Notes under the pieces: model-generated | The model's input: the letters and a program-made list of their open reading frames with translations, nothing else | Database searches by the model: none | Told to the model about the DNA's origin: nothing | Translations under genes and position numbers: made by a program | Source: a virus | Reading direction: 5' to 3' (one strand) | Length of the DNA stretch: 64,000 nt | IMG/VR virus record: IMGVR_UViG_3300008107_000012 | Shown here: piece after piece, positions 1 through 64,000 of the stretch | Layout: each line of letters starts with the position of its first letter | Position numbering within the stretch: the stretch's first letter is position 1

Positions 1-2
1 TT

Positions 3-2339
3 GAACCAGTAAATCCTGGAACTGTTCGTGACTGTCGTGAGTTTTATAGTAAATATGAAAGTGTAGATGGGTTCGAGATTTATGGAAACGACCGTTATAT
101 CTACCAATACATCTCAGAAAAGTATCCAGAGGATGAAATCAAGTTTGATATTAGTAAAATTAAACTTGTGACTCTAGATATTGAGGTTGCCTCTGAGGGA
201 GGATTCCCTGATGTAGAATCTGCTTCGGAGGAAATTCTTTCTATTACAATTCAGGATTATACAACGAAGAAGATTGTTACTTGGGGAGTTAAACCTTTCA
301 AGCATAATCGTAAAGATCTGACTTATCATCATTGTCCTTCTGAGTATGAACTTCTCAATCATTTTATTAACTATTGGATGATTGATGTTCCTGATGTGAT
401 TACTGGATGGAACATTCAGATGTATGACGTTCCCTATATCTGCAAGAGACTTAATCGGGTTCTTGGAGAGAAACTAATGAAGCGTTTCTCAAACTGGGGA
501 CTTGTGACTGAGGGTGAAGTATTCATCAATGGACGTAAGCACACCACGTTTGATGTTGGTGGTTTGACTCAACTTGACTATCTAGATCTTTATAAGAAAT
601 TCACTTATAAGGTTCAGGAATCTTATCGTCTGGATTATATTGCTGAGGTAGAACTTGGACAGAAAAAACTAGATCACTCTGAGTTTGATACGTTCAAAGA
701 TTTCTATACTAAGGGTTGGCAAAAGTTCATTGAATATAACATCATTGACGTAGAACTTGTTGACCGTCTGGAAGACAAGATGAAACTGATTGAACTTGCT
801 CTGACGATGGCATATGACGCAAAAGTGAATTATGCTGATGTGTTTTATCAGGTTCGTATGTGGGATAATATCATCTACACTTATCTTAAGAAGAAGAATA
901 TTGTAATCCCTCCAAAGAACAAGACAAAGAAAGATGAGAAGTATGAAGGTGCTTATGTAAAAGAACCGATTCCTGGAATGTATGATTGGGTGGTGAGTTT
1001 TGACTTGAACTCTCTATACCCTCACCTGATTATGCAATACAACATCTCACCAGAAACTCTGATGGAGGAACGTCATCCCACAGTTAATGTAGATAAAATC
1101 CTCAATCAAGAACTTACGTTTGAGATGTATAAGGATTATGCGGTGTGTGCGAATGGTGCAATGTTCCGTAAGGATGTCCGTGGATTTCTTCCTGAGTTGA
1201 TGGAGAAGATCTACAATGAACGTGTGATCTTCAAGAAGAAAATGCTTGCGGCAGAGCAAGAGTATGAGAAGACTAAGAATAAAGAATTAGTCAAAGAGAT
1301 TGCCCGATGTAACAACATTCAGATGGCTCGTAAGATTCAACTCAACTCTGCTTATGGTGCAATTGGAAACCAGTATTTCCGTTACTATAAACTGGCAAAT
1401 GCTGAGGCAATTACTCTTTCGGGTAAGGTTTCAATTCAGTGGATTATGAATAAGATGAATTCTTATGTAAATAAAATTCTTAAGACGGAAGGGGAAGATT
1501 ATGTTATTGCTTCTGATACTGATTCTATCTATCTCAATATGGGTCCTTTGGTTGAAACTATATTCAAAGGAAGAGAGAAAACTACTCAAGACGTTGTTTC
1601 GTTCCTTGATAAGATCTGTCAGGTGGAACTTGAAAAATATATTGAAGGTTCTTACCAAGAACTGGCGAATTATGTGAATGCTTACGATCAGAAGATGATT
1701 ATGAAGCGTGAATGTATTGCCGAACGTGGAATTTGGACTGCAAAGAAACGATACATTCTGAGTGTCTGGGATAGTGAAGGTGTTCGTTATGAATCTCCTA
1801 AACTAAAGATTAAAGGTATTGAAGCAATCAAATCTTCTACTCCTGCTCCTTGTCGTAAGATGCTAAAAGATGCATTTAATATTCTGATGAGTGGAAGTGA
1901 GGATGATATGATTAAATTTATTGATGATTTTCGTTTTAAATTTAAGAAGTTATCCCCCGAAGAAATTTCATTCCCACGTTCAGCATCCGATGTTCAAAAA
2001 TATACATCACATTCTCAAATTTATGTTAAAGGAACACCAATTCACGTTCGTGGAGCACTTCTTTTCAATTATTATGTAAAACAAAATAATCTTGCTGGAA
2101 AATATTCTCTTATTCAAAATGGAGAAAAGATTAAATTTGTTTATCTGAAAAAACCAAATATTATTCACGAAAACGTAATTTCATTTATTCAAGAGTTTCC
2201 TAAGGAACTCAATCTTGACAAATACATAGATTATGAACTACAATTTGAGAAAGCATTTCTAGAACCACTTCGTGTTATTCTTGATATTATCGGGTGGAAT
2301 GTAGAAAAGACAGCAAACCTTGAATCATTTTTTGCCTAA
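3..2339 (+). CDS. gp43: Family B DNA polymerase (T4 gp43-like), 5' end truncated by the window
   Basis: Frame is open from base 3 (EPVNPGTVRDCREF...). Motifs: ExoI DIE, SFDLNSLYP, KIQLNSAYG, SDTDS, KKRY. Confidence 0.97.
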   Translation, partial: EPVNPGTVRDCREFYSKYESVDGFEIYGNDRYIYQYISEKYPEDEIKFDISKIKLVTLDIEVASEGGFPDVESASEEILSITIQDYTTKKIVTWGVKPFKHNRKDLTYHHCPSEYELLNHFINYWMIDVPDVITGWNIQMYDVPYICKRLNRVLGEKLMKRFSNWGLVTEGEVFINGRKHTTFDVGGLTQLDYLDLYKKFTYKVQESYRLDYIAEVELGQKKLDHSEFDTFKDFYTKGWQKFIEYNIIDVELVDRLEDKMKLIELALTMAYDAKVNYADVFYQVRMWDNIIYTYLKKKNIVIPPKNKTKKDEKYEGAYVKEPIPGMYDWVVSFDLNSLYPHLIMQYNISPETLMEERHPTVNVDKILNQELTFEMYKDYAVCANGAMFRKDVRGFLPELMEKIYNERVIFKKKMLAAEQEYEKTKNKELVKEIARCNNIQMARKIQLNSAYGAIGNQYFRYYKLANAEAITLSGKVSIQWIMNKMNSYVNKILKTEGEDYVIASDTDSIYLNMGPLVETIFKGREKTTQDVVSFLDKICQVELEKYIEGSYQELANYVNAYDQKMIMKRECIAERGIWTAKKRYILSVWDSEGVRYESPKLKIKGIEAIKSSTPAPCRKMLKDAFNILMSGSEDDMIKFIDDFRFKFKKLSPEEISFPRSASDVQKYTSHSQIYVKGTPIHVRGALLFNYYVKQNNLAGKYSLIQNGEKIKFVYLKKPNIIHENVISFIQEFPKELNLDKYIDYELQFEKAFLEPLRVILDIIGWNVEKTANLESFFA

Positions 2340-3346
2340 TGGACTTTTTAAAAGATATTGTAAAAGAAATTGGTGATGATTACACCAAACTTGCATCAGA
2401 TATTGATGAGACTGAGACTTATGTTGACACAGGTTCGTATATTTTTAACGCACTGGTTTCAGGTAGTATTTTTGGCGGTGTCTCTGGGAATAAGATTACT
2501 GCTATTGCTGGAGAGTCTTCTACTGGAAAGACTTTCTTCAGCCTCGCCGTGGTTAAGAATTTCCTTGATAATCATCCCGATGGTTATTGTCTCTACTTTG
2601 ATACTGAGGCTGCCATTACAAAATCTCTTTTAGAGAGTCGTGGTATTGATACGGCAAGATTTGTTGTTATTAATGTTGTGACTGTAGAAGAGTTTCGTAC
2701 CAAAGCACTTAAAGCAGTTGATCTTTATATGAAGAAACCTGAAGAAGAACGTAGTCCTTGTATGTTTGTTCTTGATTCTTTGGGAATGCTCTCTACAAGC
2801 AAAGAGATTACTGACGCACTAAATGAAAAGGAAGTTAGGGATATGACTAAATCTCAACTTATCAAAGGTGCTTTCCGAATGCTCACACTTAAATTAGGTC
2901 AAGCAAATGTTCCACTCATTGTCACAAATCATACATACGATGTCATCGGAGCTTATGTACCAACGAAAGAAATGGGGGGAGGTTCTGGACTCAAATACGC
3001 AGCCTCTACAATCATTTATCTCTCAAAGAAGAAGGAAAAGGATGGAACAGAAGTGGTCGGAAATATTATCAAGGCTAAGACTGCTAAATCACGTCTAAGT
3101 AAGGAAAATAAAGATGTAGAGATTCGTCTTTTTTATGATGAACGTGGTCTTGATCGATATTACGGATTACTTGAACTCGGTGAAATTGGAGGACTTTGGA
3201 AGAATGTAGCAGGACGATATGAGATTGATGGTAAGAAGATTTATGCTAAACAAATTCTGAAAGAACCTGAAGTATATTTTACCGAAGAAGTAATGCAACA
3301 GTTGGACGAAATCGCACGTAAGGAATTTAGTTATGGAGAAAGTTGA
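2339..3346 (+). CDS. uvsX: RecA-like recombinase UvsX
   Basis: Walker A GESSTGKT; VLDSLG and MGGGSGLKY motifs; directly follows gp43. Confidence 0.95.
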   Translation: MDFLKDIVKEIGDDYTKLASDIDETETYVDTGSYIFNALVSGSIFGGVSGNKITAIAGESSTGKTFFSLAVVKNFLDNHPDGYCLYFDTEAAITKSLLESRGIDTARFVVINVVTVEEFRTKALKAVDLYMKKPEEERSPCMFVLDSLGMLSTSKEITDALNEKEVRDMTKSQLIKGAFRMLTLKLGQANVPLIVTNHTYDVIGAYVPTKEMGGGSGLKYAASTIIYLSKKKEKDGTEVVGNIIKAKTAKSRLSKENKDVEIRLFYDERGLDRYYGLLELGEIGGLWKNVAGRYEIDGKKIYAKQILKEPEVYFTEEVMQQLDEIARKEFSYGES

Positions 3347-4712
3347 GTTTCTAATTCTTAGAAACCTGTTACATAATGAAGAATACATTCGAAAAGTAAT
3401 ACCGTTTATCAAATCTGAATATTTTGTAGATACAAATCAAAAGATTGTATTTGAAGAAATGCTTTCTTTTGTTCAAGAATACAATCAACCCGCAACTAAA
3501 GAAGTTCTTTGTATTGAAGTAGAAAAACGTCAGGATATCAATGACACTTCTTTTAAGGAAATCATTCAATTAATTTCTTCTCTTGAAGATGTTCCTGTCG
3601 AGTTCAACTGGTTAGTTGACTGTACTGAAAAGTGGTGTCGTGATCGTGCCATTTATCTAGCACTTATGGAGTCTATTCATATTGCTGATGGAAAAGATGA
3701 AAAGAAGAATCGTGACAGTATTCCTTCTATTCTTTCTGATGCTCTTGCTGTGAGTTTTGATACTCATATAGGTCACGATTATCTACAAGACTATGAGCAA
3801 AGATATGAGTCATACCACAAAAAGGAGGATAAAATTGAATTTGATCTTGAATACTTTAACAAAATTACCAAAGGCGGTCTCCCTAACAAGACTCTTAATA
3901 TCGCTCTTGCTGGTACGGGTGTCGGCAAGTCTTTATTCATGTGCCATGTTGCTAGCTCCGTCTTGCTCCAAGGACGGAACGTTCTGTACATTACGTTGGA
4001 AATGGCAGAAGAGCGCATTGCTGAAAGAATTGACGCAAACCTTTTGAATGTTCCTATCCAAGATATTGTTGACCTTCCTAAGCAAATGTTTGAGAATAAG
4101 GTCAACAATCTTGCAAAGAAGACTCAAGGAACTCTTATAATTAAGGAATATCCTACTGCTTCCGCACATGCAGGACACTTTAAGTCACTTCTTAATGAAC
4201 TTGCACTTAAGAAGTCATTTAGACCTGATATTATTTTTATTGATTACCTTAATATTTGTGCTTCCTCTAGGTATCGCGGAAACAGTAACATTAATTCTTA
4301 TACTTTCGTCAAGGCAATTGCTGAGGAACTTAGGGGGCTCGCAGTTGAGTTTAATGTCCCGATTGTCTCCGCTACTCAGACCACTCGTTCAGGTTATGGT
4401 AGTTCTGATGTTGAACTTACTGATACTTCTGAATCCTTTGGTCTTCCTGCTACTGCTGACCTTATGTTTGCCCTTATTAGCACTGAAGAGTTGGAAGGTC
4501 TTGGACAAATACTGGTGAAACAACTTAAGAATCGTTATAATGACCCAACCATTCATAAGAGGTTTGTGGTTGGTATCGATAGGGCAAAAATGCGTCTTTA
4601 TGACTGCGAACAATCTGCTCAAAATGATATCCTTGACAATGGAAAGGAAGAAGAGTATGATTATCACGAAGAAAACAAACCTAAAAAATCATTTGAAGGA
4701 TTTAAATTCTAA
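3333..4712 (+). CDS. gp41: Replicative helicase (gp41, DnaB-like)
   Basis: Walker A AGTGVGKS; ITLEM, IDYL, SATQTTR and KNRY motifs. Confidence 0.95.
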   Translation: MEKVEFLILRNLLHNEEYIRKVIPFIKSEYFVDTNQKIVFEEMLSFVQEYNQPATKEVLCIEVEKRQDINDTSFKEIIQLISSLEDVPVEFNWLVDCTEKWCRDRAIYLALMESIHIADGKDEKKNRDSIPSILSDALAVSFDTHIGHDYLQDYEQRYESYHKKEDKIEFDLEYFNKITKGGLPNKTLNIALAGTGVGKSLFMCHVASSVLLQGRNVLYITLEMAEERIAERIDANLLNVPIQDIVDLPKQMFENKVNNLAKKTQGTLIIKEYPTASAHAGHFKSLLNELALKKSFRPDIIFIDYLNICASSRYRGNSNINSYTFVKAIAEELRGLAVEFNVPIVSATQTTRSGYGSSDVELTDTSESFGLPATADLMFALISTEELEGLGQILVKQLKNRYNDPTIHKRFVVGIDRAKMRLYDCEQSAQNDILDNGKEEEYDYHEENKPKKSFEGFKF

Positions 4713-5125
4713 TGACTAAAGTTATTGATACAAACAAATATATTGAATTCGTTCGTCAAACTACAAGTCCTGCAAGTAGTGATTTTGCACAACTTCTTGC
4801 ACGTATGACTGAACTTGAAGCACAAGATGATGCTGATGTTCCTCGTCTTCTCACTGCTGCTCTGGGTATGAGTGCAGAAGCAGGTGAGTTTACTGAAGTT
4901 GTGAAGAAGATTGTTCTTCAAGGCAAACCATACAATGAAGAAAATGCTTTTCACCTGAAGCGTGAACTTGGTGATATCTGTTGGTATCTCTCTCAGGCAT
5001 TTATGGCTCTTGATACTAACTTTGAGGAGATTCTTCAGATGAACTTTGAGAAACTGAGTGCTCGTTATCCTGAAGGTACTTTTGATGTTTATCGTTCCGA
5101 AAATCGTGTGGAGGGAGACCTGTGA
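4712..5125 (+). CDS. mazG: MazG-like nucleotide pyrophosphohydrolase
   Basis: EAGE...ELGD acidic motifs; conserved position after gp41 in cyanomyophages. Confidence 0.9.
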   Translation: MTKVIDTNKYIEFVRQTTSPASSDFAQLLARMTELEAQDDADVPRLLTAALGMSAEAGEFTEVVKKIVLQGKPYNEENAFHLKRELGDICWYLSQAFMALDTNFEEILQMNFEKLSARYPEGTFDVYRSENRVEGDL

Positions 5126-5298
5126 GTAAAGTAACTATTAAAATGGATGCTCGTCAAGCAGCAGCAATTCGTCAAATTCTTTTTGATGCACAAAAGGGAT
5201 ATACTTATGATGAGGTAAGTGTTCCTCCTCGTATCTCTGATGTTCGTGAAGTCATTCAACAACTTGATAATAGTATTGGTGCAGTTCTTGGTATCTGA
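5122..5298 (+). CDS. Small hypothetical protein (58 aa, MSKVTIKMDARQAAAIRQ...)
   Basis: GTGA overlap with the mazG stop; read by hand, below the ORF-track cutoff. Confidence 0.65.
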   Translation: MSKVTIKMDARQAAAIRQILFDAQKGYTYDEVSVPPRISDVREVIQQLDNSIGAVLGI

Positions 5299-5318
5299 TA
5301 AATACTTAGAAAACAGCA

Positions 5319-5828
5319 ATGTACTTTTCTGAGTGGAGAAAACTTCAAAGAGACTGTGGGATGTTTAATATCTCGCAGTCTTTTGTTGCAGAAGGAATAT
5401 CAAGAAATGACTTTGAAAACGTAGTTCATACCTTTCTTCCCTTTGTAAAAAAAGAATTGAGAATTAAAGAACTTCCAAAAATTCATTTTGTTGATGACCC
5501 AAAATTTGCAAGAAGAATCGCAGCATTTGGACAGATTAAAGATAATCGTATCGTAATTGATATTCAAGGTCGTCAGACGATGGATATTCTAAGAACAGTT
5601 GCACACGAACTTACTCATTATAGTCAACATAGAACTGGGGTACGTGGGAGTGGTAAAGCAGGAAGTCCTACTGAGAATGAAGCAAATAGACTTGCTGGAA
5701 CAATTGTAAGAAAGTTTGGAGAAAAGAATCCTAATTTATTTGCACTCCCTTCAGTCAATGAAGCAAAAAAGAAGAAAAAGAAAACAATAAACATTGATTC
5801 TGAGCATTATCCTATGGAACTTGTTTAG
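5319..5828 (+). CDS. Late protein with zincin-like HExxH motif
   Basis: AHELTH followed by ENEA; TAAATA late promoter just upstream. Confidence 0.65.
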   Translation: MYFSEWRKLQRDCGMFNISQSFVAEGISRNDFENVVHTFLPFVKKELRIKELPKIHFVDDPKFARRIAAFGQIKDNRIVIDIQGRQTMDILRTVAHELTHYSQHRTGVRGSGKAGSPTENEANRLAGTIVRKFGEKNPNLFALPSVNEAKKKKKKTINIDSEHYPMELV

Positions 5829-5860
5829 GTTATAAATAACTAAAAATATTAGAAAAAAAA

Positions 5861-6559
5861 ATGTCTAGAATTACTGGAAAAGATGCTCTTGAACTCTTCA
5901 AAGCATATCAAACTGTATATGCTCCTCAGGAAATGACCGAAGAGCAAATTTGGGAAGAAGTTGAGAATTGGGTAAATTCACTTCTAGAAGAAGGTTATGA
6001 CCTGAGTGATTATACTTGGGAAGATATGTATGAGGCTTATGTTGATGAAGAAAGAGCACCTGGTGTAAAACCATATCGTCCAGGACCAACTCAGGCAGAA
6101 GTAAGAGCAAATGCTGCAAAGGCAGCAAAGCAAAAGGCAGAATCTGGTAAGGGTAAGAGTGGTTATGGTCCTGACGAGAAGTTCAAGGATTGGAAGGACA
6201 AAGCAACTCCCGCAAGTACTTTAAAGAGAAAAGGCGGAGAAACCGAAACAGTTTCTCAAAGAATGAATAGAGAAAAGCCCTATGCCAAGAGAATGACTGG
6301 GCAGATGGCAAGAGAGTATGGAAGCCGTCATGCTGCTGAAGTCACCCGTGTTGTAAAAGGTGCTGGTGAACCACAAGCAGTTACCTATCCAAGAAAGGGT
6401 TCTAAAGTATCGAAAGAAGTCATTCGTAAAGAGCACGTAGATGTTTATGATGTAGTTCTTTCACATCTTCTCGATGAAGGATATGCTAACTCTGTAGATG
6501 CTGCAGAAAAGATTATGGTTAATATGAGTGAGAAGTGGATTGAAAGTATTCTAGGTTGA
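5861..6559 (+). CDS. Late hypothetical protein, probable head-internal protein
   Basis: TATAAATA upstream; acidic 'LLEEGYDLS'/'LLDEGYA' modules flank a basic segment. Confidence 0.6.
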   Translation: MSRITGKDALELFKAYQTVYAPQEMTEEQIWEEVENWVNSLLEEGYDLSDYTWEDMYEAYVDEERAPGVKPYRPGPTQAEVRANAAKAAKQKAESGKGKSGYGPDEKFKDWKDKATPASTLKRKGGETETVSQRMNREKPYAKRMTGQMAREYGSRHAAEVTRVVKGAGEPQAVTYPRKGSKVSKEVIRKEHVDVYDVVLSHLLDEGYANSVDAAEKIMVNMSEKWIESILG

Positions 6560-6580
6560 TATAAAATAAATTAAAATTAT

Positions 6581-6613
6581 TCCCCCCCTTTTCTAAATAC
6601 AAGAAAGGGGGGA
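6581..6613 (+). promoter_or_regulatory. Hairpin with late promoter in the loop; 3' arm covers the RBS of the 6620 ORF
   Basis: TCCCCCCCTTTTC-TAAATAC-AAGAAAGGGGGGA, followed by a T run. Confidence 0.65.
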
Positions 6614-6619
6614 TTTTTT

Positions 6620-7381
6620 ATGGCTTTAAATAAAGGACAACTATATGAAAGAAATCTCTTTAATGAGTTGAAAAAAAATGGTAAAGTTCCGCAAAATATT
6701 ACTACTACAGAACAAATAGAGGGGCAAGATATTACTGTTTATAATAGGCGAGGAGAATCTGGAATTGAAATTAAGTCAACCTCTAGTGCTGCTTTTGGGT
6801 CTGGAACTTTAAAATTTGATTACTCTGACTCTATTAAACCTTGGAAACTTTTGAAAAAATCTAGTGAAGATGAGGATGGTGAAGAAATAACCCCCACAGA
6901 TATTATGGGTGATATTGCTAAAACTTATAAAATTGCGGAAAAAGTAAATAAAAAATGGTATACTGATAATGGAAACTATTATCCTCTTTATTTGGAAGAA
7001 GATAATAAAACCCCAGTTGCAAAAATAAAAGCAATTCCAAGGTCAAAGAGAGGACAAAGAGATTTTGAAGTTTTGCACGAATTTAAAATTCGTTGCAATA
7101 AAAGTGATATTGAAGATTATTATACATCTAAAGGAGCTTACTATATCCAAATTAAAGGAAAAGGGTTATATTGGTTTGGCAAAAAAGACCCATTAAATAT
7201 ATCGTCGATGATTACTCGATTTAATCCAACAGAAACTTATATTAGAGTTAGAGTTCATAATAAAGGTGGTGGGAAGTATAATTTTTCTTATGGATTATAC
7301 ATAAGAAATCTTTCTGCATCCAAACTTGATTTGGATAATGATACTAATCCATCTTGGCTTGGTCCTTCAGGTAATCCATAA
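6620..7381 (+). CDS. Putative PD-(D/E)xK (restriction-like) endonuclease
   Basis: N-terminal G..YE helix, then QDI...GIEIK; basic C-terminus. Confidence 0.5.
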   Translation: MALNKGQLYERNLFNELKKNGKVPQNITTTEQIEGQDITVYNRRGESGIEIKSTSSAAFGSGTLKFDYSDSIKPWKLLKKSSEDEDGEEITPTDIMGDIAKTYKIAEKVNKKWYTDNGNYYPLYLEEDNKTPVAKIKAIPRSKRGQRDFEVLHEFKIRCNKSDIEDYYTSKGAYYIQIKGKGLYWFGKKDPLNISSMITRFNPTETYIRVRVHNKGGGKYNFSYGLYIRNLSASKLDLDNDTNPSWLGPSGNP

Positions 7382-7401
7382 ATAATTAGAAAACCTATAA
7401 G

Positions 7402-8703
7402 ATGAAAAGATTTACTCAATTTATTATAGAAGCAAAAGAAACTAGAGCATCTGAGCAAGCCAAAAAGCTTGGTCTAGTTGGTGACGGGCATGGAGATTGG
7501 TATAATTCTCAGGGTGAATTTGTAGCAAAAACAGTAAGTGGAAAACTTGAGTTTTTCAATAAAGGACAAAGAGTAGGTCAAAGAGATATTCCCCCAAAAG
7601 CAGGAGCAGCAGGTGCTCAGGCAGCACCACAGGCACAAGCAGCACCATCTCAAGGTCAACCAGTCGCACCACAACCAGTGGGAGCAGACCAGCAGCAACC
7701 AGTTCGTGGTGAAGATGAATTCTTGACTGTTGTATTTGCAAAGTTTAATCCTCCCACAAAAGAACATAAAAAATTATTCTCAACCGCACAAAGAGTTTCT
7801 GCTGGTGGTGAATTTAGAATTTATCCATCGAGAACACAAGATTCAAAACAAAATCCATTGAATCCAAATAGAAAAATTTCTTATTTGAGAAAGATGTTCC
7901 CAGAAATTGCGGAATTGATAGTTAATAACCCTGAGATGAAAACAATATTTGATGTATTAGTTGCAGCAAATGAAGATGGATATTCTAATATCAATATTGT
8001 AGTTGGTTCTGATAGATTATCTGAAATGCAAAGTCTTTCTGCAAAACATAATGGAACTTTCTATCAATTTAATGAAATAAAAGTTATTCCTACTGGAAAT
8101 TTTGATTCTGAAAAAGATTCTAGTGGGATTTCTTCTGGAATGCTAAGAAAAGCCGCAGCAGATAATAATATTCGTGAATTTAAACGTGGAATGCCTAAGG
8201 GTATGACTGAAAATGATGTAAAAAAACTTCTTAATGATGTAAGAAAGGGAATGGGATTAAAGCAAGAAGTTGCAGAAAATTATAATCTTTGGGAAATTGC
8301 TCCGGATCTTGATTATAAAAATTTAAGAGAAAATTATGTAAGAAATAAAATTTTTAGAATTGGTGATATTGTTGAAAATATGAATACTGGTTTAGTTGGA
8401 AAAGTGATTCGTAGAGGCACAAATTATTTAATTTGCGTAACGGAAGATGATGTAATGTTCAAATCTTGGATTAAAGACTTGGCAGAATATACTGAAGTGA
8501 AAATGGATAGTCCTATGAGAGATGAAAAGCATCCAAATACTCTTGTTGGGACTTTAGGTGCTTTTAAACATTATGCTTCTTTAACTCCCGGTGCAATTGG
8601 AACTAATAGTAAGAATCTGCAAAGGGGAGGTAAAGCATATGGAGTAAATTTCATAAATAAGTATAGAAAAATAAAAGAAAGCATTTATTCTAATGGATAC
8701 TAA
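7402..8703 (+). CDS. Cyanophage cytidyltransferase-like (NadD/HxGH superfamily) protein
   Basis: FAKFNPPT..H, NPL, VVGSDR and ISSGMLRKAA motifs. Confidence 0.8.
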   Translation: MKRFTQFIIEAKETRASEQAKKLGLVGDGHGDWYNSQGEFVAKTVSGKLEFFNKGQRVGQRDIPPKAGAAGAQAAPQAQAAPSQGQPVAPQPVGADQQQPVRGEDEFLTVVFAKFNPPTKEHKKLFSTAQRVSAGGEFRIYPSRTQDSKQNPLNPNRKISYLRKMFPEIAELIVNNPEMKTIFDVLVAANEDGYSNINIVVGSDRLSEMQSLSAKHNGTFYQFNEIKVIPTGNFDSEKDSSGISSGMLRKAAADNNIREFKRGMPKGMTENDVKKLLNDVRKGMGLKQEVAENYNLWEIAPDLDYKNLRENYVRNKIFRIGDIVENMNTGLVGKVIRRGTNYLICVTEDDVMFKSWIKDLAEYTEVKMDSPMRDEKHPNTLVGTLGAFKHYASLTPGAIGTNSKNLQRGGKAYGVNFINKYRKIKESIYSNGY

Positions 8704-11581
8704 TATTGTAAACGATATTACTGACATTTATTTTGGACAGATTGCTGAGGCATTTGTAGATCCAGAAGAAGAAATTCCAACAAGTAGTGGAAGACCTGGA
8801 AGAAAACCGATTGAAAATGTTGCTTCTCACCCAAATCCTAAGGTTAGAAAAAAAGCAGTTGCTGGTATGAAAAAGCAAATGGAAAAAGAATATGGTGGGA
8901 AATGGACTTCTAGATCTAATGATCCAGTAAAAGAAGCATTAGATTCAGTAGGAAAGGAAGATGCCGATATTGATAATGATGGAGATAATGATAAGAATGA
9001 TAAGTATCTTCATAGACGTAGAAAGGCAATTGGTAAAGCAATTGCAACTCGTAAGGAATCATTAGATCCAGTGGGGAAAGAAGATGATGATATTGATAAT
9101 GATGGGGATGTGGATAAGTCAGATTCATACTTGAAGAATCGTAGAAGAGTTCGTGCTAAAGCAATTCATAAAGAAGGTTTTTCAAACTGGAGAGAAGACC
9201 TGATTGAAGTTGCTGCTAAGATTGAAAAACCAGAAAAAGTTAAGGAAAAGAAAGTAAACAATAAAATTTCTATAAATCCTTCATTAGATTTAGGTGATGG
9301 TGTTAGAGAATCTGTAGAAAATCTTGGTGGAACTCTTTTAGAATTTAATGAGATTAAAAATTTTGAGGGAGTCTTTGATGAACTTTCAGAGTCTGAAATA
9401 TTTTTACTAAATGATAATTTAATCGAAGAGGTTGTTGAAGAAGTATTTTTAGAATGTATTAGTGAGGGATATGATATTCTTGATGTTGAAAATGTTTTAA
9501 TCGAGTCACTTGAAACATCAGTTGCAATTTTAACTGAAGCAAAAGTTACTTTAGGTCACGATACTAAGATTAAGAGTGATAGACTTGAAAAAGTAAAGTC
9601 TGCAGTCAAGAAAGTAGGAAAGGGTCTTGCTCGTGGAGCAGGTTATGTTGCTGGTGCTGCAGTTAGAGGTGCAAAAGCAGTAGGAAGAGAATTAAAAGCA
9701 GGATATCAAAGAGGAAGACATGGTTCTGGGGGAGGATCTCAAGCATCATCTGGAACATCTTCATCCGGAGAATCAGATTCTGATAGTCAGTCAAGTGGTT
9801 CGCAAAGTGATGGAGGTTCTCAAGCATCTGGTTCTTCTAGACCAGGACTACTTGGCAGAATTGGTTCTGCACTTAAGAGTGGATTGAAGAGGGTAATTGC
9901 TAAGGGAGCAAGAGCAGTTTCTAGAGGAGCAAGAAATGTTGCTCGTAGAATGGGTGACGGAGCACAGTCTTCACAAACAACTCAAAAGACTTCAACTCCA
10001 AAAGCAACATCAACTACTCAGTCATCTCCAAAAGTAACTACGACAAGAACAAAAACCACAAGCAGTGGCAGTAGTGTTAATTTAGATAAACCTGGTGGTT
10101 CTACAACATATCGTGGAACTGGTTATGATAAGGGGAGTGTTAGTTTAAAAGGTCCAACACAAAAACCACAAGCACAACAAGCAGCACCAAAACCACAAGC
10201 AAAGACAACAACAGTTTCTGCAAAACCTTCTTCCGCAGGAGATAAAAAGAAAAAAGCACAGGCATTACGTCTTGTTCGTAGAAATCCAAATATATCTCCA
10301 GAGGATATAAGAAGAGCTGTTGGTGAAGAATATGAAATTAATGAGAAAACTTTAACTGCTGCCGAGACTAAAGAAAAGGAAAGACTTGTAAAGTCAATGA
10401 AAGATAAGGAAGCAGATTTTGAAAAGAGATATCCTGGTCGTGGTAAAGAAGTTATGTATGCCACTGCCACAAAAATGGCAAAAAAGATTGCAGAACAAAG
10501 TGAAGAATATATTGATGAAGCAAAATTATCTAAAGCAGAAAGAAGAGCAAAACAAGCACAAAAACCTGATACTCCAAAAAGACCAAAGCACGTAGTTCAA
10601 CTTGATTTGGACCAAGCTGCATTGAGAGAAGTTGGATCTAAAAGATTAAAAGATCCAAAAACTGGAAAAAAGAAAACAACAAAAGTTGAACCTGCAAAGA
10701 TTAATGTTAAAGGTGAAAAGGGAGATGTCGTAAGGACAGTATCTACTGGAGATTTTCATAAAGAAAAACTAGGAAAGGGAGAGACTATGGATTTCTCTCC
10801 ACTAAGAGATCCTAAGAAGTTTACTCAAACTACCAAAGCAAATAAGAACGTAATTAACAAAGCAAGAGGTGCTGTTATAGAACCCAATACTGCTAGAGGT
10901 GCATTTAGAAAAGAAGAAGTTTCATTAGATGAAAAAGTTGATAACAAAAGTGTAATTCAACATTTAAAAAATCTTGGATATAATAAAAAACGTGGAATGA
11001 CTGTAAAACCAGGACATTTTACAGGTGATATGCCTGGATCAGGTTCTCCAGGAAAAAAGTTGATTGCAACTAAGCACGATATCAAAAAGTATCAACCACA
11101 AAAAATGTCTCATATTGATGATGACCCAAAAAATTTAGAACCACTTGAAAAGCATAGAAAGTCTACTCAAGGATCTAAAGGAGAAACTAGAGGATCTGAT
11201 CCAAAAATTCATACTCAACTAGTTGGTTCTTTTAGAAAAAGAGGTGAAAGTAGAGCAGAACCTAAAGAGCACGGTAGAGTGAGAAGATATAGTGGTGTTA
11301 GAGAACCTGGTTCAGTAACTGCTCCTAAAACAACCAAGCAAATTCAAAGAGCACGTAAAACTGCAAGAAAAGGTATGGGTGAAGCACTTGATGTGAATGC
11401 ACAGCAAACACAACAGTCTCAACAGACAAAACCACAAGTTCAGTCTCAGCAGTCTACTCAGGATGCAAAGGCAAAATCAGCAGCACAAAGAGCAAAGTCG
11501 GCAGCAGTAACTCTTAAAACTAAAGAATTACAAACCCTTAGACAGACTCCAGCTGGAACTTCAGTTTCTAGTTTTGGATAA
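8693..11581 (+). CDS. Large modular late protein (962 aa), probable head-internal polyprotein
   Basis: Two LDxVGKEDxDIDNDGD repeats, Ser/Gly/Thr-rich tracts and a degenerate HAD-like module. Confidence 0.6.
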   Translation: MDTNIVNDITDIYFGQIAEAFVDPEEEIPTSSGRPGRKPIENVASHPNPKVRKKAVAGMKKQMEKEYGGKWTSRSNDPVKEALDSVGKEDADIDNDGDNDKNDKYLHRRRKAIGKAIATRKESLDPVGKEDDDIDNDGDVDKSDSYLKNRRRVRAKAIHKEGFSNWREDLIEVAAKIEKPEKVKEKKVNNKISINPSLDLGDGVRESVENLGGTLLEFNEIKNFEGVFDELSESEIFLLNDNLIEEVVEEVFLECISEGYDILDVENVLIESLETSVAILTEAKVTLGHDTKIKSDRLEKVKSAVKKVGKGLARGAGYVAGAAVRGAKAVGRELKAGYQRGRHGSGGGSQASSGTSSSGESDSDSQSSGSQSDGGSQASGSSRPGLLGRIGSALKSGLKRVIAKGARAVSRGARNVARRMGDGAQSSQTTQKTSTPKATSTTQSSPKVTTTRTKTTSSGSSVNLDKPGGSTTYRGTGYDKGSVSLKGPTQKPQAQQAAPKPQAKTTTVSAKPSSAGDKKKKAQALRLVRRNPNISPEDIRRAVGEEYEINEKTLTAAETKEKERLVKSMKDKEADFEKRYPGRGKEVMYATATKMAKKIAEQSEEYIDEAKLSKAERRAKQAQKPDTPKRPKHVVQLDLDQAALREVGSKRLKDPKTGKKKTTKVEPAKINVKGEKGDVVRTVSTGDFHKEKLGKGETMDFSPLRDPKKFTQTTKANKNVINKARGAVIEPNTARGAFRKEEVSLDEKVDNKSVIQHLKNLGYNKKRGMTVKPGHFTGDMPGSGSPGKKLIATKHDIKKYQPQKMSHIDDDPKNLEPLEKHRKSTQGSKGETRGSDPKIHTQLVGSFRKRGESRAEPKEHGRVRRYSGVREPGSVTAPKTTKQIQRARKTARKGMGEALDVNAQQTQQSQQTKPQVQSQQSTQDAKAKSAAQRAKSAAVTLKTKELQTLRQTPAGTSVSSFG

Positions 11582-11622
11582 AAAATCCTAAATAGATTTA
11601 GGTATACTTATAGGAGGTCATT

Positions 11623-11808
11623 ATGTCCATTGGAGCACTATTTGCTTTCTATAAAGCAAATGAAGCAGCAATTCTAACAATTCTGCTGATTATTTCTGAG
11701 TTTCTTGGTGCGAATCCAAAAATTAAGGCAAACGGATTAGTTTCATTTATCCTTCAGCAAATTCGACAAAAAGCAAAAGATGGTGGTGCAGTTGACCCGA
11801 CTCCTTGA
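11623..11808 (+). CDS. Small membrane protein
   Basis: GGAGG RBS, hydrophobic stretch, terminator downstream. Confidence 0.7.
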   Translation: MSIGALFAFYKANEAAILTILLIISEFLGANPKIKANGLVSFILQQIRQKAKDGGAVDPTP

Positions 11809-11829
11809 GTTTTCTTCATAAACTCTCAA

Positions 11830-11860
11830 AGAGACCTCATTTTTGGGGTCTCTATTTTTT
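11830..11860 (+). terminator. Rho-independent terminator
   Basis: AGAGACCTC-ATTTTT-GGGGTCTCT followed by a T run. Confidence 0.75.
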
Positions 11861-11900
11861 ATAAATATTTCTACGAATAAATTTAGAAAAGGTAAAAAGA

Positions 11901-12665
11901 ATGGCACTCTGGGGAAACAATGATAATGTAGGTTCTGATGGAACCGTATCTTTAAATTATACTACTCTTGAGGTTATTGGAACCGGAACTACTTTTGGGC
12001 AAGTTGGTGCAGCTGCAACTGGAGAAGTGATTAGATTTGGTATTCGTGGTGGTGGAGGAACTTACTTCGGAGATGCTGTAATCGTTGGAATTGCAAGCAC
12101 AACTTCTTTAACAATTGGATCTACTGCTGGTCTGAGTGGTGCAGCAATTGCGGGAACATCTTTCTACATTAGTGAACTTCCTAGTTATACAGTTCTTGAT
12201 AGTACTTTCAGTAATGCAAATGATTCTGCTCCATCTCTCATTACATTGTCGATCACAGGGACTGCAACTACAAATGCGGGGATAGGAACTAATATTATTC
12301 CTGTTATTGCTCCATTTGGGTTAATTGTTGGGGATCTTCTTGTAAATAGTACGGATAATATTCGTATTTCTGTCATCGGTGGAAGTACAATTTCTCTTGC
12401 ATCTACAATTTCAGCAGGGATTTCTACAGGTGATAATTTAACCTTCAAGAGATATGTTGACGGTTATGACCGTCAAGTATATGGTATTTCAACTTCATCT
12501 GATTATGTTGCAATTGGTTATAGTGGATTTGCTCACCAGGGATGGGTTGGTGTAACCACATATATTGATTGTGATGGAAACTTAAGAGTTAAAACTGAGA
12601 CATTAGTTGCAATGTCTGGTATTTCTACTGGTTCTAATGGAATTATCTATCCAACATCTGTATGA
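11901..12665 (+). CDS. Virion structural protein (G/T/S-rich)
   Basis: MALWG start and AHQGWVG...KTETLVAM, seen in cyanomyophage structural proteins; TATAAATA upstream. Confidence 0.7.
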   Translation: MALWGNNDNVGSDGTVSLNYTTLEVIGTGTTFGQVGAAATGEVIRFGIRGGGGTYFGDAVIVGIASTTSLTIGSTAGLSGAAIAGTSFYISELPSYTVLDSTFSNANDSAPSLITLSITGTATTNAGIGTNIIPVIAPFGLIVGDLLVNSTDNIRISVIGGSTISLASTISAGISTGDNLTFKRYVDGYDRQVYGISTSSDYVAIGYSGFAHQGWVGVTTYIDCDGNLRVKTETLVAMSGISTGSNGIIYPTSV

Positions 12666-12671
12666 TAATAT

Positions 12672-13064
12672 ATGGTCTTTAATGAACTGAATGAGGATAA
12701 TTTCCTTTTATTTGCAATTAAAAATTATGAAAATCCTCAAGCAGTCACTAAAGAAGACTTTGAAAAGGATTTAAATCATTTTAAATATATTAAAAGATTA
12801 TTGAAAAGATATAAAAGAGAAGGTGAATTAAAAACTCATCTTCTCTTGAATCATTTTATAATTCTTTATAATATTTTTGGTGAAGCAGCAACACCAATGC
12901 TGTTTTTTAAAATAGAAAAAGATTTGTGGTCTTTTGTAAAATCTTTTATCATATTTCTTGGAAGATTTCCAGAATATCCAAAAACAAAAATACACGATAT
13001 ACCTGTTGATATAAATTGTTTAGCAGAACTTTATAAGATCTACAATGGAAAACAAGAAGATTGA
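12672..13064 (+). CDS. Conserved T4-like phage hypothetical protein
   Basis: YENPQ..EDF..DL..FKYIKRL and LLLNH motifs. Confidence 0.75.
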   Translation: MVFNELNEDNFLLFAIKNYENPQAVTKEDFEKDLNHFKYIKRLLKRYKREGELKTHLLLNHFIILYNIFGEAATPMLFFKIEKDLWSFVKSFIIFLGRFPEYPKTKIHDIPVDINCLAELYKIYNGKQED

Positions 13065-13290
13065 TAAAGTCATTGAAGCATTTCGAAATTATATACATTT
13101 GAAAGAAGAAATGATGACTACCCAAAGTACACCAACTAAACCAGGATTTAGTGCGGATGCTGATGATGTAGGACCTGTTGCGGGTAGAAGTCCTAAAATG
13201 TTTTTACTTGCTAGAAAGTTTGCTAAAACATATGCTAAAGGTGGTCCTGGGTCAAGAAAGAAATGGTTAGATTACTTAAAGAATAAATAG
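13045..13290 (+). CDS. Hypothetical protein
   Basis: ORF overlaps the preceding gene; GFSADADxxGPVAG motif. Confidence 0.65.
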   Translation: MENKKIDKVIEAFRNYIHLKEEMMTTQSTPTKPGFSADADDVGPVAGRSPKMFLLARKFAKTYAKGGPGSRKKWLDYLKNK

Positions 13291-13354
13291 TTTTAATACT
13301 ACTTGAGGTATTTGTTTCATAGGGGTAGTAGGAGAAATAATCACCTCAACGACA

Positions 13355-13765
13355 ATGTTTAATCAAAATACATCTGCAGACACTAAAATTGCTGTCCTTG
13401 AAGAAAGACTTTCTGCATATGAAGTTATGATGAACAAGATTGACGAAGCAATACAATTAATGGGTAAGACAAGTCAAAACATCAGTAAAATGCTGGCAGT
13501 TCATGAAGAAAAAATAGACCAGTGTAATAAAACTGATGATTTAATTTCAAAAATGCTTAATGATTTAAAAGATGAAAGTGAAAAGCATTGTGAAGCAGTA
13601 AATAATAGAATAGAGAAAATAGAAACAAAATTAGATGAATTTGTAAAATATCGTTGGATTATAGTTGGTGTTTTTGCAGTTGTTTCTTTTGCTTTTTCAC
13701 AATCTCATATGGTGGTTGACTTTTTGACTCCAGATGTACCTCAAGTATATACGCAACAAAAATAA
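13355..13765 (+). CDS. Coiled-coil protein with C-terminal TM helix
   Basis: Heptad pattern, LAVHEEKI motif, WIIVGVFAVVSFAF TM segment. Confidence 0.7.
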   Translation: MFNQNTSADTKIAVLEERLSAYEVMMNKIDEAIQLMGKTSQNISKMLAVHEEKIDQCNKTDDLISKMLNDLKDESEKHCEAVNNRIEKIETKLDEFVKYRWIIVGVFAVVSFAFSQSHMVVDFLTPDVPQVYTQQK

Positions 13766-13928
13766 ATAGTTGAGTGTTGGCGTTAGAGCCAATGAAAACT
13801 CAAAAGAAAGTCACTCTCTACACTCTACAAAAAACAACAAATTCTGTTGTGAAGTGGACTGGAATAATTACCTCTCATTGCCTTGACAAGTCCAAATAAA
13901 CTGGTAGAATACATCAACTGGATGCTGT

Positions 13929-14903
13929 TTGATTATGGACTTTGTTGATGTAAAGTACATCAATTTGATTTCTGCACGATTTCAAAAGTTTAAGAAAGTA
14001 AAGCACAATCTCTACAACTTTCGTTGCCCTATTTGTGGAGATTCTCAAAAAAATAAAAATAAAGCAAGGGGATATCTATATCAAGTTAAAAATAATACAA
14101 ACTTTAAATGTCATAATTGTGGAGTAAATATTTCTTTTAATAATTTTCTCAAGCAATTAGACCCAGTAATCTATAAACAATACACTTTTGAGAAATTTAA
14201 GGATGGAAAAACAGGTAAAAACTTTACTGTAGATGAACCAAAATTTCATTTCGAAGCACCAAAATTTAGACCTAAACTTGATTTGCCAAAAGCATCTGAG
14301 AATCCAATATCAAAATTATATTTGGAAAAGAGAAAATTAAATCCGGATAAATTTTATTATACCGACAAATTTAAGGAGTGGACTAATTCTTTTCGACAAA
14401 CATTCGACAGTACAGATAAAGATGAACCAAGGATTATCATTCCTCTGTTTTATCAAAATATTTTAGTCGGATTTCAGGGAAGAGCACTTGGTCCAAATAA
14501 GATTAAATATATTACTGTGATGTTAAATGACGATGCCCCAAAAATTTATGGTCTCGATGAGATACAAAAAACTGAAACTGTCTACATCACCGAAGGTCCA
14601 TTTGACTCAACATTCATTCGCAATGCGATTGCTTTATGTGGAGCTGATGGTGATATTAGTAAGTGGGGTATTGACAGGTGTGTTTGGATTTACGATAACG
14701 AACCACGTAATGCAGAAATCCATTCAAGAATCTCCCGTATCATCGATAGGGGAGAAAAAGTAGTCATCTGGCCTTCATCAATAAAAGAGAAGGACATTAA
14801 TGATATGGTTTTATCTGGACTAGATGTTCAGTCTGTGATAGAATCAAATGTATATTCTGGACTAGAAGCAAAATTAAAATTTACTACTTGGAAGAAAATA
14901 TGA
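13929..14903 (+). CDS. gp61: DNA primase (gp61)
   Basis: Zn finger CPICGD...CHNC; TOPRIM EGPFD and DNE motifs. Confidence 0.95.
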   Translation: MIMDFVDVKYINLISARFQKFKKVKHNLYNFRCPICGDSQKNKNKARGYLYQVKNNTNFKCHNCGVNISFNNFLKQLDPVIYKQYTFEKFKDGKTGKNFTVDEPKFHFEAPKFRPKLDLPKASENPISKLYLEKRKLNPDKFYYTDKFKEWTNSFRQTFDSTDKDEPRIIIPLFYQNILVGFQGRALGPNKIKYITVMLNDDAPKIYGLDEIQKTETVYITEGPFDSTFIRNAIALCGADGDISKWGIDRCVWIYDNEPRNAEIHSRISRIIDRGEKVVIWPSSIKEKDINDMVLSGLDVQSVIESNVYSGLEAKLKFTTWKKI

Positions 14904-17107
14904 GCAACGGAACCAAAGTTAAAAAACGTGATGGACGTATTGAGTCTCTTGACCTAGACAAGATGCACTTGATGGTTGAAGAGGCTTGTAGGGGTCTTGC
15001 AGGGGTCTCTGCGAGTCAAGTTGAAATGACCTCTGGTATTCAATTTTATAATGGAATTACAACAGCAGAAATTCAAGAAATCTTGATTCGTTCTGCTTCT
15101 GATCTGATTGATTTGGATCATCCAAATTATCAGTATGTTGCTGCTCGTCTGCTTCTTTTTGCAGTTCGCAAGCAGTTGTATGGAAGAATGAAAGAAATTC
15201 CTACTCTAGAGCAGCACATCTATACTTGTGTAAATGCGGAAGTCTATGACAGTGAAATTTTTAGCAAGTATTCTAAAGAAGAAATTCAACGTGCTGATTC
15301 TTATATCGATCACGATCGTGATTATTTGTTTACTTATGCAGGTCTGCGTCAGGTAGTTGATAAGTATTTGGTTCAAGATCGTAGTAGTGGCGGAGTATAT
15401 GAAACTCCTCAGTTTATGTATATGATGATTGCTCTGACAATTTTTGCAGAGTATCCAAAAGAAACTAGAATGTCATATGTCAAGAGGTATTATGACGCAA
15501 TCTCAAAGCACAAAATCAACATTCCCACACCTATCATGGCGGGAGTGCGAACTCCACTTCGACAGTTTGCTAGCTGTGTTCTTGTTGATGTTGATGACAC
15601 CCTCGATAGCATCTTTAGTTCTGATATGGCAATTGGCAGGTATGTTGCACAAAGGGCGGGAATCGGCATCAATGCAGGCAGAATCCGTGGCATCAACAGT
15701 AAGATCCGAGGTGGAGAAGTTCAGCACACAGGTGTTGTCCCTTTCCTCAAGAAGTTTGAAGCAACTGTCCGATGCTGCACTCAAAATGGCATCAGAGGTG
15801 GATCAGCAACTGTCCACTTCCCAATCAGCAAACTCTTCTATGAGAGGTTCATTCAGGATGGTGAGATCACTCTTTTCTCCCCACACGATGTACCTGGACT
15901 ATATGATAGCTTCGGACTCCCTGGTTTTGATGATCTCTACGTTTCGTATGAAAAAGATCCGTCCGTTAAGAAAAAAACTGTTAAGGCGCAGGAACTTATT
16001 CTTAACCTCCTTAAGGAACGTGCGGAAACGGGTCGTGTCTATATTATGAACATTGATCATTGCAATTCTCACAGTTCTTTTAAAGATAAGATTGAGATGA
16101 GCAATCTTTGTCAGGAAATTACTCTTCCAACATATCCAATTCAACATATTGATGATACAAGTGGTGAGATTGCTCTATGTATTCTCTCTGCCATTAATGT
16201 TGGTAAAGTAAAATCTGACGAAGAACTTGAAGAACTTTGCGATCTTTCTGTTCGTGGTCTTGATGAATTAATTGATTATCAAAAGTACCCAGTTCTTGCG
16301 GCAGAAGTTGCCACAAAGGCGCGTAGATCACTTGGAATTGGATACATTGGACTTGCACACTACCTTGCTAAACTTGGATTTAATTATGATTCTCAAGAAT
16401 CCTGGGATGCAGTACACGGTCTTTCTGAGTCTTTCCAGTACTATCTTCTGAAAGCATCCAATCAACTTGCTAAAGAAAAAGGTCATTGCGAATACTTTGG
16501 TCGTACTAAGTATGCTGATGGTATTCTTCCAATTGATACCTATAAAAAAGATGTAGACGAAATTTCTTCTATTGCATATGAACACGATTGGGAATCTCTT
16601 AGGGCATCAATCCTACAGTACGGTCTCAGGCACTCAACACTGTCCGCACAGATGCCATCGGAGAGCAGTTCCGTTGTGTCAAATGCAACCAATGGGATCG
16701 AACCACCTAGAGATTACTTGTCCGTTAAAAAATCGAAGAAAGGTCCTCTCAAGCAGATTGTTCCTCAGTATCAAACTCTTAAGAACAATTATACGCTTCT
16801 TTGGGATATGCCTAGCAATCGGGGGTATATTAACATTGTCTCTATTATGCAAAAATTCTTTGATCAAGCGATTTCTGGAAACTGGTCGTATAATCCAGAA
16901 AATTATGCCAATAATGAAGTTCCTACTTCAGTAATGGCAAATGATTTTCTGACTACATACAAGTACGGATGGAAAACTTCTTATTATCAAAATACTTACG
17001 ATATTAAGACAGATGAAGTGGTAGAAGAGAAGAAGTCCGAATTGGAAAGTCTTCTTAATGAGTTAAGTTCAGTAGAGGAGGGAGAGTGTGAATCCTGTGC
17101 AGTTTGA
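14900..17107 (+). CDS. nrdA: Class Ia ribonucleotide reductase alpha subunit, with an internal in-frame deletion near 15826
   Basis: ATP cone, FASCV, SNLCQEI, TSYY and C-terminal CESC. About 31 conserved residues are missing after HFPI. Confidence 0.93.
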   Translation: MSNGTKVKKRDGRIESLDLDKMHLMVEEACRGLAGVSASQVEMTSGIQFYNGITTAEIQEILIRSASDLIDLDHPNYQYVAARLLLFAVRKQLYGRMKEIPTLEQHIYTCVNAEVYDSEIFSKYSKEEIQRADSYIDHDRDYLFTYAGLRQVVDKYLVQDRSSGGVYETPQFMYMMIALTIFAEYPKETRMSYVKRYYDAISKHKINIPTPIMAGVRTPLRQFASCVLVDVDDTLDSIFSSDMAIGRYVAQRAGIGINAGRIRGINSKIRGGEVQHTGVVPFLKKFEATVRCCTQNGIRGGSATVHFPISKLFYERFIQDGEITLFSPHDVPGLYDSFGLPGFDDLYVSYEKDPSVKKKTVKAQELILNLLKERAETGRVYIMNIDHCNSHSSFKDKIEMSNLCQEITLPTYPIQHIDDTSGEIALCILSAINVGKVKSDEELEELCDLSVRGLDELIDYQKYPVLAAEVATKARRSLGIGYIGLAHYLAKLGFNYDSQESWDAVHGLSESFQYYLLKASNQLAKEKGHCEYFGRTKYADGILPIDTYKKDVDEISSIAYEHDWESLRASILQYGLRHSTLSAQMPSESSSVVSNATNGIEPPRDYLSVKKSKKGPLKQIVPQYQTLKNNYTLLWDMPSNRGYINIVSIMQKFFDQAISGNWSYNPENYANNEVPTSVMANDFLTTYKYGWKTSYYQNTYDIKTDEVVEEKKSELESLLNELSSVEEGECESCAV

Positions 17108-18284
17108 TTTCAAAGTTTCTTCTGAGGAAGACAAACAAACAAATATACAAGGAATGACTGTATTTAATACAGAAAAAGTGGACACTAAGAAACAACCTAT
17201 GTTTTTTGGTAAACCCTTAGGAGTTCAAAGGTATGATTCGTACAAGTATCCTATTTTTGATAAACTAACTACTCAGCAACTTGGATACTTCTGGAGACCT
17301 GAAGAGGTCTCCCTACAGAAAGATCGTGGGGATTATCAAACTCTTCGTCCTGAGCAGAAGCACATCTATACTTCTAATTTGAAGTATCAGATTATGCTTG
17401 ACTCTGTTCAAGGTCGTGGACCTGGAATGGCATTTATTCCCTATTGCTCTCTTCCTGAACTGGAAGCGTGTATGGAAGTGTGGGGATTTATGGAAATGAT
17501 CCACTCACGATCTTACACTTATATCATCAAGAACGTTTATTCTGACCCTTCTGAGGTGTTTGATACTATCATCGGTGATGAACGCATTCTGGAACGTGCC
17601 AAGAGTGTTACAGAGTCATATGACGACTTCATCCAATCAGCACAAACTTATGGAACATCCAGTGACTGGATGTTCAGACTTGAAGGAGTGCAAAACGCAA
17701 AGGAATCTCTCAACGATGTCAAACGAAAACTGTACAGAGCAGTCGCAAACGTTAATATTCTTGAAGGTATTCGATTCTACGTTAGTTTTGCTTGCAGTTT
17801 CGCTTTTGGTGAACTTAAACTTATGGAAGGATCAGCCAAAATCATTTCTCTCATCGCAAGAGATGAAAATCAGCACTTAGCACTTACTCAGAACATTCTG
17901 AATAAGTGGAGAGAAGGTGATGATCCTGAAATGCAGCAGATTATGAAGGAAGAAGAAGAGTGGACGTATAAGATGTTTGATCGTGCTGTAAACGAAGAAA
18001 AGAAATGGGCAGATTATCTGTTCAAAGATGGCAGCATGATTGGACTCAACGATAAACTTCTTCAGCAATATGTTGAATGGATTGCAAATCGTAGATTGAA
18101 AGCAATTGGTCTTAAACCTCAATATGATATTTCTGCAAATAATAATCCTCTTCCTTGGACACAACACTGGATTTCTTCCAAAGGTCTTCAGGTTGCTCCA
18201 CAAGAAACTGAGGTAGAATCATATGTCGTAGGGGGCATTAAGCAGGATGTTACCAAAAATACTTTTGCAGGATTCCAATTATGA
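17088..18284 (+). CDS. nrdB: Ribonucleotide reductase beta subunit
   Basis: FWRPEEV, EMIHSRSY, LEGIRFY and RDENQH diiron motifs. Confidence 0.96.
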   Translation: MNPVQFDFKVSSEEDKQTNIQGMTVFNTEKVDTKKQPMFFGKPLGVQRYDSYKYPIFDKLTTQQLGYFWRPEEVSLQKDRGDYQTLRPEQKHIYTSNLKYQIMLDSVQGRGPGMAFIPYCSLPELEACMEVWGFMEMIHSRSYTYIIKNVYSDPSEVFDTIIGDERILERAKSVTESYDDFIQSAQTYGTSSDWMFRLEGVQNAKESLNDVKRKLYRAVANVNILEGIRFYVSFACSFAFGELKLMEGSAKIISLIARDENQHLALTQNILNKWREGDDPEMQQIMKEEEEWTYKMFDRAVNEEKKWADYLFKDGSMIGLNDKLLQQYVEWIANRRLKAIGLKPQYDISANNNPLPWTQHWISSKGLQVAPQETEVESYVVGGIKQDVTKNTFAGFQL

Positions 18285-18565
18285 TGAATGGTGCGAAGAA
18301 GCAATTCTAAATGCCTATAAAGAGGCAGCAGAATGTGATGAGTTTATGTTTGGGGATTATGACTTTTGTAATGAATGGTTAGGTGTAAATGAATAGATAT
18401 AGGAGGGTATACCTCCTTTTTTTATGTCTAAGAATCAAGTTACAAAAGATGAGTTAAAAGTTCGTGTTTTAAAACTAAAAAATAATTTGTATAATGAACA
18501 TATTAGACATGATATGGATATGAAAGGACTTGCTCATAAATATCTGAATGAAGTTCTTGATATAA

Positions 18566-19012
18566 TTGATGAGTATAGATATTGACTACGAAAACCCTTG
18601 GATTTATAATGGAAGTCCTTTTACTAGTTCTGATATTGGAGACTATTATGGGTTTGTTTATTTAATAGAGAACACCCAAAATGGTAGGCAGTACATTGGA
18701 CGCAAATATTTGTGGCAGTTTAGGACTCCAAAAGGTAAAAAACGTAAAGTAAAATCAGAATCTAATTGGAAGGATTACTATGGGTCTTGTCCGGAACTTA
18801 AAGAAGATTTGGAACATTATGGTAGAGGGGTATTTAGAAGGACTATCCTCTCCCTCCACAAAACAAAAGGGAAAACAAACTTTGAGGAGACCAGACAACT
18901 CTTCTACCATAACGTTCTCACAGAATCCCTTGACGACGGAAGGCCAAGGTACTACAATAGCAACATCCTCAACCGATACTTCCGAAAAGATTATTATGAC
19001 AGCAACGACTGA
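18566..19012 (+). CDS. GIY-YIG-family endonuclease
   Basis: GFVY...QYIGRK, YYGS and YYN motifs. Confidence 0.8.
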   Translation: MMSIDIDYENPWIYNGSPFTSSDIGDYYGFVYLIENTQNGRQYIGRKYLWQFRTPKGKKRKVKSESNWKDYYGSCPELKEDLEHYGRGVFRRTILSLHKTKGKTNFEETRQLFYHNVLTESLDDGRPRYYNSNILNRYFRKDYYDSND

Positions 19013-19208
19013 AGATATTGTTGCACACGTTCGTGATTGGGCAATTGATAAAATTGAACTTCTTCACGAATCGGATAGGCATCGAAATGCCCGTGCTCTT
19101 CTTGCAGAGTTTGAAGAGTGGATTGAACCCGAAGGAGATGAACTTGAAATTGTTTCTTTGGAACAAGAAGAAGATTGGACTGATGAGCAAGAAATTGATG
19201 TTCGGTAA
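18996..19208 (+). CDS. Small acidic hypothetical protein (MTATTEDIV...)
   Basis: ATG overlaps the end of the GIY-YIG gene; distal part of ORF 18780-19208. Confidence 0.65.
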   Translation: MTATTEDIVAHVRDWAIDKIELLHESDRHRNARALLAEFEEWIEPEGDELEIVSLEQEEDWTDEQEIDVR

Positions 19209-19217
19209 TCCAACATC

Positions 19218-19246
19218 TTGACAGACTCTAAATAAAAACTTATAAT
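19218..19246 (+). promoter_or_regulatory. sigma70-type promoter with embedded late TAAATA
   Basis: TTGACA-N17-TATAAT. Confidence 0.75.
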
Positions 19247-19376
19247 GTTAAAATCCCTGTTATGAGCAGGGTTTTTTATTATGAGATTTTGAGTGCGATT
19301 TAGAGCCGTGGGATCTGCCTCTTGAGAAAGGGGATGTGCGCTTTTCCTATACGGATGTAGAGTTCAATTAATTTTA

Positions 19377-20000
19377 ATGCAAAACTTCTTTACTGTAGCC
19401 CTGCCCCTTCTGGCATCGGTTACAACCATTTCGGCAACACTGCCATCATCTGCTAGTGCTCCAAAATATTCTATTATTAAGGAGTTTGAACCAGAGAAGA
19501 CAGCGATCCTAGAGGTTGCTCCCGAAAAGCCAAAAGAGAAAAGGCTAATTTGTAAAGGGTGTAATGAACATGAGAATGCTGCCCTGGCATATTTCCAGGA
19601 CCGTGGTATTAAAGACAGAAACGCCCTCGCTACCATCATGGGCAATATTCGTCAGGAATCAACTTTTATTCCTAACATTTGTGAAGGTGGTAGTAGGACC
19701 AGTTGGAATAACTGCGGACGCGGTTATGGACTGATCCAATGGACATCTGCCGATCGTTATTATGGATTGGGTGATTTTGCTAGGAAGTATGGTGGATCTC
19801 CATCATCACTTCATACGCAACTTCGTTATCTAACAACTGAGATCCAGTGGCGACGTATAGAAGACCGAATGAAGACTCCTGGTAAGTCTATCAATCGTTA
19901 CATGGATTATGCGTATAGTTGGATTGGTTGGGGTCATCATGGTGCTAGAACATCATATGCCCATGATTATGCTAACCGACTGATTCAGGTAGAAGTTTGA
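19377..20000 (+). CDS. Secreted cell-wall hydrolase (phage tail lysozyme-like)
   Basis: Signal-like N-terminus; IMGNIRQES and GYGLIQWT motifs. Confidence 0.8.
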   Translation: MQNFFTVALPLLASVTTISATLPSSASAPKYSIIKEFEPEKTAILEVAPEKPKEKRLICKGCNEHENAALAYFQDRGIKDRNALATIMGNIRQESTFIPNICEGGSRTSWNNCGRGYGLIQWTSADRYYGLGDFARKYGGSPSSLHTQLRYLTTEIQWRRIEDRMKTPGKSINRYMDYAYSWIGWGHHGARTSYAHDYANRLIQVEV

Positions 20001-20100
20001 TACAATAGAATACTAAATGTTAGGGGAAGTGTAAAAACTTCCCCTTTTTAATATAAAAATGATATATATAATTAATCCTAATTATTTTTTGAGGAGTATT

Positions 20101-20298
20101 ATGTCTGAAACTACACAACAAATTGCTGATGCATTTGCGACTTGGCAAACTGAAGATGCTAAGTTTGAGAAAGGAAACAGTGCTGCAGGCACCAGAGCCC
20201 GTAAAGCACTTCAAGAACTAACTAAACTTGCAAAATCACGTAGAGCAGAAATTTCGGAAGTAAAAACTTCACGGAAGGAAGCAAAAGTATCTGCTTGA
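20101..20298 (+). CDS. Histone H1-like Hc1-family protein
   Basis: KFEKGNSAAGTRARKAL motif; GAGGAG RBS. Confidence 0.75.
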   Translation: MSETTQQIADAFATWQTEDAKFEKGNSAAGTRARKALQELTKLAKSRRAEISEVKTSRKEAKVSA

Positions 20299-20335
20299 TA
20301 AAATAAATAGAGGGGAGTGTATGCTCCCCCCTTTT

Positions 20336-20629
20336 ATGTCTATCGACAATCTTCCACAAGAACCAGAAGACATAGTTAATATTGCTGCTAGAGCAGGATA
20401 TTTAAAAGTAGAAACTGATATAGGTGAAGTTAAATTAAACTCTTATAATCAGGTAGAGATACAACCAAAAGGAACTCCATTTGGAACAAAGTTAAAAGTA
20501 GAAGCAGACGGATCTATAACTCCTACTCTAACTTTTGATACGAAAAAGATGAGAGAACCTAGAAAGAATATTAATCCAGAACAAATATTAGATGATGCTC
20601 TAGAGGATTTTTTTAATGAGCAACAGTAA
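20336..20629 (+). CDS. Hypothetical protein
   Basis: ORF after TAAATA; start uncertain. Confidence 0.55.
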   Translation: MSIDNLPQEPEDIVNIAARAGYLKVETDIGEVKLNSYNQVEIQPKGTPFGTKLKVEADGSITPTLTFDTKKMREPRKNINPEQILDDALEDFFNEQQ

Positions 20630-20897
20630 GTTTAATATTTTTGAATTTAAGTTTGGTAAAGAAAAAAAATCTCTAAAGGAATGGATAAAGATAGGTGCCA
20701 TTATTCATGGATCTTTAGACTTGATTTCTTTGATTCCTGGAGTTGAGAAAAGAAAGGCTTTTAATTTAATGGATGAGATTCAATTGAGAATTGGGACTAT
20801 TGATATTATTAACGATTATATTATTCAAGATGAAGAGTTGTTAAAATATCGTATAGATAGAGTTATTGATAAGTCTCTGGAGGAATATAATGATTAA
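20616..20897 (+). CDS. Hypothetical protein
   Basis: Overlapping operon-like ORF. Confidence 0.6.
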   Translation: MSNSKFNIFEFKFGKEKKSLKEWIKIGAIIHGSLDLISLIPGVEKRKAFNLMDEIQLRIGTIDIINDYIIQDEELLKYRIDRVIDKSLEEYND

Positions 20898-21318
20898 ACT
20901 TTTCACTATCAAAGGTGGAAAAGTTAATGTACTAGGAATTACCAAAGCAATGGTAATTGCATTTATTACATCTAGTATTGTAGTTGCTATTGCAGGATAT
21001 TTTAAAATCTCTCAAGATGACCTTTGGAAATTTGTAGTTCTTATACAGCAGGAATTGGGAATTGAATTTGGAGAAGACCTGAATGAAAAATTCAGGAATG
21101 ATGAGAAGTTATTAGATTTTATCACAAAGAACAAAGTAGATCAAGCCATATATGACTATGAACGATTGACAGGAGACGATGGAACCCCTAGAATACCTTT
21201 GCCACGGTTGATAGAGAAGGCTCCAGATACTTCTAATTGTTATACTGAAGAGTGTAAGAAACTTGGAGGAGAAATGAGACTCTGTGCCCCATGGATTGAC
21301 ACCTGTAAACCAGAGTAG
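20890..21318 (+). CDS. Membrane-anchored hypothetical protein with C-terminal Cys cluster
   Basis: GGAGG RBS, TM helix, CYTEEC...CAPW..C. Confidence 0.65.
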   Translation: MIKLFTIKGGKVNVLGITKAMVIAFITSSIVVAIAGYFKISQDDLWKFVVLIQQELGIEFGEDLNEKFRNDEKLLDFITKNKVDQAIYDYERLTGDDGTPRIPLPRLIEKAPDTSNCYTEECKKLGGEMRLCAPWIDTCKPE

Positions 21319-21324
21319 TATAAT
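21296..21324 (+). promoter_or_regulatory. Consensus sigma70 promoter for tRNA-Arg/Ala
   Basis: TTGACA-N17-TATAAT. Confidence 0.85.
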
Positions 21325-21412
21325 ATTCTCACGGGTGTCGGGGGTCCAAACTCCGAGTAATTCCCAACCTTCCCATGCCTCTCAACGATGCACAAACAGG
21401 GAGGTCTCTTAT

Positions 21413-21488
21413 GGGCAAGTAGCATAATGGATAATGCAGCATCCTTCTAAGATGTCGATTGGGGGTTCGAGTCCCTCCTTGCCTGCCA
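21413..21488 (+). tRNA. tRNA-Arg(UCU)
   Basis: Cloverleaf; loop CT-TCT-AA; encoded CCA. Confidence 0.93.
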
Positions 21489-21559
21489 GGGGAATTAGTT
21501 AAACGGTATAACGGGTGCTTTGCAAGCACTTATTAGCAGTTCGATTCTGCTATTCTCCA
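21489..21559 (+). tRNA. tRNA-Ala(UGC)
   Basis: Loop TT-TGC-AA; G3:U70 and A73. Confidence 0.93.
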
Positions 21560-21560
21560 C

Positions 21561-21591
21561 TTGACTTTTTGAGAAAAAAGTCTTATAAATA
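21561..21591 (+). promoter_or_regulatory. Composite early/late promoter for the leader transcript
   Basis: TTGACT-N17-TATAAA overlapping T4 late TATAAATA; the spacer carries an inverted repeat GACTTTTT...AAAAAGTC. Confidence 0.75.
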
Positions 21592-21612
21592 AAAACACTT
21601 AGGTCGAAAACA

Positions 21613-21714
21613 ATGTCTTATCCAATGCCCACCAAACAGTTTAGTATTCTCGATTGCCGCTATTGGCATATTGAGGGTACTCCCCTGTTTGCGGATATGG
21701 AAAGACATATGTAA
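21613..21714 (+). CDS. Putative attenuator leader peptide MSYPMPTKQFSILDCRYWHIEGTPLFADMERHM
   Basis: 33 codons; AGGT upstream; codons 5-19 are 15 different amino acids; 3' third overlaps the antiterminator. Confidence 0.7.
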   Translation: MSYPMPTKQFSILDCRYWHIEGTPLFADMERHM

Positions 21715-21747
21715 GATGTAATCCATAAAAGCAAAAAGACAGGGGAG
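21680..21747 (+). promoter_or_regulatory. Antiterminator hairpin, mutually exclusive with the terminator
   Basis: CTCCCCTGT/ACAGGGGAG, TTGC/GCAA, TATGGA/TCCATA and ACAT/ATGT pairings; leader stop codon lies in the apical loop. Confidence 0.7.
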
Positions 21748-21775
21748 AGAAACCAAAAGTTTCCTCCCCTTTTTT
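21741..21775 (+). terminator. Rho-independent (attenuator) terminator
   Basis: AGGGGAG-A-GAAAC-CAAAA-GTTTC-CTCCCCT followed by TTTTT. Confidence 0.85.
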
Positions 21776-21851
21776 GTTGCCTGTGACAGTTTCCTAAGTG
21801 ACCACCAACCTCCCCCCAGAGACAAAACGGTGGTATTCTAATCAAGTGGTT

Positions 21852-21890
21852 GAGGGATCACCCCTCTTCCAGAACCTAGACAACTGAATA
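21852..21890 (+). promoter_or_regulatory. rRNA-operon-like boxB hairpin plus boxA
   Basis: GAGGG-ATCAC-CCCTC then GAACCTAGACAACTGAATA, resembling cyanobacterial rrn boxA. Confidence 0.55.
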
Positions 21891-21908
21891 TTTATCCTTA
21901 TTATGAAT

Positions 21909-21981
21909 GGGTCTGTTGCATAGTGGCTAATGCACCTGGCTTTTAACCAGTATATCGTGGGTTCGAGTCCCACCAGACCCA
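21909..21981 (+). tRNA. tRNA-Lys(UUU)
   Basis: Cloverleaf; loop CT-TTT-AA. Confidence 0.93.
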
Positions 21982-21985
21982 TCGT

Positions 21986-22076
21986 GGGAGAGTGCCTACT
22001 GTCGGCAATACGTGTAGGAGCGGTCTGTAAAACCGTCACATAGGAACCATCGGGGGTTCGATTCCCTTCTCTCCCA
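21986..22076 (+). tRNA. tRNA-Tyr(GUA) with enlarged D-loop
   Basis: Loop CT-GTA-AA; long variable region; acceptor GGGAGAG/CTCTCCC. Confidence 0.85.
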
Positions 22077-22080
22077 CCTT

Positions 22081-22153
22081 GGCCTCTTAACTCAGCGGTT
22101 AGAGTGTCTGCCTGTCTAGCAGAAAGTCAGGGGTTCAAATCCCCTAGAGGTCG
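22081..22153 (+). tRNA. tRNA-Asp(GUC)
   Basis: Loop CT-GTC-TA (U37); G73. Confidence 0.9.
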
Positions 22154-22157
22154 TCGT

Positions 22158-22229
22158 GTTCCTGTCGTCTAATGGTTAGGACGCTGCCCTTTCAAGGCGG
22201 AAACGAGGGTTCAAATCTCTTCAGGAATA
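22158..22229 (+). tRNA. tRNA-Glu(UUC)
   Basis: Loop CT-TTC-AA. Confidence 0.9.
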
Positions 22230-22233
22230 CTAT

Positions 22234-22305
22234 CTGGGAGTATGTCAGTGGTAGACAGCGCCGCCTGGAACGGTGAAGTCGTTGGTTCAAATCCAACCTC
22301 TCAGA
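22234..22305 (+). tRNA. tRNA-Pro(UGG), atypical loop (C33, A37)
   Basis: Loop CC-TGG-AA; C1:G72 and A73 proline identity elements. Confidence 0.75.
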
Positions 22306-22308
22306 CTT

Positions 22309-22382
22309 GGGAACATAGCTCCAACTGGTAGAGCACAGGATTGAAGATCTTGGTGTTGTCGGTTCAAATCCGACTGTTCCCT
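22309..22382 (+). tRNA. tRNA-Phe(GAA)
   Basis: Loop TT-GAA-GA. Confidence 0.9.
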
Positions 22383-22509
22383 CTTGACCTTTATGGTCAC
22401 GGAGATTCACTTCCTCCGTTATGAAACTTCGGTTGGTTAGTGATAGGTTTTTCAGTCCGAAAACTGAAACTGGTAGGTTGTTGATATCGACTCCTACCTT
22501 GATGGAATT

Positions 22510-22561
22510 AGAACAAGAGATTCATACCCTCTATGTCGGTAGTTCAATTCTACCCACTGCC
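22510..22561 (+). pseudogene. 3' part of a tRNA with CAU anticodon (Met), 5' half missing or displaced
   Basis: AGAG-ATTCATACC-CTCT anticodon arm, GGTAG-TTCAATT-CTACC T arm and CACTGCC; no adjacent matching 5' acceptor strand. Confidence 0.55.
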
Positions 22562-22563
22562 TT

Positions 22564-22635
22564 GTGTCGTTAGCCTAGTGGTTAAGGCAGTAGTTTGTGG
22601 AACTACCTAGATGGGTTCAATTCCCATACGACACC
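22564..22635 (+). tRNA. tRNA-His(GUG)
   Basis: Loop TT-GTG-GA; C73; no encoded G-1. Confidence 0.9.
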
Positions 22636-22637
22636 CC

Positions 22638-22709
22638 GCCCTTATAGCTCAGTGGTAGAGCAACTCACTAGTAATGAGTAGGTCGTTGGTTCAAATCCGA
22701 CTGGGGGAT
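22638..22709 (+). tRNA. tRNA-Thr(AGU)
   Basis: Loop CT-AGT-AA; weak acceptor stem (G1xA72, two G:U pairs). Confidence 0.75.
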
Positions 22710-22742
22710 CTCAACTATCTGGAATTTCCAGATAGTTCAAAT

Positions 22743-22820
22743 GTCTAGGTGGCAGAGTGGTCGAATGCGGTGGATTGCAAATCCACTATTATCGCGTGGG
22801 TTCAAATCCCACCCTAGACT
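22743..22820 (+). tRNA. tRNA-Cys(GCA)
   Basis: Loop TT-GCA-AA; U73; extended variable loop. Confidence 0.9.
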
Positions 22821-22825
22821 CCTAC

Positions 22826-22897
22826 TCCAGAATCGACTAACTGGCAGGTCAACACACTTTGACTGTGTTTGTCTAGGTTCGAATCCTAGTTCTGGAA
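22826..22897 (+). tRNA. tRNA-Gln(UUG)
   Basis: Loop CT-TTG-AC. Confidence 0.9.
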
Positions 22898-22920
22898 TTG
22901 CTTCTTTTAGAAGCATCAAT

Positions 22921-23030
22921 CTTGTCTGGACAGCGGTTCGATTCCGCTCACTTCCATTCTTGGGGGTGCCATGGTTTTCGACAGGCAGGAGGGTTCTGAG
23001 AATAAATCTCAACAACATCGTATCTTTCCG
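22921..23030 (+). ncRNA. ssrA: Two-piece (circularly permuted) tmRNA with truncated tag region
   Basis: Acceptor piece GGAC-AGCGG-TTCGATT-CCGCT-CACTTCCA precedes the coding piece GGGGGTG...TTCGAC. G3:U70 and P2 (AGGCAGG/CTTGTCT) are present, and the tag reads NNIVSF. Confidence 0.8.
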
Positions 23031-23101
23031 GGATAGTGTAATTGGTAGCACGGAAATCTCCAAAATTTCTAGTTAGGGTTCAAGTCCCTATCCCTTCGCC
23101 A
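23027..23101 (+). tRNA. tRNA-Trp(CCA), first 3 acceptor pairs mismatched
   Basis: Loop CT-CCA-AA, T arm and GCCA end; the 5' strand is fused to tmRNA tag sequence. Confidence 0.7.
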
Positions 23102-23444
23102 AATTATAATGCAATTTGAAATGACAATTAGCACATAAAATTTGACACTTATTAATTTCAGTCATTATTCTTTCTTTTGACCAACCTTGGTTTATTGTTT
23201 TAGAAATTTCTATCTCTTTTTCTTCTGGGTTTTTATGGTGAAATTGAATTGTTGCTGGGTGATTTTCTCCACACATTTCGCATTCTAATTGTTGTTTGTA
23301 ATTGCTAAACCATTCTCGTAATTCTTGTTTTCTTTTTTTTACTTTATCGCAGGATTTTGGTTTGTTATTGGCATACCATTTTCTTCTTGCTTCCCTCCTT
23401 CTTTCTTGATTGTTGGGATCTGATAACCATTCTTTTGACGGCAT
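23088..23444 (-). CDS. Free-standing HNH endonuclease
   Basis: CEMCG...FHH...CQILCANCH; TATAAATA and AGGAG upstream on the minus strand. Confidence 0.85.
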   Translation of the reverse strand: MPSKEWLSDPNNQERRREARRKWYANNKPKSCDKVKKRKQELREWFSNYKQQLECEMCGENHPATIQFHHKNPEEKEIEISKTINQGWSKERIMTEINKCQILCANCHFKLHYNLAKG

Positions 23445-23496
23445 TTTTATTATTCAAAGTCTCCTAAACTATTTATAAGTTTTGGATACTATACTT

Positions 23497-23571
23497 GCCC
23501 TGGTAACTCAGTGGAAGAGTGCTTCGCTACGAACGAAGAAGACGGGGGTTCAAATCCCTCTCAGGGTGCCA
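23497..23571 (+). tRNA. tRNA-Arg(ACG)
   Basis: Loop CT-ACG-AA; encoded CCA. Confidence 0.92.
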
Positions 23572-23608
23572 TTTCAAATCTAAATATCAACAGAGGTGTG
23601 ATAGGAAA

Positions 23609-24079
23609 ATGGAATTAGTAGAACCAAATTCAACTATACTAGTTCTGAACAGTTCTTACGAACCACTACACTTCACTAATTGGAAACGTGCAATTGTTTT
23701 GCTCTTCAAACAAAAAGCAAAACTCATCTCCAAGAGAATTATTCGTTTGGTAAATTATGTGAAAATTCCATTTTCCTATGGAAGATCCGATTACCCAACG
23801 AGAGCACTCATCTATAAACGGGATGACCACGAATGTCAATATTGTGGGTCTAAAAATGATCTTACAATTGATCACGTAGTTCCTCGTTCTAAAGGTGGAC
23901 AAGATACTTGGGAAAATCTAGTTGCTTGTTGTACTTCTTGTAATCTTAAAAAGGGGAATAGTCTTCTTAAAGAAACTAATATGGTTTTGAAGAGAACACC
24001 AGAATCTCCAATTAGCCGAATAGTTCTTGATCTTCAGAAAACAAAAGTTTCTGAATGGAAAGATTATTTGTTTCAGTAG
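23609..24079 (+). CDS. HNH endonuclease (McrA-like family)
   Basis: VLNSSYEPL; CQYCG..LTIDHVVPRSKGG..WENLVACC..CN.KK. ATG at 23609. Confidence 0.9.
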   Translation: MELVEPNSTILVLNSSYEPLHFTNWKRAIVLLFKQKAKLISKRIIRLVNYVKIPFSYGRSDYPTRALIYKRDDHECQYCGSKNDLTIDHVVPRSKGGQDTWENLVACCTSCNLKKGNSLLKETNMVLKRTPESPISRIVLDLQKTKVSEWKDYLFQ

Positions 24080-24106
24080 GACAGATTCAGAATTGGTACA
24101 TAGGGC

Positions 24107-24135
24107 TTGACGTATTACGGAAAATGCTCTAATAT
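24107..24135 (+). promoter_or_regulatory. sigma70-type promoter starting the second tRNA unit
   Basis: TTGACG-N17-TAATAT, preceded by a dyad motif at 24079-24100. Confidence 0.55.
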
Positions 24136-24199
24136 ATAAATTGTTAGAGGTTGAGTCCCTGTTACATCCTTATGAGGTGTACCACACTCAATCCATCAT

Positions 24200-24274
24200 C
24201 GTGGGGAAGTGTAGTGGTTGCACAGGAGTCTCATAAGCTCCAGGTTGGTGGTTCGATTCCACCCCCCGCCACCA
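24200..24274 (+). tRNA. tRNA-Met(CAU), initiator-like
   Basis: Loop CT-CAT-AA; C1xC72 mismatch; ACCA end; lacks the three G-C anticodon-stem pairs. Confidence 0.8.
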
Positions 24275-24347
24275 GCCCTTGTACTCCAACGGTAGAGAGG
24301 GTGGACTTAGAATCCATACAGTGTAAGTTCAAATCTTACCAGGGGCA
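24275..24347 (+). tRNA. tRNA-Leu(UAG), short variable arm
   Basis: Loop CT-TAG-AA. Confidence 0.88.
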
Positions 24348-24385
24348 CTTGACAATCAAACTTAAATAGTTCATGATTGTCTCAT

Positions 24386-24457
24386 GCGGATTTAATTCAG
24401 TGGTAGAATGGCTGCCTTCCAAGCAGTTCGTCAGGGGTTCGAATCCCCTAATCCGCT
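24386..24457 (+). tRNA. tRNA-Gly(UCC)
   Basis: Loop CT-TCC-AA; U73. Confidence 0.93.
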
Positions 24458-24477
24458 CTGAACCTTCGGGTTCTTAT

Positions 24478-24549
24478 TCCCCAATAGTTCAGTGGTAGAA
24501 CTCAAAACTGTTAATTTTGCTGTCCCTCGTTCGAATCGAGGTTGGGGAG
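24478..24549 (+). tRNA. tRNA-Asn(GUU)
   Basis: Loop CT-GTT-AA; G73. Confidence 0.92.
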
Positions 24550-24770
24550 TTGAAAGGATTGGAAATGTCCGATTCTTTCAAATTGGTTCTGGGTGGAATT
24601 CCCAGCAGTTCCGTTAGGGACTGTCCTTTGTAGGTTCGATACCTACATCTTCCTTATGGGAGATAAGAACGGCTACTGGAAACCTTCGTAGGTGCCAAAT
24701 ACCCCTTCTGGTTAAGGCTGGAAGAAGTAAAGAGTGGGAACATAGGTAAAGTTCTCAACACCTACCTCAT

Positions 24771-24842
24771 CTATCGGTAGTCTAGTGGTCAGGACAGGCA
24801 GACAATGCACTTGGAGTTCGGGTTCGATTCCCGACCGGTAGA
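24771..24842 (+). ncRNA. tRNA-like RNA without a canonical anticodon arm
   Basis: Intact acceptor CTATCGG/CCGGTAG, D arm and T arm; the middle is GCA-GACAA-TGC. Confidence 0.65.
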
Positions 24843-24846
24843 CCTA

Positions 24847-24918
24847 GGGCGATTAACTCAGCGGTAGAGTGCCTCCTTTACACGGAGATGGTCACTGGTT
24901 CGAACCCAGTATCGCCCA
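24847..24918 (+). tRNA. tRNA-Val(UAC)
   Basis: Loop TT-TAC-AC. Confidence 0.93.
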
Positions 24919-24946
24919 CTTGATAAATACTTAGAAAAAGAGTATA

Positions 24947-25444
24947 ATGGAAAAACTGTTTAAACTCTTAAGTGATGCTCAGGCATCACTTTTTGTTCTA
25001 TTTCATAAAACTTGGGTCTATCACTGGAATGTTGTTGGAAAAGATTTTCAACAACTTCATACTCTTTTTGGTGGTCAGTATGAGACTATCTTTGAAGAGA
25101 TTGATAGACTCTCAGAACATATGAGATACTTGAATGTAAAACCTTTGAGTAGTTTAAATCGTGTTCTTGAGGTTTCTAAAATCAAAGAAGCATCAAGTTC
25201 TGCGAATGCCGAAGCAATGATTTCCGATCTTCTTCAATCAAATATTGATTTCTGCGATATGATGAGTAAAATATCTGAAGAAGCAGAGGAACAAAAGTCA
25301 TATGCCACGGCAAATCTTGTTCAAGATTTAATGGAGTCTCATGGCAAGTTTGTTTGGATGCTCCGTTCATTTTCAGATACTGCATCAAAGAAAGTTCAAG
25401 AAGAAGTAGAACAAGAAATCGTTGAAGAAACAATTGAAGAATAA
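24947..25444 (+). CDS. dps: Dps-family ferritin-like protein
   Basis: HWNVVGKDFQQLHTLF, DRLSE and KFVWML motifs. Confidence 0.92.
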   Translation: MEKLFKLLSDAQASLFVLFHKTWVYHWNVVGKDFQQLHTLFGGQYETIFEEIDRLSEHMRYLNVKPLSSLNRVLEVSKIKEASSSANAEAMISDLLQSNIDFCDMMSKISEEAEEQKSYATANLVQDLMESHGKFVWMLRSFSDTASKKVQEEVEQEIVEETIEE

Positions 25445-25452
25445 TTGAAATT

Positions 25453-25710
25453 ATGGAAAACTTAAAAATTAGATGTCGTTCCTGTAATAGGGAATTAGAA
25501 GGACATCCAACAAAAACAATATCGTGTGGTTGCTCAAATATGGCAACAATTCGTGGAGATAAGATTTCAGCACTTGACTTATCTCAAATTGTTATGCTAA
25601 ACTCATTAAAGAAAAATCAAAACAAAGGTGTGTTAACTTCTCAAGATATTGCTTGGCAAGAAGCACGTCGTCAACGTAAAGTAAGACGACTTGATTTTGA
25701 AGTCCGTTGA
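25453..25710 (+). CDS. Small Zn-ribbon hypothetical protein
   Basis: CRSC...CGC. Confidence 0.7.
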
Positions 25711-25722
25711 GGACTTAATATT

Positions 25723-25807
25723 GGAAAGGTGGCCGAGTGGTTTAAGGCGTTTGTCTTGAAAACAAAAGAGGTGAAAGCCTCCGGAGGTTCGAATCCTCTC
25801 CTTTCCG
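25723..25807 (+). tRNA. tRNA-Ser(UGA)
   Basis: Loop CT-TGA-AA; long variable arm; G73. Confidence 0.93.
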
Positions 25808-25914
25808 TTTTACTTAAGATTTAATAATTTCTTCAACAGTGTTACGTATTGAACACAAAATGTTGACGATGAAAGTTCCAGAACTAGTATATAGTAGTAC
25901 TACGAATCAAAAAA

Positions 25915-26064
25915 ATGGATCAACACACCTATAATAATTGGGTGAAGATCAAAGAAACTTTTGAGACTTCTGGTAATACAGATAATATGTTCTATAAAAG
26001 AGCAGTTGAGATAGTCAAAACCCGTAGAGATCCTCTTGCAAAATTTCTTGGAGATGAGAAGTGA
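25915..26064 (+). CDS. Small hypothetical protein (MDQHTYNNWVKIK...)
   Basis: Read by hand; promoter-like TTGACG...TAGTAT upstream. Confidence 0.65.
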   Translation: MDQHTYNNWVKIKETFETSGNTDNMFYKRAVEIVKTRRDPLAKFLGDEK

Positions 26065-26264
26065 TGGAACCTCAAGACGAATTTATTACTCGTTCAGAAG
26101 TTCAGGAGATGATTGATGCAGCAATACGACGACACAACCGTAATGCTTCTATCATTAGTATGTGCGTCGGTTGGGTGGTTCTTGCTTTATTTGCTGAAGG
26201 ACTACTGAGACTGATTGGAGTCATTCCACCTTTACTGCCATGGCTCAAAATCACTTTGAACTAA
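26061..26264 (+). CDS. Small membrane protein
   Basis: IDAAIRRHNRNAS followed by a TM helix. Confidence 0.7.
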   Translation: MMEPQDEFITRSEVQEMIDAAIRRHNRNASIISMCVGWVVLALFAEGLLRLIGVIPPLLPWLKITLN

Positions 26265-26419
26265 TAGGTATAGTTTTTCTATTAGTCTTTGCTGCCACGA
26301 TGTTCTATCAGGGAACTTGTATCTTAAGAGGACAACGTGGATACTCTCTTCGTGATTATATGAAACAAGACAGCAACAATATGCGTAAAAGGATAGAAGA
26401 ACTATTAAAGGACAAATGA
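26240..26419 (+). CDS. Small membrane protein (MAQNHFELIGIVFLL...)
   Basis: Read by hand; one of a chain of overlapping small ORFs. Confidence 0.5.
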   Translation: MAQNHFELIGIVFLLVFAATMFYQGTCILRGQRGYSLRDYMKQDSNNMRKRIEELLKDK

Positions 26420-26598
26420 CAGAGGAAGATTTAGAGGAACTACTAAAAAGAGTTTTAGAACAAAAGATGAATGAACTTTTTGAAGAACCTTCTACATACG
26501 AGGACGAAGACGATGAATGACCGCATCTATACAGCACTCACAATTTTTGGTATAATAGGATTGTTAATCATTTGGTCCCTTAATCACGCATATCCACA

Positions 26599-27279
26599 AT
26601 GAGTCAATCAAACATTAATTTAATAGTTGAAAAAATACTCAACAGACTAGGTAAAACTAATATTATTAGTTTGGGAGATTCTCATTCTTATTTCTACAAA
26701 AATATAGATAAAATTGAAATAAAATGGATTGGACCTGCACTTGCGTATAATATTAATAAAGATGTTTCTAGTAATAATACCAAGTCAAAAATTCTTGATA
26801 TTTTAGACCAGAATGATCCATCCAAAACAGCAATTATACTTTCTTTGGGGGAAATAGATTTACGTGTTCATGTTATAAAAAGAGTAGAAATAGAAAATAT
26901 ATCCATTGAAGAATCTTCTATACGAGTTGCAGGAAAATATATTGAAATGATTGAATATATAATTCGAAGAGGATATAAAGTTCTCATAAATGGTCCTCAC
27001 GCTAGCGGTTCTGTTTATGATCCAGTTTTTCCAACTTATGGATCTATGGAAAATCGAAATATTGCAACTTTGGCATTTAATTCTCATTTAGAAAAATATT
27101 GTGAAACAAAAAAAATTCCATTTATTTCCTTATCTGATTTAGTTATAGATCCAAATACATATCAAACTAACCTTGATTTTATTTTAGATGGTTGTCATTT
27201 AAATGCTGCTCCAGAATTACAAGAAATATGTCTTTCTAGATTTCTTAGTAAATTAGAAATTTATAACCCAGAATTATAA
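26599..27279 (+). CDS. SGNH/GDSL-like hydrolase
   Basis: GDSHS, GEID and DGCH motifs. Confidence 0.75.
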   Translation: MSQSNINLIVEKILNRLGKTNIISLGDSHSYFYKNIDKIEIKWIGPALAYNINKDVSSNNTKSKILDILDQNDPSKTAIILSLGEIDLRVHVIKRVEIENISIEESSIRVAGKYIEMIEYIIRRGYKVLINGPHASGSVYDPVFPTYGSMENRNIATLAFNSHLEKYCETKKIPFISLSDLVIDPNTYQTNLDFILDGCHLNAAPELQEICLSRFLSKLEIYNPEL

Positions 27280-27422
27280 AATAATCAGTAAATAGTAATG
27301 ATTTTCCACATCGTAGAAGCACTCGCAGCAAATCCATTTTTCCTTTTCCTCTGCGGGTGCGGGTTGACAATCGTTCCTTTTGCTGGTATTATGTTTATAC
27401 ACCGAACTAAATAATGGTAAAC

Positions 27423-27494
27423 CGGGGTGTAAGTCAGAGGTAGACGGCTTGCTTTGGGAGCAAGAAGACACTGGTTCGATCCCAGTCACCCCGA
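27423..27494 (+). tRNA. tRNA-Pro(UGG), canonical
   Basis: Loop TT-TGG-GA; TTGACA-N17-TATTAT promoter upstream. Confidence 0.93.
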
Positions 27495-27510
27495 CTCATA
27501 AAATCACTTT

Positions 27511-27744
27511 ATGAAAATGAACCAAGAAATCGAAAAACTTCCATCCTTTACAATTGAAGAGTTTCAAGCAGATTTTGATAATCTTATGAATAGAGTAGAA
27601 AACGGAGAAACCCTACTCATTAAAAGTCAACACGGAAATGCAGTAATGGTTCCTTACAAAGAAGTGGTTAGTATATGTAACGAAGCAAATGTGGATCTTG
27701 AAGAGATAGTTAAGATTCACACAGACCACGAAGAAGGGTCTTGA
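27511..27744 (+). CDS. Phd/YefM-like antitoxin-fold protein (orphan)
   Basis: FTIEEFQADFDNLMNRVENGETLLIK..G.AVMVP matches the Phd N-terminal pattern. Confidence 0.6.
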   Translation: MKMNQEIEKLPSFTIEEFQADFDNLMNRVENGETLLIKSQHGNAVMVPYKEVVSICNEANVDLEEIVKIHTDHEEGS

Positions 27745-27782
27745 CGAAGGGTTCCAAATCTCCTAAAATGATTTGGTCTTAA

Positions 27783-27854
27783 GGGACCGTTGCTTATTGG
27801 TTAAAGCCGTCGCCTTATAAGCGGCAGAACCGAGTTCAATTCTCGGCGGTCCTA
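27783..27854 (+). tRNA. tRNA-Ile(UAU)
   Basis: Loop CT-TAT-AA. Confidence 0.88.
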
Positions 27855-27880
27855 CTTACTCATAACTTTAATAAATAGTT

Positions 27881-28288
27881 ATGAGTTATATACAACTTAA
27901 TATGCCACGAAAAAGAAAAACATCAGCAGATTGCGATTTAATACGAGAGTATCAACGCAACTGGCTAAGAGATAAACTTAAAAATGATCCAGAGTACAAA
28001 GAAAGACACTATGCAAATAAACAAAAAAGAGCAGAAACAAATAGAAAACTTTTAAAAGAGTTAAAAGAAAATTCTCCTTGTTCTGCTTGTGGGGAGTATC
28101 ATCCAACTTGCTGTATGGATCATCATCATTTAGACCCTTCTGTAAAAGAAAAACAAGTTTCTAAAATGATTGAAGCAAACTCTTGGACTAAAATTCAACA
28201 AGAGATTGAAAAGTGTATTTTAGTATGCTCTAACTGCCATCGTAAAATACACGCTGGTTTATTAACGCTCGTTTACCCATCTGGTTGA
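27881..28288 (+). CDS. Free-standing HNH endonuclease
   Basis: CSACG...DHHH...CILVCSNCHRKIH; same subfamily as 23088-23444. Confidence 0.85.
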   Translation: MSYIQLNMPRKRKTSADCDLIREYQRNWLRDKLKNDPEYKERHYANKQKRAETNRKLLKELKENSPCSACGEYHPTCCMDHHHLDPSVKEKQVSKMIEANSWTKIQQEIEKCILVCSNCHRKIHAGLLTLVYPSG

Positions 28289-28340
28289 AGGGACCGATCT
28301 CATAAATCGGCAGAGGTCAGTTCAATCCTGACAACGAGCA
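28267..28340 (+). tRNA. tRNA with CAU anticodon (Met or lysidine-Ile2)
   Basis: Loop CT-CAT-AA; 5' end overlaps the end of the HNH ORF. Confidence 0.85.
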
Positions 28341-28416
28341 CTGGACACTTACCAAAGCGTCCTACTTGACTTTCAAACATCAACACACTATAATAACAAG
28401 GTCAACAATCAAAACA

Positions 28417-28632
28417 ATGACTCTCACTTCTAAATTCAAGAAAGACGTTCAAACCCTTCGTGGTGCAGCAAATGGTGATTTCTACCTTGATGTAAAGAAC
28501 CCGAAACTCTACAAAAAGGTTCGCCGTTACTATGAAAATGAAGGTGTAGTGTTCTCTGGTGATCCTCTTGATGACTACGAAATGCTTATGGAATATGTTC
28601 TTGCCGATCTTGAGTCTGTCGAGGTTGCATAA
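28417..28632 (+). CDS. Conserved cyanophage hypothetical protein
   Basis: LDVKNPKLYKKVRRYYENEGV; TTGACT-N17-TATAAT upstream. Confidence 0.75.
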   Translation: MTLTSKFKKDVQTLRGAANGDFYLDVKNPKLYKKVRRYYENEGVVFSGDPLDDYEMLMEYVLADLESVEVA

Positions 28633-28687
28633 TTAGTTAAATAGTCACGGATGGACTTTAACAGCACTGGTCGGGAGCAAACCCCTA

Positions 28688-28924
28688 ATGTCAAAAACAA
28701 GTATCTTGCGATATCTTGGAAACCTTCTCCTTATAATTGGTTATCAAACTATGTTGTGGGGAGATTTTAAATATGGTTTAATGTTAAAAGTTGTTGGGGG
28801 ATTACTCACAGTACCTTTTGCGATTAAACTTAAACTTTGGGATGTATTATTTCTATGTGCTTTCTTTGGTATTTCCGAGATATCAAAGTTATCCCAACTT
28901 TTCTTTAGTCCTGGAATGACTTAA
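28688..28924 (+). CDS. Small membrane protein (about 3 TM helices)
   Basis: Hydrophobic ORF lying between two copies of an RNA module. Confidence 0.65.
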   Translation: MSKTSILRYLGNLLLIIGYQTMLWGDFKYGLMLKVVGGLLTVPFAIKLKLWDVLFLCAFFGISEISKLSQLFFSPGMT

Positions 28925-29050
28925 AACTTATACTGGTGGAGTCAAATATGACCCTGTTTGGTTTCTTGCTTCCTCAAAGAGCAAGTGGTGCGGATGGGAC
29001 TCTCTCCCGCCTGGTTTCCAATTTCCAGTCAAAGAATTGGTGGCGTGCAT
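28906..29050 (+). ncRNA. Cyanophage structured RNA, manA-type (wcaG-type as alternative)
   Basis: Series of hairpins with repeated TGGYG, next to tRNAs and upstream of sugar genes. Family assignment is from memory. Confidence 0.6.
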
Positions 29051-29061
29051 GAAAGACCTAT

Positions 29062-29089
29062 AGGAGAGTTGCATAAACTCTCCTTTTTT
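29062..29089 (+). terminator. Rho-independent terminator
   Basis: AGGAGAGTT-GCATA-AACTCTCCT followed by a T run. Confidence 0.8.
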
Positions 29090-29118
29090 AGTATAATAAA
29101 ATAATAATAAAAAAATTT

Positions 29119-29902
29119 ATGAAACCTACTATTGAAGAAGTAAAAACTTTTTGGGATAATAGACCTTGTAATGTAAATCATTCTAAAAAAAAATCGCACT
29201 TCAAAAGAATACTTTGATGAAGTAGAGAATAAAAAGTTTTTTGTAGAACCTCATATAAAGTCTTTTTCTAAATTTAATGAATGGAATGGAAAAAAAGTTT
29301 TAGAAATAGGTTGTGGACTAGCAACTGCTGGAATTAATTTTGCTAGATATGGGGCAGAATATACAGGGGTAGAACTTTCAGGGGAAAGCCTTGAACTAGC
29401 AAAAAAGAGATTTGAAGTTTATAATCAACGGGGAGAATTTTATCAAGGAAATGCAGAAAATCTTTCTGACTTTCTTCCGAAAGAAAATTATCATTTGGTT
29501 TATTCTTGGGGAGTAATCCACCATACTCCACATCCCGAAAAAGTAATCAAAGAAGTTAGTAAGTATATGAGTAAGGATGGTGTATTTAAGTTGATGATGT
29601 ATGCATCTGAGTCCTGGAAGAATTATATGATTAGTATTGGACTCGATCAACCAGAAGCACAATATGGATGTCCTATTGCTTATACATATACTGAAGAAGA
29701 AATTTATGATTTACTTTCAAAAGATTTTGATGTAATTTCTATAGAAAGAGATCATATTTTTCCTTATCAAATTGAACCATACAAGGAAGGAAAATATATA
29801 AAACAACCTTGGTTTGAAGTTATGCCTGATGAGATGTTTAAAGTTTTAGAAAAAAAATTGGGATGGCATTTATTAATTACAGCGAAACTTAAAGGAGAAT
29901 GA
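29119..29902 (+). pseudogene. Class I SAM methyltransferase split by a frameshift in an A9 run
   Basis: MKPTIEEVKTFW... stops at 29217; the +1 frame continues SKEYFDE...VLEIGCG...YSWGVIHH. Confidence 0.75.
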
Positions 29903-31071
29903 GTATGAAGATTGGAGTAATTGGAGCTGGGAGACTTGGAATTTGTTTTGCTCTTCTATGTGAAGCAGCAGGATATGATGTTTTAGTTTCTGATATTAGA
30001 GAAGATTATGTTAATGGTCTAAATGACCGTAAGATCACTACAAATGAACCAGAAGTAGAAAACCTTCTTCGTGTTGCTAAAAACTTTAGAGCGACTACAG
30101 ATAATAAAGAAGTAATTCGTGAGTGTGATTTAATTTACACACTTGTCGCAACTCCTTCACTTGAGGATGGTTCTTATGATGTTTCTGCTATTTGGAGTGT
30201 AGTAGAAGATATTAAAGAAGAAATCGAAGTAAATCCAAAGAAAAAATATTTTGTTGTTGGATGTACTACTAATCCTGGTGACTGTGAAAACTTTAAAAAG
30301 CAACTTCCTTCCTGTGTAAGTGTCTTCTACAATCCAGAATTTATCGCACAAGGATCTATTATTAACGATCTTCGTACCGCTGATATGGTTCTTTTGGGGA
30401 CAAATCCTTTTGAAGATAATGACAGAATTGTATCTGAGATTAAAAAGTTGTATGATAAAATCCAGACTACTCGTGCAATAGTATGTACGATGTCAACAAC
30501 CGCAGCAGAAATAACTAAGATTGCAATTAACTGTTTCCTGACGACTAAAATTAGTTACGCAAATATGCTTGGTGATGTTCTTCATCATTCTGGTTGTGGG
30601 GATGAAGTTTCTGCTGTTCTGAGTGCTGTAGGAACTGATAGTAGAATTGGCAGAAAGTATCTTGGATATGGATTTGGTTATGGTGGTCCTTGTCTTCCAA
30701 GGGATAATAGATCCTTTGCTGCATTTGCTAAAAGGGTTGGACTGGAGTATAATTTAGGATCAGTAACTGATGAAATTAATAATCAACACGCAGGATTTAT
30801 TTGCGATTATTATGAAAAAATGAATTCTGATAGAAAACCTTTCTATTTTGAATATATCACTTACAAGAAAGGAACTGATATTCTTACTGAAAGTCAGCAA
30901 TATCGTTTATGTATTGATTTACTAGATCGAGGACATACTGTTTACATTCTTAATGATAGTAGAGTTACTCCTCAAGTCTGTGATTACTTGATGGGAAAGT
31001 ATGGGGAAAAGGTTAAATTTGTTGATGATAAAAAATATGTTATTGAACCAATTTTTATTGTAAATCTATGA
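29899..31071 (+). CDS. UDP-glucose/GDP-mannose 6-dehydrogenase family
   Basis: GAGRLG, NPEF and GYGGPCLPRD motifs. Confidence 0.9.
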   Translation: MSMKIGVIGAGRLGICFALLCEAAGYDVLVSDIREDYVNGLNDRKITTNEPEVENLLRVAKNFRATTDNKEVIRECDLIYTLVATPSLEDGSYDVSAIWSVVEDIKEEIEVNPKKKYFVVGCTTNPGDCENFKKQLPSCVSVFYNPEFIAQGSIINDLRTADMVLLGTNPFEDNDRIVSEIKKLYDKIQTTRAIVCTMSTTAAEITKIAINCFLTTKISYANMLGDVLHHSGCGDEVSAVLSAVGTDSRIGRKYLGYGFGYGGPCLPRDNRSFAAFAKRVGLEYNLGSVTDEINNQHAGFICDYYEKMNSDRKPFYFEYITYKKGTDILTESQQYRLCIDLLDRGHTVYILNDSRVTPQVCDYLMGKYGEKVKFVDDKKYVIEPIFIVNL

Positions 31072-31793
31072 CAACAAATAGTATTAGTTTTCCTTATGTA
31101 AATGGAACTGAAATTCCAGTATCTGAAAACTGCTTATATCTAAATTCATCCTGGGTTCATTCATCAAAAGATGGTAAGTGGGATACGCATTTTGTTTGGG
31201 AACTAAATGTAATTCAAAAATTTGTAGATCAAATTCAAGATAATTTTGTTATTTTGGATATTGGAGCAAATAATGGATCATTTTCACTCGCAGCAAAATT
31301 TTATCCAACTACTCATTGGTTTTGTTTTGAACCAGACTCTTGGACTTGTGATAATCTTAGAGAAAATTTAATTCTCAATGATATAGAAAATGTATTCATA
31401 AGTGAATATGCATTATCAGATAAAGTTGGAGAATCTATTTTAAATATATGTCATTCTCACAGAGGACTTAATACCCTTGGCAAAAATATCGTGAGATTTA
31501 ATAAAGAAGATTCTTATGAGTATTCGGTAAAAACCACTACTATTGACAGTTTATTTCTTAACAAAAGAATAGATTTAATCAAAATAGACACGGAAGGATC
31601 AGAATATGATATAATTAAAGGAGGATTTGAAACAATAAAAAAATACAGACCAAAAATTTTACTTGAATATAATCCAAACAATATAGAACAGTGTGGGCAC
31701 AGTCTAGAACAATTAAATTCTCTTATTGAAGACTTAAATTATGAAATTTTTTGGTCGGATGGTCGAGAAAATATATTTATTCAGTCGAGGTAA
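31068..31793 (+). CDS. FkbM-family methyltransferase
   Basis: LDIGANNG, FEP and KIDTEGSE motifs. Confidence 0.88.
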   Translation: MTTNSISFPYVNGTEIPVSENCLYLNSSWVHSSKDGKWDTHFVWELNVIQKFVDQIQDNFVILDIGANNGSFSLAAKFYPTTHWFCFEPDSWTCDNLRENLILNDIENVFISEYALSDKVGESILNICHSHRGLNTLGKNIVRFNKEDSYEYSVKTTTIDSLFLNKRIDLIKIDTEGSEYDIIKGGFETIKKYRPKILLEYNPNNIEQCGHSLEQLNSLIEDLNYEIFWSDGRENIFIQSR

Positions 31794-31796
31794 ATT

Positions 31797-32897
31797 GTGA
31801 TTAAACATTTGAATGTAAAAAATTTAGATGAAATTAAAAATATTTTAGATAGTATTAATACCGAACAATATTCTTTGGTTAATTATGTTTGGACTGAATA
31901 TGGATTTTATCCAACATTTTTTAATGAACTTTTTATTGAGTTTTTTAAAAATGTAAAAAGACCAATTATAGGATTTTGTTTTCCTGGACAAGAAGTATTT
32001 TACGAACCTCATGTAGATATTCTTGTTACCCTAACAAATTTTATTGATACAACTAAGGCTTATAAAAATAGCCAAGAAACTGAACTTCTTTTAAATAATT
32101 TCCAGTCAATTCCTGATAGAGGAATTGCTTTTTGGTACACCCTTAGAAATTTTGATGAAGACTTATATCAAGAATTGTTTTCTAAGTATGAGTTTCGGAA
32201 TATTTTATATCCAATTGGAAAAGATCTTCATTGGAAATTGGGATGGCCTCCTGGTCCAGGATATAAGTATGCTGAAGGTGTTGATGGGGAATGGTATTTT
32301 CCATCTTGCAAATATTATGAACAGGGAGTTCAGTATTATGATCTTGATTTATGGAATCCCAAGTTCTCGAAGTGTGATAATTTAAATATTGGCAAATATA
32401 ATACGTTTTTTGTCAAAAATAGTTGGAAGACTAGAAATTTTAGATCGGAAGATATTAATGAATTCTTAGTTGGTAATAATGGAATTTCTGGAAATTTTGC
32501 ACTTGGGAGTGTTGAATTTGATTTATATGCTAAGGTTATTAATTTTCATATAAAAAATAAAATTAATTTAGTTATAATTAATGATCTTGTTAAGTTTCCT
32601 GTTGTTGAAAATGAATACATAACCTATATTGATATGGTCGGATTTTTAGATGTTAAATTATTTTTGACGATAGTAGATAATTCCGATAATTTTATAAACA
32701 CTGGTACAAGTCCTGGAGATTTAGCTGCGTATTATTGCAATACAAATCAAGTAATTGTTGGAGATGAGTTTATTCAAAATAGAACTCAATTTTCTGACGT
32801 TATTCTTGGAAAGAGAAATAAAAAAGTTTTTAGATTTCATAAAGAAACCAGAAATTATGAAGAACTATTTTTATTTCTAAATGAAAATTCTTTGTGA
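31797..32897 (+). CDS. Hypothetical protein, possibly glycosyltransferase-related
   Basis: Long ORF in the glycan island; no motif recognised. Confidence 0.55.
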
Positions 32898-32905
32898 GTC
32901 TAAAC

Positions 32906-33910
32906 ATGAAAATAGCATTAATAACGGGTATTACGGGTCAAGATGGATCTTATCTTGCAGAATTTCTTTTAGATAAAGGATATGAAGTTCATGGAATTAT
33001 TCGTCGTTCTTCGATGATTAATACTGATAGAATCGATCATATTTTTAATAGAATTAAACTTCATTACGGTGATCTTAGTGATTCTACTAATATAATTCGA
33101 GTAGTTCGAGACGTTCAACCTGATGAAATTTATAATCTTGGTGCTCAAAGTCACGTAAAAGTTTCTTTTGAAACTCCTGAATATACAGGTCAAGTTGATG
33201 CTTTAGGAACTCTTCGTGTTCTAGAAGCAGTTCGTCTTCTTGGTTTAGATAAAAAAGTTAGAATTTACCAAGCATCTACTTCTGAGATGTTTGGTAAGGT
33301 ACAAGAGATTCCTCAGAAAGAGACTACTTCATTTTATCCACGTTCTCCTTATGGTTGTGCCAAACTTTATGCATATTGGACTACCAGAAATTATCGTGAA
33401 GCATATGGAATATATGCCTGCTCTGGAATCCTCTTCAATCATGAATCTCCAAGAAGAGGAGAGACATTTGTAACTCGTAAGATTACCCGAGGTCTCAAGG
33501 CAATGTCTGAGGGTAGGCAAACCGTTCTTAAACTTGGCAACCTGAACGCAAAACGTGACTGGGGACATGCTAAGGACTTTGTAGAAGCAATGTGGTTAAT
33601 GCTCCAGCAAGATGAACCTGATGATTATGTAATTGCAACTGGAGAACAATATTCTGTTCGTGAATTTGTTGAAGAAGCAGCACCTTACTTTGGTATGGAT
33701 ATTGAATGGCAGAATGACATTTATGGTAATGAAGTTGGTATGGATAAAAATACTGGACTTGTAAGAGTCATTGTTAATGAGAAATACTTTAGACCTGCTG
33801 AAGTTGATACCTTATTGGGTGATGCATCTAAAGCAAAGGCAAAATTAGGATGGGAACCTAGAACTTCTTTTAAAGAACTTGTTAAAGATATGTGTCTCAA
33901 TGAAAAATGA
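32906..33910 (+). CDS. gmd: GDP-mannose 4,6-dehydratase
   Basis: [25 protein letters not shown] and NHESPRRG motifs. Confidence 0.96.
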
Positions 33911-34826
33911 TTCTAGGATATTAGTTGCTGGTGCTAACGGAATGGTTGGATCTGCAATCGTAAGAAACCTTGAAAGTGAAGGTTATACGAATATTATAAA
34001 GGGGACTCGTCATCTTATAGATTTTACAGATCAAGAAGAAACTGATTCTTTCTTTAGACTTGCAAGACCTGAATATGTATTTTTAACTGCTGCAAAGTGT
34101 GGTGGAATATTGGATAATATTAACAATCCGGTGAATTATTTGTTGGATAATCTAAACATTCAAAATAATGTAATTTCATCTTCTCATAAGTATGGTGTTA
34201 ATAAGTTAATGTTTTTTGCTTCTTCCTGTGTTTATCCTAAAGAAAGTCCTATGCCCATAAAAGAAGAAAGTCTAATGATGGGTAACTTTGAAAAAACGCA
34301 CGAGTTTTATTCGATTGCTAAAGTGTCTGGTATTAAACTTTGTGAGGCATATAGAAAACAATATGGATCTAATTTTATTTCTGTGAATCCTTGTAATATT
34401 TACGGTATAGAAAACAAAATTGATTCTCCTAACGCACATGTAATGTCTAGTTTGATTTATAAAATTTGGAAAGCAAAGAGAGATAACATTCCTCAGATTG
34501 AATGTTTTGGTGATGGATCTCCTAAAAGAGAATTTTTATATTCCGATGATCTTGCTGATGCTGCAATTTTTCTAATGACTCAAAAAACAGATTCGTTTAT
34601 TAATATTGGCACTGGTATTGAAACTAGTATTGTGGAGATAGTTGACTTGATTTGCAATATCATCGGATATGATGGTAAAATAGTGTGGGATACTTCAAAA
34701 CCAAATGGAGCAGCAAGAAGAGTTCTTGATGTTAGTAACTTAAACTCTTTGGGGTGGAAACCAAAGACTTCTTTGAAAGAAGGTATTGAAAAAATTGTTG
34801 ATTATTTAAATAGGAATTATGTCTAA
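33900..34826 (+). CDS. GDP-L-fucose/colitose synthase (Fcl/WcaG/ColC family)
   Basis: [18 protein letters not shown] and [10 protein letters not shown] motifs. Confidence 0.88.
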
Positions 34827-35985
34827 ATCTACTTGGCCGTTGATGGAAAATACGATCACACTTTCTGATCGTCTTAAAATGGCACTGTTTCTTTTAATGA
34901 GTGATAAACTTACCAATGGACCAAAGGTTCGGGAATTTGAACAGAAATGGTCTGAGTGGTTAGGTGTTAAACATTCTTTATATGTTTCAAGTGGAAGTAC
35001 AGCAAATACTTTGTTAATTTCTTCAGTTAAAGAACATTATGGATTGCAAGATGGAGATAAAGTTCTTGTTCCGTCTTGTACTTGGATGACTAATATTGCT
35101 CCTGTAATTCAGGCAAATCTTCAACCTATTTTTTGTGATATTAATCTTAAGAATTTTTCTTTTGATGTTGATGAGTTGAAATATATTGCATCTGAACATC
35201 CAGACATTAAAGCAGTATTCATTACTCATCTGATTGGACTTTCTTCTAATGTAGAAAAGGTTCGTGAAATCTTTCCGAATGCATTAATTATGGAAGATAT
35301 TTGTGAGTCTCACGGAGTAAGGGGTCCAGATGGAAATAAACGTGGAATAAATTCTGTAGGATCAACTTTTAGTTTTTATTTTGGTCATCATATTACAACA
35401 GTTGAGGGTGGGGTTGTTTGTACTAATAATACCGAACTTTATGAGTTGATGAGAATGAAACGTAGTCATGGAATGGCACGAGAAGCATCTCCTCATATGT
35501 TTAAAAAGTACTCAGAAGAAAATCCAAATATTGATCCTACCTTTTTGTTTATGACTGAAGGATTTAACCTTAGAAATCATGAGGTTTGTGCTGTTTTAGG
35601 ACTTTCTCAATTAAAGAGGTTAGATAGTAATATCCAAATTCGTAGAGAAAACTTTAAATATTGGTGGGATAGGATATTTAAGACTGAAAATTATTTTGTT
35701 CCTGAATATCAGATAGGAAATAGTAGTTTTTGTTTTCCTATTATTGCTAAAGAAAAATATAAAATTTCATTAATGAAAGAAGAATTGAAATCAAGTGGTA
35801 TAGAGTATCGTCCTATTATTAGTGGAAATATTCTTTTGCATCCTGCATTTAGTAAATATAAACTTTGTACTCAGAAAGAAATACCAAATGTTTCTATACT
35901 TCATCAAAACGGAGTATATGTTGGTAATAGTCAATTTGTAAATAAAGAACGAATTGATAGACTAATCTCAATAATGGGTGTATAA
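34819..35985 (+). CDS. PLP-dependent DegT-family enzyme, ColD-like 3-dehydratase
   Basis: SSGSTAN, EDICES and TFSFYFGHHITTVEGG, with His in place of the Schiff-base Lys. Confidence 0.8.
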   Translation: MSKSTWPLMENTITLSDRLKMALFLLMSDKLTNGPKVREFEQKWSEWLGVKHSLYVSSGSTANTLLISSVKEHYGLQDGDKVLVPSCTWMTNIAPVIQANLQPIFCDINLKNFSFDVDELKYIASEHPDIKAVFITHLIGLSSNVEKVREIFPNALIMEDICESHGVRGPDGNKRGINSVGSTFSFYFGHHITTVEGGVVCTNNTELYELMRMKRSHGMAREASPHMFKKYSEENPNIDPTFLFMTEGFNLRNHEVCAVLGLSQLKRLDSNIQIRRENFKYWWDRIFKTENYFVPEYQIGNSSFCFPIIAKEKYKISLMKEELKSSGIEYRPIISGNILLHPAFSKYKLCTQKEIPNVSILHQNGVYVGNSQFVNKERIDRLISIMGV

Positions 35986-36035
35986 TAATATTAATAAATA
36001 CCAAAAAATCATTACTCATTTATGGAGGATTGAAT

Positions 36036-37103
36036 ATGAGTCAATATAAAAAAACTGCTTTAGTGTGTGGTGCTGGTGGTTTTATTGGAAGTCACATGGT
36101 AAGAAGACTTAAAAGTGAGGGGTATTGGGTTCGTGGTGTTGATGTAAAGATGCCAGAGTACTCCGATACTGCTGCAGACGAATTTATTCTTGGTAATCTT
36201 ACAGATTCTAGACTTGTTGATCGAGTTGTAAGATTTATGGGATACGGTAGAAATTTTTATACTTCCGTTCCTGAAAGATATCAAGAACCATTCGATGAAA
36301 TTTATCAGTTTGCTGCTGATATGGGGGGAGCAGGATTTGTTTTTAGTGGTGAAAATGATGCCGAAATTATGCATAATTCGGCAGCAATTAATCTCAATAT
36401 TCTTGAGTCTGTAAAGGAACTTAATTGCTCTAAAGATACGAACAGGACTAAAATTTTCTATAGTAGTAGTGCTTGTATGTATCCAGAATATGCTCAGATG
36501 GATGTTAATAATCCTGGTCTAAAGGAGTCTGATGCTTATCCTGCAGGACCTGATTCTGAGTATGGATGGGAAAAACTTTTTTCTGAACGTCTTTATCTTG
36601 CTTATAATAGAAATCATAAAATTCCTGTAAGGATTGCTCGATATCATAATATCTTTGGACCTGAAGGAACTTGGACTGGTGGTAGAGAAAAATCACCTGC
36701 AGCAATGTGTCGTAAAGTTGCTGAACTTTCTCCAAATGGTGGAGAAATTGAAATCTGGGGTGACGGAGAACAGACTCGTTCTTTCCTTTATATTGATGAA
36801 TGTATTGAGGCAACTCGTCGTCTGATGGATTCAGATTTTCTTGGTCCAGTAAATATTGGTTCTGAGGAAATGGTTACTATTAACACCCTTGCTGATACTG
36901 CTGCTAAAGTTGCAGGAAAAGAAATTACTAAGAAACATATTGACGGTCCTCTTGGAGTTAGAGGTCGTAATTCTAACAATGATCTTATTCGGGAAAAACT
37001 TGGATGGGACTATTCTCAATCTCTGGAAGAAGGTATTCGTAAAACCTATGAATGGATTGATAAGCAAGTATATAAAAATAAAATGATTCATCATCCAGTT
37101 TGA
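36036..37103 (+). CDS. GDP-mannose 3,5-epimerase-like SDR
   Basis: AADMGG, SSACMYPE, YGWEK and GGREKSPAA motifs. Confidence 0.88.
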   Translation: MSQYKKTALVCGAGGFIGSHMVRRLKSEGYWVRGVDVKMPEYSDTAADEFILGNLTDSRLVDRVVRFMGYGRNFYTSVPERYQEPFDEIYQFAADMGGAGFVFSGENDAEIMHNSAAINLNILESVKELNCSKDTNRTKIFYSSSACMYPEYAQMDVNNPGLKESDAYPAGPDSEYGWEKLFSERLYLAYNRNHKIPVRIARYHNIFGPEGTWTGGREKSPAAMCRKVAELSPNGGEIEIWGDGEQTRSFLYIDECIEATRRLMDSDFLGPVNIGSEEMVTINTLADTAAKVAGKEITKKHIDGPLGVRGRNSNNDLIREKLGWDYSQSLEEGIRKTYEWIDKQVYKNKMIHHPV

Positions 37104-38044
37104 TTATGAAAAGAATTTATTTAATTAATACTCCCGAATACCCTAGTTTGGGTACTAATTATCTTTTTAATCTTAAATTTATAAATACGTTTTCATATCA
37201 TGGTTTGGAATGCAATGAAATTACGGATTTTAGTACATTCAATCAATTAGAAGATTCCGAAGATCAAATTTTCTTTTTATGTGATAACTTTTACGATCAT
37301 CGTAGACCATCTTGGAAGGAAGACTTTAAATTTCTTGCAGAAAAATTTTCAAAATCTGTTTGGATTTTTTGGTCTTTCCATAATGTTTTAAGTATTTTAT
37401 ATGAAGATGATTTATTTCCGTTTAAGAAAAGTATTTTTACTGGAGAATATTATAGAAACCCAAACATTGATGTGTTAGGAAAAAACTTCGAATACTATAT
37501 TAATTTAAAAAATTATGTTCCTCTTCCATTTTCTGCAGGAAAACATCCAGATACTTTGGAAGAATTATGGAGTAAAAGAACAGATACTCATGATTGTGGA
37601 TTTTGTGGGTGTCAATATAAGGTAGATTGGTCTAGAAAATTGAGTGAAAAGTATAATTGTTTTATTCATTATTATCCACCTTTTCTTGATGAAGAAACTA
37701 GACTTCAAAAAGTTTTTCTTGATTCAAAAATTTGTCTTGGATTTAATTCAGATCATGCTGTCGAAAATGGTATGCCTACTGAAAGAGTTTTTGAAGGAGT
37801 TGCTTATGGGTGCGTCGTTCTAACTGATTGTCCTATGGCAGTGGAAGCAACCGATGGTGCCGCAGTTCTTGTAACAAACTATGCAGAACTTGAAGAAAAA
37901 GTAGAGTATTATTTAAATAATGACAACGCAAGATTAGAAAAACAAAAACAAGGAATGGAATTTGCAAAATCTAAAGGAACATATTATAGTGTTGTTGGAG
38001 ATTTTTTAAAAACTATTCATGAAATTTATAAGGAGAAAAAATGA
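37100..38044 (+). CDS. Glycosyltransferase (GT-B, CgeB-like C-terminus)
   Basis: SKICLG...ERVFEGVAYGCVVLTD. Confidence 0.7.
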   Translation: MIMKRIYLINTPEYPSLGTNYLFNLKFINTFSYHGLECNEITDFSTFNQLEDSEDQIFFLCDNFYDHRRPSWKEDFKFLAEKFSKSVWIFWSFHNVLSILYEDDLFPFKKSIFTGEYYRNPNIDVLGKNFEYYINLKNYVPLPFSAGKHPDTLEELWSKRTDTHDCGFCGCQYKVDWSRKLSEKYNCFIHYYPPFLDEETRLQKVFLDSKICLGFNSDHAVENGMPTERVFEGVAYGCVVLTDCPMAVEATDGAAVLVTNYAELEEKVEYYLNNDNARLEKQKQGMEFAKSKGTYYSVVGDFLKTIHEIYKEKK

Positions 38045-38814
38045 ATCGAATTACAGATTATTCAGAACTTGAAACACGCATTGTTTCTTGGTTAAAAGAA
38101 TATGCCGAAAAATTTAATATTAAGTCATTCGTAATTGGTGTTTCTGGTGGAATTGATTCTGCAGTTTCATCGACTCTTGCTGCTAAAACGGGTCTTCCAG
38201 TTTATGCTCTTGGGATGCCAATTCTTCAAAAAGAAGAACAGGAAACACTTTCTGACGCACATCTTGAATGGTTGCAAGAAAACTTTAGTAATGTTATCAT
38301 ACAGAAGTATGATCTTACTAAAGTTTTTGAGACCTTTAAATACACGATGAGAGAATTTGGTACTGATACTCACGCCCTTGCAAATACACGTTCTCGTATT
38401 CGTATGGTAACGTTATATCAGGTTGCTACCTCAGTTGGGGGTATTGTAGTTGGTACTGGAAACAAAGTTGAAGATTATGGTGTAGGATTTTATACTAAAT
38501 ATGGTGACGGTGGAGTTGATGTTGCTCCTATCGCAGATCTCTATAAGACTGAGGTTTGGGAACTTGGCAGGCATTTTGGTGTAGATCAACGCATTATTGA
38601 TGCTTCTCCTACTGATGGTCTTTGGGATGATGGAAGAACTGATGAGGATCAAATTGGTACATCATATAAAATGCTTGAGTGGGTGATGGAAGATGGATTA
38701 AACCAAGATCCAATGTTCTTGAATGGAGAACAAATAACTGCAATTAATGCGTATCAAAAATTTAATTCCCAAAACAAACATAAGATGTTATCTATTCCTA
38801 CATTTAAACTGTGA
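38041..38814 (+). CDS. nadE: NH3-dependent NAD+ synthetase
   Basis: SGGIDS, NTRSRIRM, GFYTKYGDG, PTDGL and TDEDQIG motifs. Confidence 0.92.
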   Translation: MNRITDYSELETRIVSWLKEYAEKFNIKSFVIGVSGGIDSAVSSTLAAKTGLPVYALGMPILQKEEQETLSDAHLEWLQENFSNVIIQKYDLTKVFETFKYTMREFGTDTHALANTRSRIRMVTLYQVATSVGGIVVGTGNKVEDYGVGFYTKYGDGGVDVAPIADLYKTEVWELGRHFGVDQRIIDASPTDGLWDDGRTDEDQIGTSYKMLEWVMEDGLNQDPMFLNGEQITAINAYQKFNSQNKHKMLSIPTFKL

Positions 38815-38827
38815 GAAACAAAAAAAT

Positions 38828-39673
38828 ATGATCGGATACAATAGACTTGGGACAAATGGTAGATTTGGAAATCAATTATTCCAATATGCTTCTTTAAGGG
38901 GAATTGCTGCTAAACATAATTATGAATGGTGTATTCCTCCAGATGATTATGAAACGTATGCAAATTATGGAATTTTTCATCCATTTAAATTGAAACATTT
39001 GAAGAATACTGGAATAGTTTCATATCCAACAAAAGAAGAATCCTTTTTTCACTTTGATGAAGATCTATTTGATAATTTTCCTGATAATCATAACCTAGAT
39101 GGGTATCTTCAAACTGAAAAATACTTCAAACATATTGAAGATGAAATTCGTGAAGATTTTGAATTTATTGATGATATTCTTACTCCGTGCAAAGAATTTA
39201 TTGATCAATATAAAAAAATTATTTTTCTTCATGTCCGCAGAGGTGACAATGTTGGTAGAGAAGAATATCACCCAGTTCCACCTTTAGAATATTACAAAAA
39301 ATCTTTGGAGCATTTTGACAGTGATTCAAATGTTCTGATATGTTCCGATGATATTGAATGGTGTAAAGAACAAGAATTTTTTTCTGATGATAGATTTTTG
39401 ATAAATGAAAGTTCTATCAAATACTCTCATAAGTGTGTTGAAGGTGATGGAATAGCAAGAAATTCATTTGTTCCATACACTGATTTGTGTTTAATGAGTC
39501 TTTGTAATGGTGCTATTATATCTCCAAGCACTTTAAGTTGGTGGGGAGCATGGTTACAAAAAGATCGCACAAATCCAGTTGTTGCACCCGATCCTTGGTT
39601 CGGAGCAAAACTGTTACAAAATAATGATACAAAGGACTTACTGCCGGATGATTGGATTAAACTATCTTGGTAA
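38828..39673 (+). CDS. GT11 alpha-1,2-fucosyl/colitosyl-transferase
   Basis: GRFGNQLFQYA, HVRRGD and STLSWWGAWL motifs. Confidence 0.9.
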   Translation: MIGYNRLGTNGRFGNQLFQYASLRGIAAKHNYEWCIPPDDYETYANYGIFHPFKLKHLKNTGIVSYPTKEESFFHFDEDLFDNFPDNHNLDGYLQTEKYFKHIEDEIREDFEFIDDILTPCKEFIDQYKKIIFLHVRRGDNVGREEYHPVPPLEYYKKSLEHFDSDSNVLICSDDIEWCKEQEFFSDDRFLINESSIKYSHKCVEGDGIARNSFVPYTDLCLMSLCNGAIISPSTLSWWGAWLQKDRTNPVVAPDPWFGAKLLQNNDTKDLLPDDWIKLSW

Positions 39674-40457
39674 AATGGGACAACTTGGAAATCAGATGTT
39701 TCAATATGCGGCAATAAAGGGAATTGCTGCGAATAAAAATTATGATTTTTGCATTCCAAATCATAATGAAGTTGTTGATGATGGTTTAGGGAATAAACTG
39801 AGAATAGAACTATTTGATGTTTTTGATTTTCATGTAGATAAATTTGGATTTTTAAATACACAAAAACATTGTCAAGAATCTGAATTTTCTTTTGATGAAA
39901 ATTTATTCAATAATTGTCCTGATGATTGTTGTTTGATCGGATATTTTCAGAGTGAAAAATATTTTAAACATATATCGAATCAAATTAAAAAAGATTTTAC
40001 CTTCAAAAAAGAGTATATAAATTCCTATAACGAAATTAAAAATTTATTTGATGATCCAATAGCACTTCATATTCGTCGTGGAGACTTTCTAATTAATTCT
40101 GAAAATCATTATAATTTATCTTTAAATTATTATAAAAATGCATTAGAAGAATTTGATAAAGATCGACAGGTTATTATTTTTTCAGATGATACTGAGTGGT
40201 GTAAAGAACAAGAATTATTTTCTGATGATAGATTTTTAGTTTGCGAAACTGGAAATTCTTATCTAGATCTATGCATAATGTCTAAGTGTTCTGACTTTAT
40301 AATTGCAAATTCTACGTTTTCTTGGTGGGCTGCTTGGCTTTGTGATAATATGGATAAGGTGGTAATATATCCTAATAGGTGGTTTGGTCCGAATAACCAA
40401 GATAAATCTACTAAAGACTTATTTCCACAAGAATGGAGAGTTATTAATGAAGATTGA
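39648..40457 (+). CDS. GT11 alpha-1,2-fucosyl/colitosyl-transferase
   Basis: GQLGNQMFQYA, HIRRGD and NSTFSWWAAWL motifs. Confidence 0.9.
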   Translation: MIGLNYLGKMGQLGNQMFQYAAIKGIAANKNYDFCIPNHNEVVDDGLGNKLRIELFDVFDFHVDKFGFLNTQKHCQESEFSFDENLFNNCPDDCCLIGYFQSEKYFKHISNQIKKDFTFKKEYINSYNEIKNLFDDPIALHIRRGDFLINSENHYNLSLNYYKNALEEFDKDRQVIIFSDDTEWCKEQELFSDDRFLVCETGNSYLDLCIMSKCSDFIIANSTFSWWAAWLCDNMDKVVIYPNRWFGPNNQDKSTKDLFPQEWRVINED

Positions 40458-41328
40458 TTTAAAAGATGTAACATTTATTATTCCGTTAAGAATTGATACT
40501 GGAGACAGGTTAAGGAACGTTATATTGACTACCTCTTATCTCTTACATCATTTTGATACAAATGTTATAATTAAAGAAGTTGATTCCGAGCATAGGTTTG
40601 AAACTTATGCTTTACCTATTATTCAAAGACTTGTTGATACTCAAAATTTAAACCATGTGTTTGAGGATGATACTAGAACTGATGATGCGTTTCATCGTAC
40701 AAAAGTTCTTAATGACATGATTTTAGATGCGAAAACTAAAATAGTTGTTAACTATGATACTGATATTATTCTTCCATTAGACAGTTATATTAAGTCTGTT
40801 GAAATGTTAAATGATAATTATGATGTTGTTTATCCATATAGATTTGGTAATCATGGGGAACGAAAGGTCACTTTAGACTTTACAGTTGAAACTCAGGATG
40901 ATATGGATAATTTTGAGAAAAAAATATTTGTCGATAAATTTATTAATTCTGGATACGATTCTGAATGTTTTGATAATACTTATTTTTATTATCAAAGTCA
41001 ATTTGGAGAAGGATGGGCTGAATATGGTATGGTTCAATTCTTTAATAAAAAAGTATACGTTGATGGATACTTAGAAAATGAAGGGTTTATAGCATATGCT
41101 CCAGAAGATGTAGAAAGATATCATCGTTGGAAAACATTAGGATATAATATAGGACGAATAGATAATCATGCATATCATTTAGAGCATCAAAGAACTCAAA
41201 ACTCTTGGTATCATAATCCTCATATGCAAAATAATAATTCTTTATGGGAGTATCTTAAAAATCTTTCAAAAGAAGAATTGGTAAAGTATTATGAAAATCA
41301 AGATTATGTTAAGGAGAGAATAAAATGA
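40447..41328 (+). CDS. GT-A glycosyltransferase (GT2/GT7-like)
   Basis: FIIP, YDTD, ENEGF.YAPED and YHLEH motifs. Confidence 0.75.
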   Translation: MKIDLKDVTFIIPLRIDTGDRLRNVILTTSYLLHHFDTNVIIKEVDSEHRFETYALPIIQRLVDTQNLNHVFEDDTRTDDAFHRTKVLNDMILDAKTKIVVNYDTDIILPLDSYIKSVEMLNDNYDVVYPYRFGNHGERKVTLDFTVETQDDMDNFEKKIFVDKFINSGYDSECFDNTYFYYQSQFGEGWAEYGMVQFFNKKVYVDGYLENEGFIAYAPEDVERYHRWKTLGYNIGRIDNHAYHLEHQRTQNSWYHNPHMQNNNSLWEYLKNLSKEELVKYYENQDYVKERIK

Positions 41329-42074
41329 AATTAGTTTATATAAATTATTCTGACCTTAATTATAAAAAACATCAAGAAGATCTTATATCCCATGTGATTG
41401 GTAATAGATTATTTGATGCAGCTATACCTTTTACTAGAGAATGGTTAACTGAAACTAATTTTTATAAGGATAATAAAAAAATCCTTGATAAAGATCGTCT
41501 TGCTGGGTATGCAATATGGAAACCTTATATTATATTAGAAGCATTTAATCTTATTGAAGAAGGCGATGTAATAGTTTATATGGATTGTGGAGACATTCCT
41601 TTTCCTGGAATTAGACAATGTGTTTATGAATATATGAAAACAAACGATCAATATTTTCTATCTCAAAATCACACGGGTATTCATAAATTATTTACTAAAA
41701 GAGATTGTTTTTATTATATGAATTGTGACAGTGAAAAGTATTGGGAAGCAATTCAATTGGAAGATGGATTTATGGCTTTTAAGAAAACGGAATATAATAT
41801 TCACCTATTAAATGAGTTCCTTAAATATTGTTGCGACGAAAGAATAGTAACCGATATTCCAAATGAATGTGGATTGGATAATTTTGATGGTTTTGTAGAT
41901 CATAGGCACGATCAAAGTATTATAACTAATTTGCAGTTAAAGTACGATCTTCCGAGAGTTGTTGGTCATACTGGAGTTAGAAATTTTATTCAGTGGAATA
42001 CCCTAATACATAAGAATGGTGAAGAGTATTCAAATGGGTCTTATAATTGGGGAGAAACTGGATGCATAGTATAG
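41325..42074 (+). CDS. Putative glycosyltransferase
   Basis: GYAIWKPYII, YMDCG and HRHDQS motifs. Confidence 0.65.
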   Translation: MKLVYINYSDLNYKKHQEDLISHVIGNRLFDAAIPFTREWLTETNFYKDNKKILDKDRLAGYAIWKPYIILEAFNLIEEGDVIVYMDCGDIPFPGIRQCVYEYMKTNDQYFLSQNHTGIHKLFTKRDCFYYMNCDSEKYWEAIQLEDGFMAFKKTEYNIHLLNEFLKYCCDERIVTDIPNECGLDNFDGFVDHRHDQSIITNLQLKYDLPRVVGHTGVRNFIQWNTLIHKNGEEYSNGSYNWGETGCIV

Positions 42075-42892
42075 TTCTGACCGTTCATAATAAAGATTGG
42101 TTACTTTCGAATGTTCTTGATGGAATAGTAAAAAATACTATTGGAGATTATGAATTGGTAGTGGTCCTAGACGGATGTACTGATAAATCTGAAGAGGTGT
42201 GGGAGAACTTTATCAGTAATAATTCTTTGGTTAAAACGAAAACAGTTTATACCCCAGATGTTTTTGAAACAAAAGCAAATAATGCTGGATTAAAGGAATG
42301 TGTAGGTGATAAAGTAATCATAGTTCAAGATGATATGGTTATTAAAGAAGATGGGTGGAATAAAAGACTTGAGAAACCATTTGATGAATTTGTCGATGTA
42401 TTTGCTGTAACTGCTAGGTCTGCTTTTAATTATAGATTTAATCAAAATAGTCAACACATTCACTTATCCCCAGAAGAAGACTCTAAAATAGATAATTGTT
42501 GGAGTGACATTTTTGAATATGAATCCCATATAAATCGAGATGAAGGTCTAAGTAGAAATATTTTTGCAGTAAGAAATAACGTCAATAGAGGTCCACTAAT
42601 GATTGATCATAGTGATTTAATTGTATTGGATTATTTTGATGAAATTTTTTCTCCACAAGATCAAGATGATGCTGATTTATGTTATAGAGCATTTAAACAC
42701 TTAGGTAAAGTTGTGGGTTCCTATTGGATTGATTATGATTGTGATAATGCTTGGGGTGGAACAAGACCGGATGGAAAAAATCCTGCTCCTTGGTTACTTA
42801 AGGCACACCATAAAAATACTAGAATAGTTTTTGATAGACACAAAAATATTATTCTAACAGAAAGTCATGACGAAAACAGGGTATTAAAATGA
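42062..42892 (+). CDS. GT2 glycosyltransferase
   Basis: VVLDGCTD, QDD and DDADL motifs. Confidence 0.8.
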   Translation: MHSIVLTVHNKDWLLSNVLDGIVKNTIGDYELVVVLDGCTDKSEEVWENFISNNSLVKTKTVYTPDVFETKANNAGLKECVGDKVIIVQDDMVIKEDGWNKRLEKPFDEFVDVFAVTARSAFNYRFNQNSQHIHLSPEEDSKIDNCWSDIFEYESHINRDEGLSRNIFAVRNNVNRGPLMIDHSDLIVLDYFDEIFSPQDQDDADLCYRAFKHLGKVVGSYWIDYDCDNAWGGTRPDGKNPAPWLLKAHHKNTRIVFDRHKNIILTESHDENRVLK

Positions 42893-43557
42893 ATGACATA
42901 GAGTATTTTCATAATATTGTAAAACAAAAATTTTATAAACGTGAAAAAATTTTTTTAATACAAATTGGAGCAAATGATGGGTCTGATGAAAATTTCATGG
43001 AGGATCCTGTGAGGGATCTAATAAGAAATGATGTCAGAATTTTTTCAGTTTTGATTGAACCACAAAAAATAGAATTTGATAAATTAAAAAATAATTATTC
43101 CGACCAAAAAAATAGGATTAGTTTTTTAAATGTTGCTATTTCTAGCACTGATGGCGAGATAAAATTATATAAAAATATAGATCCTAAAGGAACTTCGGGA
43201 CACTCTACCCTTCTTTTAAGGCAAAATGATTCATATACTCTTTTTGATGAAAATCATTATGAGTTGGTAGATGGAATTACAGTTTCTACTCTAATGAAGT
43301 CATGCGATTCTTCGGTAGATGTTTTAGTAATTGATACTGAAGGATTTGATATGGAAATTGTCAATCAATTTATAGATCAAAAAATATATCCAGAAATAAT
43401 TTATTTTGAAAAACCACATCCCAATCCTAATGATGATAGATTAAATCAAGTTAAATGTGGATTTGAGGAATTAGATAATCTGTTAGACAGATTGCAAGAA
43501 ATAGGTTATAATAACAATATTCTTTTAGGTAACGTTTTGTGCGTTAAATTAGATTAA
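42889..43557 (+). CDS. FkbM-family methyltransferase
   Basis: IQIGANDG, IEP and IDTEGFD motifs. Confidence 0.82.
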   Translation: MNDIEYFHNIVKQKFYKREKIFLIQIGANDGSDENFMEDPVRDLIRNDVRIFSVLIEPQKIEFDKLKNNYSDQKNRISFLNVAISSTDGEIKLYKNIDPKGTSGHSTLLLRQNDSYTLFDENHYELVDGITVSTLMKSCDSSVDVLVIDTEGFDMEIVNQFIDQKIYPEIIYFEKPHPNPNDDRLNQVKCGFEELDNLLDRLQEIGYNNNILLGNVLCVKLD

Positions 43558-44190
43558 ATGAGTAACAATATAAATTTTTCCAAAGTCTTTAAAGAAAATT
43601 TTTATCAGAAAATGATTTCTCCTGCAGGAAATAACCCTGTAAGAAATCGTTCTGATAGTTTTTTGAAAGTATTTGAAATTTTAGAAAAAAAGAAAGATAA
43701 AAATTTCTATATCGTTGAGACGGGAACCACTAGGGCAGATCACGGTCATCTTGCATTTGGTGATGATGGAGCATCAACTTACATCTTTGATAAGTTTATA
43801 AATCATTATGATGGCGAAGTAAATTCTGTGGATATTAATCAATCAAATGTTGATTATTGTAAAAGTATAGTTTCTGATAAAACAAAAGTATTTTGTTCGG
43901 ATTCTGTTAAATTTTTGTGGAGTCTCCCTAAAAATAAAAAAATAGATTTTCTTTATTTGGATTCATATGATATTGAAAGAGAAACACCTCATCCATCACA
44001 ACTTCATCATGTAAAAGAACTATGTGCTTCAATAGATAAATTAAAGAGTGGATCTATTGTCGCTGTAGATGATCATGATGCTTTCTTTACCGGTGGTAAA
44101 ATTGGTAAAGGTAATTATGTAAAGGATTTTATGGATGACATTGGAGCTACCCTTGTTTATGAAGGATATCAAATAGTTTGGGTTCTTTAA
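43558..44190 (+). CDS. Class I SAM-dependent methyltransferase
   Basis: IVETGT, SVDI, FLYLDS and AVDD motifs. Confidence 0.75.
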   Translation: MSNNINFSKVFKENFYQKMISPAGNNPVRNRSDSFLKVFEILEKKKDKNFYIVETGTTRADHGHLAFGDDGASTYIFDKFINHYDGEVNSVDINQSNVDYCKSIVSDKTKVFCSDSVKFLWSLPKNKKIDFLYLDSYDIERETPHPSQLHHVKELCASIDKLKSGSIVAVDDHDAFFTGGKIGKGNYVKDFMDDIGATLVYEGYQIVWVL

Positions 44191-44193
44191 TCA

Positions 44194-44964
44194 ATGTCAT
44201 TACCTAATTCGCACTACATTAAATTTGCAAAAAACATCTATTCCCAATGCGGAGAAGATGGAATTATCGAACAACTCTTTAAAGATCTTGATATTGAAGA
44301 TGGTATTTTAGTCGAGTTTGGTGCTTGGGATGGAATTTATTTAAGTAATATTATAAATTTGTGGAAATCAAACGATAGGTATAAAGCTATTTTGATAGAG
44401 TCTTCGGATGAGAGAGCAAAAGAATTAAAATCAATCACAAAAAATATTTCTAATGTTGAGTCTTACCATCGTTTTGTTAATTCATCTCCTAAGCATATAG
44501 ATAGCATTGATAATATTTTAGATGAATCATCATTTAATCTTAACGAAGATAATTTTCAATTAATGTCTATTGATATTGATAGTTGTGATTATGATATTTT
44601 TAAATCATTATCTAAACATTTTCCAAAAATTATAATCATCGAAACAAATACAAATTACGGATTAAATCAAGATTATGTATCAAACGATAATGGATCCTCA
44701 CTTCACTCTATAAACGAAATTGCAAAAATAAAAAAATATACTTTAGTTTGTCATACTGGGAATGCTATTTTTGTTAGAAATGATTTAATGAGTAAATTGC
44801 CACAAAAAGATTTTTCTATAGAAACTCTTATTGTTAATAATGAAAATGTGGTTACTTTACAATCAATTAATTCCAAAGGTAATATACGGAAAAAAATAAA
44901 TTGGTTGACTGATGACTATAATAAATTTATAAAAAAAACTAAACAAGAATTAAATAATGACTGA
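44194..44964 (+). CDS. FkbM-like methyltransferase
   Basis: YSQCGEDG, VEFGAWDG and SIDIDSCDY motifs. Confidence 0.75.
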   Translation: MSLPNSHYIKFAKNIYSQCGEDGIIEQLFKDLDIEDGILVEFGAWDGIYLSNIINLWKSNDRYKAILIESSDERAKELKSITKNISNVESYHRFVNSSPKHIDSIDNILDESSFNLNEDNFQLMSIDIDSCDYDIFKSLSKHFPKIIIIETNTNYGLNQDYVSNDNGSSLHSINEIAKIKKYTLVCHTGNAIFVRNDLMSKLPQKDFSIETLIVNNENVVTLQSINSKGNIRKKINWLTDDYNKFIKKTKQELNND

Positions 44965-45685
44965 CATTTTTTTAAAAGCATATCATGGTGGTTTGGGAGA
45001 TAGTTTGCAATTTTCAACTCTACCCGAACAATTTGCAAAACAACATGGAAAGAGAACTTATATTCTAGAGAGTGCTCCCTTTAGAAATCCCGAGATTTAT
45101 GATTTAGTATGGGGGAAAAACCCTTACGTGGAGGGTAAAAAAGAAGGAGTTTGGAATGCTGGAGATATTCCAGAAATTTCATATTCTAATTTGATGAATA
45201 ATACTATTTTAAATTGGGAAAAACTGCATGGTTTAGAACCAATTAATACGCATCCAAAAATCTATTATGAACCAGAAAATCATAAAGATGTAAAAGATAT
45301 TTTTATCGTAGATTTTAGTTGTATTAGTATTGATTATGATAAAAATCAACTTGCGAATATTTTGTCTGATTTAAAAACTGAGTATCCGGATAGAAAATTT
45401 CTTTCAGTTTATTTTACAAAACAAGTTTCTGATGGAAAACATAACACATATGATGTTGGGTTTGATGGTTATATTGAAGTTGAAAATATTTTTAGGTATT
45501 GTGATTTAATTTCTTCTTCTTATGGATTAGTTTCCTTAAGTAGTGGTGCCAGTCATTTAAGTTCTGCTCTAAAAGAATATTCTCCAGATCTTAAGAGTAT
45601 TTGTGTAATACCTCAAAAGTGGTATAATATCCATAAAGAACGTGGACTTTTTCTTTTTGATAACATTGAGTATTTGACTTACTAA
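44957..45685 (+). CDS. Putative GT-B (GT9-like) glycosyltransferase
   Basis: GGLGD...SGASHL pattern. Confidence 0.55.
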   Translation: MTDIFLKAYHGGLGDSLQFSTLPEQFAKQHGKRTYILESAPFRNPEIYDLVWGKNPYVEGKKEGVWNAGDIPEISYSNLMNNTILNWEKLHGLEPINTHPKIYYEPENHKDVKDIFIVDFSCISIDYDKNQLANILSDLKTEYPDRKFLSVYFTKQVSDGKHNTYDVGFDGYIEVENIFRYCDLISSSYGLVSLSSGASHLSSALKEYSPDLKSICVIPQKWYNIHKERGLFLFDNIEYLTY

Positions 45686-45686
45686 T

Positions 45687-46664
45687 ATGAAATTTTTAAT
45701 CACAGGAATTACTGGATTTGCCGGTCCTCATTTGGCAAATCTATTACATCAAGAGGGTCATGAAATCTATGGATTGATTAGACGCACGAATGGAATGGAG
45801 AGTGATATTCGTGATGTTGTTCGAGATGAAGTTTATACTTCAATTACTTTCTTATATGGAGATCTATGTAATTATAGATCTACGAGAAAAGTTTTTGAAG
45901 AAAATAAATTTGATGGTGTATTTCATCTAGCGGCACAATCCCATCCTCCAACCAGTTTTATTGATCCTATCGGAACAATGGAAACTAATGTAATGGGAAG
46001 TGCAAATCTAATTCAAGTAATTCAGGATCATCAACCTGAATGTAAATTGATGTTTTGCTCTACATCTGAAGTTTATGGAAATGTGGGCCAAGACGGTAGA
46101 AAGATTCATTGGGAAGATACTATTTTCCCAGCAAATCCTTACGGAGCATCAAAGGCTGCAACGGATCTTTATCTCCAAGAAAGAATGCATAATGGATTTA
46201 TTAAGGGATTTATTACTCGTGCATTCTCTCATACTGGTCCACGTAGGGGAAGGATATTTTCAATTTCTTCTGATGCCTATCAAATTGCTAGAATAATGAA
46301 GGGTTTTCAGGAACCTATTCTTAAAGTAGGTAATCTTGAGACTACTCGCGTTGTAATGGACGTTCGTGATACTGTTCGTGCATATTATCTTGCAATGATT
46401 AATAATGATGTTGTTAATCATGTGTTTAATATTTGCGGAGACACTCCTCGTAAGATGCAGTTCTTTACTGATAAATTGATTGAGATTTCTGGATTAAAAA
46501 ATGTAGAACAAAAGATTCATGATCCTTTCTGGAGACCTCATGAAATTTATTATCAGCATGGAGATTCTACCAATCTGGTTGAAATGACAGGATTTAAGGA
46601 AGAATATTCTATTGATAAAACTCTTGAAGATCTATTAATGTACTGGTATAATAAAATTTCATGA
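45687..46664 (+). CDS. GDP-sugar dehydratase/reductase (Gmd/Rmd-like SDR)
   Basis: GITGFAG, AAQS, STSEVYG and YGASK motifs. Confidence 0.85.
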   Translation: MKFLITGITGFAGPHLANLLHQEGHEIYGLIRRTNGMESDIRDVVRDEVYTSITFLYGDLCNYRSTRKVFEENKFDGVFHLAAQSHPPTSFIDPIGTMETNVMGSANLIQVIQDHQPECKLMFCSTSEVYGNVGQDGRKIHWEDTIFPANPYGASKAATDLYLQERMHNGFIKGFITRAFSHTGPRRGRIFSISSDAYQIARIMKGFQEPILKVGNLETTRVVMDVRDTVRAYYLAMINNDVVNHVFNICGDTPRKMQFFTDKLIEISGLKNVEQKIHDPFWRPHEIYYQHGDSTNLVEMTGFKEEYSIDKTLEDLLMYWYNKIS

Positions 46665-47062
46665 CAAAGGTATTTGTTAATGGAACCTTTGATGTTCTTC
46701 ATCCAGGACATCTTGCATTGTTAAATTATGCAAGATCCTTGGGGGATTATGTTGTTGTCGGAATAGATACAGATGATAGAGTGAGAGAGAAAAAGGGTCC
46801 TTCTAGACCAGTTAATGGTGAAAAAGATAGGAGGATTATGTTATTAAATTTAAAATCAGTTGATGAAGTCAAATTTTTTGGTACTGATGAAGAACTTGAA
46901 AATTTAATTAAATTAGTTCGACCAAACATCATGGTAGTTGGATCTGATTGGAAAGATAAATCTATCATAGGTTCTTGTTATGCGGCAAAACTTTTATTTT
47001 TTGATAGAATAGATGAGTATTCAACGACAAAAACAATTCAAAGTATTATTGATAGGCGATAG
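46661..47062 (+). CDS. Heptose-1-phosphate adenylyltransferase-like (HldE/RfaE domain II)
   Basis: GTFDVLHPGH, KGPSRP and YSTT motifs. Confidence 0.85.
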   Translation: MTKVFVNGTFDVLHPGHLALLNYARSLGDYVVVGIDTDDRVREKKGPSRPVNGEKDRRIMLLNLKSVDEVKFFGTDEELENLIKLVRPNIMVVGSDWKDKSIIGSCYAAKLLFFDRIDEYSTTKTIQSIIDRR

Positions 47063-47774
47063 TTGTGTAGACGAATATGTCTATGGAACTTGTGAAAGAT
47101 TGAGTCCTGAAGCTCCAGTTCCTATTCTTCAGCACAAGGAAACAAAAAGATCTTTAGGGATGTCTCATAATGTTTTTTTAAATCTTTTATCATTTGGAGT
47201 TGAATGTGATTTCCATACAAATAATCCCGAACAATTAATTAAAAGGAGATTTGTTGATTTAAAATCAATGAATCAATTATTAAGAGAAGATATTGGAAAT
47301 TCCGTTACTTCAAAACCAATAGAAATTACTGAAAATTATGATGCCATTGTAATTTCGGATTATGATAAAGGATTTATAGATCCAATATCAATTAAAAATA
47401 TTTGTGAAACTTTTAGTGGACCAATTTTCGTAGATAGTAAAAGAAAGGATCTTAGTATATTTCCAAATGCCATCATAAAAATAAATCAATATGAAGCAGA
47501 ACATGTAAAAATATCAGATTCTAATGAATTAATCGTTACTCATGGTAAAAGTGGAGCATTTTATAATGGAAAACATTTTAAAGCACCTCATGTAGATGTG
47601 TATGATGTAACTGGTGCTGGTGATATATTTTTAGCATCGTTGTGCTATTTTTACTTATCCAATAATAATTTTTATGATACAATACCAAAATGCATAATCT
47701 TAGCAACTAAATCAGTTCAGCATTTGGGTTCCTATATTCTTACGGAGGAAGATATAAATGAAATATGTAATTGA
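47013..47774 (+). CDS. Heptose-7-phosphate kinase-like PfkB protein (HldE/RfaE domain I)
   Basis: RLSPEAPVP, SDYDKG and DVTGAGD motifs. Confidence 0.88.
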   Translation: MSIQRQKQFKVLLIGDSCVDEYVYGTCERLSPEAPVPILQHKETKRSLGMSHNVFLNLLSFGVECDFHTNNPEQLIKRRFVDLKSMNQLLREDIGNSVTSKPIEITENYDAIVISDYDKGFIDPISIKNICETFSGPIFVDSKRKDLSIFPNAIIKINQYEAEHVKISDSNELIVTHGKSGAFYNGKHFKAPHVDVYDVTGAGDIFLASLCYFYLSNNNFYDTIPKCIILATKSVQHLGSYILTEEDINEICN

Positions 47775-48087
47775 TGTTGATGGCACAATTTGTGATAAAC
47801 CTGAGTGTCGTGATGATTGTGATTACGACACTAGTATTCCCAAAAAAGATAGAATTGATAAAATAAATAAACTATACGATGAAGGTCATACAATCGTATA
47901 TCTAACAGCTAGAGGAATGGGTCGATATAACGATAATGCAGATCTAGCAGAACAAAGTTTTTATTCACTAACTGCAGATCAATTAGAAAAGTGGGGATGT
48001 AAATATCACAAACTTATTCTAGGTAAACCCTCTGGTGATTATTACATTGATGATAAGGGAATAAACGCAAATGAGTTCTTCAATTAA
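47758..48087 (+). CDS. Small HAD-superfamily phosphatase
   Basis: DVDGT, TARG, GKP and IDDK motifs. Confidence 0.85.
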   Translation: MKYVIDVDGTICDKPECRDDCDYDTSIPKKDRIDKINKLYDEGHTIVYLTARGMGRYNDNADLAEQSFYSLTADQLEKWGCKYHKLILGKPSGDYYIDDKGINANEFFN

Positions 48088-48418
48088 ATTTGTCCCCAAA
48101 GGATGGGGATTTGAAAAATGGATTGTCAATACTGAAGAGTATTGCGGTAAACTTCTTTACCTTGTAAAAGGTAAAAAATGTTCTTGGCATTATCATAATC
48201 TAAAAGATGAAACTTTTTACATTCAGAGTGGAAAAATTCTTTTAAAATATTCTGATACTGATACTCCAGAATTTGAAATTATTTTAGGACCTGGAGATAA
48301 TTTTCATGTTTATAGAGGTTTAAGGCATCAAATGATTGCTTTAGAGGATACTGAACTTTTTGAGTTTTCTACTCAGCATTTTGATGAAGATAGTAATCGG
48401 GTATCTCCGGGTGATTGA
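48071..48418 (+). CDS. Cupin-fold sugar isomerase-like protein
   Basis: KGWGFE, SWHYH...ETF...G and RH motifs. Confidence 0.8.
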   Translation: MSSSIKFVPKGWGFEKWIVNTEEYCGKLLYLVKGKKCSWHYHNLKDETFYIQSGKILLKYSDTDTPEFEIILGPGDNFHVYRGLRHQMIALEDTELFEFSTQHFDEDSNRVSPGD

Positions 48419-49221
48419 ATATTATGGATAAAAACAAATCAACGTACAAACTTAAAAATATTGGTCCAATATATTATCTAAATCTTGACGGTCAACAAGA
48501 AAGGCAGCAGTATATGGAGGACCAATTTAAGTATTGGGAAATTGAAAATTATACTCGCATATCTGCTTATGATGGTCGAGAAGATGATCTAAGTGATATT
48601 CTTTCTGGTCGTTATCCTGAAATGATGACTTCTGGTGAAATAGGATGTGTAACATCTCACTTAAAAGCAATTAAGTATTGGTATGAAACATCAGATTCTC
48701 CCTATGCAATTATTATGGAGGATGATTGTAATTTAGATCTAGTTAAGTATTGGAATTTTACCTGGCAAGATTTTTATTCTCATGTTCCTTACGATTGGGA
48801 TGTAGTTCAAATTGCAATTATTTGTACCGGTGACTTGCATGTAAAACTTCATAAGAGATTTGTAAATGATTTTTCTACTGCTTGTTATTTGATTACAAGA
48901 CATCACGCAGAAAAACTTATCAAGTTTCATGTAAAGGGTAATAAGTATCGTTTAGATAATGGAGTAAAACCACGACCAGTTGCAGATGATTTAATTTACA
49001 ATTCAGCAAATACTTACTCAATTCCACTTCTTCTTTATAAAATTGAATTGGGTTCTTCTATTCATCCAGAACATATTGATGCATTTCATAGGGGAAATCA
49101 CGATGCATTGCTTAATTACTGGCAACAAGTTGGAGCACAACTAAAAATTGACGATTTGATGAATTATGATCCATATCTTGGAAGAATCGTTGAAAATACG
49201 GCAGGGCAACAAGAATCTTGA
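48415..49221 (+). CDS. GT25 glycosyltransferase
   Basis: YLNL..R, AYDG, GEIGCVTSH and MEDD motifs. Confidence 0.85.
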   Translation: MNIMDKNKSTYKLKNIGPIYYLNLDGQQERQQYMEDQFKYWEIENYTRISAYDGREDDLSDILSGRYPEMMTSGEIGCVTSHLKAIKYWYETSDSPYAIIMEDDCNLDLVKYWNFTWQDFYSHVPYDWDVVQIAIICTGDLHVKLHKRFVNDFSTACYLITRHHAEKLIKFHVKGNKYRLDNGVKPRPVADDLIYNSANTYSIPLLLYKIELGSSIHPEHIDAFHRGNHDALLNYWQQVGAQLKIDDLMNYDPYLGRIVENTAGQQES

Positions 49222-49360
49222 CAAAATCTTAACAAACTGTTAGGATAAATACGTTCTGGTGGCAAGACCTCAAATACTTGTTGAGTCACTGAATAAACGG
49301 AGTTATGTCGAAACTCCTTACATCCGCAGGAAAACTCTGCGAGAAAATATAGAGGTACTT

Positions 49361-50827
49361 ATGTTTAAATCCGCTTTCGCAGCAACCCTTGCTGCAACTC
49401 CACTAGTCGCTGGTGCTGCGTTCGCAGAACCCTATGGGACTTATGGACCTTATGTAGAATCTCAGGTTACGAGCATCGCACAGTTCTCTGATGTTCGTCC
49501 TACCGATTGGGCATATCAAGCACTGAGCAACCTTGTTGAGCAATATGGTTGTGTTGCTGGTTATCCTAATGGCACTTATGGTGGTGGTCAGTCAATGACT
49601 CGTTATGAGGCAGCTGCTCTTCTGAATGCTTGCCTGGATCGTGTGACTGAAGTTACCGATGAACTGAAGCGTCTTCAGGCAGAATTCGCACAAGAACTTG
49701 CTGTTCTTCGTGGTCGTGTTGACGGTCTGGAAGCAAAGGTTGGTCAACTTGAGGCAACTCAATTTTCCACTACGACTAAACTTCGTGGTGAAGCAACCTT
49801 CGTTCTCGGAGGTGTTCCTGGTTATGATACTAAAACCGATGTTAGCACTCGTACTGCTTTCAACTATGATGTTCGTCTGAACTTTGACACTTCGTTTACT
49901 GGTAAGGATCTGCTCCGTACCCGTCTTCGTGCTGCTAATTTCAGCACTGATCCCTTTGGTTCTTCTTCTTCCCTGTTCAAACTGGACAAGGCAGATAACA
50001 CTGAATCCCAAGTTGGTGATACTGTAGTTATTGATCGTCTGTACTATCAGTTCCCTGCTCTTACGAAAGGTCTGACATTGACTGCTGGACCTGTTGTTCG
50101 TAACACTGAAATGGCTTGGATTCCTTCTGCTTATAAGTCAGAAATCCTTGATTTCTTCCAAGTTGCTGGTACTCCTGGTGTGTATAACAAGGCAACTGGT
50201 GCTGGTTTTGGTGCCCTCTGGCGTCAACCTGGTAAGCAAGGTTTCATTGCTGGTGTAAACTATGTTGCTCAGAATGGTGACGATAGTGAAACTGGTGTCT
50301 TTGATGAAACTGGTGCTCTGAATACTCTGGCACAGATTGGTTATCGTGGACAGAACTGGGGCATCGGTGCTGGTTATCGTTATGGTACTGAAGGCACCCG
50401 TGTTCGCACCTACAACGGTCTGAACGGTTCTTCTGGCACTCTGGTTCCTGGTCAAACCTCTAGTGGTTATGCCGTGAATGCTTACTGGCAACCTACTCAA
50501 TCGGGTTGGGTTCCTTCTATCTCTGCTGGATATGGTTGGAACACTGTAAGTGGAACTGCTAGTGCTGCTACCGATAGTGAGTCGTGGTTTGCTGGTCTCC
50601 AGTGGGCAGATGTATTTGCTAAGGGTAACTCTGCTGGTATTGCTGTTGGTCAAGCACCTACGGGTGAAGACCTTGAAGATGCAACGATGCTTGAAATCTT
50701 CTACAAGTATCAAGTGTCCGATAATATCAGCATCACTCCTGCTATCTTCTATGCTAGTGACAACCAGCGTCTGAACGACAATGCCTCCAAGTGGGGTGGT
50801 GTAATCCAGACCAAGTTTACTTTCTGA
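49361..50827 (+). CDS. Cyanobacterial SLH-domain porin (Som/OprB family)
   Basis: Signal peptide; FSDVRPTDWAYQAL SLH motif; FSTTTKL; C-terminal TKFTF. GAGG RBS before ATG 49361. Confidence 0.92.
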   Translation: MFKSAFAATLAATPLVAGAAFAEPYGTYGPYVESQVTSIAQFSDVRPTDWAYQALSNLVEQYGCVAGYPNGTYGGGQSMTRYEAAALLNACLDRVTEVTDELKRLQAEFAQELAVLRGRVDGLEAKVGQLEATQFSTTTKLRGEATFVLGGVPGYDTKTDVSTRTAFNYDVRLNFDTSFTGKDLLRTRLRAANFSTDPFGSSSSLFKLDKADNTESQVGDTVVIDRLYYQFPALTKGLTLTAGPVVRNTEMAWIPSAYKSEILDFFQVAGTPGVYNKATGAGFGALWRQPGKQGFIAGVNYVAQNGDDSETGVFDETGALNTLAQIGYRGQNWGIGAGYRYGTEGTRVRTYNGLNGSSGTLVPGQTSSGYAVNAYWQPTQSGWVPSISAGYGWNTVSGTASAATDSESWFAGLQWADVFAKGNSAGIAVGQAPTGEDLEDATMLEIFYKYQVSDNISITPAIFYASDNQRLNDNASKWGGVIQTKFTF

Positions 50828-50889
50828 TCATCTGAAAGTATAATAAACTGGGAGGGGGAAACCCCTCCTTTTTAATGCGGAGAAATTAA

Positions 50890-51165
50890 ATGTATGATTA
50901 TTGGGTAGTAACAGAAAAATCTACTGGTAGAGTAATTGCTCATTGTGGTGATGAACAAGATGCCAGAATGATGTTTGAATTTGATCCTCATAATAGAAGT
51001 TATAGAAAACAAAAGTTTATTATGGATCAAGTGATTGATATTACTTCCACTATAGATAAGCAACTTCCTGGCCAAGTAGGACTTCCTGCAGGAGAGGTTG
51101 AAAGACTTCAAGAATTTAAAGTAAAACTTCCTGAAGGTGAAGGTCATCCAATAAATATCAGTTAA
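50890..51165 (+). CDS. Hypothetical protein
   Basis: GGAG RBS; ORF between the porin and pstS. Confidence 0.65.
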   Translation: MYDYWVVTEKSTGRVIAHCGDEQDARMMFEFDPHNRSYRKQKFIMDQVIDITSTIDKQLPGQVGLPAGEVERLQEFKVKLPEGEGHPINIS

Positions 51166-51217
51166 TCAAAACCTTAACCAAATCTTAGTGGACTTTAAAC
51201 TCTGGTTCAGGTATTAT
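51161..51217 (+). promoter_or_regulatory. Pho-box-like tandem repeats and -10 element upstream of pstS
   Basis: GTTAATCA, CTTAACCA, CTTAGTGG, TTTAAACT at ~11-nt spacing, then TATTAT. Confidence 0.6.
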
Positions 51218-51252
51218 TACTCACGAAGTCTGTTATTTTTACTTCACTTTTT

Positions 51253-52218
51253 ATGAAACTCAAAAACTTTATTGCTATTGGTCTGGTTGCCTCTCCTGTT
51301 GCGGCATTTGCTGGACCTGCTTTGAATGGTGCTGGTGCCACCTTCCCTGCACCGATTTACCAACGATGGTTCCAAGATTATGCACGAACTTCTGGGAGTA
51401 GGGTTAATTATCAGTCCGTTGGTTCTGGTGCTGGTGTTCGTCAATACATTGCGGGCACAGTTGACTTCGGAGCATCTGACGAAGCAATCACCGCAGCAGA
51501 AGCAGCAAAGGTGAAACGTGGTGTCGTTCAAATCCCGATGGTGGGTGGAACGATTGCTGTTGCTTATAACAAACCTGGATGTTCTCTGAAACTCACACAG
51601 AAGCAAACTGTTGATGTCTTTGCTGGTCGTATTAAGGACTGGAATCAACTTCCCAACTGTGGTAACGGTCCTATCCGTGTTGTTTATCGTTCTGATGGTT
51701 CTGGAACTACCTATGCCTTCACCAACTCCCTTGATGCCTTTGGTGGTTGGGGTCCTGGTGTAGCAAAAGCAGTTAAGTGGCCTACTGGTGTTGGTGGTAA
51801 GGGTAACGAAGGTGTTGCTGGAACCATCAAGAATACTCCTGGTTCTATCGGTTATGTAAACACTGGATTTGTTCGTGCAAACAAACTTCAAGCAGCAGCA
51901 ATTCAAAACAAAGCAGGTAAGTTTGTTCTTCCTACTGCTGCTACTGGTGCTGCTGCTCTAAACAACATCACTCTAAATGCTAACCTTGCTGGTGAGAACC
52001 CTAATCCTTCTGGCGCAAATGCTTATCCCATTTCTACCCTGACTTGGATTCTTGCATATCGCACTGGTAACGGTGAGAAGGCAGATGATATTCGTGCTGC
52101 TCTCAAGTATGCTCTGAGTTCTAAAGCACAGGGTATTGCTGATGATCTGGGTTATGTTCCTCTGAGTGGTTCTGTTCTCAACCGAGCACGAATTGCTGTG
52201 GATCGTATCGGTAAATGA
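51253..52218 (+). CDS. pstS: Phosphate-binding protein PstS
   Basis: GAGATFP, GSGAG, DFGASD, RSDGSGTT and YPI motifs. Confidence 0.96.
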   Translation: MKLKNFIAIGLVASPVAAFAGPALNGAGATFPAPIYQRWFQDYARTSGSRVNYQSVGSGAGVRQYIAGTVDFGASDEAITAAEAAKVKRGVVQIPMVGGTIAVAYNKPGCSLKLTQKQTVDVFAGRIKDWNQLPNCGNGPIRVVYRSDGSGTTYAFTNSLDAFGGWGPGVAKAVKWPTGVGGKGNEGVAGTIKNTPGSIGYVNTGFVRANKLQAAAIQNKAGKFVLPTAATGAAALNNITLNANLAGENPNPSGANAYPISTLTWILAYRTGNGEKADDIRAALKYALSSKAQGIADDLGYVPLSGSVLNRARIAVDRIGK

Positions 52219-52305
52219 TGAAATCCTAACAGTCAGGACGGGAAACCGTCTTGACTTTTCTTAACAATCCCTATATAATATTGTTGTAAATCGTTACAAA
52301 AGAAA

Positions 52306-52500
52306 ATGACTGTAACTTCTAATGAGTACGGCCAACAAAATATGTGGGCGAAAGAACCCGTAATGTACTATCAGAACTACGGAATGCTGACCCCTAATCA
52401 AGTCAAGGAGAGAACCAATGGACGCTGGGCTATGGTCGGTTTCGTTGCTGGCGTTATTTCTTATGCTATCACTGGCAACTTCTTCTTCGGTGTCTTCTGA
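52306..52500 (+). CDS. hli: High-light-inducible protein
   Basis: ERTNGRWAMVGF. Confidence 0.9.
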   Translation: MTVTSNEYGQQNMWAKEPVMYYQNYGMLTPNQVKERTNGRWAMVGFVAGVISYAITGNFFFGVF

Positions 52501-52585
52501 TGACTGAAACAATCTTCACCTTTACGGGAGTTGCTTTTTTAGTACTCTTGAGTTATGCTGTTGAGAAGGTCGTAGAAACTTACTG

Positions 52586-52861
52586 ATGAGTGCTAATATG
52601 TTGGGGCAGTTTGCTCTTGCCCTTGAAAAACTTGGATGGGATACCGATGATGAACTTTCTGTTGAAATCGGTGGTGTAGCAGTAACTGGAACTGCAACTC
52701 ATCCAGATGCTAATGCAAAGTGGGCAAAACTATTTGGGACTGTAACCTATCAGAATGATGCTTTCATTGTGATCAAAAATAAAACCAGAAGTCCTATGGT
52801 TTTCTCACAACCTAATCCAGAACTTAAACAACAACATCCATATCAAGGAGAAAACAAATGA
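52586..52861 (+). CDS. Hypothetical protein
   Basis: ORF between the two hli genes. Confidence 0.65.
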   Translation: MSANMLGQFALALEKLGWDTDDELSVEIGGVAVTGTATHPDANAKWAKLFGTVTYQNDAFIVIKNKTRSPMVFSQPNPELKQQHPYQGENK

Positions 52862-52977
52862 ACAAACTGTTTACTGATGCTGCTGAAAAACTGAACGGTC
52901 GTGCTGCGATGATTGGTTTCATTGCTGCAACTGCTTCGTATCTCACGACAGGTCAAATCATCCCTGGCGTATTCTGA
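52858..52977 (+). CDS. hli: High-light-inducible protein (39 aa)
   Basis: AEKLNGRAAMIGF...TGQIIPGVF; read by hand. Confidence 0.92.
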   Translation: MNKLFTDAAEKLNGRAAMIGFIAATASYLTTGQIIPGVF

Positions 52978-53041
52978 TTAATAACTTATAATTATGTTTA
53001 ATATTTTTAGGAAAAACAAAGAAAATACTATGGAGGTTAAA

Positions 53042-53572
53042 ATGCGTGTTGAAAACTATCAAATTCCCCACGAAGTTGAGTTCGTGTTCCGTGAGTCTGG
53101 TGAGTTTGTAACTCGTCCTGCTTCCGAACTTTTTGATGGTAAGAAGGTAGTTATCTTCTCTCTGCCTGGTGCATTCACTCCTACTTGCTCTGCATACCAA
53201 CTTCCTGGGTTTGAAGAGAAGTATGAGGAGTTCAAGGCACTTGGTATTGATGAAATCTATTGTATTTCTGTGAATGATGGTTTTGTAATGAATGCCTGGG
53301 CGCAAGATCAAAACATTCAAAACGTAAAACTGATTCCCGATGGAAACGCACATTTCACCCGTAGTATGGGTATGCTCGTCAATAAGTCGAATCTTGGCTT
53401 CGGTGAGCGCAGTTGGCGTTACGCTGCTGTGGTAAATGATCGTATTATCGAAAAAATCTTCATTGAAGAAGGTAAACGTGATAATGCCGATACCGATCCT
53501 TATGATGTAACAACTCCAGAATCAGTTCTGGATTATGTAAAATCTACAATTCTAGAAAAAGAACTTGTGTGA
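53042..53572 (+). CDS. Peroxiredoxin (Prx5/type II)
   Basis: PGAFTPTCS, SVND.FVM.AW and RSWRY motifs; GGAGG RBS before 53042. Confidence 0.92.
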   Translation: MRVENYQIPHEVEFVFRESGEFVTRPASELFDGKKVVIFSLPGAFTPTCSAYQLPGFEEKYEEFKALGIDEIYCISVNDGFVMNAWAQDQNIQNVKLIPDGNAHFTRSMGMLVNKSNLGFGERSWRYAAVVNDRIIEKIFIEEGKRDNADTDPYDVTTPESVLDYVKSTILEKELV

Positions 53573-53633
53573 TTTAGAAGGAGGGTTAAAACCCTCCTTT
53601 TTTAATAAATAAATTTACTGAATAGGTAAAGAT

Positions 53634-54335
53634 ATGAAAATAGATCTCCATAATTTCTTTTTACACTACGATCCTAAAAATCCAAAGCACGTTGCAGCAG
53701 TAGAGCAGTTTGAAAAGGATTTGGAATCTAAAAATCCAGACTTGCTTGATGATGAAACGAGTTGGGTAAAAATTTATAGGTTAAAAGTAGAACCCGTAGT
53801 TCCAGGAGTTCTTAATGTTCCTTGGTTCCCACAAACAGATAATTACAGAGATGCACAAAGAACCTGTAATTCATCTTCTTGTGCGATGTGTCTAGAGTAT
53901 TTCAAACCAGGCACACTTCAGGGAGCAACAGGCGATGATGCCTATATTCAAAAGGTATTCGCAATTGGTGATACGACTGATCACACCGTCCAAACAAAAG
54001 TTTTGGAAGGTTATGGTATTAAGTCACGATTTGTTTACAATCTTTCTTTTGCTGATCTTGATCGTGAGCTTGCCGCTGGGAGACCTGTCGTTATCGGGAT
54101 TCTTCATCGCGGTTCTTTATCTGCACCTACTGGCGGGCACTTACTTGTAGTGATCGGTAAGAAAGGTGATGATTATGTTGTAAATGATCCTTATGGTTCT
54201 CTCAACGATGGATATACAGGACCAGTTACAAATGGTAAAGGTGCTGTATATAAGAAATCAGATTTAATGCAACGTTGGTTGGATAAAGGAAAAGATAGAA
54301 CTGGATGGGGTCGTATTTTTGATGCAAAAAAGTAA
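53634..54335 (+). CDS. C39-like cysteine peptidase
   Basis: PWFPQ..TCNSSSCAM, GGH and VNDPYG motifs; ends in GCA AAA AAG TAA. Confidence 0.8.
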   Translation: MKIDLHNFFLHYDPKNPKHVAAVEQFEKDLESKNPDLLDDETSWVKIYRLKVEPVVPGVLNVPWFPQTDNYRDAQRTCNSSSCAMCLEYFKPGTLQGATGDDAYIQKVFAIGDTTDHTVQTKVLEGYGIKSRFVYNLSFADLDRELAAGRPVVIGILHRGSLSAPTGGHLLVVIGKKGDDYVVNDPYGSLNDGYTGPVTNGKGAVYKKSDLMQRWLDKGKDRTGWGRIFDAKK

Positions 54336-54805
54336 TTAGTTCTATTCCAGTTAAAGGGGTAGAACTGATAAAAGCATTTGAAGGATGTAAATTAAGAGCA
54401 TATCCAGATCCTTTGACTGGAGGTGCTCCAATCACAATAGGTTGGGGTTCTACTCGCAGAAAAGATGGAACTGGATTTATGATGGGTAATACCATTACAC
54501 AACAGGAAGCAGATGATCTGTTAATGTTTGATATTGAAACAAAATTTATTCCTGCACTACAAAAAATCCTTTATTGGAATGAGATGAATGAAAATCAACA
54601 AGGAGCACTTCTTTCTTTTGCTTATAATCTTGGTGCTCATTTCTACGGGGGTTCCAATTTTAATACCATAACTAGAGTATTAAAGAATAAGGAATGGGAT
54701 AAAGTTCCTGATGCTTTATATCTTTACCGAAATCCTGGAAGTAATGTAGAGGCAGGATTAGCAAGAAGAAGAAAAGCAGAGGGTGATCTTTGGAAAAGAA
54801 CTTAA
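54326..54805 (+). CDS. GH24 lysozyme domain, probably reached by -1 frameshift from the C39 gene
   Basis: LIKAFEG..AYPDP..TIGWG...FAYNLG...GLARRR. No in-frame ATG/GTG/TTG precedes the catalytic Glu. Confidence 0.8.
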   Translation, partial: KKVISSIPVKGVELIKAFEGCKLRAYPDPLTGGAPITIGWGSTRRKDGTGFMMGNTITQQEADDLLMFDIETKFIPALQKILYWNEMNENQQGALLSFAYNLGAHFYGGSNFNTITRVLKNKEWDKVPDALYLYRNPGSNVEAGLARRRKAEGDLWKRT

Positions 54806-54842
54806 AATAAATAACAATAGACTTTATTGAGGTGTTATTATT

Positions 54843-56102
54843 ATGGATGAATTTCAACTTGAAGAACTGCAAAAGTCAAATCAGCAAATACAGGATACTA
54901 TCCCTTATGATCCTAATGCTGCATCTAGGTATCCTAATGGATATACACCTGTAGGAATTGGTGAAGATAATACTCCAGTTGAGCAGGTTAATTCTGTAAA
55001 TGTTCCTGAAGTAGAAGTAACATCTCCAATATTAAACGACATTATTCCTCAGGACGTTTATGGGTCTTCTGGGGATAATATTTCTTTTGTGAATAGAAAT
55101 ATTCCAGAAGTTGAAAACATACGAATAGACTCAACAACTCCTGTAAGAAACGCAAATGTCGTTATTAGCAGTTTACCTGGGAATAATATTGTTCCTGATA
55201 GTTCTAGCAATAGTGATGGACCACCTATCGAAGAAGATGTGGTAGATCCACCTGTTGATCCAGAACCTCCTGTAGACCCCCCAGTTGATCCTGAAGATCC
55301 AGAGGATCCCCTACCACCTCCACCACCAGAAGATCCTGAAGATCCAGAGGATCCCCTACCACCTCCACCACCAGAAGATCCTGAAGATCCTGAAGATCCT
55401 GAAGATCCTGATCCAGAAGATCCTGAAGATCCTGAAGATCCTGAAGATCCAGAGGAACCTGAAGATCCAGAGGAACCTGAAGAACCTGAAGATCCAGAGG
55501 AACCTGAAGATCCAGAGGAACCTGAAGATCCAGAGGAACCTGAAGATCCAGAGGAACCTGAAGATCCAGAGGAACCTGGTGGGGGTAATCCTGGTAATGA
55601 TAAAGATGTAGGCAATTCCCCTTGGGATGGTGAGACAGGAGCATCAGACAATCCAGGCAAAGGTAATCACCAAGATGGACAAGATCCCGAACCAAACCAA
55701 CCTCCAGGCGATTCAAAAAATGACGGAGGACAAAATAATGATCCAAAAGATCCTCCTGGTAATGGAGGAGATAATGGAAATGGTGGAGGAAAACCTGATG
55801 AACAGCAAAATAATGGATGGGGGAATGGAGATGATGATGCTCCAGGTAATTCCCTCAATCACAATAACGCTGAAAATGATCAGTCTCCAAGTGAACATTA
55901 TGATGATTTTGTTGGAAGATTCTTAGAAGAAAATCCAGTAGATCTAAATGATATTAATACTCACGAAATTCCTAACGAGCATCCTCTTGATAATTTTGAT
56001 ACTCATATTCCTGATGTTGTATTAGATAATTTGCCTGAAGTTCACTTTGATCACTTTGACCATCCTATGGATCATTTTGATCACGGACCTCATAGTATGT
56101 AA
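54843..56102 (+). CDS. Acidic, Pro-rich, low-complexity late protein
   Basis: PED/PEE tandem repeats, NNGWGNGDDDAPGNS motif, His/Asp-rich tail; TAAATA upstream. Confidence 0.75.
   Translation: MDEFQLEELQKSNQQIQDTIPYDPNAASRYPNGYTPVGIGEDNTPVEQVNSVNVPEVEVTSPILNDIIPQDVYGSSGDNISFVNRNIPEVENIRIDSTTPVRNANVVISSLPGNNIVPDSSSNSDGPPIEEDVVDPPVDPEPPVDPPVDPEDPEDPLPPPPPEDPEDPEDPLPPPPPEDPEDPEDPEDPDPEDPEDPEDPEDPEEPEDPEEPEEPEDPEEPEDPEEPEDPEEPEDPEEPEDPEEPGGGNPGNDKDVGNSPWDGETGASDNPGKGNHQDGQDPEPNQPPGDSKNDGGQNNDPKDPPGNGGDNGNGGGKPDEQQNNGWGNGDDDAPGNSLNHNNAENDQSPSEHYDDFVGRFLEENPVDLNDINTHEIPNEHPLDNFDTHIPDVVLDNLPEVHFDHFDHPMDHFDHGPHSM
55289..55578 (+). repeat. Coding tandem repeats (9-nt CCTGAAGAT and 18-nt CCTGAAGATCCAGAGGAA units)
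   Basis: Direct repeats visible in the sequence; they encode PED/PEE. Confidence 0.9.
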
Positions 56103-56431
56103 GGATAAGCAATTCCTTCATTCAACATTCTTTCATTTACAGTGACTGGATCACCGACACAATAGAGAACACCAAGTATTCTTCCGTACTTGTCTTCTTT
56201 ATGCGTTTCGATGATCCAGTCACCTTCTTTTGCAAGTTCTTTTTCTAACCAAAGTCTTGCATCAATACCTTTTTTCTTTTCTTCTAAGTCTTTAGTTCTT
56301 GTCTCTGCTGCATCAATATCTTTGAGACGAACTCTTTGTCTGAGTGTAATGCTAAATCCTAAATCAATATCTAAATCAACAGTGTCTCCGTCAATGACTC
56401 TGTGAATCTTCTTTATTTTGTACTGATACAT
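56090..56431 (-). CDS. Thermonuclease (SNase-like)
   Basis: VIDGDT, RL..IDAAE and KYGRIL motifs. Confidence 0.88.
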   Translation of the reverse strand: MYQYKIKKIHRVIDGDTVDLDIDLGFSITLRQRVRLKDIDAAETRTKDLEEKKKGIDARLWLEKELAKEGDWIIETHKEDKYGRILGVLYCVGDPVTVNERMLNEGIAYPYIL

Positions 56432-56527
56432 TTTCCTGATTTGCGATGAGTAGGATTTTATAAATGACCCAAGCAACACCAATCAAACAAATGCCGAGTA
56501 AAATATTAACAGACCAAACGACATCTT

Positions 56528-56740
56528 TCACTTTTTAACTTCTCTTAGAATTTGATATAAAATATCTTGAGTTTTTTGTTGTTCTTGTTTTAGTTCTTGA
56601 ACTTCTTGTTTCACTCTTTCAACATCTTTAGTATTCACAAGAGTATTTTGTGAAACTGTCCAAAAACCAGTAAAACCTCCAATAATTGCGGCACCAAGAA
56701 CAGAAGTTGCTATAGTTCCCATATTGATTTGAAAGTTCAT
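56528..56740 (-). CDS. Small TM plus coiled-coil protein
   Basis: N-terminal hydrophobic helix followed by heptads. Confidence 0.6.
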   Translation of the reverse strand: MNFQINMGTIATSVLGAAIIGGFTGFWTVSQNTLVNTKDVERVKQEVQELKQEQQKTQDILYQILREVKK

Positions 56741-56754
56741 CGTTTTTGAAATAT

Positions 56755-56946
56755 TTATCTACCCTCTTCCTTGTGTATCCAAGTCTTGAGTTCGTGGAGA
56801 TAGTTTCTCAACATATCTGCTTTTTGTAGGTGCCACAAATCACCACTCTTGAAGTATTCTTGAGTGTGATTGTCTATTGCTTTTAGAATGTTATGTATTG
56901 GTGCGTTCCAAGGTTCACGCTTGGGTGTATTCCATTCTCGCGGCAA
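56755..56946 (-). CDS. Conserved cyanophage hypothetical protein
   Basis: REWNTPKREPWN...AIDNH. Confidence 0.65.
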   Translation of the reverse strand: MPREWNTPKREPWNAPIHNILKAIDNHTQEYFKSGDLWHLQKADMLRNYLHELKTWIHKEEGR

Positions 56947-56955
56947 GGTGACACC

Positions 56956-57057
56956 TCACTTTTTCTTACCACCGTTTTTTGCTTTTTTTGCAGTCGCATT
57001 ACCTTGATTTTGTTTTGAATGTCCTTTCTTGGACTTCTTGTTAGGCGACTTAGACAT
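56956..57057 (-). CDS. Small very basic peptide (MSKSPNKKSKKG...GGKKK)
   Basis: Read by hand; AAGGA RBS and TAAATA upstream on the minus strand. Confidence 0.55.
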   Translation of the reverse strand: MSKSPNKKSKKGHSKQNQGNATAKKAKNGGKKK

Positions 57058-57169
57058 TAGTAGTCCTTATGATGCAAGAGTATTTAGGAGGGTTGACAGG
57101 TCTGTGAAGAAGTGTTATGATAAATACATCAACGGGTTAAGAAATGTAACAGGTTCTTAATTCTTGTCC

Positions 57170-57285
57170 TCTTTCAACCGAGACCTATGGGGAGGTTAAA
57201 CACAGTCTCTCATACCCACACTGGAGGGTGGTGTGGGGAATATTGTAACATCCAGAACCCCCTGGACTTTTACTTACCCTTTAAC
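57170..57285 (+). ncRNA. PhotoRC-II-like structured 5' UTR of psbA
   Basis: GAGAC...GTCTC and CCCACAC...GTGTGGG stems directly upstream of psbA. Family assignment is from memory. Confidence 0.6.
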
Positions 57286-57290
57286 GAAAA

Positions 57291-58922
57291 ATGACTGCTA
57301 CAATTTCACAACAACGACAATCAAATACTTGGGAACAGTTTTGTAACTGGATTACGTCAACTGATAATAGGTTGTACGTCGGGTGGTTTGGAACCCTTAT
57401 GATTCCGACACTACTTGCTGCAACTATTTGTTTCGTCGTCGCATTTATTGCGGCTCCTCCCGTAGACATTAACTAATCGGTGTCCCTTACTCGTAAGAGT
57501 ATTGACGAAACTGGGTGAAATGCTGGAAACCGAAAGGCAATCAGCAGCCAAGCCTCAAGTACACTTGAGGAAGGTTCAGAGACTACCTGAGAGGTTCAGT
57601 CCTCTTAATAACAGGTTTAAGTGCCCAGCCCCTTCTATGAAGGGTGAAGATATAGTCCACACATCTACTGTTGACTTTTTCTTGCTAATGCTGTATAAAT
57701 AATACAGAAGACGCAAGAGTAAAATGTTAGACTTAACTGAAACTGATGTTGCTTGGATTGCTGGATTATTAGAAGGTGAAGGATACTTTGGAATAGATAA
57801 TCGTTCCAAAGACCGTTACGAAACTTCTAAAACTCCACCATCACCTTTTATCAAAGTTTCTATGGTAGATGAAGATATTATCCAAAGGTTGAGTAGACTT
57901 TTAGATAAACCATACTTCTCACCATCAAGAAAAACTGTAACAGGTAAACAAGTTTATACACTTCACATCGGAGAAAAAGAAAAGGTTTTATCTATTCTGC
58001 AACAAATACTTCCTTATATGGGGGTAAGAAGAGGAGAAAGAATAACCGAATGTATTTCTCACCTACAAACTTGGAAAGAGTGGGTAGAAAATGGTGGAAG
58101 AGTAGAAAACGCAAAACGAGCAAATCAAATCCGTCAACAGAAGCAACCTAAGTCACAAGATATGGTTGTTTGTTAGATGTAGGCGACGGGATTCGTGAAC
58201 CAGTTGCTGGTTCTCTAATGTACGGAAACAACATCATTTCAGGTGCTGTTATTCCTTCAAGCAACGCCATCGGCTTGCATTTTTATCCCATTTGGGAAGC
58301 TGCTTCTCTTGATGAGTGGCTCTATAACGGTGGTCCTTACCAACTGGTAGTCTTCCACTTCCTCATCGGTATTTTCTCTTATATGGGACGTGAGTGGGAA
58401 CTCTCTTATCGTCTTGGTATGCGTCCTTGGATCTGCGTTGCTTACAGTGCTCCTGTTGCTGCTGCTACTGCTGTATTCCTGGTTTATCCTTTCGGTCAAG
58501 GTTCTTTCTCTGACGGTATGCCTCTGGGTATCTCTGGTACTTTCAACTATATGCTTGTATTCCAGGCAGAACATAACATCCTGATGCACCCCTTCCATAT
58601 GCTTGGAGTTGCTGGTGTCTTCGGTGGTTCACTCTTCAGTGCTATGCACGGTTCACTGGTGACTTCTTCACTGGTTCGTGAAACTACTGAGAACGAGTCA
58701 CAGAACTATGGATACAAGTTCGGTCAAGAAGAAGAGACCTACAACATCGTTGCTGCTCACGGGTATTTTGGTCGTCTAATCTTCCAATATGCTTCGTTTG
58801 TCCTGAACCGTGCTGGACTCGGAATGGAAGTGATGCACGAGCGCAATGCTCACAACTTCCCTCTGGACCTTGCTGCTGTTGAGAACACACCTGTTGCTCT
58901 CACTGCACCAGCAATTGGTTGA
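57291..58922 (+). CDS. psbA: Photosystem II D1, join(57291..57469,58184..58922); lacks N266-D319
   Basis: NRLYVGWFG, spliced [25 protein letters not shown]. Spliced product is 305 aa. Confidence 0.93.
57470..58183 (+). mobile_element. Group I intron (714 nt) in psbA codon 60
   Basis: P1 GACAU/GUGUC with U:G at the splice site; AATCAGCAG, GTTCAGAGACTA and AAGATATAGTCC core; P9 ACATCTA/TAGATGT; terminal G; splicing restores GAC ATC GAC GGG. Confidence 0.93.
57724..58176 (+). CDS. Intron-encoded single-motif LAGLIDADG homing endonuclease
   Basis: [10 protein letters not shown] motif; located in the P9 loop; own TTGACT-N17-TATAAATA promoter at 57671-57701. Confidence 0.85.
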
Positions 58923-58975
58923 TATAAAACTTAATAACTGATATAATTAAGAGGGTATAACAACCCTCTTTTTTT

Positions 58976-59248
58976 ATGCTTTATCTTTTTTCAAAAACGG
59001 AATGCGGTCCTTGCATTCTTGTTAAAAAGTATTTTAAAACTATGGAAGACCCAAGGACAGAACAAATTAAAGAAATTCTTCTTGATGATGGATGTGCCGA
59101 AGAAGATCTTCAGTTTGCTAAAAAATATGGAGTTACCGCAACTCCTACTCTTCTAGTAATCAAAGATGACGAAGTAATTGAAGAGTATATTGGTGGAGTT
59201 CCTATCACACAAAACATCACCAAAATTTTAGGTAACTATACTGATTGA
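58976..59248 (+). CDS. Thioredoxin/glutaredoxin-like protein
   Basis: CGPC and YGVTATPTL motifs. Confidence 0.85.
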
Positions 59249-59301
59249 CTTCCAGATTAAGAAACATTACAATAAATATTACAAATCATTACGGAGGATT
59301 G

Positions 59302-60363
59302 ATGGTTTCGTCAACACTTTCACAACCAATTTCACAAAGGGGGTGGTTCGATGTCTTGGATGACTGGCTTAAACGAGATCGCTTTGTATTTGTGGGCTGG
59401 TCTGGACTACTTCTTTTTCCCACTGCTTATTTGGCCCTTGGTGGCTGGCTTACTGGCACAACGTTTGTTACAAGCTGGTACACCCACGGGTTGGCGTCTA
59501 GTTACCTTGAGGGTGCTAATTTCCTCACAGCAGCTGTTTCGACGCCTGCAGATGCTATGGGTCATTCTCTTCTTCTACTTTGGGGTCCTGAGTCTCAAGG
59601 GGATTTCGTCAGGTGGTGCCAACTTGGGGGACTCTGGACTTTTGTGGCGCTCCACGGAGCCTTCTCTCTTATAGGTTTTATGTTGCGTCAGTTTGAGATT
59701 GCTCGCCTTGTGGGCATCCGTCCCTACAACGCAATTGCATTCTCTGGACCCATTGCAGTATTCGTTTCTGTATTCCTGATGTATCCACTGGGTCAATCCA
59801 GTTGGTTCTTTGCTCCCTCCTTTGGAGTGGCAGCAATCTTCAGGTTCCTTCTGTTTCTTCAGGGTTTCCACAACTGGACTCTCAATCCCTTCCATATGAT
59901 GGGAGTTGCTGGTATACTGGGAGGAGCACTGCTCTGTGCGATTCATGGAGCAACTGTAGAAAACACTCTATTTGAAGATAGTGATCAGGCAAACACTTTC
60001 AAGGCATTTGAACCGACTCAAGAGGAAGAGACTTATTCAATGGTTACTGCGAACCGATTCTGGTCGCAGATTTTTGGAATTGCTTTTTCCAATAAGCGTT
60101 GGTTACATTTTTTCATGCTTTTTGTTCCCGTTATGGGTCTCTGGACTAGTTCTATTGGCATTATTGGTCTGGCTCTCAATCTTAGGGCCTATGATTTTGT
60201 GAGTCAGGAGATTCGTGCAGCAGAGGATCCCTCATACGAAACTTTCTACACGAAAAATATACTTCTTAACGAAGGGCTTCGTGCCTGGTTAGCACCAGTT
60301 GATCAGCCACACGAATCGTTCGTTTTTCCAGAGGAGGTGTTGCCTCGGGGCAACGCACTTTGA
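59302..60363 (+). CDS. psbD: Photosystem II D2
   Basis: [16 protein letters not shown]...[10 protein letters not shown]; GGAGG RBS before ATG 59302. Confidence 0.97.
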
Positions 60364-60456
60364 TTATAAAGACCTCATTATTGGGGTCTTTTTTATTTAC
60401 ATAAGACCCAAAGTATGATATAATATAAATATTAATAGATATTCAAAGTTAGGATA

Positions 60457-61026
60457 ATGCCTTTAAATAGTAAATCAAAACCTTGCGGTGCATTAGTCGG
60501 TGAAAAGTTTGAAAAACTTATTGTTTTAAAAGAAGAAGTTGTTTTTAAAAGTGGTAAAAATAGAGTATTTGCTACTTGTGAATGTGAGTGTGGTAATCAA
60601 AAACTATGCGATAGAACTAGTTTATTAAATGGTAGGACAACTAGTTGTGGATGTGTTAGACGGGAAACTACAATTGCTTTCAATAAAACCAAAAAGAAAC
60701 CAGAAGGTGAGTTAAAAAAAGATGATAGAAGATATAAAATGTTTCATAATGCTCAACACAGAGCAAAAAGAAAAGGTATTCCTTTTACTATAACTATAGA
60801 TGATATTATTATTCCAGAAACCTGCCCTTTACTTGGAATACCTCTTGTATCTACTAATGATAAAAGAGATCCAAGAAATCCAAGTTTGGATCAAAAAGAT
60901 CCTGGTAAAGGGTATACTCCTGATAATATATGGGTAATCTCATCAAGAGCTAATGCCTTAAAGTGGGATGCTTCCCTACAAGAACTCCAAACATTAGTAG
61001 AAAGCCTCAAATCTTATGTCTCATAA
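60457..61026 (+). CDS. Free-standing homing-endonuclease-like protein (HNH/His-Me)
   Basis: CECECG...SCGC N-terminal domain; CPLLG..PSLD...GY..NIWVIS..AN..K C-terminal domain. Confidence 0.75.
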   Translation: MPLNSKSKPCGALVGEKFEKLIVLKEEVVFKSGKNRVFATCECECGNQKLCDRTSLLNGRTTSCGCVRRETTIAFNKTKKKPEGELKKDDRRYKMFHNAQHRAKRKGIPFTITIDDIIIPETCPLLGIPLVSTNDKRDPRNPSLDQKDPGKGYTPDNIWVISSRANALKWDASLQELQTLVESLKSYVS

Positions 61027-61282
61027 ACCTCAACACGAACCTATGGAACCTTGGGTAATCTGGGCAGGCGTAGGAATAATGATGTTCACAGTTATTGTGT
61101 TTGTTGTATTCACTCTTTCGATGATGTACTTTTAAGCATATGTTCTTCATCCTTACCGTTTTCATTCTCTTTGGTATCTTTATGTTTGTAATGTCTATGA
61201 TAGAATAATATGTTCAATCCATAACATTTTGATGACACTAAAAAAGAACTCCGTATAATTACTTAGGAGTTCTTTTTCTTTT

Positions 61283-61948
61283 ATGAAGATCTTTTTAGAC
61301 ACAGCAGATGTTGCAATGATTAGTTCAGCATATGATACTGGACTATTAGATGGAGTCACCACAAACCCCACTTTGATTCTTAAAAGTGGTAGACAATTAA
61401 AAGAAGTAATTGAAAATATATCACAGGAATTTCCAGAGTTAATAAGCATTTCTGCAGAAGTTGTTGCGGATGACCACGAAGAAATGCTTTCTCAAGCACA
61501 AAAGTATTATTCAATTGCACCAGCAGTTACAATCAAGGTTCCTTGTACCGTAGAAGGATTGAAGGCTTGTAAGTTCTTATCTAAGCAAGGGATACAAACA
61601 AATGTAACTTTGGTGTTCTCTGTAGCACAGGCAATCCTTGCATCAAAGGCAGGAGCAACATATATTTCACCATTCGTTGGTCGTTGGATGGATAATTCGA
61701 TTGATGGTATTGAACTTATCAAGAACATCCGCAAAGTATTCAATCAATCTCGTTCATATACACAAATTCTTGCAGCATCTCTTCGTGATGTAAGACAGGT
61801 AGAACAATCTGCTCTTGCTGGTGCTGATGTTGTTACTATTCCTCCTACAGTATTTTGGGGAATGTATAAGAACATTATGACTGAGAAGGGTTTAGACTTG
61901 TTCCAAAAGGATTGGGATGAAGTTATTAACAGCAAAAAAGAACAATGA
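61283..61948 (+). CDS. talC: Transaldolase (short TalC/Fsa type)
   Basis: FLDTA, GVTTNPT, IKVP, NVTL and YISPFVGR motifs. Confidence 0.95.
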   Translation: MKIFLDTADVAMISSAYDTGLLDGVTTNPTLILKSGRQLKEVIENISQEFPELISISAEVVADDHEEMLSQAQKYYSIAPAVTIKVPCTVEGLKACKFLSKQGIQTNVTLVFSVAQAILASKAGATYISPFVGRWMDNSIDGIELIKNIRKVFNQSRSYTQILAASLRDVRQVEQSALAGADVVTIPPTVFWGMYKNIMTEKGLDLFQKDWDEVINSKKEQ

Positions 61949-62326
61949 AAAAGTTTAACGATATTGTTTTATCAATTACGGTAGCAATTATTGACTTTTT
62001 CTACCGTAATCATCCAATACAAAGATTTTGGATTCTGGAAACAATTGCCAGAGCACCTTATTTCTCATTTCTAAGTGTTCTTCATTTGAGAGAATCATTA
62101 GGATTACGTGGAGAAGACCACTTATATCTTATGAAAGAACACTTCGCACAAACTCTAAATGAAACTGAACATCTGGAGTATATGGAAAGTATCGGTGGTG
62201 CTGATCGTTGGGTTGATCGCCTATTTGCTTGGCTGGGAACATCCTGAAGATAAAAAGATTGCAGAAATCGCAGTAGACGAAATGAATCATTATATAGAAC
62301 TCATAAGAGCAATGGAGTTGGTATGA
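61945..62326 (+). pseudogene. ptoX: Plastoquinol terminal oxidase with an out-of-frame internal deletion
   Basis: LETIARAPY and NETEHL; the C-terminal WEHPED...DEMNH is in another frame from 62234. Confidence 0.8.
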
Positions 62327-63654
62327 AAGGGATAGTTATATTTGGAGCAACTGGAGACCTCTGTAAAAAGAAATTGATTCCAGCACTCTATACTCTTCAT
62401 AAGAAAAATCTTTTACCAAAAGGATTGAAGATTATTGGTGCCTCCAGAACTCAACACAATAAAGATAGTTGGGTTGGTGTACTTGGGCATTATTCTCAAG
62501 AGTTTATCAAAAGACTTGAATATGTTCCTTGTGATTTAAGTGATGCTGAGTCTCTTAAATCCTTGGAATCTTATGAGGATACAACTTATTTTCTATCAGT
62601 TCCACCAGAACGATATGCTGATGCTATTACAAACCTCAAAGAAGCAGGTAAGTTAGATGACGCAGAAAAATCTAGAGTTATTATTGAGAAACCTTTTGGC
62701 ACCGATCTTCAATCTGCTAATTATTTACAATCTGTGGTTTCTGGATATTTACGCGAAAAACAAGTTTATCGCATTGACCATTATCTTGGCAAAGACACTG
62801 TTAATAACATTCTTGCCACTCGTTTTAGCAATATTCTTCTTGAACCACTATGGAACCGAAATTTCATAGAGGAAGTCCAGATTTTTGCAACCGAAACAAT
62901 TGGTTGTGAAGGCCGAGCACAGTATTATGATACTGCTGGTGCCGTAAGGGATATGCTTCAGAACCATATGCTTCAGGTTCTGGCACTGATTGCTATGGAA
63001 CCACCTTGTAAGAATGATGCCAAAGAAATTCGTAGAGAGAAGGTCAAGGTTCTGGCAGCAACCAGATTAGGTGATAATGTAATTCTTGGGCAATATGATG
63101 GATATAAAAATGAAGAGGGTGTGAAACAAGATTCACAGACACCAACTTTCGTTGCTGGTGATTTATATGTAGATAACTGGAGATGGAAAGGTGTTCCTTT
63201 TCACTTTATGACTGGTAAGAAGATGCCCGTGAATTGTGTTGAGGTTGTGATTAAATTTAAAGCACCTCCGCAACAATTGTTTGAGGGGCACGAATGTAAT
63301 GATAGAATCGTAATGAGATTACAACCAGATCCACATCTGGATATGCGTATTGATATTAAATCACCAGGACTAAATGATAAGGTGGAACCAGCACTTCTTC
63401 AGTATCATTATCCTGTAGAGAAAGCAATTGATGGTTATGTAAAACTTTTTTATGATGCGATTAATGAAGACCAATCGCACTTTGTTCACGCAGATGAAGT
63501 GCTGGAGTCTTGGAGAATTGTTGATGATCTTCTATGTACTGGAGATCATTGTCGTATTATGACGATGCCATATCTTTATAATGAAGGAGTTTGGGGTCCT
63601 TGGCAAAAGACAGAACTTATTACTAAGTGGGACTATCCACTCAAATTAAAATAG
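62323..63654 (+). CDS. zwf: Glucose-6-phosphate dehydrogenase
   Basis: GATGDL, EKPFG, RIDHYLGK and DMLQNH motifs. Confidence 0.96.
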   Translation: MKGIVIFGATGDLCKKKLIPALYTLHKKNLLPKGLKIIGASRTQHNKDSWVGVLGHYSQEFIKRLEYVPCDLSDAESLKSLESYEDTTYFLSVPPERYADAITNLKEAGKLDDAEKSRVIIEKPFGTDLQSANYLQSVVSGYLREKQVYRIDHYLGKDTVNNILATRFSNILLEPLWNRNFIEEVQIFATETIGCEGRAQYYDTAGAVRDMLQNHMLQVLALIAMEPPCKNDAKEIRREKVKVLAATRLGDNVILGQYDGYKNEEGVKQDSQTPTFVAGDLYVDNWRWKGVPFHFMTGKKMPVNCVEVVIKFKAPPQQLFEGHECNDRIVMRLQPDPHLDMRIDIKSPGLNDKVEPALLQYHYPVEKAIDGYVKLFYDAINEDQSHFVHADEVLESWRIVDDLLCTGDHCRIMTMPYLYNEGVWGPWQKTELITKWDYPLKLK

Positions 63655-63664
63655 GAGAAAGGTT

Positions 63665-64000
63665 ATGAGAGTAGGAATGATTGGATTAGGACGAATGGGA
63701 GAAGGAATGTCCCGTCGTATGATGAAGGCAGGTATTGAAGTATGGGGTTACAGGAGAAACTATGAAAAGGCAAACGAAGCATACGAAAACGGGTATGTTA
63801 ATGGTATTACAACTTCTATACAAAGCCTTGTTCAAGTAGTTAAAGGAAACAATCAACCAGGAATTTTCCAGATGGTAGTTCCTGCCGAAACAGTAGAGGA
63901 AACGATCAATGAGTTACTACGATTTTGTGGTGAAGGAGATATTATTATTGATCATGGCAATAGCAATTTTAAAGACAGTCGGAAGAGAGCAGAACGTCTG
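63665..64000 (+). CDS. gnd: 6-phosphogluconate dehydrogenase, 3' end truncated by the window
   Basis: MRVGMIGLGRMG...MVVPA...IIDHGNS. Confidence 0.93.
   Translation, partial: MRVGMIGLGRMGEGMSRRMMKAGIEVWGYRRNYEKANEAYENGYVNGITTSIQSLVQVVKGNNQPGIFQMVVPAETVEETINELLRFCGEGDIIIDHGNSNFKDSRKRAERL

Follow-up and report, generated by a model that had tools for sequence, protein, structure and literature searches.

Why does a short open reading frame (ORF) with its own promoter and its own intrinsic terminator lie among the tRNA genes of a cyanophage? The question arises at positions 21,561 to 21,775 of IMG/VR virus record IMGVR_UViG_3300008107_000012, of which the whole stretch of 64,000 nucleotides that was analysed is called the window below. 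Phage tRNAs may compensate for a mismatch in codon usage and for the loss of host tRNAs, and, to our knowledge, the regulation of phage tRNA genes is essentially unknown. In Synechococcus, host tRNA expression determines resistance to cyanophages (PMC11726456).

A preliminary description of the locus had recognised a promoter motif, a 33-codon ORF, a terminator and an alternative hairpin, and all of them are found where it had placed them (Table 1). The reading that we favour, with a probability of about one half, is that the element is a ribosome-dependent transcription attenuator, i.e. a conditional terminator, which senses general translation capacity.

Location and promoter of the leader element

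The tRNA-Ala gene predicted by ARAGORN in the window ends directly 5' of the TTGACT of the element. The element, which had been placed in front of the tRNA array, is thus inside it, with two tRNA genes, tRNA-Arg(UCU) and tRNA-Ala(UGC), 5' of its promoter. In the homologous loci, the upstream neighbour is Arg(tct) in 69 cases, Ala(tgc) in 17 and Asn in 6, and 15 loci have no tRNA within 200 nt upstream.

The promoter region combines a -35-like TTGACT (21561-66), a 17-nt spacer and TATAAATA (21584-91). The spacer folds into a hairpin (GACTTTTT/AAAAAGTC), and every homologue has (N)ATAAATA unchanged. Late promoters of phage S-PM2 carry the motif NATAAATA, and early and late promoters overlap in cyanomyoviruses (PMC2984593). 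Four other copies of TATAAATA are present in the window, each located 22-34 nt 5' of an ORF start; the geometry of the late-type promoter of the leader ORF is the same as that of these other window genes.

Table 1 Features of the leader element and its surroundings in the window
Feature	Position	Strand	Basis
tRNA-Arg(UCU) and tRNA-Ala(UGC)	21413..21560	+	ARAGORN; Rfam tRNA matches
Overlapping promoter signals	21561..21591	+	Sequence; sigma-70-like -35 plus T4-type late motif TATAAATA
Long hairpin (region 1:2)	21599..21721	+	MFE fold, covariation
Leader ORF, 33 codons (stop TAA 21712-14)	21613..21714	+	Intact frame, in-frame indels, pN/pS, codon-position entropy
Antiterminator (region 2:3)	21680..21747	+	Fold of -29.0 kcal/mol, covariation, shuffles
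Intrinsic terminator (region 3:4)	21742..21775	+	GGGGAGAGAAAC-CAAAA-GUUUCCUCCCC then U6; folds
Extended -10-like promoter element TGGTATTCT	21831..21839	+	TGnTAnnnT conserved in homologous spacers
boxB-like hairpin (GAGGG-AUCAC-CCCUC) and boxA-like GAACCTAGACAA, then CTGAATA	21852..21890	+	Likeness to cyanobacterial ITS
tRNA-Lys(UUU), first gene of the main tRNA run	21908..21983	+	ARAGORN

The segment between the terminator and tRNA-Lys

The preliminary description had named a promoter-like element downstream of the terminator as a possible sole source of the tRNA transcripts. This element looks real: TGnTAnnnT, followed by boxB/boxA, is found in 88 of the 94 unique homologous spacers between terminator and tRNA-Lys, as against 17% of shuffles. 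The variant spacers still exhibit TA...T, and in several loci the extended -10 is duplicated in tandem with a TTGACC -35. TGGTATTCT is therefore probably an independent sigma-70 promoter for the downstream tRNAs. As this promoter is conserved after the terminator, the tRNAs could be expressed without read-through. Read-through could still add to its output. In S-PM2, the putative promoter on the tRNA-Lys side is TGGTATATT.

The boxB-like hairpin and the boxA-like sequence that follow resemble the cyanobacterial ITS, in which boxA is GAACCTTGAAAA and D4 is CTGCATA (bioRxiv 10.1101/2021.01.08.426015). The window agrees with boxA at 10 of 12 positions and with D4 at 6 of 7. Among the homologous spacers, 67 of 94 are within two mismatches of boxA, five of them being identical (12/12). 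The sequence of the boxB-like hairpin varies between clades and its pairing is kept. Judging from this likeness, the segment would fit an rrn-type boxB/boxA antitermination leader preceding a long, untranslated, structured transcript.

Two other candidates in this segment were rejected. TAGACA-N16-TATTAT (21877-21904) is a poor promoter for tRNA-Lys, with a -10 ending 3 nt before the tRNA and a -35 lying within boxA. Pairing of CCACC with GGUGG into an RNA stem around the extended -10 is unsupported, the G-to-A change in GGTGATAT being uncompensated.

Conservation of the element and of the leader ORF

About 160 IMG/VR contigs carry the element, as does Synechococcus phage S-PM2. It always lies 5' of tRNA-Lys(UUU) on the same strand, at a distance of no more than 450 nt in 98 of about 105 homologous loci, and is no chance occurrence. 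S-PM2 and clades B, D and E exhibit the same architecture with different sequences. Conservation of the ORF and of the alternative pairing in relatives, on which the preliminary description had made its reading depend, is observed for both: the ORF is intact in about 99% of about 160 homologous loci (all but one), and the pairings are kept at 92-96%, with compensation.

The leader ORF, whose product is MSYPMPTKQFSILDCRYWHIEGTPLFADMERHM, comprises 31-38 codons across homologues. Its indels (3, 3, 6, 9, 9 and 3 nt) are all in frame, and those of the flanks are of 1-2 nt; the reading frame is kept over about 100 distinct homologue sequences. The pN/pS ratio is 0.44 in both halves of the ORF, and the entropy by codon position (0.25/0.30/0.43) is highest at the third position. 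Residues W, H, I, E, G, P, L, F, and M are conserved with synonymous variation, all four glycine codons are used, and replacements are conservative (E/D, R/K). Judged by its evolution, which is that of a translated gene, the leader ORF appears to be translated.

In S-PM2, the counterpart of the leader ORF is an unannotated micro-ORF at about 118,368-118,472 of NC_006820. Antisense coding, annotated in this phage as S-PM2p162, was rejected: only 66% of homologues keep this frame open, variation is lowest at its third codon position, and a tRNA overlaps it. S-PM2p162 is a mis-annotated antisense CDS.

The evolution of the ORF would also suit an independent small gene, in which the peptide of 31-38 residues is the product (e.g. 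a late modulator), the tRNAs are driven by the downstream sigma-70 promoter only, and the tight folding of an mRNA that ends at its own terminator is incidental. The equal pN/pS of both halves, the conserved residues with their synonymous variation and conservative replacements, a late-type promoter placed like those of other window genes, and the conserved promoter after the terminator all argue for such a gene. However, the peptide has no family match in Pfam, PHROGs or the ESM Atlas, and its sequence is strongly diverged among clades A, B and E, in which the RNA design is kept.

Amino-acid breadth of the leader peptide

A count confirms that no amino acid is repeated among the 15 codons 5-19 of the window's ORF, and that its first 22 codons comprise 17 amino acids, as previously claimed. 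Compared with 33-mers of the window's own proteins, a run of at least 15 distinct residues is unusual (P=0.002), as are 18 distinct residues in 33 (P=0.04). The latter value rises to P=0.12 once the hairpin constraint on the ORF is modelled. Most of the significance is lost under this null, so part of the diversity of the whole peptide is due to the ORF being a hairpin. No single amino acid is enriched in the leader, which covers 17-20 types and has no cluster of regulatory codons.

The codons preceding the C-rich tract, which lies about two thirds into the ORF, are unusually diverse in several clades, with 17-18 amino acids in 22 codons or 20 in 29. This diversity is unusual in clades A and B, and high breadth recurs in clades A, B and E, the whole 32-codon peptide of clade E comprising all 20 amino acids. 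The expected codon diversity thus holds in these three clades but not in the S-PM2 clade, which exhibits 14-15 distinct residues in 23 codons. Nor was compensatory upkeep of diversity within clades detected in a column-shuffle test (P=0.23 for the pre-tract codons, P=0.053 for the whole peptide).

A correspondence between the leader and the tRNA set of the same phage was set aside as weakly supported: the agreement is 0.932, against 0.905 with leaders swapped, and is confounded by phylogeny. The leaders use Cys, Phe, Tyr and Trp codons, although the analysed arrays of the same phages are without the corresponding tRNAs.

Three competing RNA pairings

The minimum free energy (MFE) fold of the element is a hairpin of about 120 nt followed by the terminator (-72.1 kcal/mol, z -7.2). 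This long hairpin, which the preliminary description had left out, joins the 5' UTR, the start codon and the N-terminal codons to the C-terminal codons and the bases after the stop codon, with GCC-GCUAUU-GGC at its apex. The pairing is kept in 92% of cells over 65 sequences, with 11 pairs changed on both sides, a number reached by none of 500 shuffles. An example of compensation is ATGACCTACC with GGTAGGTCA in homologue L032.

The antiterminator is the hairpin that had been described previously. It is present when the segment 21672-21752 is folded alone, but is replaced by the long hairpin in the MFE fold. The C-rich tract of the ORF, CUCCCCUGUUUGC (21680-92), pairs with GCAAA...ACAGGGGAG (21731-47) and encloses a small hairpin (21696-21727), in the loop of which lies the stop codon. 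Within this pairing, CTCCCCTGT (21680-88) is complementary to ACAGGGGAG (21739-47); further pairings in the window are TTTGC/GCAAA, TATGGA/TCCATA and ACAT/ATGT. In the homologues, 95.9% of cells are paired and five pairs are changed on both sides. The run of 9 Watson-Crick pairs between the ORF tract and the terminator arm is unlikely to be fortuitous (P=0.002 in dinucleotide shuffles), and cognate tract/arm duplexes are more stable than non-cognate ones (means of -18.2 and -15.3 kcal/mol, P=0.0004). The stop codon is held in a small hairpin in every clade examined, an unrelated hairpin taking its place in L023 and ACGU/ACGU in S-PM2.

The third pairing is the terminator itself, with a stem at 21742-69 and a U-run at 21770-75; 96.7% of its cells are paired in the homologues. 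Clades D and E have a different terminator at the same place, GGGGGGCAGG...CCGCCCCC-U4. The locus is conserved and syntenic, with a coding signature and three alternative pairings that show covariation.

These pairings bear on the independent small gene, which leaves unexplained both a conserved hairpin that spans the whole ORF and buries its own start codon and a tract that is complementary to, and co-varies with, the 5' terminator arm even where clades differ in their terminators. Neither a hairpin over the entire ORF nor a match to the terminator that follows is something that an ordinary small gene would evidently require. We favour the attenuator and regard the small gene as a doubtful contender.

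The long hairpin and terminator could also constitute a structured small RNA acting in trans, with the ORF being secondary or a second function. The tRNA region of T4 encodes species 1 and 2 RNAs, which are stable non-tRNA RNAs, and trpL attenuator RNAs act as sRNAs. A very stable fold, helix covariation, and an own promoter and terminator inside a tRNA cluster are consistent with such a molecule. Nevertheless, a frame kept through six in-frame indels, a third codon position that is the most variable, and the lack of any Rfam family over 21561-21907 at E<=1 make a small RNA improbable.

Modelled effect of ribosome position

When a ribosome footprint is masked in equilibrium folding, the window prefers the antiterminator for P-site codons 4-7 only, and S-PM2 does so at no position. 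The terminator is part of every equilibrium fold and is preferred for most ribosome positions. As a broad switch is absent at equilibrium, we relied on the folding of truncated transcripts that end before the 3' arm of the terminator, a kinetic proxy that is cruder than equilibrium folding. In these transcripts, the terminator arm is predicted to be sequestered with the modelled ribosome at codons 1-18 and released at codons 19-30. Every clade shows this predicted release, which is clear in the window, L032 and the S-PM2 clade but only partial in clade B, L005 and L128. The ribosome switch of the preliminary description is thus confined to codons 4-7 at equilibrium but recovered in truncated transcripts, and would emerge only in this kinetic picture.

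Without a ribosome, the same model gives a terminator arm that is free at 0.09 in the window and 0.04 in L032. In the other clades, the antiterminator is predicted even without a ribosome, so the regulatory logic would differ between clades. With a ribosome held at the stop codon, the arm is predicted to be sequestered again in most clades.

The presence of the terminator in every equilibrium fold, immediately 5' of a conserved promoter, would agree with an element that serves simply to terminate transcription from the upstream tRNA-Arg/Ala and to insulate the promoter that follows, with the ORF and tract arising as by-products of a G/C-rich terminator region. For such an insulator, a conserved translated ORF, a separate late promoter and an anti-arm that co-varies would all be superfluous, and in 15 homologous loci the 200 nt upstream contain no tRNA; we thus consider it quite improbable. 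A nascent-peptide arrest sensor of the TnaC, SecM or Erm-leader kind, in which C-terminal residues would stall the ribosome on a ligand or state and the stall position would set the fold, could draw on the conservation of WHIEG-PLF-M at the amino-acid level close to the C-rich tract and stop codon, and on the constant stop-codon hairpin, but it is very improbable, as each of clades A, B and E has its own conserved residues, no likeness to a known arrest motif was noticed by eye, and the modelled re-sequestration of the arm by a stop-held ribosome leaves the sign of regulation ambiguous.

Proposed mechanism of the attenuator

For the ribosome-dependent attenuator, we infer conditional termination, with translation as the decider and tRNAs as the regulated output. 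The promoter would be read both early (TTGACT-N17-TATAAA) and late (TATAAATA), giving a transcript in which about 15 nt of 5' UTR precede the ORF of 31-38 codons. The G-rich 5' arm of the terminator would have an alternative pairing partner in the C-rich tract. With no ribosome, or with one that lags, the tract, the stop-codon hairpin and GCAAA would hold the terminator arm, and the polymerase would read on. If the ribosome crosses the tract while the polymerase is making the terminator, the arm would be free and transcription would stop. In the window's clade, a transcript not loaded with a ribosome would form the long start-to-stop hairpin, which would also block the antiterminator. Read-through would pass the boxB/boxA leader into tRNA-Lys and the following tRNAs; it would add to the output of the array's own sigma-70 promoter and would probably matter most late in infection. 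In several clades, most amino acids are represented among the pre-tract codons, so that the output would reflect how fast codons are decoded in general and not the availability of any single amino acid.

Several observations weigh against the attenuator, namely the downstream promoter, the preference for the terminator at equilibrium and the clade-dependent logic, as well as conservation resembling that of a functional peptide, an S-PM2 clade without amino-acid breadth, and no upkeep of diversity. The more specific proposal of a pan-codon test track, in which the progress of the ribosome along a leader that samples nearly every amino acid, relative to RNA polymerase, decides late transcription into the tRNA array and forms a feedback loop between decoding and tRNAs, is put forward only tentatively. 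That the sensor counters host anticodon nucleases, as previously suggested, is pure conjecture.

Significance and comparison with known systems

We found no earlier description in the literature of an attenuator in a phage tRNA array. If the attenuator is confirmed, it would be the first regulatory logic described for phage tRNA arrays, and would extend leader-peptide attenuation from one amino acid to overall decoding. A pan-codon test track would be the first attenuator with tRNAs as the regulated genes, and could help the phage in hosts with poor, degraded or deliberately lowered tRNA pools. Even if the attenuator fails, the analysis identifies a conserved and apparently translated micro-ORF with an unusual RNA architecture in the model phage S-PM2, a mis-annotated antisense CDS at the same place, and an rRNA-style boxB/boxA leader before phage tRNAs.

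The trpL, hisL, thrL, ilvL, pheL and leuL attenuators exhibit the same short leader, terminator and exclusive 1:2, 2:3 and 3:4 pairings. The placement of the stop codon is also the same, with a finishing ribosome that covers region 2. In contrast to these classical attenuators, the element has no run of a single codon but 17-20 amino-acid types, and is followed by tRNAs instead of biosynthetic enzymes. It also differs in belonging to a phage, in its T4-type late promoter, in a 1:2 hairpin that buries the start codon, and in the promoter after the terminator.

T-box systems and pheM/pheST likewise involve a choice between terminator and antiterminator that reports tRNA state and controls genes of the translation apparatus, here those for aminoacyl-tRNA synthetases, in response to tRNA charging. 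A T-box, however, binds one uncharged tRNA directly without translation, whereas no specifier loop, T-box sequence or Rfam match is found here over 21561-21907 (E<=1). The boxB/boxA of cyanobacterial rRNA operons has the same order of hairpin and boxA, GAACCTAGACAA with CTGAATA being near GAACCTTGAAAA with CTGCATA, but here it precedes a phage tRNA array, and it belongs to the surroundings rather than to the leader. The T4 species 1 and 2 RNAs are, like the element, structured non-tRNA transcripts among phage tRNA genes; they are not known to be translated, whereas the element has a conserved ORF and its own promoter and terminator.

Further parallels are the attenuators of antibiotic-response genes that sense ribosome stalling, namely those of bmrB-bmrCD in B. 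subtilis (PMC4191407), of the leader peptide controlling MexXY in P. aeruginosa (PMC13041342) and of the msrD leader (PMC10314930). In these general sensors of slowed translation, as proposed for the element, slowdown on the leader ORF from any cause favours the antiterminator. The drugs to which these three systems respond target the ribosome, and the proteins that they control confer resistance, whereas here the input would presumably be decoding capacity and the output tRNAs, which would make a feedback loop.

Layout and conservation of the leader element

The promoter motif, short ORF, terminator and alternative hairpin of the preliminary description are all present at the positions reported there. 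The element does not precede the tRNA array, as had been claimed, but lies inside it, with tRNA-Arg(UCU) and tRNA-Ala(UGC) upstream. The alternative hairpin, or antiterminator, in which the C-rich tract of the ORF pairs with the 5' arm of the terminator, exhibits the further pairings TTTGC/GCAAA, TATGGA/TCCATA and ACAT/ATGT and holds the stop codon in its apical loop. It forms in the segment 21672-21752 (-29.0 kcal/mol), but the most stable fold of 21595-21785 (-72.1 kcal/mol, z -7.2) is a hairpin of about 120 nt followed by the terminator. In this long hairpin, the 5' UTR, the start codon and the N-terminal codons are paired with the C-terminal codons and post-stop bases, and in the folding model it takes the part of the 1:2 pairing known from classical attenuators.

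Coordinates of the leader element and neighbouring features of the tRNA array
Feature	Position	Strand	Remarks
Promoter upstream of abiF motif	21296-21324		perfect TTGACA-N17-TATAAT
abiF RNA motif	21369-21405		just upstream of tRNA-Arg
tRNA-Arg(UCU), tRNA-Ala(UGC)	ending 21560
-35-like TTGACT	21561-66	+	followed by 17-nt spacer
Hairpin GACTTTTT-GAGA-AAAAAGTC	21563-21582
TATAAATA motif	21584-91	+	after 17-nt spacer
Leader ORF	21613-21714	+	33 codons
C-rich ORF tract CTCCCCTGT	21680-88		complementary to ACAGGGGAG, 21739-47
Terminator	stem 21742-69, U6 21770-75	+
Extended -10, TGnTAnnnT	21831-21839		between terminator and boxB
boxB-like hairpin GAGGG-AUCAC-CCCUC, then GAACCTAGACAA+CTGAATA	21852-21890	+
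tRNA-Lys(UUU)	start 21908
tRNA-Tyr-like gene	21986-22075		long variable arm
tmRNA-like sequence	22883-23089		adjoins tRNA-Trp

Other features of the array were also observed. The Rfam abiF motif, downstream of the perfect promoter sequence, scores 49.1 bits (gathering threshold 37). The tmRNA-like sequence scores 56.6 bits with cyano_tmRNA, under the gathering score of 70, and 48.5 bits with tmRNA_permuted, slightly over 47. The tRNA-Tyr-like gene, which is missed by ARAGORN and has a weak tRNA-Sec as its sole Rfam match, has its syntenic counterpart in the annotated tRNA-Tyr(GTA) of S-PM2. The hairpin within the promoter spacer lies directly 3' of tRNA-Ala, exhibits a compensatory variant (GACATTTT/AAAATGTC) in the homologous locus L091, and may serve as a signal for processing of the upstream tRNAs or for their 3' end.

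Synechococcus phage S-PM2 is the sole isolate with a similar spacer (72% identity), which is syntenic from tRNA-Arg(UCU) to tRNA-Lys(UUU) and comprises a 34-codon ORF, MSNISKQIEIIMESDCRYWHIAQSLLLANKDKRM, where no gene is annotated on the leader strand. An invariant 20-mer of the hairpin apex is present in 109 IMG/VR contigs, a terminator 28-mer identified 42 more loci without it, and further loci were gathered with a 5'-UTR pattern. Five sequence clades are observed: A (the window), B (e.g. L117, 37 codons), C (S-PM2), D (e.g. L015) and E (L157). The next gene downstream is tRNA-Lys(UUU) on the same strand in 98 of the approximately 105 loci having enough flank, and the upstream neighbour is tRNA-Arg(UCU) in 69 loci, tRNA-Ala in 17 and tRNA-Asn in 6, with none within 200 nt in 15. 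In four loci (L011, L026, L034, L064), the distance from the apex 20-mer to tRNA-Lys is about 726-730 nt, compared with the usual 250 nt or so, which indicates that roughly 500 nt have been inserted downstream of the terminator, ahead of the tRNA.

Covariation of the alternative pairings

In an alignment of 65 sequences, the long hairpin and the terminator are paired in 92.1% of cells, and 11 of their pairs have both members changed, a count reached in none of 500 shuffles. The antiterminator is 95.9% paired, and its five such pairs are reached in 1 of 500 shuffles. Compensation is found in L032 (ATGACCTACC/GGTAGGTCA, and CTTGTT/GAACCAA in the 5' UTR) and in S-PM2 (ACGU/ACGU in place of ACAU/AUGU), while L023 exhibits an unrelated hairpin, ATCTATA-G-TATAGAT, with the stop codon still inside. 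S-PM2 keeps the long hairpin together with a 14-bp antiterminator (UCCCUCCU-G-CUUGCU with AGCAAG-GGGAGGGA). In clade B, UCCCCUUCUGC pairs with GCAAAAGGGGA, and the stop-codon hairpin is also kept. Clades D and E have another terminator, GGGGGGCAGG...CCGCCCCC-U4, and an ORF tract (e.g. GCGCCCCUGCUUGC or CCCCCUUUUGC) complementary to it. Duplexes of tract and terminator arm average -18.2 kcal/mol for cognate pairs versus -15.3 kcal/mol for non-cognate ones (permutation P = 0.0004), and the longest Watson-Crick run exceeds that of dinucleotide shuffles in most representatives (P 0.002 to 0.08).

Based on this cognate complementarity and covariation, the 5' arm of the terminator has two conserved, co-evolving partners, which has the look of a conditional terminator. 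The expectation that ORF and alternative pairing would persist in relatives was thus borne out, the ORF being intact in all but one locus and the helices covarying. Judged from sequence, this is a genuine structure that is conserved and carries no annotation.

Predicted effect of ribosome position

The ribosome was modelled as a masked 30-nt footprint. With equilibrium folding, the terminator was mostly retained, and the antiterminator was favoured only for P-site codons 4-7 in the window and never in S-PM2. Classical attenuators, too, have the terminator as their more stable helix, and we therefore also folded transcripts truncated before the 3' arm of the terminator. In the window, the probability of the 5' arm being paired upstream was then 0.09 without a ribosome; it rose to 0.8-1.0 for P-site codons 1-18 and fell to 0.1-0.2 for codons 19-30. 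Most other clades had the arm sequestered even without a ribosome, and only a ribosome over the C-rich tract freed it. This modelling points to a logic shared across clades: a ribosome at the tract in time would lead to termination, whereas late or missing translation would give read-through. We assign a probability of about one half to such a translation-dependent conditional terminator.

Amino-acid breadth and coding evidence

The window peptide contains 18 different residues among its 33 (P = 0.04 versus 33-mers from the window's proteins), and the median over the family is 19 (P = 0.006), with all 20 in four variants; a null of hairpin-constrained ORFs gives a higher expectation, with P(>=18) = 0.12 and P(>=19) = 0.025. 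In the codons preceding the tract, a region chosen post hoc, leaders of clade A use 17-18 different residues in 22 codons and those of clade B 20 in 29 (nominal P about 6e-5 each), the median P being 0.003 over 72 unique leaders. Clade E has all 20 amino acids in 32 codons (P = 0.0013 with clade-A-common residues fixed). The pre-tract breadth of clade C, 14-15 distinct residues in 23 codons, counts against pan-codon breadth, and no active avoidance of duplicate residues was seen by alignment-column shuffling. Leader composition slightly matches the phage's own downstream tRNA set (0.932 vs 0.905 for swapped leaders, kinship ignored), and some leaders contain Cys, Phe, Tyr and Trp codons where no matching tRNA was found. 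A full pan-codon sensor feeding tRNA expression, as originally proposed, is a tentative reading.

The leader ORF is broken only in L086, by a 1-nt deletion. Indels inside it measure 3, 3, 6, 9, 9 and 3 nt, versus 1-2 nt in the UTR and post-stop spacer. The 71 distinct clade-A ORFs give a pN/pS of 0.44, alike in the first and second half, and an entropy of 0.25/0.30/0.43 across the three codon positions; Gly is encoded by all four of its codons and never replaced. By these evolutionary criteria, the ORF counts as genuinely coding. It could as such be an independent peptide gene, which we consider unlikely; the peptide matched no family in Pfam, PHROG or Atlas, and the second partner of the terminator arm lies within the ORF. 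A structured sRNA (the leader RNA matched nothing in Rfam), a plain insulator and an arrest-peptide sensor share the remaining probability.

On the opposite strand, S-PM2d160/S-PM2p162 (L001 1364-1720 / L002, the S-PM2 loci) is a 118-aa hypothetical protein overlapping tRNA-Arg and the leader ORF. Only 66% of homologues keep this frame open, its codon-position pattern is reversed, and the annotation is very likely spurious, probably a false gene call.

Promoters and a probable antitermination leader

The (N)ATAAATA upstream of the leader ORF is invariant in homologues. S-PM2 uses NATAAATA as its late promoter motif, and for these phages early promoters that overlap late ones have been described (PMC2984593). 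The window exhibits four other TATAAATA motifs (5831, 11860, 57694 and 60424), 22-34 nt before the ATG of long ORFs; T4-type late promoters have the same spacing as these motifs and the leader ORF.

The extended -10 is present in 88 of 94 unique spacers vs 17% of shuffles, and its variants keep TA...T. In homologues, the boxB-like hairpin varies in sequence with its pairing kept, and the boxA-like segment is conserved before tRNA-Lys. Based on these elements, the tRNA-Lys run is very probably served by a sigma-70 promoter of its own, coupled to an antitermination leader like that of rRNA operons. The promoter-like element after the terminator, from which, according to the preliminary description, the tRNAs might be transcribed entirely, therefore looks real; read-through would not be needed but may still occur, and from the late promoter it would count once the sigma-70 promoters fade.

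Comparison with known systems

The element is built like a leader-peptide attenuator, and the geometry claimed for it is in this respect present, but a run of cognate codons is missing and its terminator is followed by an internal promoter. The phage GAACCTAGACAA+CTGAATA is near to the cyanobacterial rRNA-spacer boxA GAACCTTGAAAA with D4 CTGCATA, and rrn-type antitermination is suggested for the phage tRNA transcript. The promoter-hairpin unit is tandemly duplicated in several loci (L038, L054, L062, L068, L094), with a TTGACC -35 in the second copy, an arrangement reminiscent of the paired P1/P2 promoters in rrn operons. No such element was found described in the searchable literature; the closest functional analogues of the leader element are the stall-sensing attenuators of antibiotic-response genes (PMC4191407, PMC10314930).

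Follow-up and report, generated by a model that had tools for sequence, protein, structure and literature searches.

A short leader ORF and a predicted ribosome-mediated attenuator precede a tRNA gene block in cyanobacterial viruses

Organisation of the leader and tRNA region

The window, i.e., the whole 64,000-nucleotide stretch of viral DNA analysed here (IMG/VR record IMGVR_UViG_3300008107_000012), carries an extensive set of tRNA genes, which were called with ARAGORN and Rfam. Genes for Arg UCU (21413-21488) and Ala UGC (21489-21560) are followed by a short leader unit and then by a block of tRNA genes; the leader unit, the block and everything described 3′ of it lie on the plus strand. 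The first part of the block (21908-22383) comprises Lys UUU (21908), Tyr GUA (21986-22075), Asp GUC (22080), Glu UUC (22158), Pro UGG (22234) and Phe GAA (22309). ARAGORN made no call for tRNA-Tyr at 21986-22075; the gene is a conserved variant whose D arm is atypically long and whose anticodon loop (CTGTAAA) is intact, and two related loci (L041 and L016) have this variant too, with compensatory changes in the stems. After a conserved spacer of 125 nt (22384-22508) comes the 3′ part of a 5′-truncated tRNA-Met(CAU) (22509-22563), then the second part of the block (22564-22897) with His GUG (22564), Thr AGU (22638), Cys GCA (22743) and Gln UUG (22826), and finally Trp CCA (23028-23097) and Arg ACG (23497-23571), both called by ARAGORN, the latter being the conserved last member. 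A sequence-only reading of this DNA had listed the same genes between the terminator (21741-21775, see below) and the next promoter, and all of them were found, the Tyr gene being atypical and the Met gene truncated. That reading had also placed a deletion at 23029. Homology to relatives switches instead at the junction 22508|22509. Ile GAU, Ser GCU and the Met gene's 5′ half have been lost there, and this deletion accounts for the absent Ile and Ser tRNAs. In relatives, the missing 5′ half of the tRNA was seen in loose ends of RNA contigs.

The next tRNA group is preceded by a sigma70-like promoter (24107-24135, TTGACG-17-TAATAT). This outside set (24200-28341) includes Met (24200), Leu UAG (24275), Gly UCC (24386), Asn GUU (24477), Val UAC (24847), Ser UGA (25722), Pro UGG (27423), Ile UAU (27783), a further Met (28267) and an odd His(AUG)-like tRNA; several outside tRNAs have sigma70-like sites in front of them. 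Arg UCU and Ala UGC, ahead of the leader, likewise count as outside tRNAs.

The leader unit begins with a predicted promoter (21561-21591) that consists of a -35-like TTGACT (21561-21566), 17 nt and TATAAATA (21584-21591). By motif match, TATAAATA at about -10 fits a T4-type late promoter, for which a -35 element is not required and whose motif is given as TATAAAT where PMC3037559 cites it. It is invariant across an alignment of 80 sequences and occurs as a single plus-strand copy in the tRNA region. Directly behind it, and 5′ of the tRNA block, lies an ORF of 33 codons (MSYPMPTKQFSILDCRYWHIEGTPLFADMERHM; 21613-21714, stop TAA at 21712-21714), with no strong Shine-Dalgarno sequence upstream of its ATG. 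Codons 1-11 read ATG TCT TAT CCA ATG CCC ACC AAA CAG TTT AGT, and codons 12-22 ATT CTC GAT TGC CGC TAT TGG CAT ATT GAG GGT.

In phage S-PM2 and in over 140 IMG/VR loci, the unit occupies the interval from Arg UCU to Lys UUU, invariably in the position directly 5′ of the tRNA block. The 84 unique leader ORFs located behind a conserved 5′UTR motif encode 75 different peptides; 82 of these ORFs are 31-35 codons long, indels stay in frame, and three different stop codons are used. The N-terminal half is free to vary, and the conserved codons fall on RNA helices.

Between the terminator and tRNA-Lys lies a conserved spacer (21776-21907). Neither TATAAATA nor a sigma70-type match was detected in any of 60 unique spacers. 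The window's spacer contains a hairpin (21853-21867) followed by GAACCTAGACAA (21872-21883), together boxB/boxA-like; in sequence likeness only, GAACCTAGACAA agrees with the cyanobacterial rrn boxA (GAACCTTGAAAA) at 10 of 12 positions in the window and at 11 of 12 in S-PM2. Hairpin and motif are conserved across clades, and the consensus AG(A/C)ACCT(A/T)GA(C/A)AA is retained with the hairpin even in short clade-2 spacers. A search of 21560-21907 against Rfam returned no family at E≤1, T-box included, and identity with a T-box riboswitch was rejected.

Structure of the leader RNA

We identified a four-region attenuator in 96 unique versions from IMG/VR contigs, S-PM2 included. Region 1 (21610-21641) spans the start codon and codons 2-9 (ACAATGTCTT..TCCA..CAAACAG) and pairs with region 2 in the minimum free energy (MFE) fold. 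In this 1:2 helix (21610-21641 with 21685-21712), the 5′ strand lies within translated sensing codons, as expected of an anti-antiterminator. It is supported by covariation, with 87.6% of alignment cells paired against 24-53% when slid, and with 30 double-change cells against 12.4±2.9 in shuffles. Compensatory examples are GTCTT/AAGAC, GACCT/AGGTC and GACTT/AAGTC, as well as AAACAG/CTGTTT versus AAGCAA/TTGCTT, and divergent variants show the same long-range fold. Codons 11-23 form a hairpin, H1 (21643-21681), which was recovered by alifold and is a candidate RNA polymerase pause hairpin. H1 explains the nucleotide-level conservation of the codons for DCRYWHI, and it is retained despite unrelated sequences in the lineages L122/L130, L146, L138/L139 and L158.

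Region 2 (codons 23-33, 21679-21712) has a double role: it pairs as the 3′ strand with region 1, and it supplies the 5′ strand of a predicted antiterminator, whose 3′ strand is region 3 (21715-21748). The antiterminator (21679-21709 with 21715-21748) is mutually exclusive with the terminator, as the last 8 nt of region 3 are the 5′ arm of the latter. Among the 96 unique elements, the antiterminator duplex has z<-3 in 95, shares at least 5 nt with the terminator arm in 91 and carries the leader stop codon at its apex in 92; its helix shows compensatory changes. The intrinsic terminator (21741-21775), placed between the ORF and the tRNA genes, has a 12-bp stem with a 1-nt bulge (21741-21770) and a T run (21770-21775), of which T21770 also pairs with A21741. 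Here 95.9% of cells are paired, and compensatory changes occur at 7 of the 12 pairs.

The leader RNA is highly structured (MFE z=-8.1), and the MFE fold of the free RNA combines the 1:2 helix, H1 and the terminator. At equilibrium, the full antiterminator falls slightly short in stability of the terminator combined with a partial antiterminator, so the attenuator model requires kinetic control. Transcript data come as contigs assembled for relatives, from which RNA ends are not definable; one metatranscriptome contig of 193 nt covers 21595-21780, beginning at the predicted start and reaching the terminator, and gives a weak hint of a transcript of this extent.

Leader codons and block tRNAs

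The sequence-only reading had proposed that leader codons match the tRNAs immediately downstream. This observation was confirmed: every leader codon it named is present, and all 12 intact amino-acid identities of the block occur within codons 2-21, a coverage that none of some 15,000 stretches of equal length from the phage's own ORFs attains (P<1e-4). The correspondence is multivalent, without tandem runs of a codon. The 18 codons of the sensing part specify 15 different amino acids (P=0.011), among them all of C, W, H, M and Y (P=7e-4). Taken codon by codon in the window alone, 13 of the 18 sensing codons have a tRNA in their own block (P=0.10). The window leader retains Ile, Ser and Met codons despite the loss of those block tRNAs.

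Coverage of the block recurs in divergent lineages (11/11 in S-PM2, 15/15 in L025, 12/13 in L122, 8/8 with 15/17 codons in L139, and also in L053). Over 61 unique leaders, 92% of sensing codons can be read by block-type anticodons, against 64% of codons in phage ORFs. L139 lacks tRNAs for His, Trp, Met, Cys, Pro and Thr, and the same six amino acids are absent from the sensing part of its leader. The sensing codons are thus unusually diverse and almost all readable by anticodon types of the block, which makes block tRNA supply the most likely quantity reported by the switch.

Co-variation of leader and tRNA content across genomes, which the sequence-only reading had predicted, is modest. Matched leader/tRNA pairings outperformed permuted ones (p=0.004, a value which, like the other P values, overstates independence because the loci are related by descent), and in independent contrasts Pro changed in the same direction in 8.4 cases and in opposite directions in 0. 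Leader Pro tracks Cys, Phe and Trp tRNAs as well, hence part of the signal is non-specific, and the Pro signal, the strongest one, partly reflects a general link of rich blocks with rich leaders. About 80% of phylogenetically independent tRNA gains and losses left the leader unchanged, and different blocks are found behind identical leaders.

Two conserved sets of tRNAs

The proposed division into two tRNA sets is conserved in 73 distinct tRNA orders. Behind the attenuator are G34/A34 tRNAs and those of two-codon boxes; outside are U34 tRNAs of four-codon boxes and Asn. In each of the 73 orders the block ends with Arg(ACG). The G34-type tRNAs predicted from unmatched leader codons do exist in blocks of relatives (Ile GAU, Ser GCU, Ser GGA, Leu GAG/AAG, Gly GCC).

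Other parts of that proposal held less well. Outside tRNAs were thought to be under their own promoters; the promoter at 24107 is conserved, but in a subset of relatives (L025, L046, L049, L086 and L133), and in about 50 loci the outside tRNAs follow Arg(ACG) after 25-100 nt, where a promoter would not fit, so that separate promoters are not universal. Similarly, Asn was held to be absent from the sensing codons with its tRNA outside the unit. Asn GUU is indeed always 3′ of Arg(ACG), outside the block as defined, directly abutting Arg(ACG) in some loci, but many leaders carry Asn codons. The earlier reading further suggested that a constitutive set would serve A-ending phage codons, while a second, inducible set might replace host tRNAs. 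The earlier interpretation as a whole is partly supported.

Discussion

We propose, with a probability of roughly 0.6, that the Lys to Arg(ACG) block is controlled by a classical four-region ribosome-mediated attenuator with the 33-codon ORF as its leader, most likely sensing the supply of block tRNAs and feeding back on their synthesis. Transcription would start at the putative TATAAATA late promoter. At H1 the polymerase would probably pause, and during this time a ribosome would load onto the start codon, which is still free. If this ribosome were slow or stalled within the first ~12-19 codons, region 1 would be masked and region 2 (codons 23-33) would pair with region 3 into the long antiterminator, whose apex carries the stop codon; the polymerase would then read through, past the boxB/boxA-like signal, and transcribe the tRNAs. 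A ribosome reaching the stop codon would occupy the apex and separate regions 2 and 3, allowing the terminator to form. The terminator would form, too, if no ribosome were present, since region 1 would pair with region 2.

The attenuator around the leader is comparatively well supported by the conserved pairings; what it senses is where the most serious competitor arises. The switch might respond to general translation capacity only (ribosome availability, elongation stress or late-infection shut-off), the codon/tRNA match having arisen as a side effect of common ancestry, of the codon usage of the phage and of the constraints that the helices impose. We regard this as a minority possibility to be taken seriously, as the architecture fits it equally well, the leader has no run of one regulatory codon, identical leaders precede different blocks, and some 80% of independent tRNA changes leave the leader as it was; moreover, the mismatched pair of tRNA-Cys and leader Pro scores nearly as high as Pro with Pro, and per-codon precision in the window is not significant. 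Set against this are the full coverage of the block, including the rare C, W, H, M and Y, far beyond chance, its recurrence in lineages with unrelated hairpin sequences, the excess of block-type sensing codons over expectation, the parallel loss of six tRNAs and their six amino acids in L139 and the advantage of matched over permuted pairings.

Other explanations dispense with attenuation of the block. A stand-alone unit, yielding a 33-residue micropeptide or a small RNA of ~185 nt from its own promoter and terminator while the tRNA block is expressed independently, seems unlikely to us. Promoter, ORF and strong terminator are all present, one RNA contig matches the unit end to end, the RNA is highly structured, and attenuator RNAs or leader peptides can act in trans, as reported for rnTrpL/peTrpL. 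The peptide, however, is not conserved where RNA pairing makes no demand, and its core amino-acid changes obey hairpin rules; the 3′ half of the ORF can base-pair with the terminator 5′ arm in 91 of 96 elements, which a plain terminator does not need, and the block would be left with no promoter before tRNA-Lys in any of the 60 spacers and with an invariant position behind the unit. Least probable is a processing or folding platform for a polycistronic tRNA precursor, or a protein- or ligand-binding riboswitch, with an incidental ORF: conservation of H1 and the 1:2 fold as structures would suit it, yet start codon, frame and a length of 31-35 codons are kept across 75 peptides, the apex stop persists through three different stop codons, as would not be expected of an incidental ORF, and no Rfam family matched at 21560-21907 (E≤1).

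The attenuation model has well-known counterparts. The leaders trpL, hisL, leuL, thrL and ilvL likewise have a promoter-proximal short ORF, regions pairing as 1:2, 2:3 and 3:4 and a T run, with an internal hairpin placed as a pause hairpin and codons cognate to the operon product. They control biosynthetic enzymes, whereas the phage leader would control tRNAs. Instead of a run of one codon, it contains about 15 different amino acids once or twice (thrL and ilvL are also multivalent); its ORF crosses region 2, with the stop codon at the antiterminator apex, and it is viral, with a T4-type late promoter. In the E. coli pheST operon, the leader pheM is alike in that leader-peptide attenuation of a decoding-apparatus gene responds to charged tRNA supply; pheM contains solely Phe codons and regulates a synthetase, whereas the phage leader uses many codons and would control tRNA genes themselves. 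T-box riboswitches also report tRNA status by transcription attenuation and control translation-apparatus genes, but bind uncharged tRNA directly and without an ORF, whereas the phage leader has a conserved reading frame.

The leaders of bmrB-bmrCD, vmlR and yxjB sense antibiotics and control resistance genes (PMC4191407, PMC9226507, PMC6851288). As far as these accounts describe them, they share with our model a slowed ribosome on a short ORF that leads to read-through, with polymerase pausing as a timer, and are, unlike the phage leader, not enriched for codons of the downstream product. The hairpin and GAACCTAGACAA, located just before the first tRNA, resemble cyanobacterial rrn boxB/boxA signals of processive antitermination; unlike these, the putative site sits behind an attenuator in a phage tRNA operon. 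We found no published account of such a leader attenuator in front of phage tRNA genes.

Judged from sequence comparison, a widespread group of cyanobacterial viruses thus places a short leader ORF and a predicted RNA switch before its own tRNA block. As the leader is written in the codons that the block tRNAs read, the virus probably raises its tRNA output when decoding slows.

Distribution of the element

The window derives from a T4-like cyanophage, the nearest isolate being Synechococcus phage S-PM2 (~75% identity over 21574-22637), and its DNA is represented in lake and freshwater metagenomes from 17 studies. IMG/VR was scanned with a degenerate pattern of the conserved core (at least 120 matches) and, independently of the coding sequence, with a 5′UTR motif (at least 120 matches), which added divergent versions. 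Nearly all loci among the matches listed share one gene order, tRNA-Arg(UCU) with or without Ala(UGC), leader unit, spacer and tRNA block; the block itself is ordered Lys, Tyr, Asp, Glu, (Pro), (Phe), Ile(GAU), Ser(GCU), (Ser GGA), Met, His, (Thr), (Cys), Gln, (Leu GAG/AAG), Trp and Arg(ACG). S-PM2 carries the element as well, unannotated in its record (LN828717.1), with the leader at about 108824-108928, the terminator at about 108950-108990 and tRNA-Lys at 109108. A hypothetical CDS of 118 residues, S-PM2d160 (2864-3220 of the S-PM2 locus L001), lies antisense to the leader, the terminator and tRNA-Arg. This ORF call over the attenuator is probably spurious, and the element corrects the existing annotation of this region.

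Architecture of the leader

Upstream of the conserved 5′UTR, the alignment of the matches listed shows the T4 late promoter motif (PMC3037559) as an invariant TATAAATA, which occurs in a single plus-strand copy within the tRNA region. The leader ORF (21613-21714, +) has 33 codons here and 31-35 codons in 82 of 84 unique versions among the matches listed; these 84 encode 75 different peptides and use three different stop codons, with a variable N-terminal half in which indels are in-frame. The near-invariant DCRYWHI codons are covered by hairpin H1 (21643-21681, +), whose formation explains their conservation at the nucleotide level: amino-acid changes at this site are located in the loop or are re-paired, and divergent phages keep a hairpin there with unrelated sequence.

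The last 11 codons (region 2, 21679-21709, +) and the sequence running from the stop codon to the 5′ arm of the terminator (region 3, 21715-21748) are mutually complementary, forming an antiterminator. Across 96 unique elements among the matches listed, this complementarity reached z<-3 in 95, overlapped the terminator arm in 91 and had the stop codon at its apex in 92. The terminator (21741-21775, +) shows compensatory changes in 7 of 12 pairs. A further helix joins the ORF start (region 1, 21610-21641, +) to 21685-21712 in region 2, with covariation (GTCTT/AAGAC, GACCT/AGGTC and GACTT/AAGTC; AAACAG/CTGTTT versus AAGCAA/TTGCTT) and 87.6% of cells paired, versus 24-53% with the partner slid; the closed fold is common to every divergent version among the matches listed. 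A reading of the switch as antiterminated by default, lacking this helix, was rejected in view of the covarying pairing of regions 1 and 2. The helix, the antiterminator and the terminator therefore make up a complete 1:2 / 2:3 / 3:4 attenuator.

The 130-nt spacer after the terminator is conserved, and no late or sigma70-type promoter was found in 60 unique spacers among the matches listed; transcription of the tRNA block must therefore pass through the attenuator. One candidate block promoter, TAGACA-16-TATTAT at 21877-21904, was rejected, as its start would fall inside tRNA-Lys, the site is missing in S-PM2 and no promoter pattern is kept in the 60 spacers listed. The 3′ end of the spacer comprises a hairpin and then AG(A/C)ACCT(A/T)GA(C/A)AA, which is identical at 10-11 of 12 positions to the cyanobacterial rrn boxA GAACCTTGAAAA.

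tRNA genes of the window

ARAGORN identified 23 tRNA genes, all on the plus strand, in agreement with Rfam. The unit delimited by the sequence-only reading was correct for Lys, Asp, Glu, Pro, Phe, His, Thr(AGU), Cys, Gln, Trp and Arg(ACG) by both programs, and its list of leader codons matches the sequence exactly. The tRNA-Tyr gene (21986-22075, +), missed by ARAGORN, combines a long D arm with an intact GUA anticodon loop; two relatives (L041 and L016) also have this variant, with compensatory stem changes. At the same site, between Lys and Asp, ARAGORN calls Arg(GCG) in 11 relatives (e.g., L035, L010 and L062), which could reflect either a genuine substitution or a wrong call of a variant tRNA.

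The 'CAU fragment' (22509-22563, +) corresponds to the 3′ portion of a tRNA-Met. Sequence identity of the window is 97% up to 22508, with relatives running on through Phe, spacer and Ile(GAU), and 90% from 22509 onward, with relatives at Met-His-Thr-Cys-Gln; a single deletion has therefore taken Ile(GAU) and Ser(GCU) together with the 5′ half of Met, and the relevant junction is 22508/22509 instead of position 23029, where a deletion had been proposed. The 125 nt after tRNA-Phe (22384-22508), 97% identical in at least 10 relatives and located there between Phe and Ile(GAU), represent a conserved non-tRNA element.

Between tRNA-Gln and tRNA-Trp lies a permuted-tmRNA-like piece (22898-23027; Rfam matches 22883-23089), with 48.5 bits for RF04321 (threshold 47, partial model) and 56.6 bits for cyano_tmRNA (threshold 70). 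Relatives have a 197-nt version at the same site, the window copy being ~66 nt shorter; the copy in the relative L049, at 40.4 bits, is under the Rfam threshold. Three HNH-type endonuclease ORFs are interspersed among the tRNA genes: 23088-23444 (-), antisense between Trp and Arg(ACG), 23519-24079 (+), which matches genes annotated HNH/McrA in other cyanophages, and 27881-28288 (+). Trp and Arg(ACG) are adjacent in relatives without HNH ORFs. A tRNA-shaped gene assigned to His (anticodon AUG; 24771-24844; Rfam tRNA, 40.7 bits) is present in nine relatives, every time outside the attenuated block. Just upstream of tRNA-Arg(UCU) is an abiF RNA motif (21369-21405; RF03085, 49.1 bits, threshold 37), immediately preceded by a perfect sigma70 promoter, TTGACA-17-TATAAT (21296-21324); no abiF toxin gene was evident near the motif. 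A full-length wcaG RNA motif (28957-29054; RF01761, 102.5 bits) is followed by a terminator-like hairpin (29062-29084).

Two tRNA sets and the leader codons

The partition of the tRNAs into two sets, proposed from the window, is real and conserved over 73 distinct tRNA orders among the matches listed. Essentially confined to the block are Arg ACG, Lys UUU, Ile GAU, His GUG, Asp GUC, Glu UUC, Gln UUG, Tyr GUA, Thr AGU/GGU, Cys GCA, Phe GAA, Trp CCA, Ser GCU and Leu GAG/AAG, and essentially outside it are Asn GUU, Gly UCC, Val UAC, Ser UGA, Thr UGU, Arg UCU, Leu UAG, Ala UGC, Ile UAU and Leu UAA; the G34 tRNAs predicted from unmatched leader codons were found in relatives. The proposal that other promoters serve the outside set holds in part: sigma70-like sites lie upstream of these tRNAs in the window and the one at 24107 is kept in some relatives, but outside tRNAs directly follow Arg(ACG) in ~50 loci among the matches listed, so separate transcription is not universal. 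A conserved ~60-nt segment (GATAGAGGTTAAGTCCCTGTTACATCCTTATGAGGTGTATCACACTTAATCCATCAT; 24136-24199 and relatives), between a conserved promoter TTGAC(A/G)-17-TAATAT and tRNA-Met, looks like a structured leader.

That the leader codons match the tRNAs of the unit was confirmed. Codons 2-19 comprise 15 different amino acids (P=0.011), hold C, W, H, M and Y together (P=7e-4) and include a run of 15 all-different residues (P=0.002), each judged against windows of the phage's own ORFs. Codons 2-21 cover 12/12 amino acids of the intact tRNAs of the unit, as do none of ~15,000 equal-length windows of phage ORFs. Block-type anticodons can read 92% of the sensing codons in 61 unique leaders among the matches listed, versus 64% of phage ORF codons, with Asn as the main exception. 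In independent lineages, leaders cover all or almost all amino acids of their own block: 11/11 in S-PM2 (P=1e-4), 15/15 and 12/13 in the relatives L025 and L122, and 8/8 in L139, with 15/17 codons matched (P=0.0015). The last is the clearest case, as the six amino acids with no tRNA in its block (His, Trp, Met, Cys, Pro and Thr) are also missing from its sensing codons.

Co-variation across genomes was analysed by independent contrasts on a tree from the intervening sequence (103 loci among the matches listed) with a mismatched-pair control, in place of a naive leader-versus-block permutation, which ignores phylogeny. Among these loci, Pro gave 8.4 contrasts in the same direction, none opposite and 4.6 unchanged; pooled over amino acids, the figures were 26.3, 4.4 and 118. 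In the mismatched control, leader Pro followed the Cys, Phe and Trp tRNAs as well, so the signal partly reflects rich blocks accompanying rich leaders; matched pairing nevertheless exceeded permuted pairing (net 22.0 versus 9.2±4.8, p=0.004). Different blocks occur with identical leaders, and the window leader retains Ile, Ser and Met codons despite the loss of those tRNAs. The co-variation expected by the sequence-only reading is therefore real but loose, being partly non-specific with most contrasts unchanged. Codon class (CTC rather than TTA, etc.) is only marginal against the phage's own codon usage (family-fraction product ~0.06). Overall, the interpretation offered by the sequence-only reading is partly supported, its constitutive and inducible sets being putative.

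Proposed mechanism

From the structure of the element we infer how it might work. A ribosome delayed in the first ~12-19 codons would mask region 1, whereupon region 2 would pair with region 3 and polymerase would read through; under this 1:2 model, read-through would depend on CTCCCCTGT/ACAGGGGAG pairing. A ribosome at the stop codon would occupy the apex and hold regions 2 and 3 apart, letting the terminator form, and in the absence of a ribosome, pairing of regions 1 and 2 would lead to the terminator too. The free-RNA MFE fold corresponds to this no-ribosome state. Antiterminator and terminator are near iso-energetic, and the outcome would therefore be decided kinetically, as in trp, with H1 as the probable RNA polymerase pause site. 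Equilibrium folding with simulated ribosome footprints kept the terminator every time, a method that cannot judge a kinetic switch. Among Logan contigs from related phages, which do not define RNA ends and are uninformative for uncovered parts, one metatranscriptome contig of a relative (193 nt) covers 21595-21780 and others extend across the terminator, a weak hint.

We tentatively suggest, with a probability of about 0.3, that the unit is a tRNA homeostat doubling as a counter-defence sensor. A back-up tRNA set, with anticodons that would duplicate tRNAs already supplied by the host, would stay silent behind the attenuator and be switched on only when the matching codons decode slowly, e.g., upon host shut-off or cleavage of host tRNAs by anticodon nucleases, while the boxA-like signal would render polymerase termination-resistant across the whole array. 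Should this be true, it would be the first known leader-peptide attenuator of tRNA genes and the first 'pan-amino-acid' one.

Relation to known systems and significance

At the sequence level, the element has every hallmark of leader-peptide attenuators. It resembles those of trp, his, thr and ilv in its presumed working mode, but differs in controlling tRNA genes, in a leader of ~15 amino acids with no codon runs, in a stop codon at the antiterminator apex and in being a viral unit under a late promoter. Nor is the element a T-box; an Rfam search of 19000-31000 at E≤1 matched no family over leader or spacer. Its interpretation as an independent microgene or sRNA is disfavoured by the pairing potential with the terminator arm, by the lack of a promoter in the 60 spacers listed and by the constant location ahead of the tRNA block. 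A full-text literature search found no description of a leader-peptide attenuator ahead of phage tRNA genes. 

Accounts of phage tRNA genes usually centre on codon usage or on evasion of tRNA-cleaving defences alone. The element described here is widespread and lacks annotation; S-PM2, a culturable phage, allows it to be tested directly, and its small size suits it to reporter assays. An attenuator reading tRNA sufficiency through a leader that holds almost all amino acids would put a textbook mechanism to new use, and would account for the two conserved tRNA sets in these arrays.

Follow-up and report, generated by a model that had tools for sequence, protein, structure and literature searches.

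A probable programmed -1 ribosomal frameshift joining a C39-like peptidase to a GH24 lysozyme in T4-like cyanophages

The DNA analysed here – 64,000 nucleotides in full, hereafter the window (IMG/VR record IMGVR_UViG_3300008107_000012) – comes from a freshwater T4-like cyanophage belonging to a branch of Kyanoviridae. One of its loci encodes a C39-like peptidase and, in the -1 frame, a GH24 lysozyme, and the following features bear on how the two are expressed:

53634..54335, + strand: zero-frame peptidase ORF, 233 aa (from the ORF list)
54320..54322, + strand: TGA in the -1 frame, which shuts that frame one codon ahead of the heptamer
54326..54332, + strand: slippery heptamer A_AAA_AAG, zero-frame codons GCA AAA AAG, in phase X_XXY_YYZ
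54333..54335, + strand: zero-frame stop TAA, abutting the 3' end of the heptamer
54335..54369, + strand: stem-loop, a putative stimulator, with 14 bp and a 7-nt loop (RNAfold)
54332..54805, + strand: -1-frame continuation, comprising the Ser/Pro linker (VISSIP) and the GH24 lysozyme, with its stop at 54803-54805 (translation and Pfam)
54380..54382, + strand: catalytic Glu codon, in the motif LIKAFEG, upstream of the sole canonical start, TTG 54413
21908..21983, + strand: phage tRNA-Lys(UUU) (ARAGORN)

The peptidase ORF closes with GAT GCA AAA AAG TAA (protein tail ...FDAKK-stop), and the heptamer named in the original prediction of this frameshift can be read directly in front of the TAA. Direct reading likewise bears out that the -1 frame is closed by the TGA at 54320, is open afterwards and has no canonical start before the catalytic Glu; it is open from 54323 only, through to 54805, and its translation begins CKKVISSIPVKGVELIKAFEGCKLRAYPDP. 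The overlap within which the frames could be joined spans 13 nt (10 nt ahead of the stop codon) and is occupied by the heptamer. The predicted fusion would have 390 aa (233 + 157), with a junction peptide DAKKVISSIPVK in the window phage and DAKKVTSSTSR... in the cyanophage S-PM2. The same layout of the -1-frame TGA is found in 64 of 69 distinct relatives, and the heptamer is separated from the zero-frame stop by 0 nt in 24, and by 3 nt in 7, of the 31 relatives that bear it.

The zero-frame product matches the Pfam family PF13529 (Peptidase_C39_2, papain-like Cys peptidases) over the full length of the profile (residues 60-187; 50.5 bits against a cut-off of 24; 4.4e-13). Ahead of this domain lies an N-terminal helical module of about 50 aa, and the protein as a whole matches positions 1-235 of the 405-position profile PHROG 3617. 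Its translation contains the motifs NSSSCAM, GGH and then NDP, candidates by sequence for its active site, and a PDB sequence search with the peptidase returned no match. The protein is presumably a cell-wall endopeptidase or amidase.

The -1-frame product matches PF00959 (Phage_lysozyme; residues 17-153; 85.4 bits against a cut-off of 22.3; 5.1e-24), and solved GH24 lysozymes match it at 2e-17 to 1e-8, aligning from frame residue 8-11 onwards. E20, D29 and T38 are invariant in the lysozyme-domain alignment, in which amino-acid identity to relatives is 60-75%, and the domain is evidently under selection. The only start that the ORF list offers for this frame, TTG 54413, lies 11 codons past the catalytic Glu codon and would, as originally pointed out, produce a lysozyme deprived of that residue; upstream of it, no ATG, GTG or TTG occurs in the -1 frame of the window. 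The situation in relatives is similar: 41 of the 69 have no such codon before the catalytic Glu, and the remainder show scattered GTG or TTG codons, with a GTG, TTG or ATG lying at least 7 codons (7-12) before the Glu in 16 of the 69, or about a quarter. The original prediction had also considered that the lysozyme might be initiated on its own, and no alternative start codon conserved in position or kind was found across the aligned relatives.

Between the heptamer and the lysozyme domain, relatives have a linker of 18-30 codons, always stop-free, always in frame and starting exactly at the heptamer. Because its length varies while the frame is kept, because it is free of stops, and because its peptide (SSTS..YDIP.KGVEL) is met again in L082, where the two enzymes are naturally fused in frame, this linker can be taken as coding. 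The existing annotation of S-PM2 has, at this place, a 'putative lysin' that is a 72-aa fragment without the catalytic Glu.

The slippery sequence itself was followed through relatives whose junctions were sampled via protein homology alone, which yielded 112 distinct peptidase-then-lysozyme junctions. In 32 of these, the lysozyme overlaps the end of the peptidase in the -1 frame and has no ATG, and every one of the 32 carries an in-phase slippery heptamer: A_AAA_AAG in 31 (in the correct phase in 31 of 31) and T_TTT_TTT in the remaining one, S-CAM7. At the 11 junctions where the lysozyme brings an ATG and an N-terminal domain of its own, no slippery heptamer was found. As a control, peptidases encoded with the lysozyme as a separate gene end in ...WGRIFD, without a Lys-Lys tail, in 64 of 64 cases.

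A pattern permitting any synonymous choice, GYN AAR AAR, retrieved 91 loci with 42 distinct 30-mers, and all 42 read GYA AAA AAG, with the adjacent Gly, Arg, Ile and Asp codons varying at their synonymous sites. Since codon usage elsewhere in these genes is 0.68 for AAA and 0.33 for a third-base A, the chance of finding GYA AAA AAG is about 7% per independent lineage. The residue preceding the two lysines varies (Ala, Val, Thr, Glu or Pro), its third base being A every time. The heptamer thus appears to be conserved beyond coding needs.

Directly downstream, the hairpin arms originally proposed (54336-54348 and 54356-54368, 13 bp) do pair, and RNAfold adds an A-U pair between 54335 and 54369. 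The uninterrupted helix begins 2 nt past the heptamer, and its G-C-containing core 5-6 nt past it. In its 66-nt context, folding yields -18 kcal/mol (z = -4.5), a value that none of 200 dinucleotide shuffles reaches. Equivalent helices of 7-14 bp, placed 2-8 nt past the heptamer, are present in 58 of 60 aligned relatives, where they occupy three registers, one codon apart (17, 26 and 15 sequences); stems unrelated to these, at least three in number, occur as well. At least six different stem sequences make up the hairpins, and both-side changes (covariation) occur within each register. When the 17 nt 3' of the heptamer were exchanged for the 17 nt of another junction, the mean cost was 4.1 kcal/mol, and in 59 of 69 junctions the native combination folded more stably than the exchanged one (p = 3e-11). 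No hairpin is found in S-SRM01, whose lysozyme has its own ATG. If its weak terminal pairs, A-U and G-U, are included, the helix starts a mere 2 nt past the heptamer, a spacing that speaks against the frameshift reading. A search of Rfam gave no matching family or frameshift element, the dnaX element included.

The original prediction asked for heptamer, hairpin and frame relation to be checked in homologues, and all three recur: the heptamer is kept at synonymous sites (GYA AAA AAG in 42 of 42), the hairpin is kept despite changes in sequence and register, and the -1 relation holds in every start-less relative. These observations support the original prediction that a -1 shift of the dnaX/IS3 type yields both a 233-aa peptidase and a 390-aa fusion, and very probably the locus is translated as one unit, in which a -1 ribosomal frameshift is programmed. 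The majority of ribosomes would read GCA AAA AAG and halt at the TAA, releasing the 233-aa protein made up of the N-terminal module and the C39-like Cys peptidase. A fraction of ribosomes would be paused by the hairpin with tRNA-Lys on AAA in the P site and on AAG in the A site, and these could slip one base back onto A_AAA_AAA; translation would then continue in the -1 frame, through the Ser/Pro linker and the GH24 lysozyme, to give the 390-aa two-enzyme lysin. We infer the ribosomal nature of the slippage, its efficiency, the role of both products in lysis and the importance of their ratio. As originally proposed, the muramidase dose may be set by this shift. The lysozyme of S-PM2 and of about 100 uncultured relatives is most likely also made only by slipping at A_AAA_AAG. 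At the usual distance of 10-14 nt upstream, no dnaX-like Shine-Dalgarno stimulator is present; the sole G-rich stretch, TGGGG at 54306-54310, leaves about 15 nt to the heptamer and follows from the Trp-Gly codons.

A frameshift is not the only way in which such a junction could arise or be used. It is barely credible that a homopolymer error has split a continuous ORF, or that the lysozyme is a dying pseudogene. In-frame fusions do exist in relatives, and one of them, L082, differs from the S-PM2-type junction by a single base directly past the heptamer; they form a separate minority architecture, however, and do not speak for a homopolymer error in the window, although the original prediction had named a single continuous ORF in relatives as a possible refutation. 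The same A6 run and frame relation recur in about 100 distinct sequences, drawn from many samples and produced by many sequencing methods. Among them are the nearly identical, uncultured contig L008 and a public assembly of the window phage made independently (run X2), in which one contig covers 54056-54726 without a gap. The S-PM2 junction as read in NC_006820 has the same frame relation and A6 run (for two more S-PM2 records, AJ630128 and LN828717, the comparison was of annotation only, and the junction is annotated alike), and a junction with a start-less lysozyme is also seen in three S-CAM7 isolates, where the run is T8. One metatranscriptome contig matches 54390-54567, a segment that does not cover the A-run; of two raw-read runs, one gave no matching read and the other a single, partly fitting read away from the A-run. 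The lysozyme frame, moreover, is intact and its catalytic residues are invariant, and the junction, by all these sequences, is not a sequencing error.

Two further readings accept the junction as real and explain the lysozyme differently. It would be quite improbable for the lysozyme to start alone at a weak or non-canonical codon in the linker, perhaps by termination coupling, with the heptamer no more than a Lys-Lys tail. The window does offer near-cognate codons (ATT at 54335 or 54344, CTG at 54365, ATA at 54368), the 16 relatives with a GTG, TTG or ATG well before the catalytic Glu could be read in the same way, and the overlapping ATGA restart found at this very junction in S-SRM01 represents a workable design; yet no candidate is conserved in position or kind, the 41 relatives mentioned above have none, and the three-register hairpin would bury the candidates that there are. 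An independent start also leaves unexplained the invariant GYA AAA AAG at synonymous sites, the constant third-base A under five amino acids and the stop-free, frame-keeping linker of 18-30 codons that starts at the heptamer. Somewhat less probable still is a join made in the mRNA, where stuttering of RNA polymerase on the homopolymer (A6 in the window, T8 in S-CAM7) would leave some transcripts one A longer and encoding the fusion outright. One extra A would yield an identical fusion protein, S-CAM7 has a run of eight T, and homopolymer runs are a known substrate of transcriptional slippage (Thermus dnaX, Shigella mxiE and some IS elements). Productive slippage of this kind is usually seen at runs of 8-9 or more, however, and A6 is short by comparison; all 42 distinct sequences have G at the seventh position, although a longer A-run would serve a stuttering polymerase better. 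The conserved hairpin lies 3' of the run, at frameshift spacing, whereas known transcriptional stimulators sit 5' of it, and the run is held in one codon phase, which is sensed by the ribosome only.

That a peptidase-lysozyme fusion is viable can be judged from nature, because 17 distinct relatives, ACG-2014f among them, encode peptidase and lysozyme as one in-frame protein, and because the PHROG 3617 profile covers both enzyme halves. These fusions (ACG-2014f gp211 of 405 aa, PHROG 3617, L082 and L304-L316) have the same domains as the predicted product of the window, including the N-terminal module and a homologous linker, but they are encoded by a single continuous ORF for which recoding is unneeded, most of them without the heptamer. 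AlphaFold predicts two parts of the natural fusion L082 confidently, its N-terminal module and its lysozyme; the linker comes out as disordered, and the pLDDT of the peptidase is about 50. S-CREM1 has the same two enzymes fused in the reversed order, lysozyme before peptidase (PHROG 10051).

ACG-2014f combines the heptamer with a hairpin that begins 5 nt further on and with a -1-frame stop, and in the fused lineages represented by ACG-2014f, L082 and L334 the kept heptamer and hairpin, with a -1-frame stop at once behind them, could free the peptidase alone, that is, operate in the direction of dnaX. Truncation of this kind was set aside as the main reading for ACG-2014f, whose motif could be due to chance, because most marine in-frame relatives encode the same peptide, Lys-Lys-Ser-Asp/Glu, with codons such as AAG AAG that form no slippery sequence. 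A search for further in-frame junctions with the pattern AAAAAAG-TCTGA gave 91 matches, 90 of them due to chance.

The mechanism proposed for the window is canonical. Escherichia coli dnaX has the identical A_AAA_AAG, read by tRNA-Lys(UUU), with a stem-loop a few nt downstream and two products sharing their N-terminus; it differs in that the dnaX shift truncates (giving gamma), whereas that of the window would extend into a second enzyme, in its Shine-Dalgarno-like stimulator 10 nt upstream, of which none is evident in the window, and in the class of gene, a replication clamp loader as opposed to a lysis enzyme. In IS3-family elements such as IS911 and IS150 (OrfA/OrfAB), a heptamer of the A_AAA_AAG type also lies near the end of the upstream ORF, with a 3' structure, and the shift also attaches a start-less catalytic domain encoded downstream to the product of the upstream ORF; the sequences are unrelated, however, and what is made is a transposase with its regulator instead of a pair of hydrolases. 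The tail assembly chaperones of phages (G/GT) offer a conserved case of phage recoding that fixes the ratio of a short to an extended product, though these are structural or chaperone proteins, the lambda heptamer is G_GGA_AAG and the extension is not an enzyme. Endolysin genes yielding two products by means of an in-frame internal start are also known, for example enterococcal Lys170 and clostridial CTP1L. They resemble the locus proposed here in pairing a full-length lysin with a partial one at a set ratio, but their second product is a C-terminal binding domain made by internal initiation, whereas that of the window would be an N-terminal enzyme made by termination, and only in the window does the full-length form need a frameshift.

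The original prediction also drew attention to a phage tRNA-Lys(UUU), which ARAGORN does locate in the window and which would decode both Lys codons of the heptamer. By BLAST only, this tRNA is also found in S-PM2 and in two complete frameshift-type contigs, is absent from two incomplete ones and occurs in 0 of 5 genomes with separate genes; the sample is small, and both relatedness and tRNA-array size confound the weak correlation of this tRNA with frameshift-type junctions. A search with the phage peroxiredoxin, meant to lead to host genomes and their tRNA-Lys genes, hit unrelated bacteria. One could imagine a tunable lysis device, in which a build-up of tRNA-Lys(UUU) raises slippage, so that late fusion times lysis, and in which the N-terminal module common to peptidase and fusion lets them assemble together, in set stoichiometry, as a two-enzyme lysin. 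Such a device, which would contrast with one of fixed ratio, is unlikely.

No description of this frameshift was found in full-text literature searches, and a lysis enzyme as a target of programmed frameshifting appears to be unpublished. As far as the searched literature goes, a lysis enzyme would join the few phage genes that programmed frameshifting controls, and lysin gene models would be corrected across this branch of Kyanoviridae, for instance in S-PM2 and S-CAM7, where public annotations miss the fusion that one locus would yield beside the peptidase. A caution also follows for automated annotation and for the mining of viromes for endolysins, in which a start-less lysozyme gets shortened or lost. 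For both enzymes, nature provides a series of arrangements – separate genes, a -1 frameshift, an in-frame fusion, a reversed fusion and ATGA coupling – and with this series and a tractable phage-host pair such as S-PM2 and Synechococcus WH7803, the purpose of a fixed-ratio two-enzyme lysin would become directly testable.

The end of the peptidase gene and the start of the lysozyme are laid out in the window much as the original prediction described, and the coordinates and sequences given there for the heptamer, the hairpin, the −1 frame, its TGA and the catalytic Glu are all correct.

Elements of the peptidase–lysozyme junction in the window
53634–54335: peptidase ORF, 233 aa, ending GAT GCA AAA AAG TAA
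54320–54322: TGA in the −1 frame, which is then open to 54805
54326–54332: slippery heptamer A_AAA_AAG
54335–54369: hairpin of 14 bp, 3′ of the heptamer
54380–54382: catalytic Glu codon in the −1 frame

Because of the way the peptidase ORF ends, the heptamer lies in X_XXY_YYZ phase, with the zero-frame stop directly 3′ of it; it fills the 13-nt overlap of the two frames. In the −1 frame, a short stretch of Ser and Pro leads into the lysozyme motif GVELIKAFEG. As predicted, this frame has no ATG, GTG or TTG before the catalytic Glu: its sole canonical start is the TTG at 54413, so that a lysozyme begun there, as in the ORF track, would omit this residue. The hairpin does fold, its 66-nt context reaching −18 kcal/mol (z = −4.5; 0 of 200 shuffles fold as well).

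The upstream product scores 50.5 bits against Peptidase_C39_2 (cut-off 24), and the −1-frame product, matching from its own residue 17, scores 85.4 bits against Phage_lysozyme/GH24. Solved GH24 lysozymes align from −1-frame residue 8–11, a point 7–10 residues into their own sequence, so the lysozyme domain starts right after the linker. Relatives invariably keep the catalytic Glu, Asp and Thr. PHROG 3617, a profile of 405 positions, matches the peptidase at positions 1–235 and the lysozyme at 245–404, so this family consists of fused proteins. In the AlphaFold model of one such fusion (relative L082), the lysozyme is confident (pLDDT above 90) and the N-terminal module reaches about 80, while the linker is disordered and the peptidase poorly defined.

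This module, a helical segment of ~50 aa for which there is no Pfam family, occupies 53634–53790 in the window; in separate-gene relatives such as DSL-LC03 (L004, 446–1117 and 1219–1887) it heads both peptidase and lysozyme (DLHNFFxYYDxxN..H..AV..LE). A second type, MTIKFIDAV.NHKDL.HQNDAW, stands at the lysozyme N-terminus in the relatives L031, L052 and L328. Some N-terminal module – its own or the peptidase's – always accompanies the lysozyme, except in S-SRM01.

Relatives show the two enzymes in several arrangements.

Peptidase–lysozyme architectures among relatives
Separate genes: the commonest; peptidase ends ...WGRIFD, lysozyme starts at an ATG of its own and carries its own copy of the ~50-aa module (DSL-LC03 type)
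In-frame peptidase–lysozyme fusion: ACG-2014f (405 aa), L082, a marine clade
Reversed lysozyme–peptidase fusion: S-CREM1, L011
ATGA-coupled genes: S-SRM01, L031, L052
Start-less lysozyme in the −1 frame, as in the window: S-PM2, S-CAM7, many uncultured contigs

For S-PM2, the only GenBank annotation at the junction is a 'putative lysin' of 72 aa. Relatives sampled by protein homology alone, irrespective of any DNA motif, yielded 112 distinct junctions of a peptidase followed by a lysozyme: 50 that do not overlap in the −1 frame and whose lysozyme has its own start, 17 in-frame fusions and 45 that overlap in the −1 frame. No ATG precedes the catalytic Glu in 32 of these 45, and each of the 32 has a slippery heptamer in phase within a frame overlap of 13–37 nt – A_AAA_AAG in 31, T_TTT_TTT in S-CAM7; the −1 frame relationship holds in these start-less relatives. 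The other 13 have an ATG: in 11 the lysozyme starts 64–84 codons before the Glu, with its own N-terminal module, and none has the heptamer, while S-SRM01 and the divergent L320 have both.

The codon preceding AAA AAG is GCA, GTA, ACA or GAA; one more lineage has CCA. Across these five amino acids, the third base is always A. When the collection was scanned with GYN AAR AAR TAR after W-G-R-x-F-D, every synonymous form being allowed, 91 loci with 42 distinct 30-mers were recovered, and all 42 read GYA AAA AAG; these sequences use 4 synonymous codons for Gly, 5 for Arg, 3 for Ile and 2 for Asp. Over the rest of these genes, 68% of Lys codons are AAA and 33% of Ala and Val codons end in A, from which such a combination is expected in ~7% of independent lineages. 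The Lys-Lys tail is absent from all 64 peptidases with a separate lysozyme gene. It is the nucleotide sequence of the heptamer, rather than the Lys-Lys it encodes, that is conserved.

In S-CAM7, the peptidase ends GTT TTT TTT CCA CAG TAG, the −1 frame opens just upstream of the T-run, the lysozyme frame lacks any canonical start and a G-C-rich hairpin of 8 bp starts 5 nt past the run. This junction is identical in three isolates and one uncultured contig; a second such contig keeps the T-run, with a few base differences in the stem-loop. That another heptamer and another stem occupy the same gene boundary argues that recoding itself is what is maintained there.

Across 69 distinct heptamer-bearing junctions, 18 to 30 codons, always in frame and stop-free, separate heptamer and catalytic Glu in the −1 frame; in 64 of the junctions, that frame opens a single codon upstream of the heptamer. 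The linker is rich in Ser, Thr, Pro, Asn and Gln. That of S-PM2 (..SSTS..YDIPVKGVEL) recurs in the continuous ORF of L082, a single-base difference just 3′ of the heptamer separating its DNA from that of S-PM2. All this marks the linker as coding sequence.

In the same 69 junctions, the 80 nt 3′ of the heptamer fold at a mean of −19 kcal/mol (mean z against shuffles −2.7; below −2 in 48). An uninterrupted helix of 7–14 bp, starting 2–8 nt past the heptamer, is kept in 58 of 60 aligned junctions, in three registers one codon apart (17, 26 and 15 sequences) with different arms (AGTTCTAC/GTAGAACT, CAACACCAC/GTGGTGTTG and GCCAACTAAC/GTTAGTTGGC) and both-sided changes at 2–4 pairs within each. The other two, and several of the second sample, have unrelated stems wholly within the linker (L099, L145, L355, L320, L354). 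When the first 17 nt past the heptamer were exchanged for those of a different junction, the fold was destabilised by a mean of 4.1 kcal/mol, the native being more stable in 59 of 69 (Wilcoxon p = 3e-11); many donors came from the recipient's own register, yet the native was still favoured. In S-SRM01, where the lysozyme starts at an ATG of its own, the retained heptamer is followed by no hairpin. In the heptamer-bearing start-less junctions, what is conserved of the hairpin is its structure.

A −1 ribosomal frameshift yielding both the peptidase and a peptidase–lysozyme fusion is the best explanation and a very probable one, and the predicted pair of products draws support from the synonymous-site conservation of the heptamer, the hairpin and the −1 frame relation in relatives. 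That the lysozyme instead initiates independently is improbable: a scattered GTG or TTG lies at least 7 codons before the Glu in 16 of 69 junctions, but no start is conserved, 41 lack any ATG, GTG or TTG, and synonymous-site conservation and hairpin would be left unexplained. Slippage by RNA polymerase would yield an identical protein; it is nevertheless a slim prospect, since the run is short, the seventh base is always G and the signal has to lie in one codon phase with a 3′ structure. A homopolymer error, raised in the original prediction, or a pseudogene has a negligible chance and is excluded by the many independent sequences, an independent assembly without gap and the intact catalytic residues.

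The in-frame fusions of ACG-2014f (L007, 1110–1145), L082 (1456–1475) and L334 carry A_AAA_AAG with a hairpin 5–6 nt downstream and a −1-frame stop two codons in (GTC TGA or GCC TGA), and could release the peptidase alone in the manner of dnaX. As the heptamer is missing from most marine in-frame relatives, its presence here may be chance, which weakens this reading for ACG-2014f. In the divergent L320/L322 (about 1270–1340), CCA AAA AAG is followed 7 nt downstream by a 10-bp hairpin, with no stop at the heptamer; the peptidase frame runs on for ~70 codons, and shifted and unshifted products would then both bear extensions. In S-CRM01 (L291, NC_015569.1; about 1540–1600 and 1584–2336), a −1 frame change at GAAAAAG breaks the lysozyme domain in a conserved LKxKxW stretch, and the continuing frame enters a domain resembling an L,D-transpeptidase (YkuD-like, HGG...GC), for which the annotation gives a hypothetical protein of its own; the break is due either to an error in the homopolymer or to a further site of recoding.

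The phage tRNA-Lys(UUU), proposed to influence the product ratio, is indeed encoded in the window (21908–21983). With BLAST using this gene and then ARAGORN, it was found in S-PM2 and two complete frameshift-type contigs, and not in two others that are 82–83% complete or in any of five separate-gene genomes. With so few genomes, and with relatedness and overall tRNA array size as confounders, the association is a lead only. In the window, S-PM2 and the two complete contigs (L292, L293, L294), the gene follows tRNA-Arg(UCU) and precedes Tyr/Asp/Glu.

By its matches, the window is T4-like cyanophage DNA: all 59 matching phage records are Synechococcus phages, the nearest isolate being S-SRM01 (73% nucleotide identity), and public runs with the stretch are mostly lake and other freshwater metagenomes, along with several labelled fungus metagenome. 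Between the peroxiredoxin and peptidase genes (53578–53603) lies a G-C-rich hairpin with a T-run (GGAGGG-TTAAAA-CCCTCC-TTTTTT), followed 3′ by an AT-rich TAATAAATAAAT box. Together they look like a terminator and then a late-type promoter – an element not listed by the consensus scan – in which case the lysin pair would form its own unit. The gene 3′ of the lysin (54843–56102) encodes a 419-aa protein with an extremely acidic Pro/Glu/Asp repeat in its middle (PEDPEDPE..., PEEPEDPEEPE...) and a Gly/Asn/Asp/His-rich C-terminal part; DSL-LC03 has at this position a gene annotated as autotransporter-like.

Rfam holds no match for the frameshift element, a full-text literature search found no report of frameshifting in a cyanophage lysin or any endolysin, and none of the GenBank/RefSeq records examined annotates a joined CDS at peptidase and lysozyme. 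The mechanism proposed for the junction is that of the textbook dnaX/IS3 cassette; the kind of recoding signal is thus known, and what seems new is the gene class, in which a frameshift appears not to have been described before.
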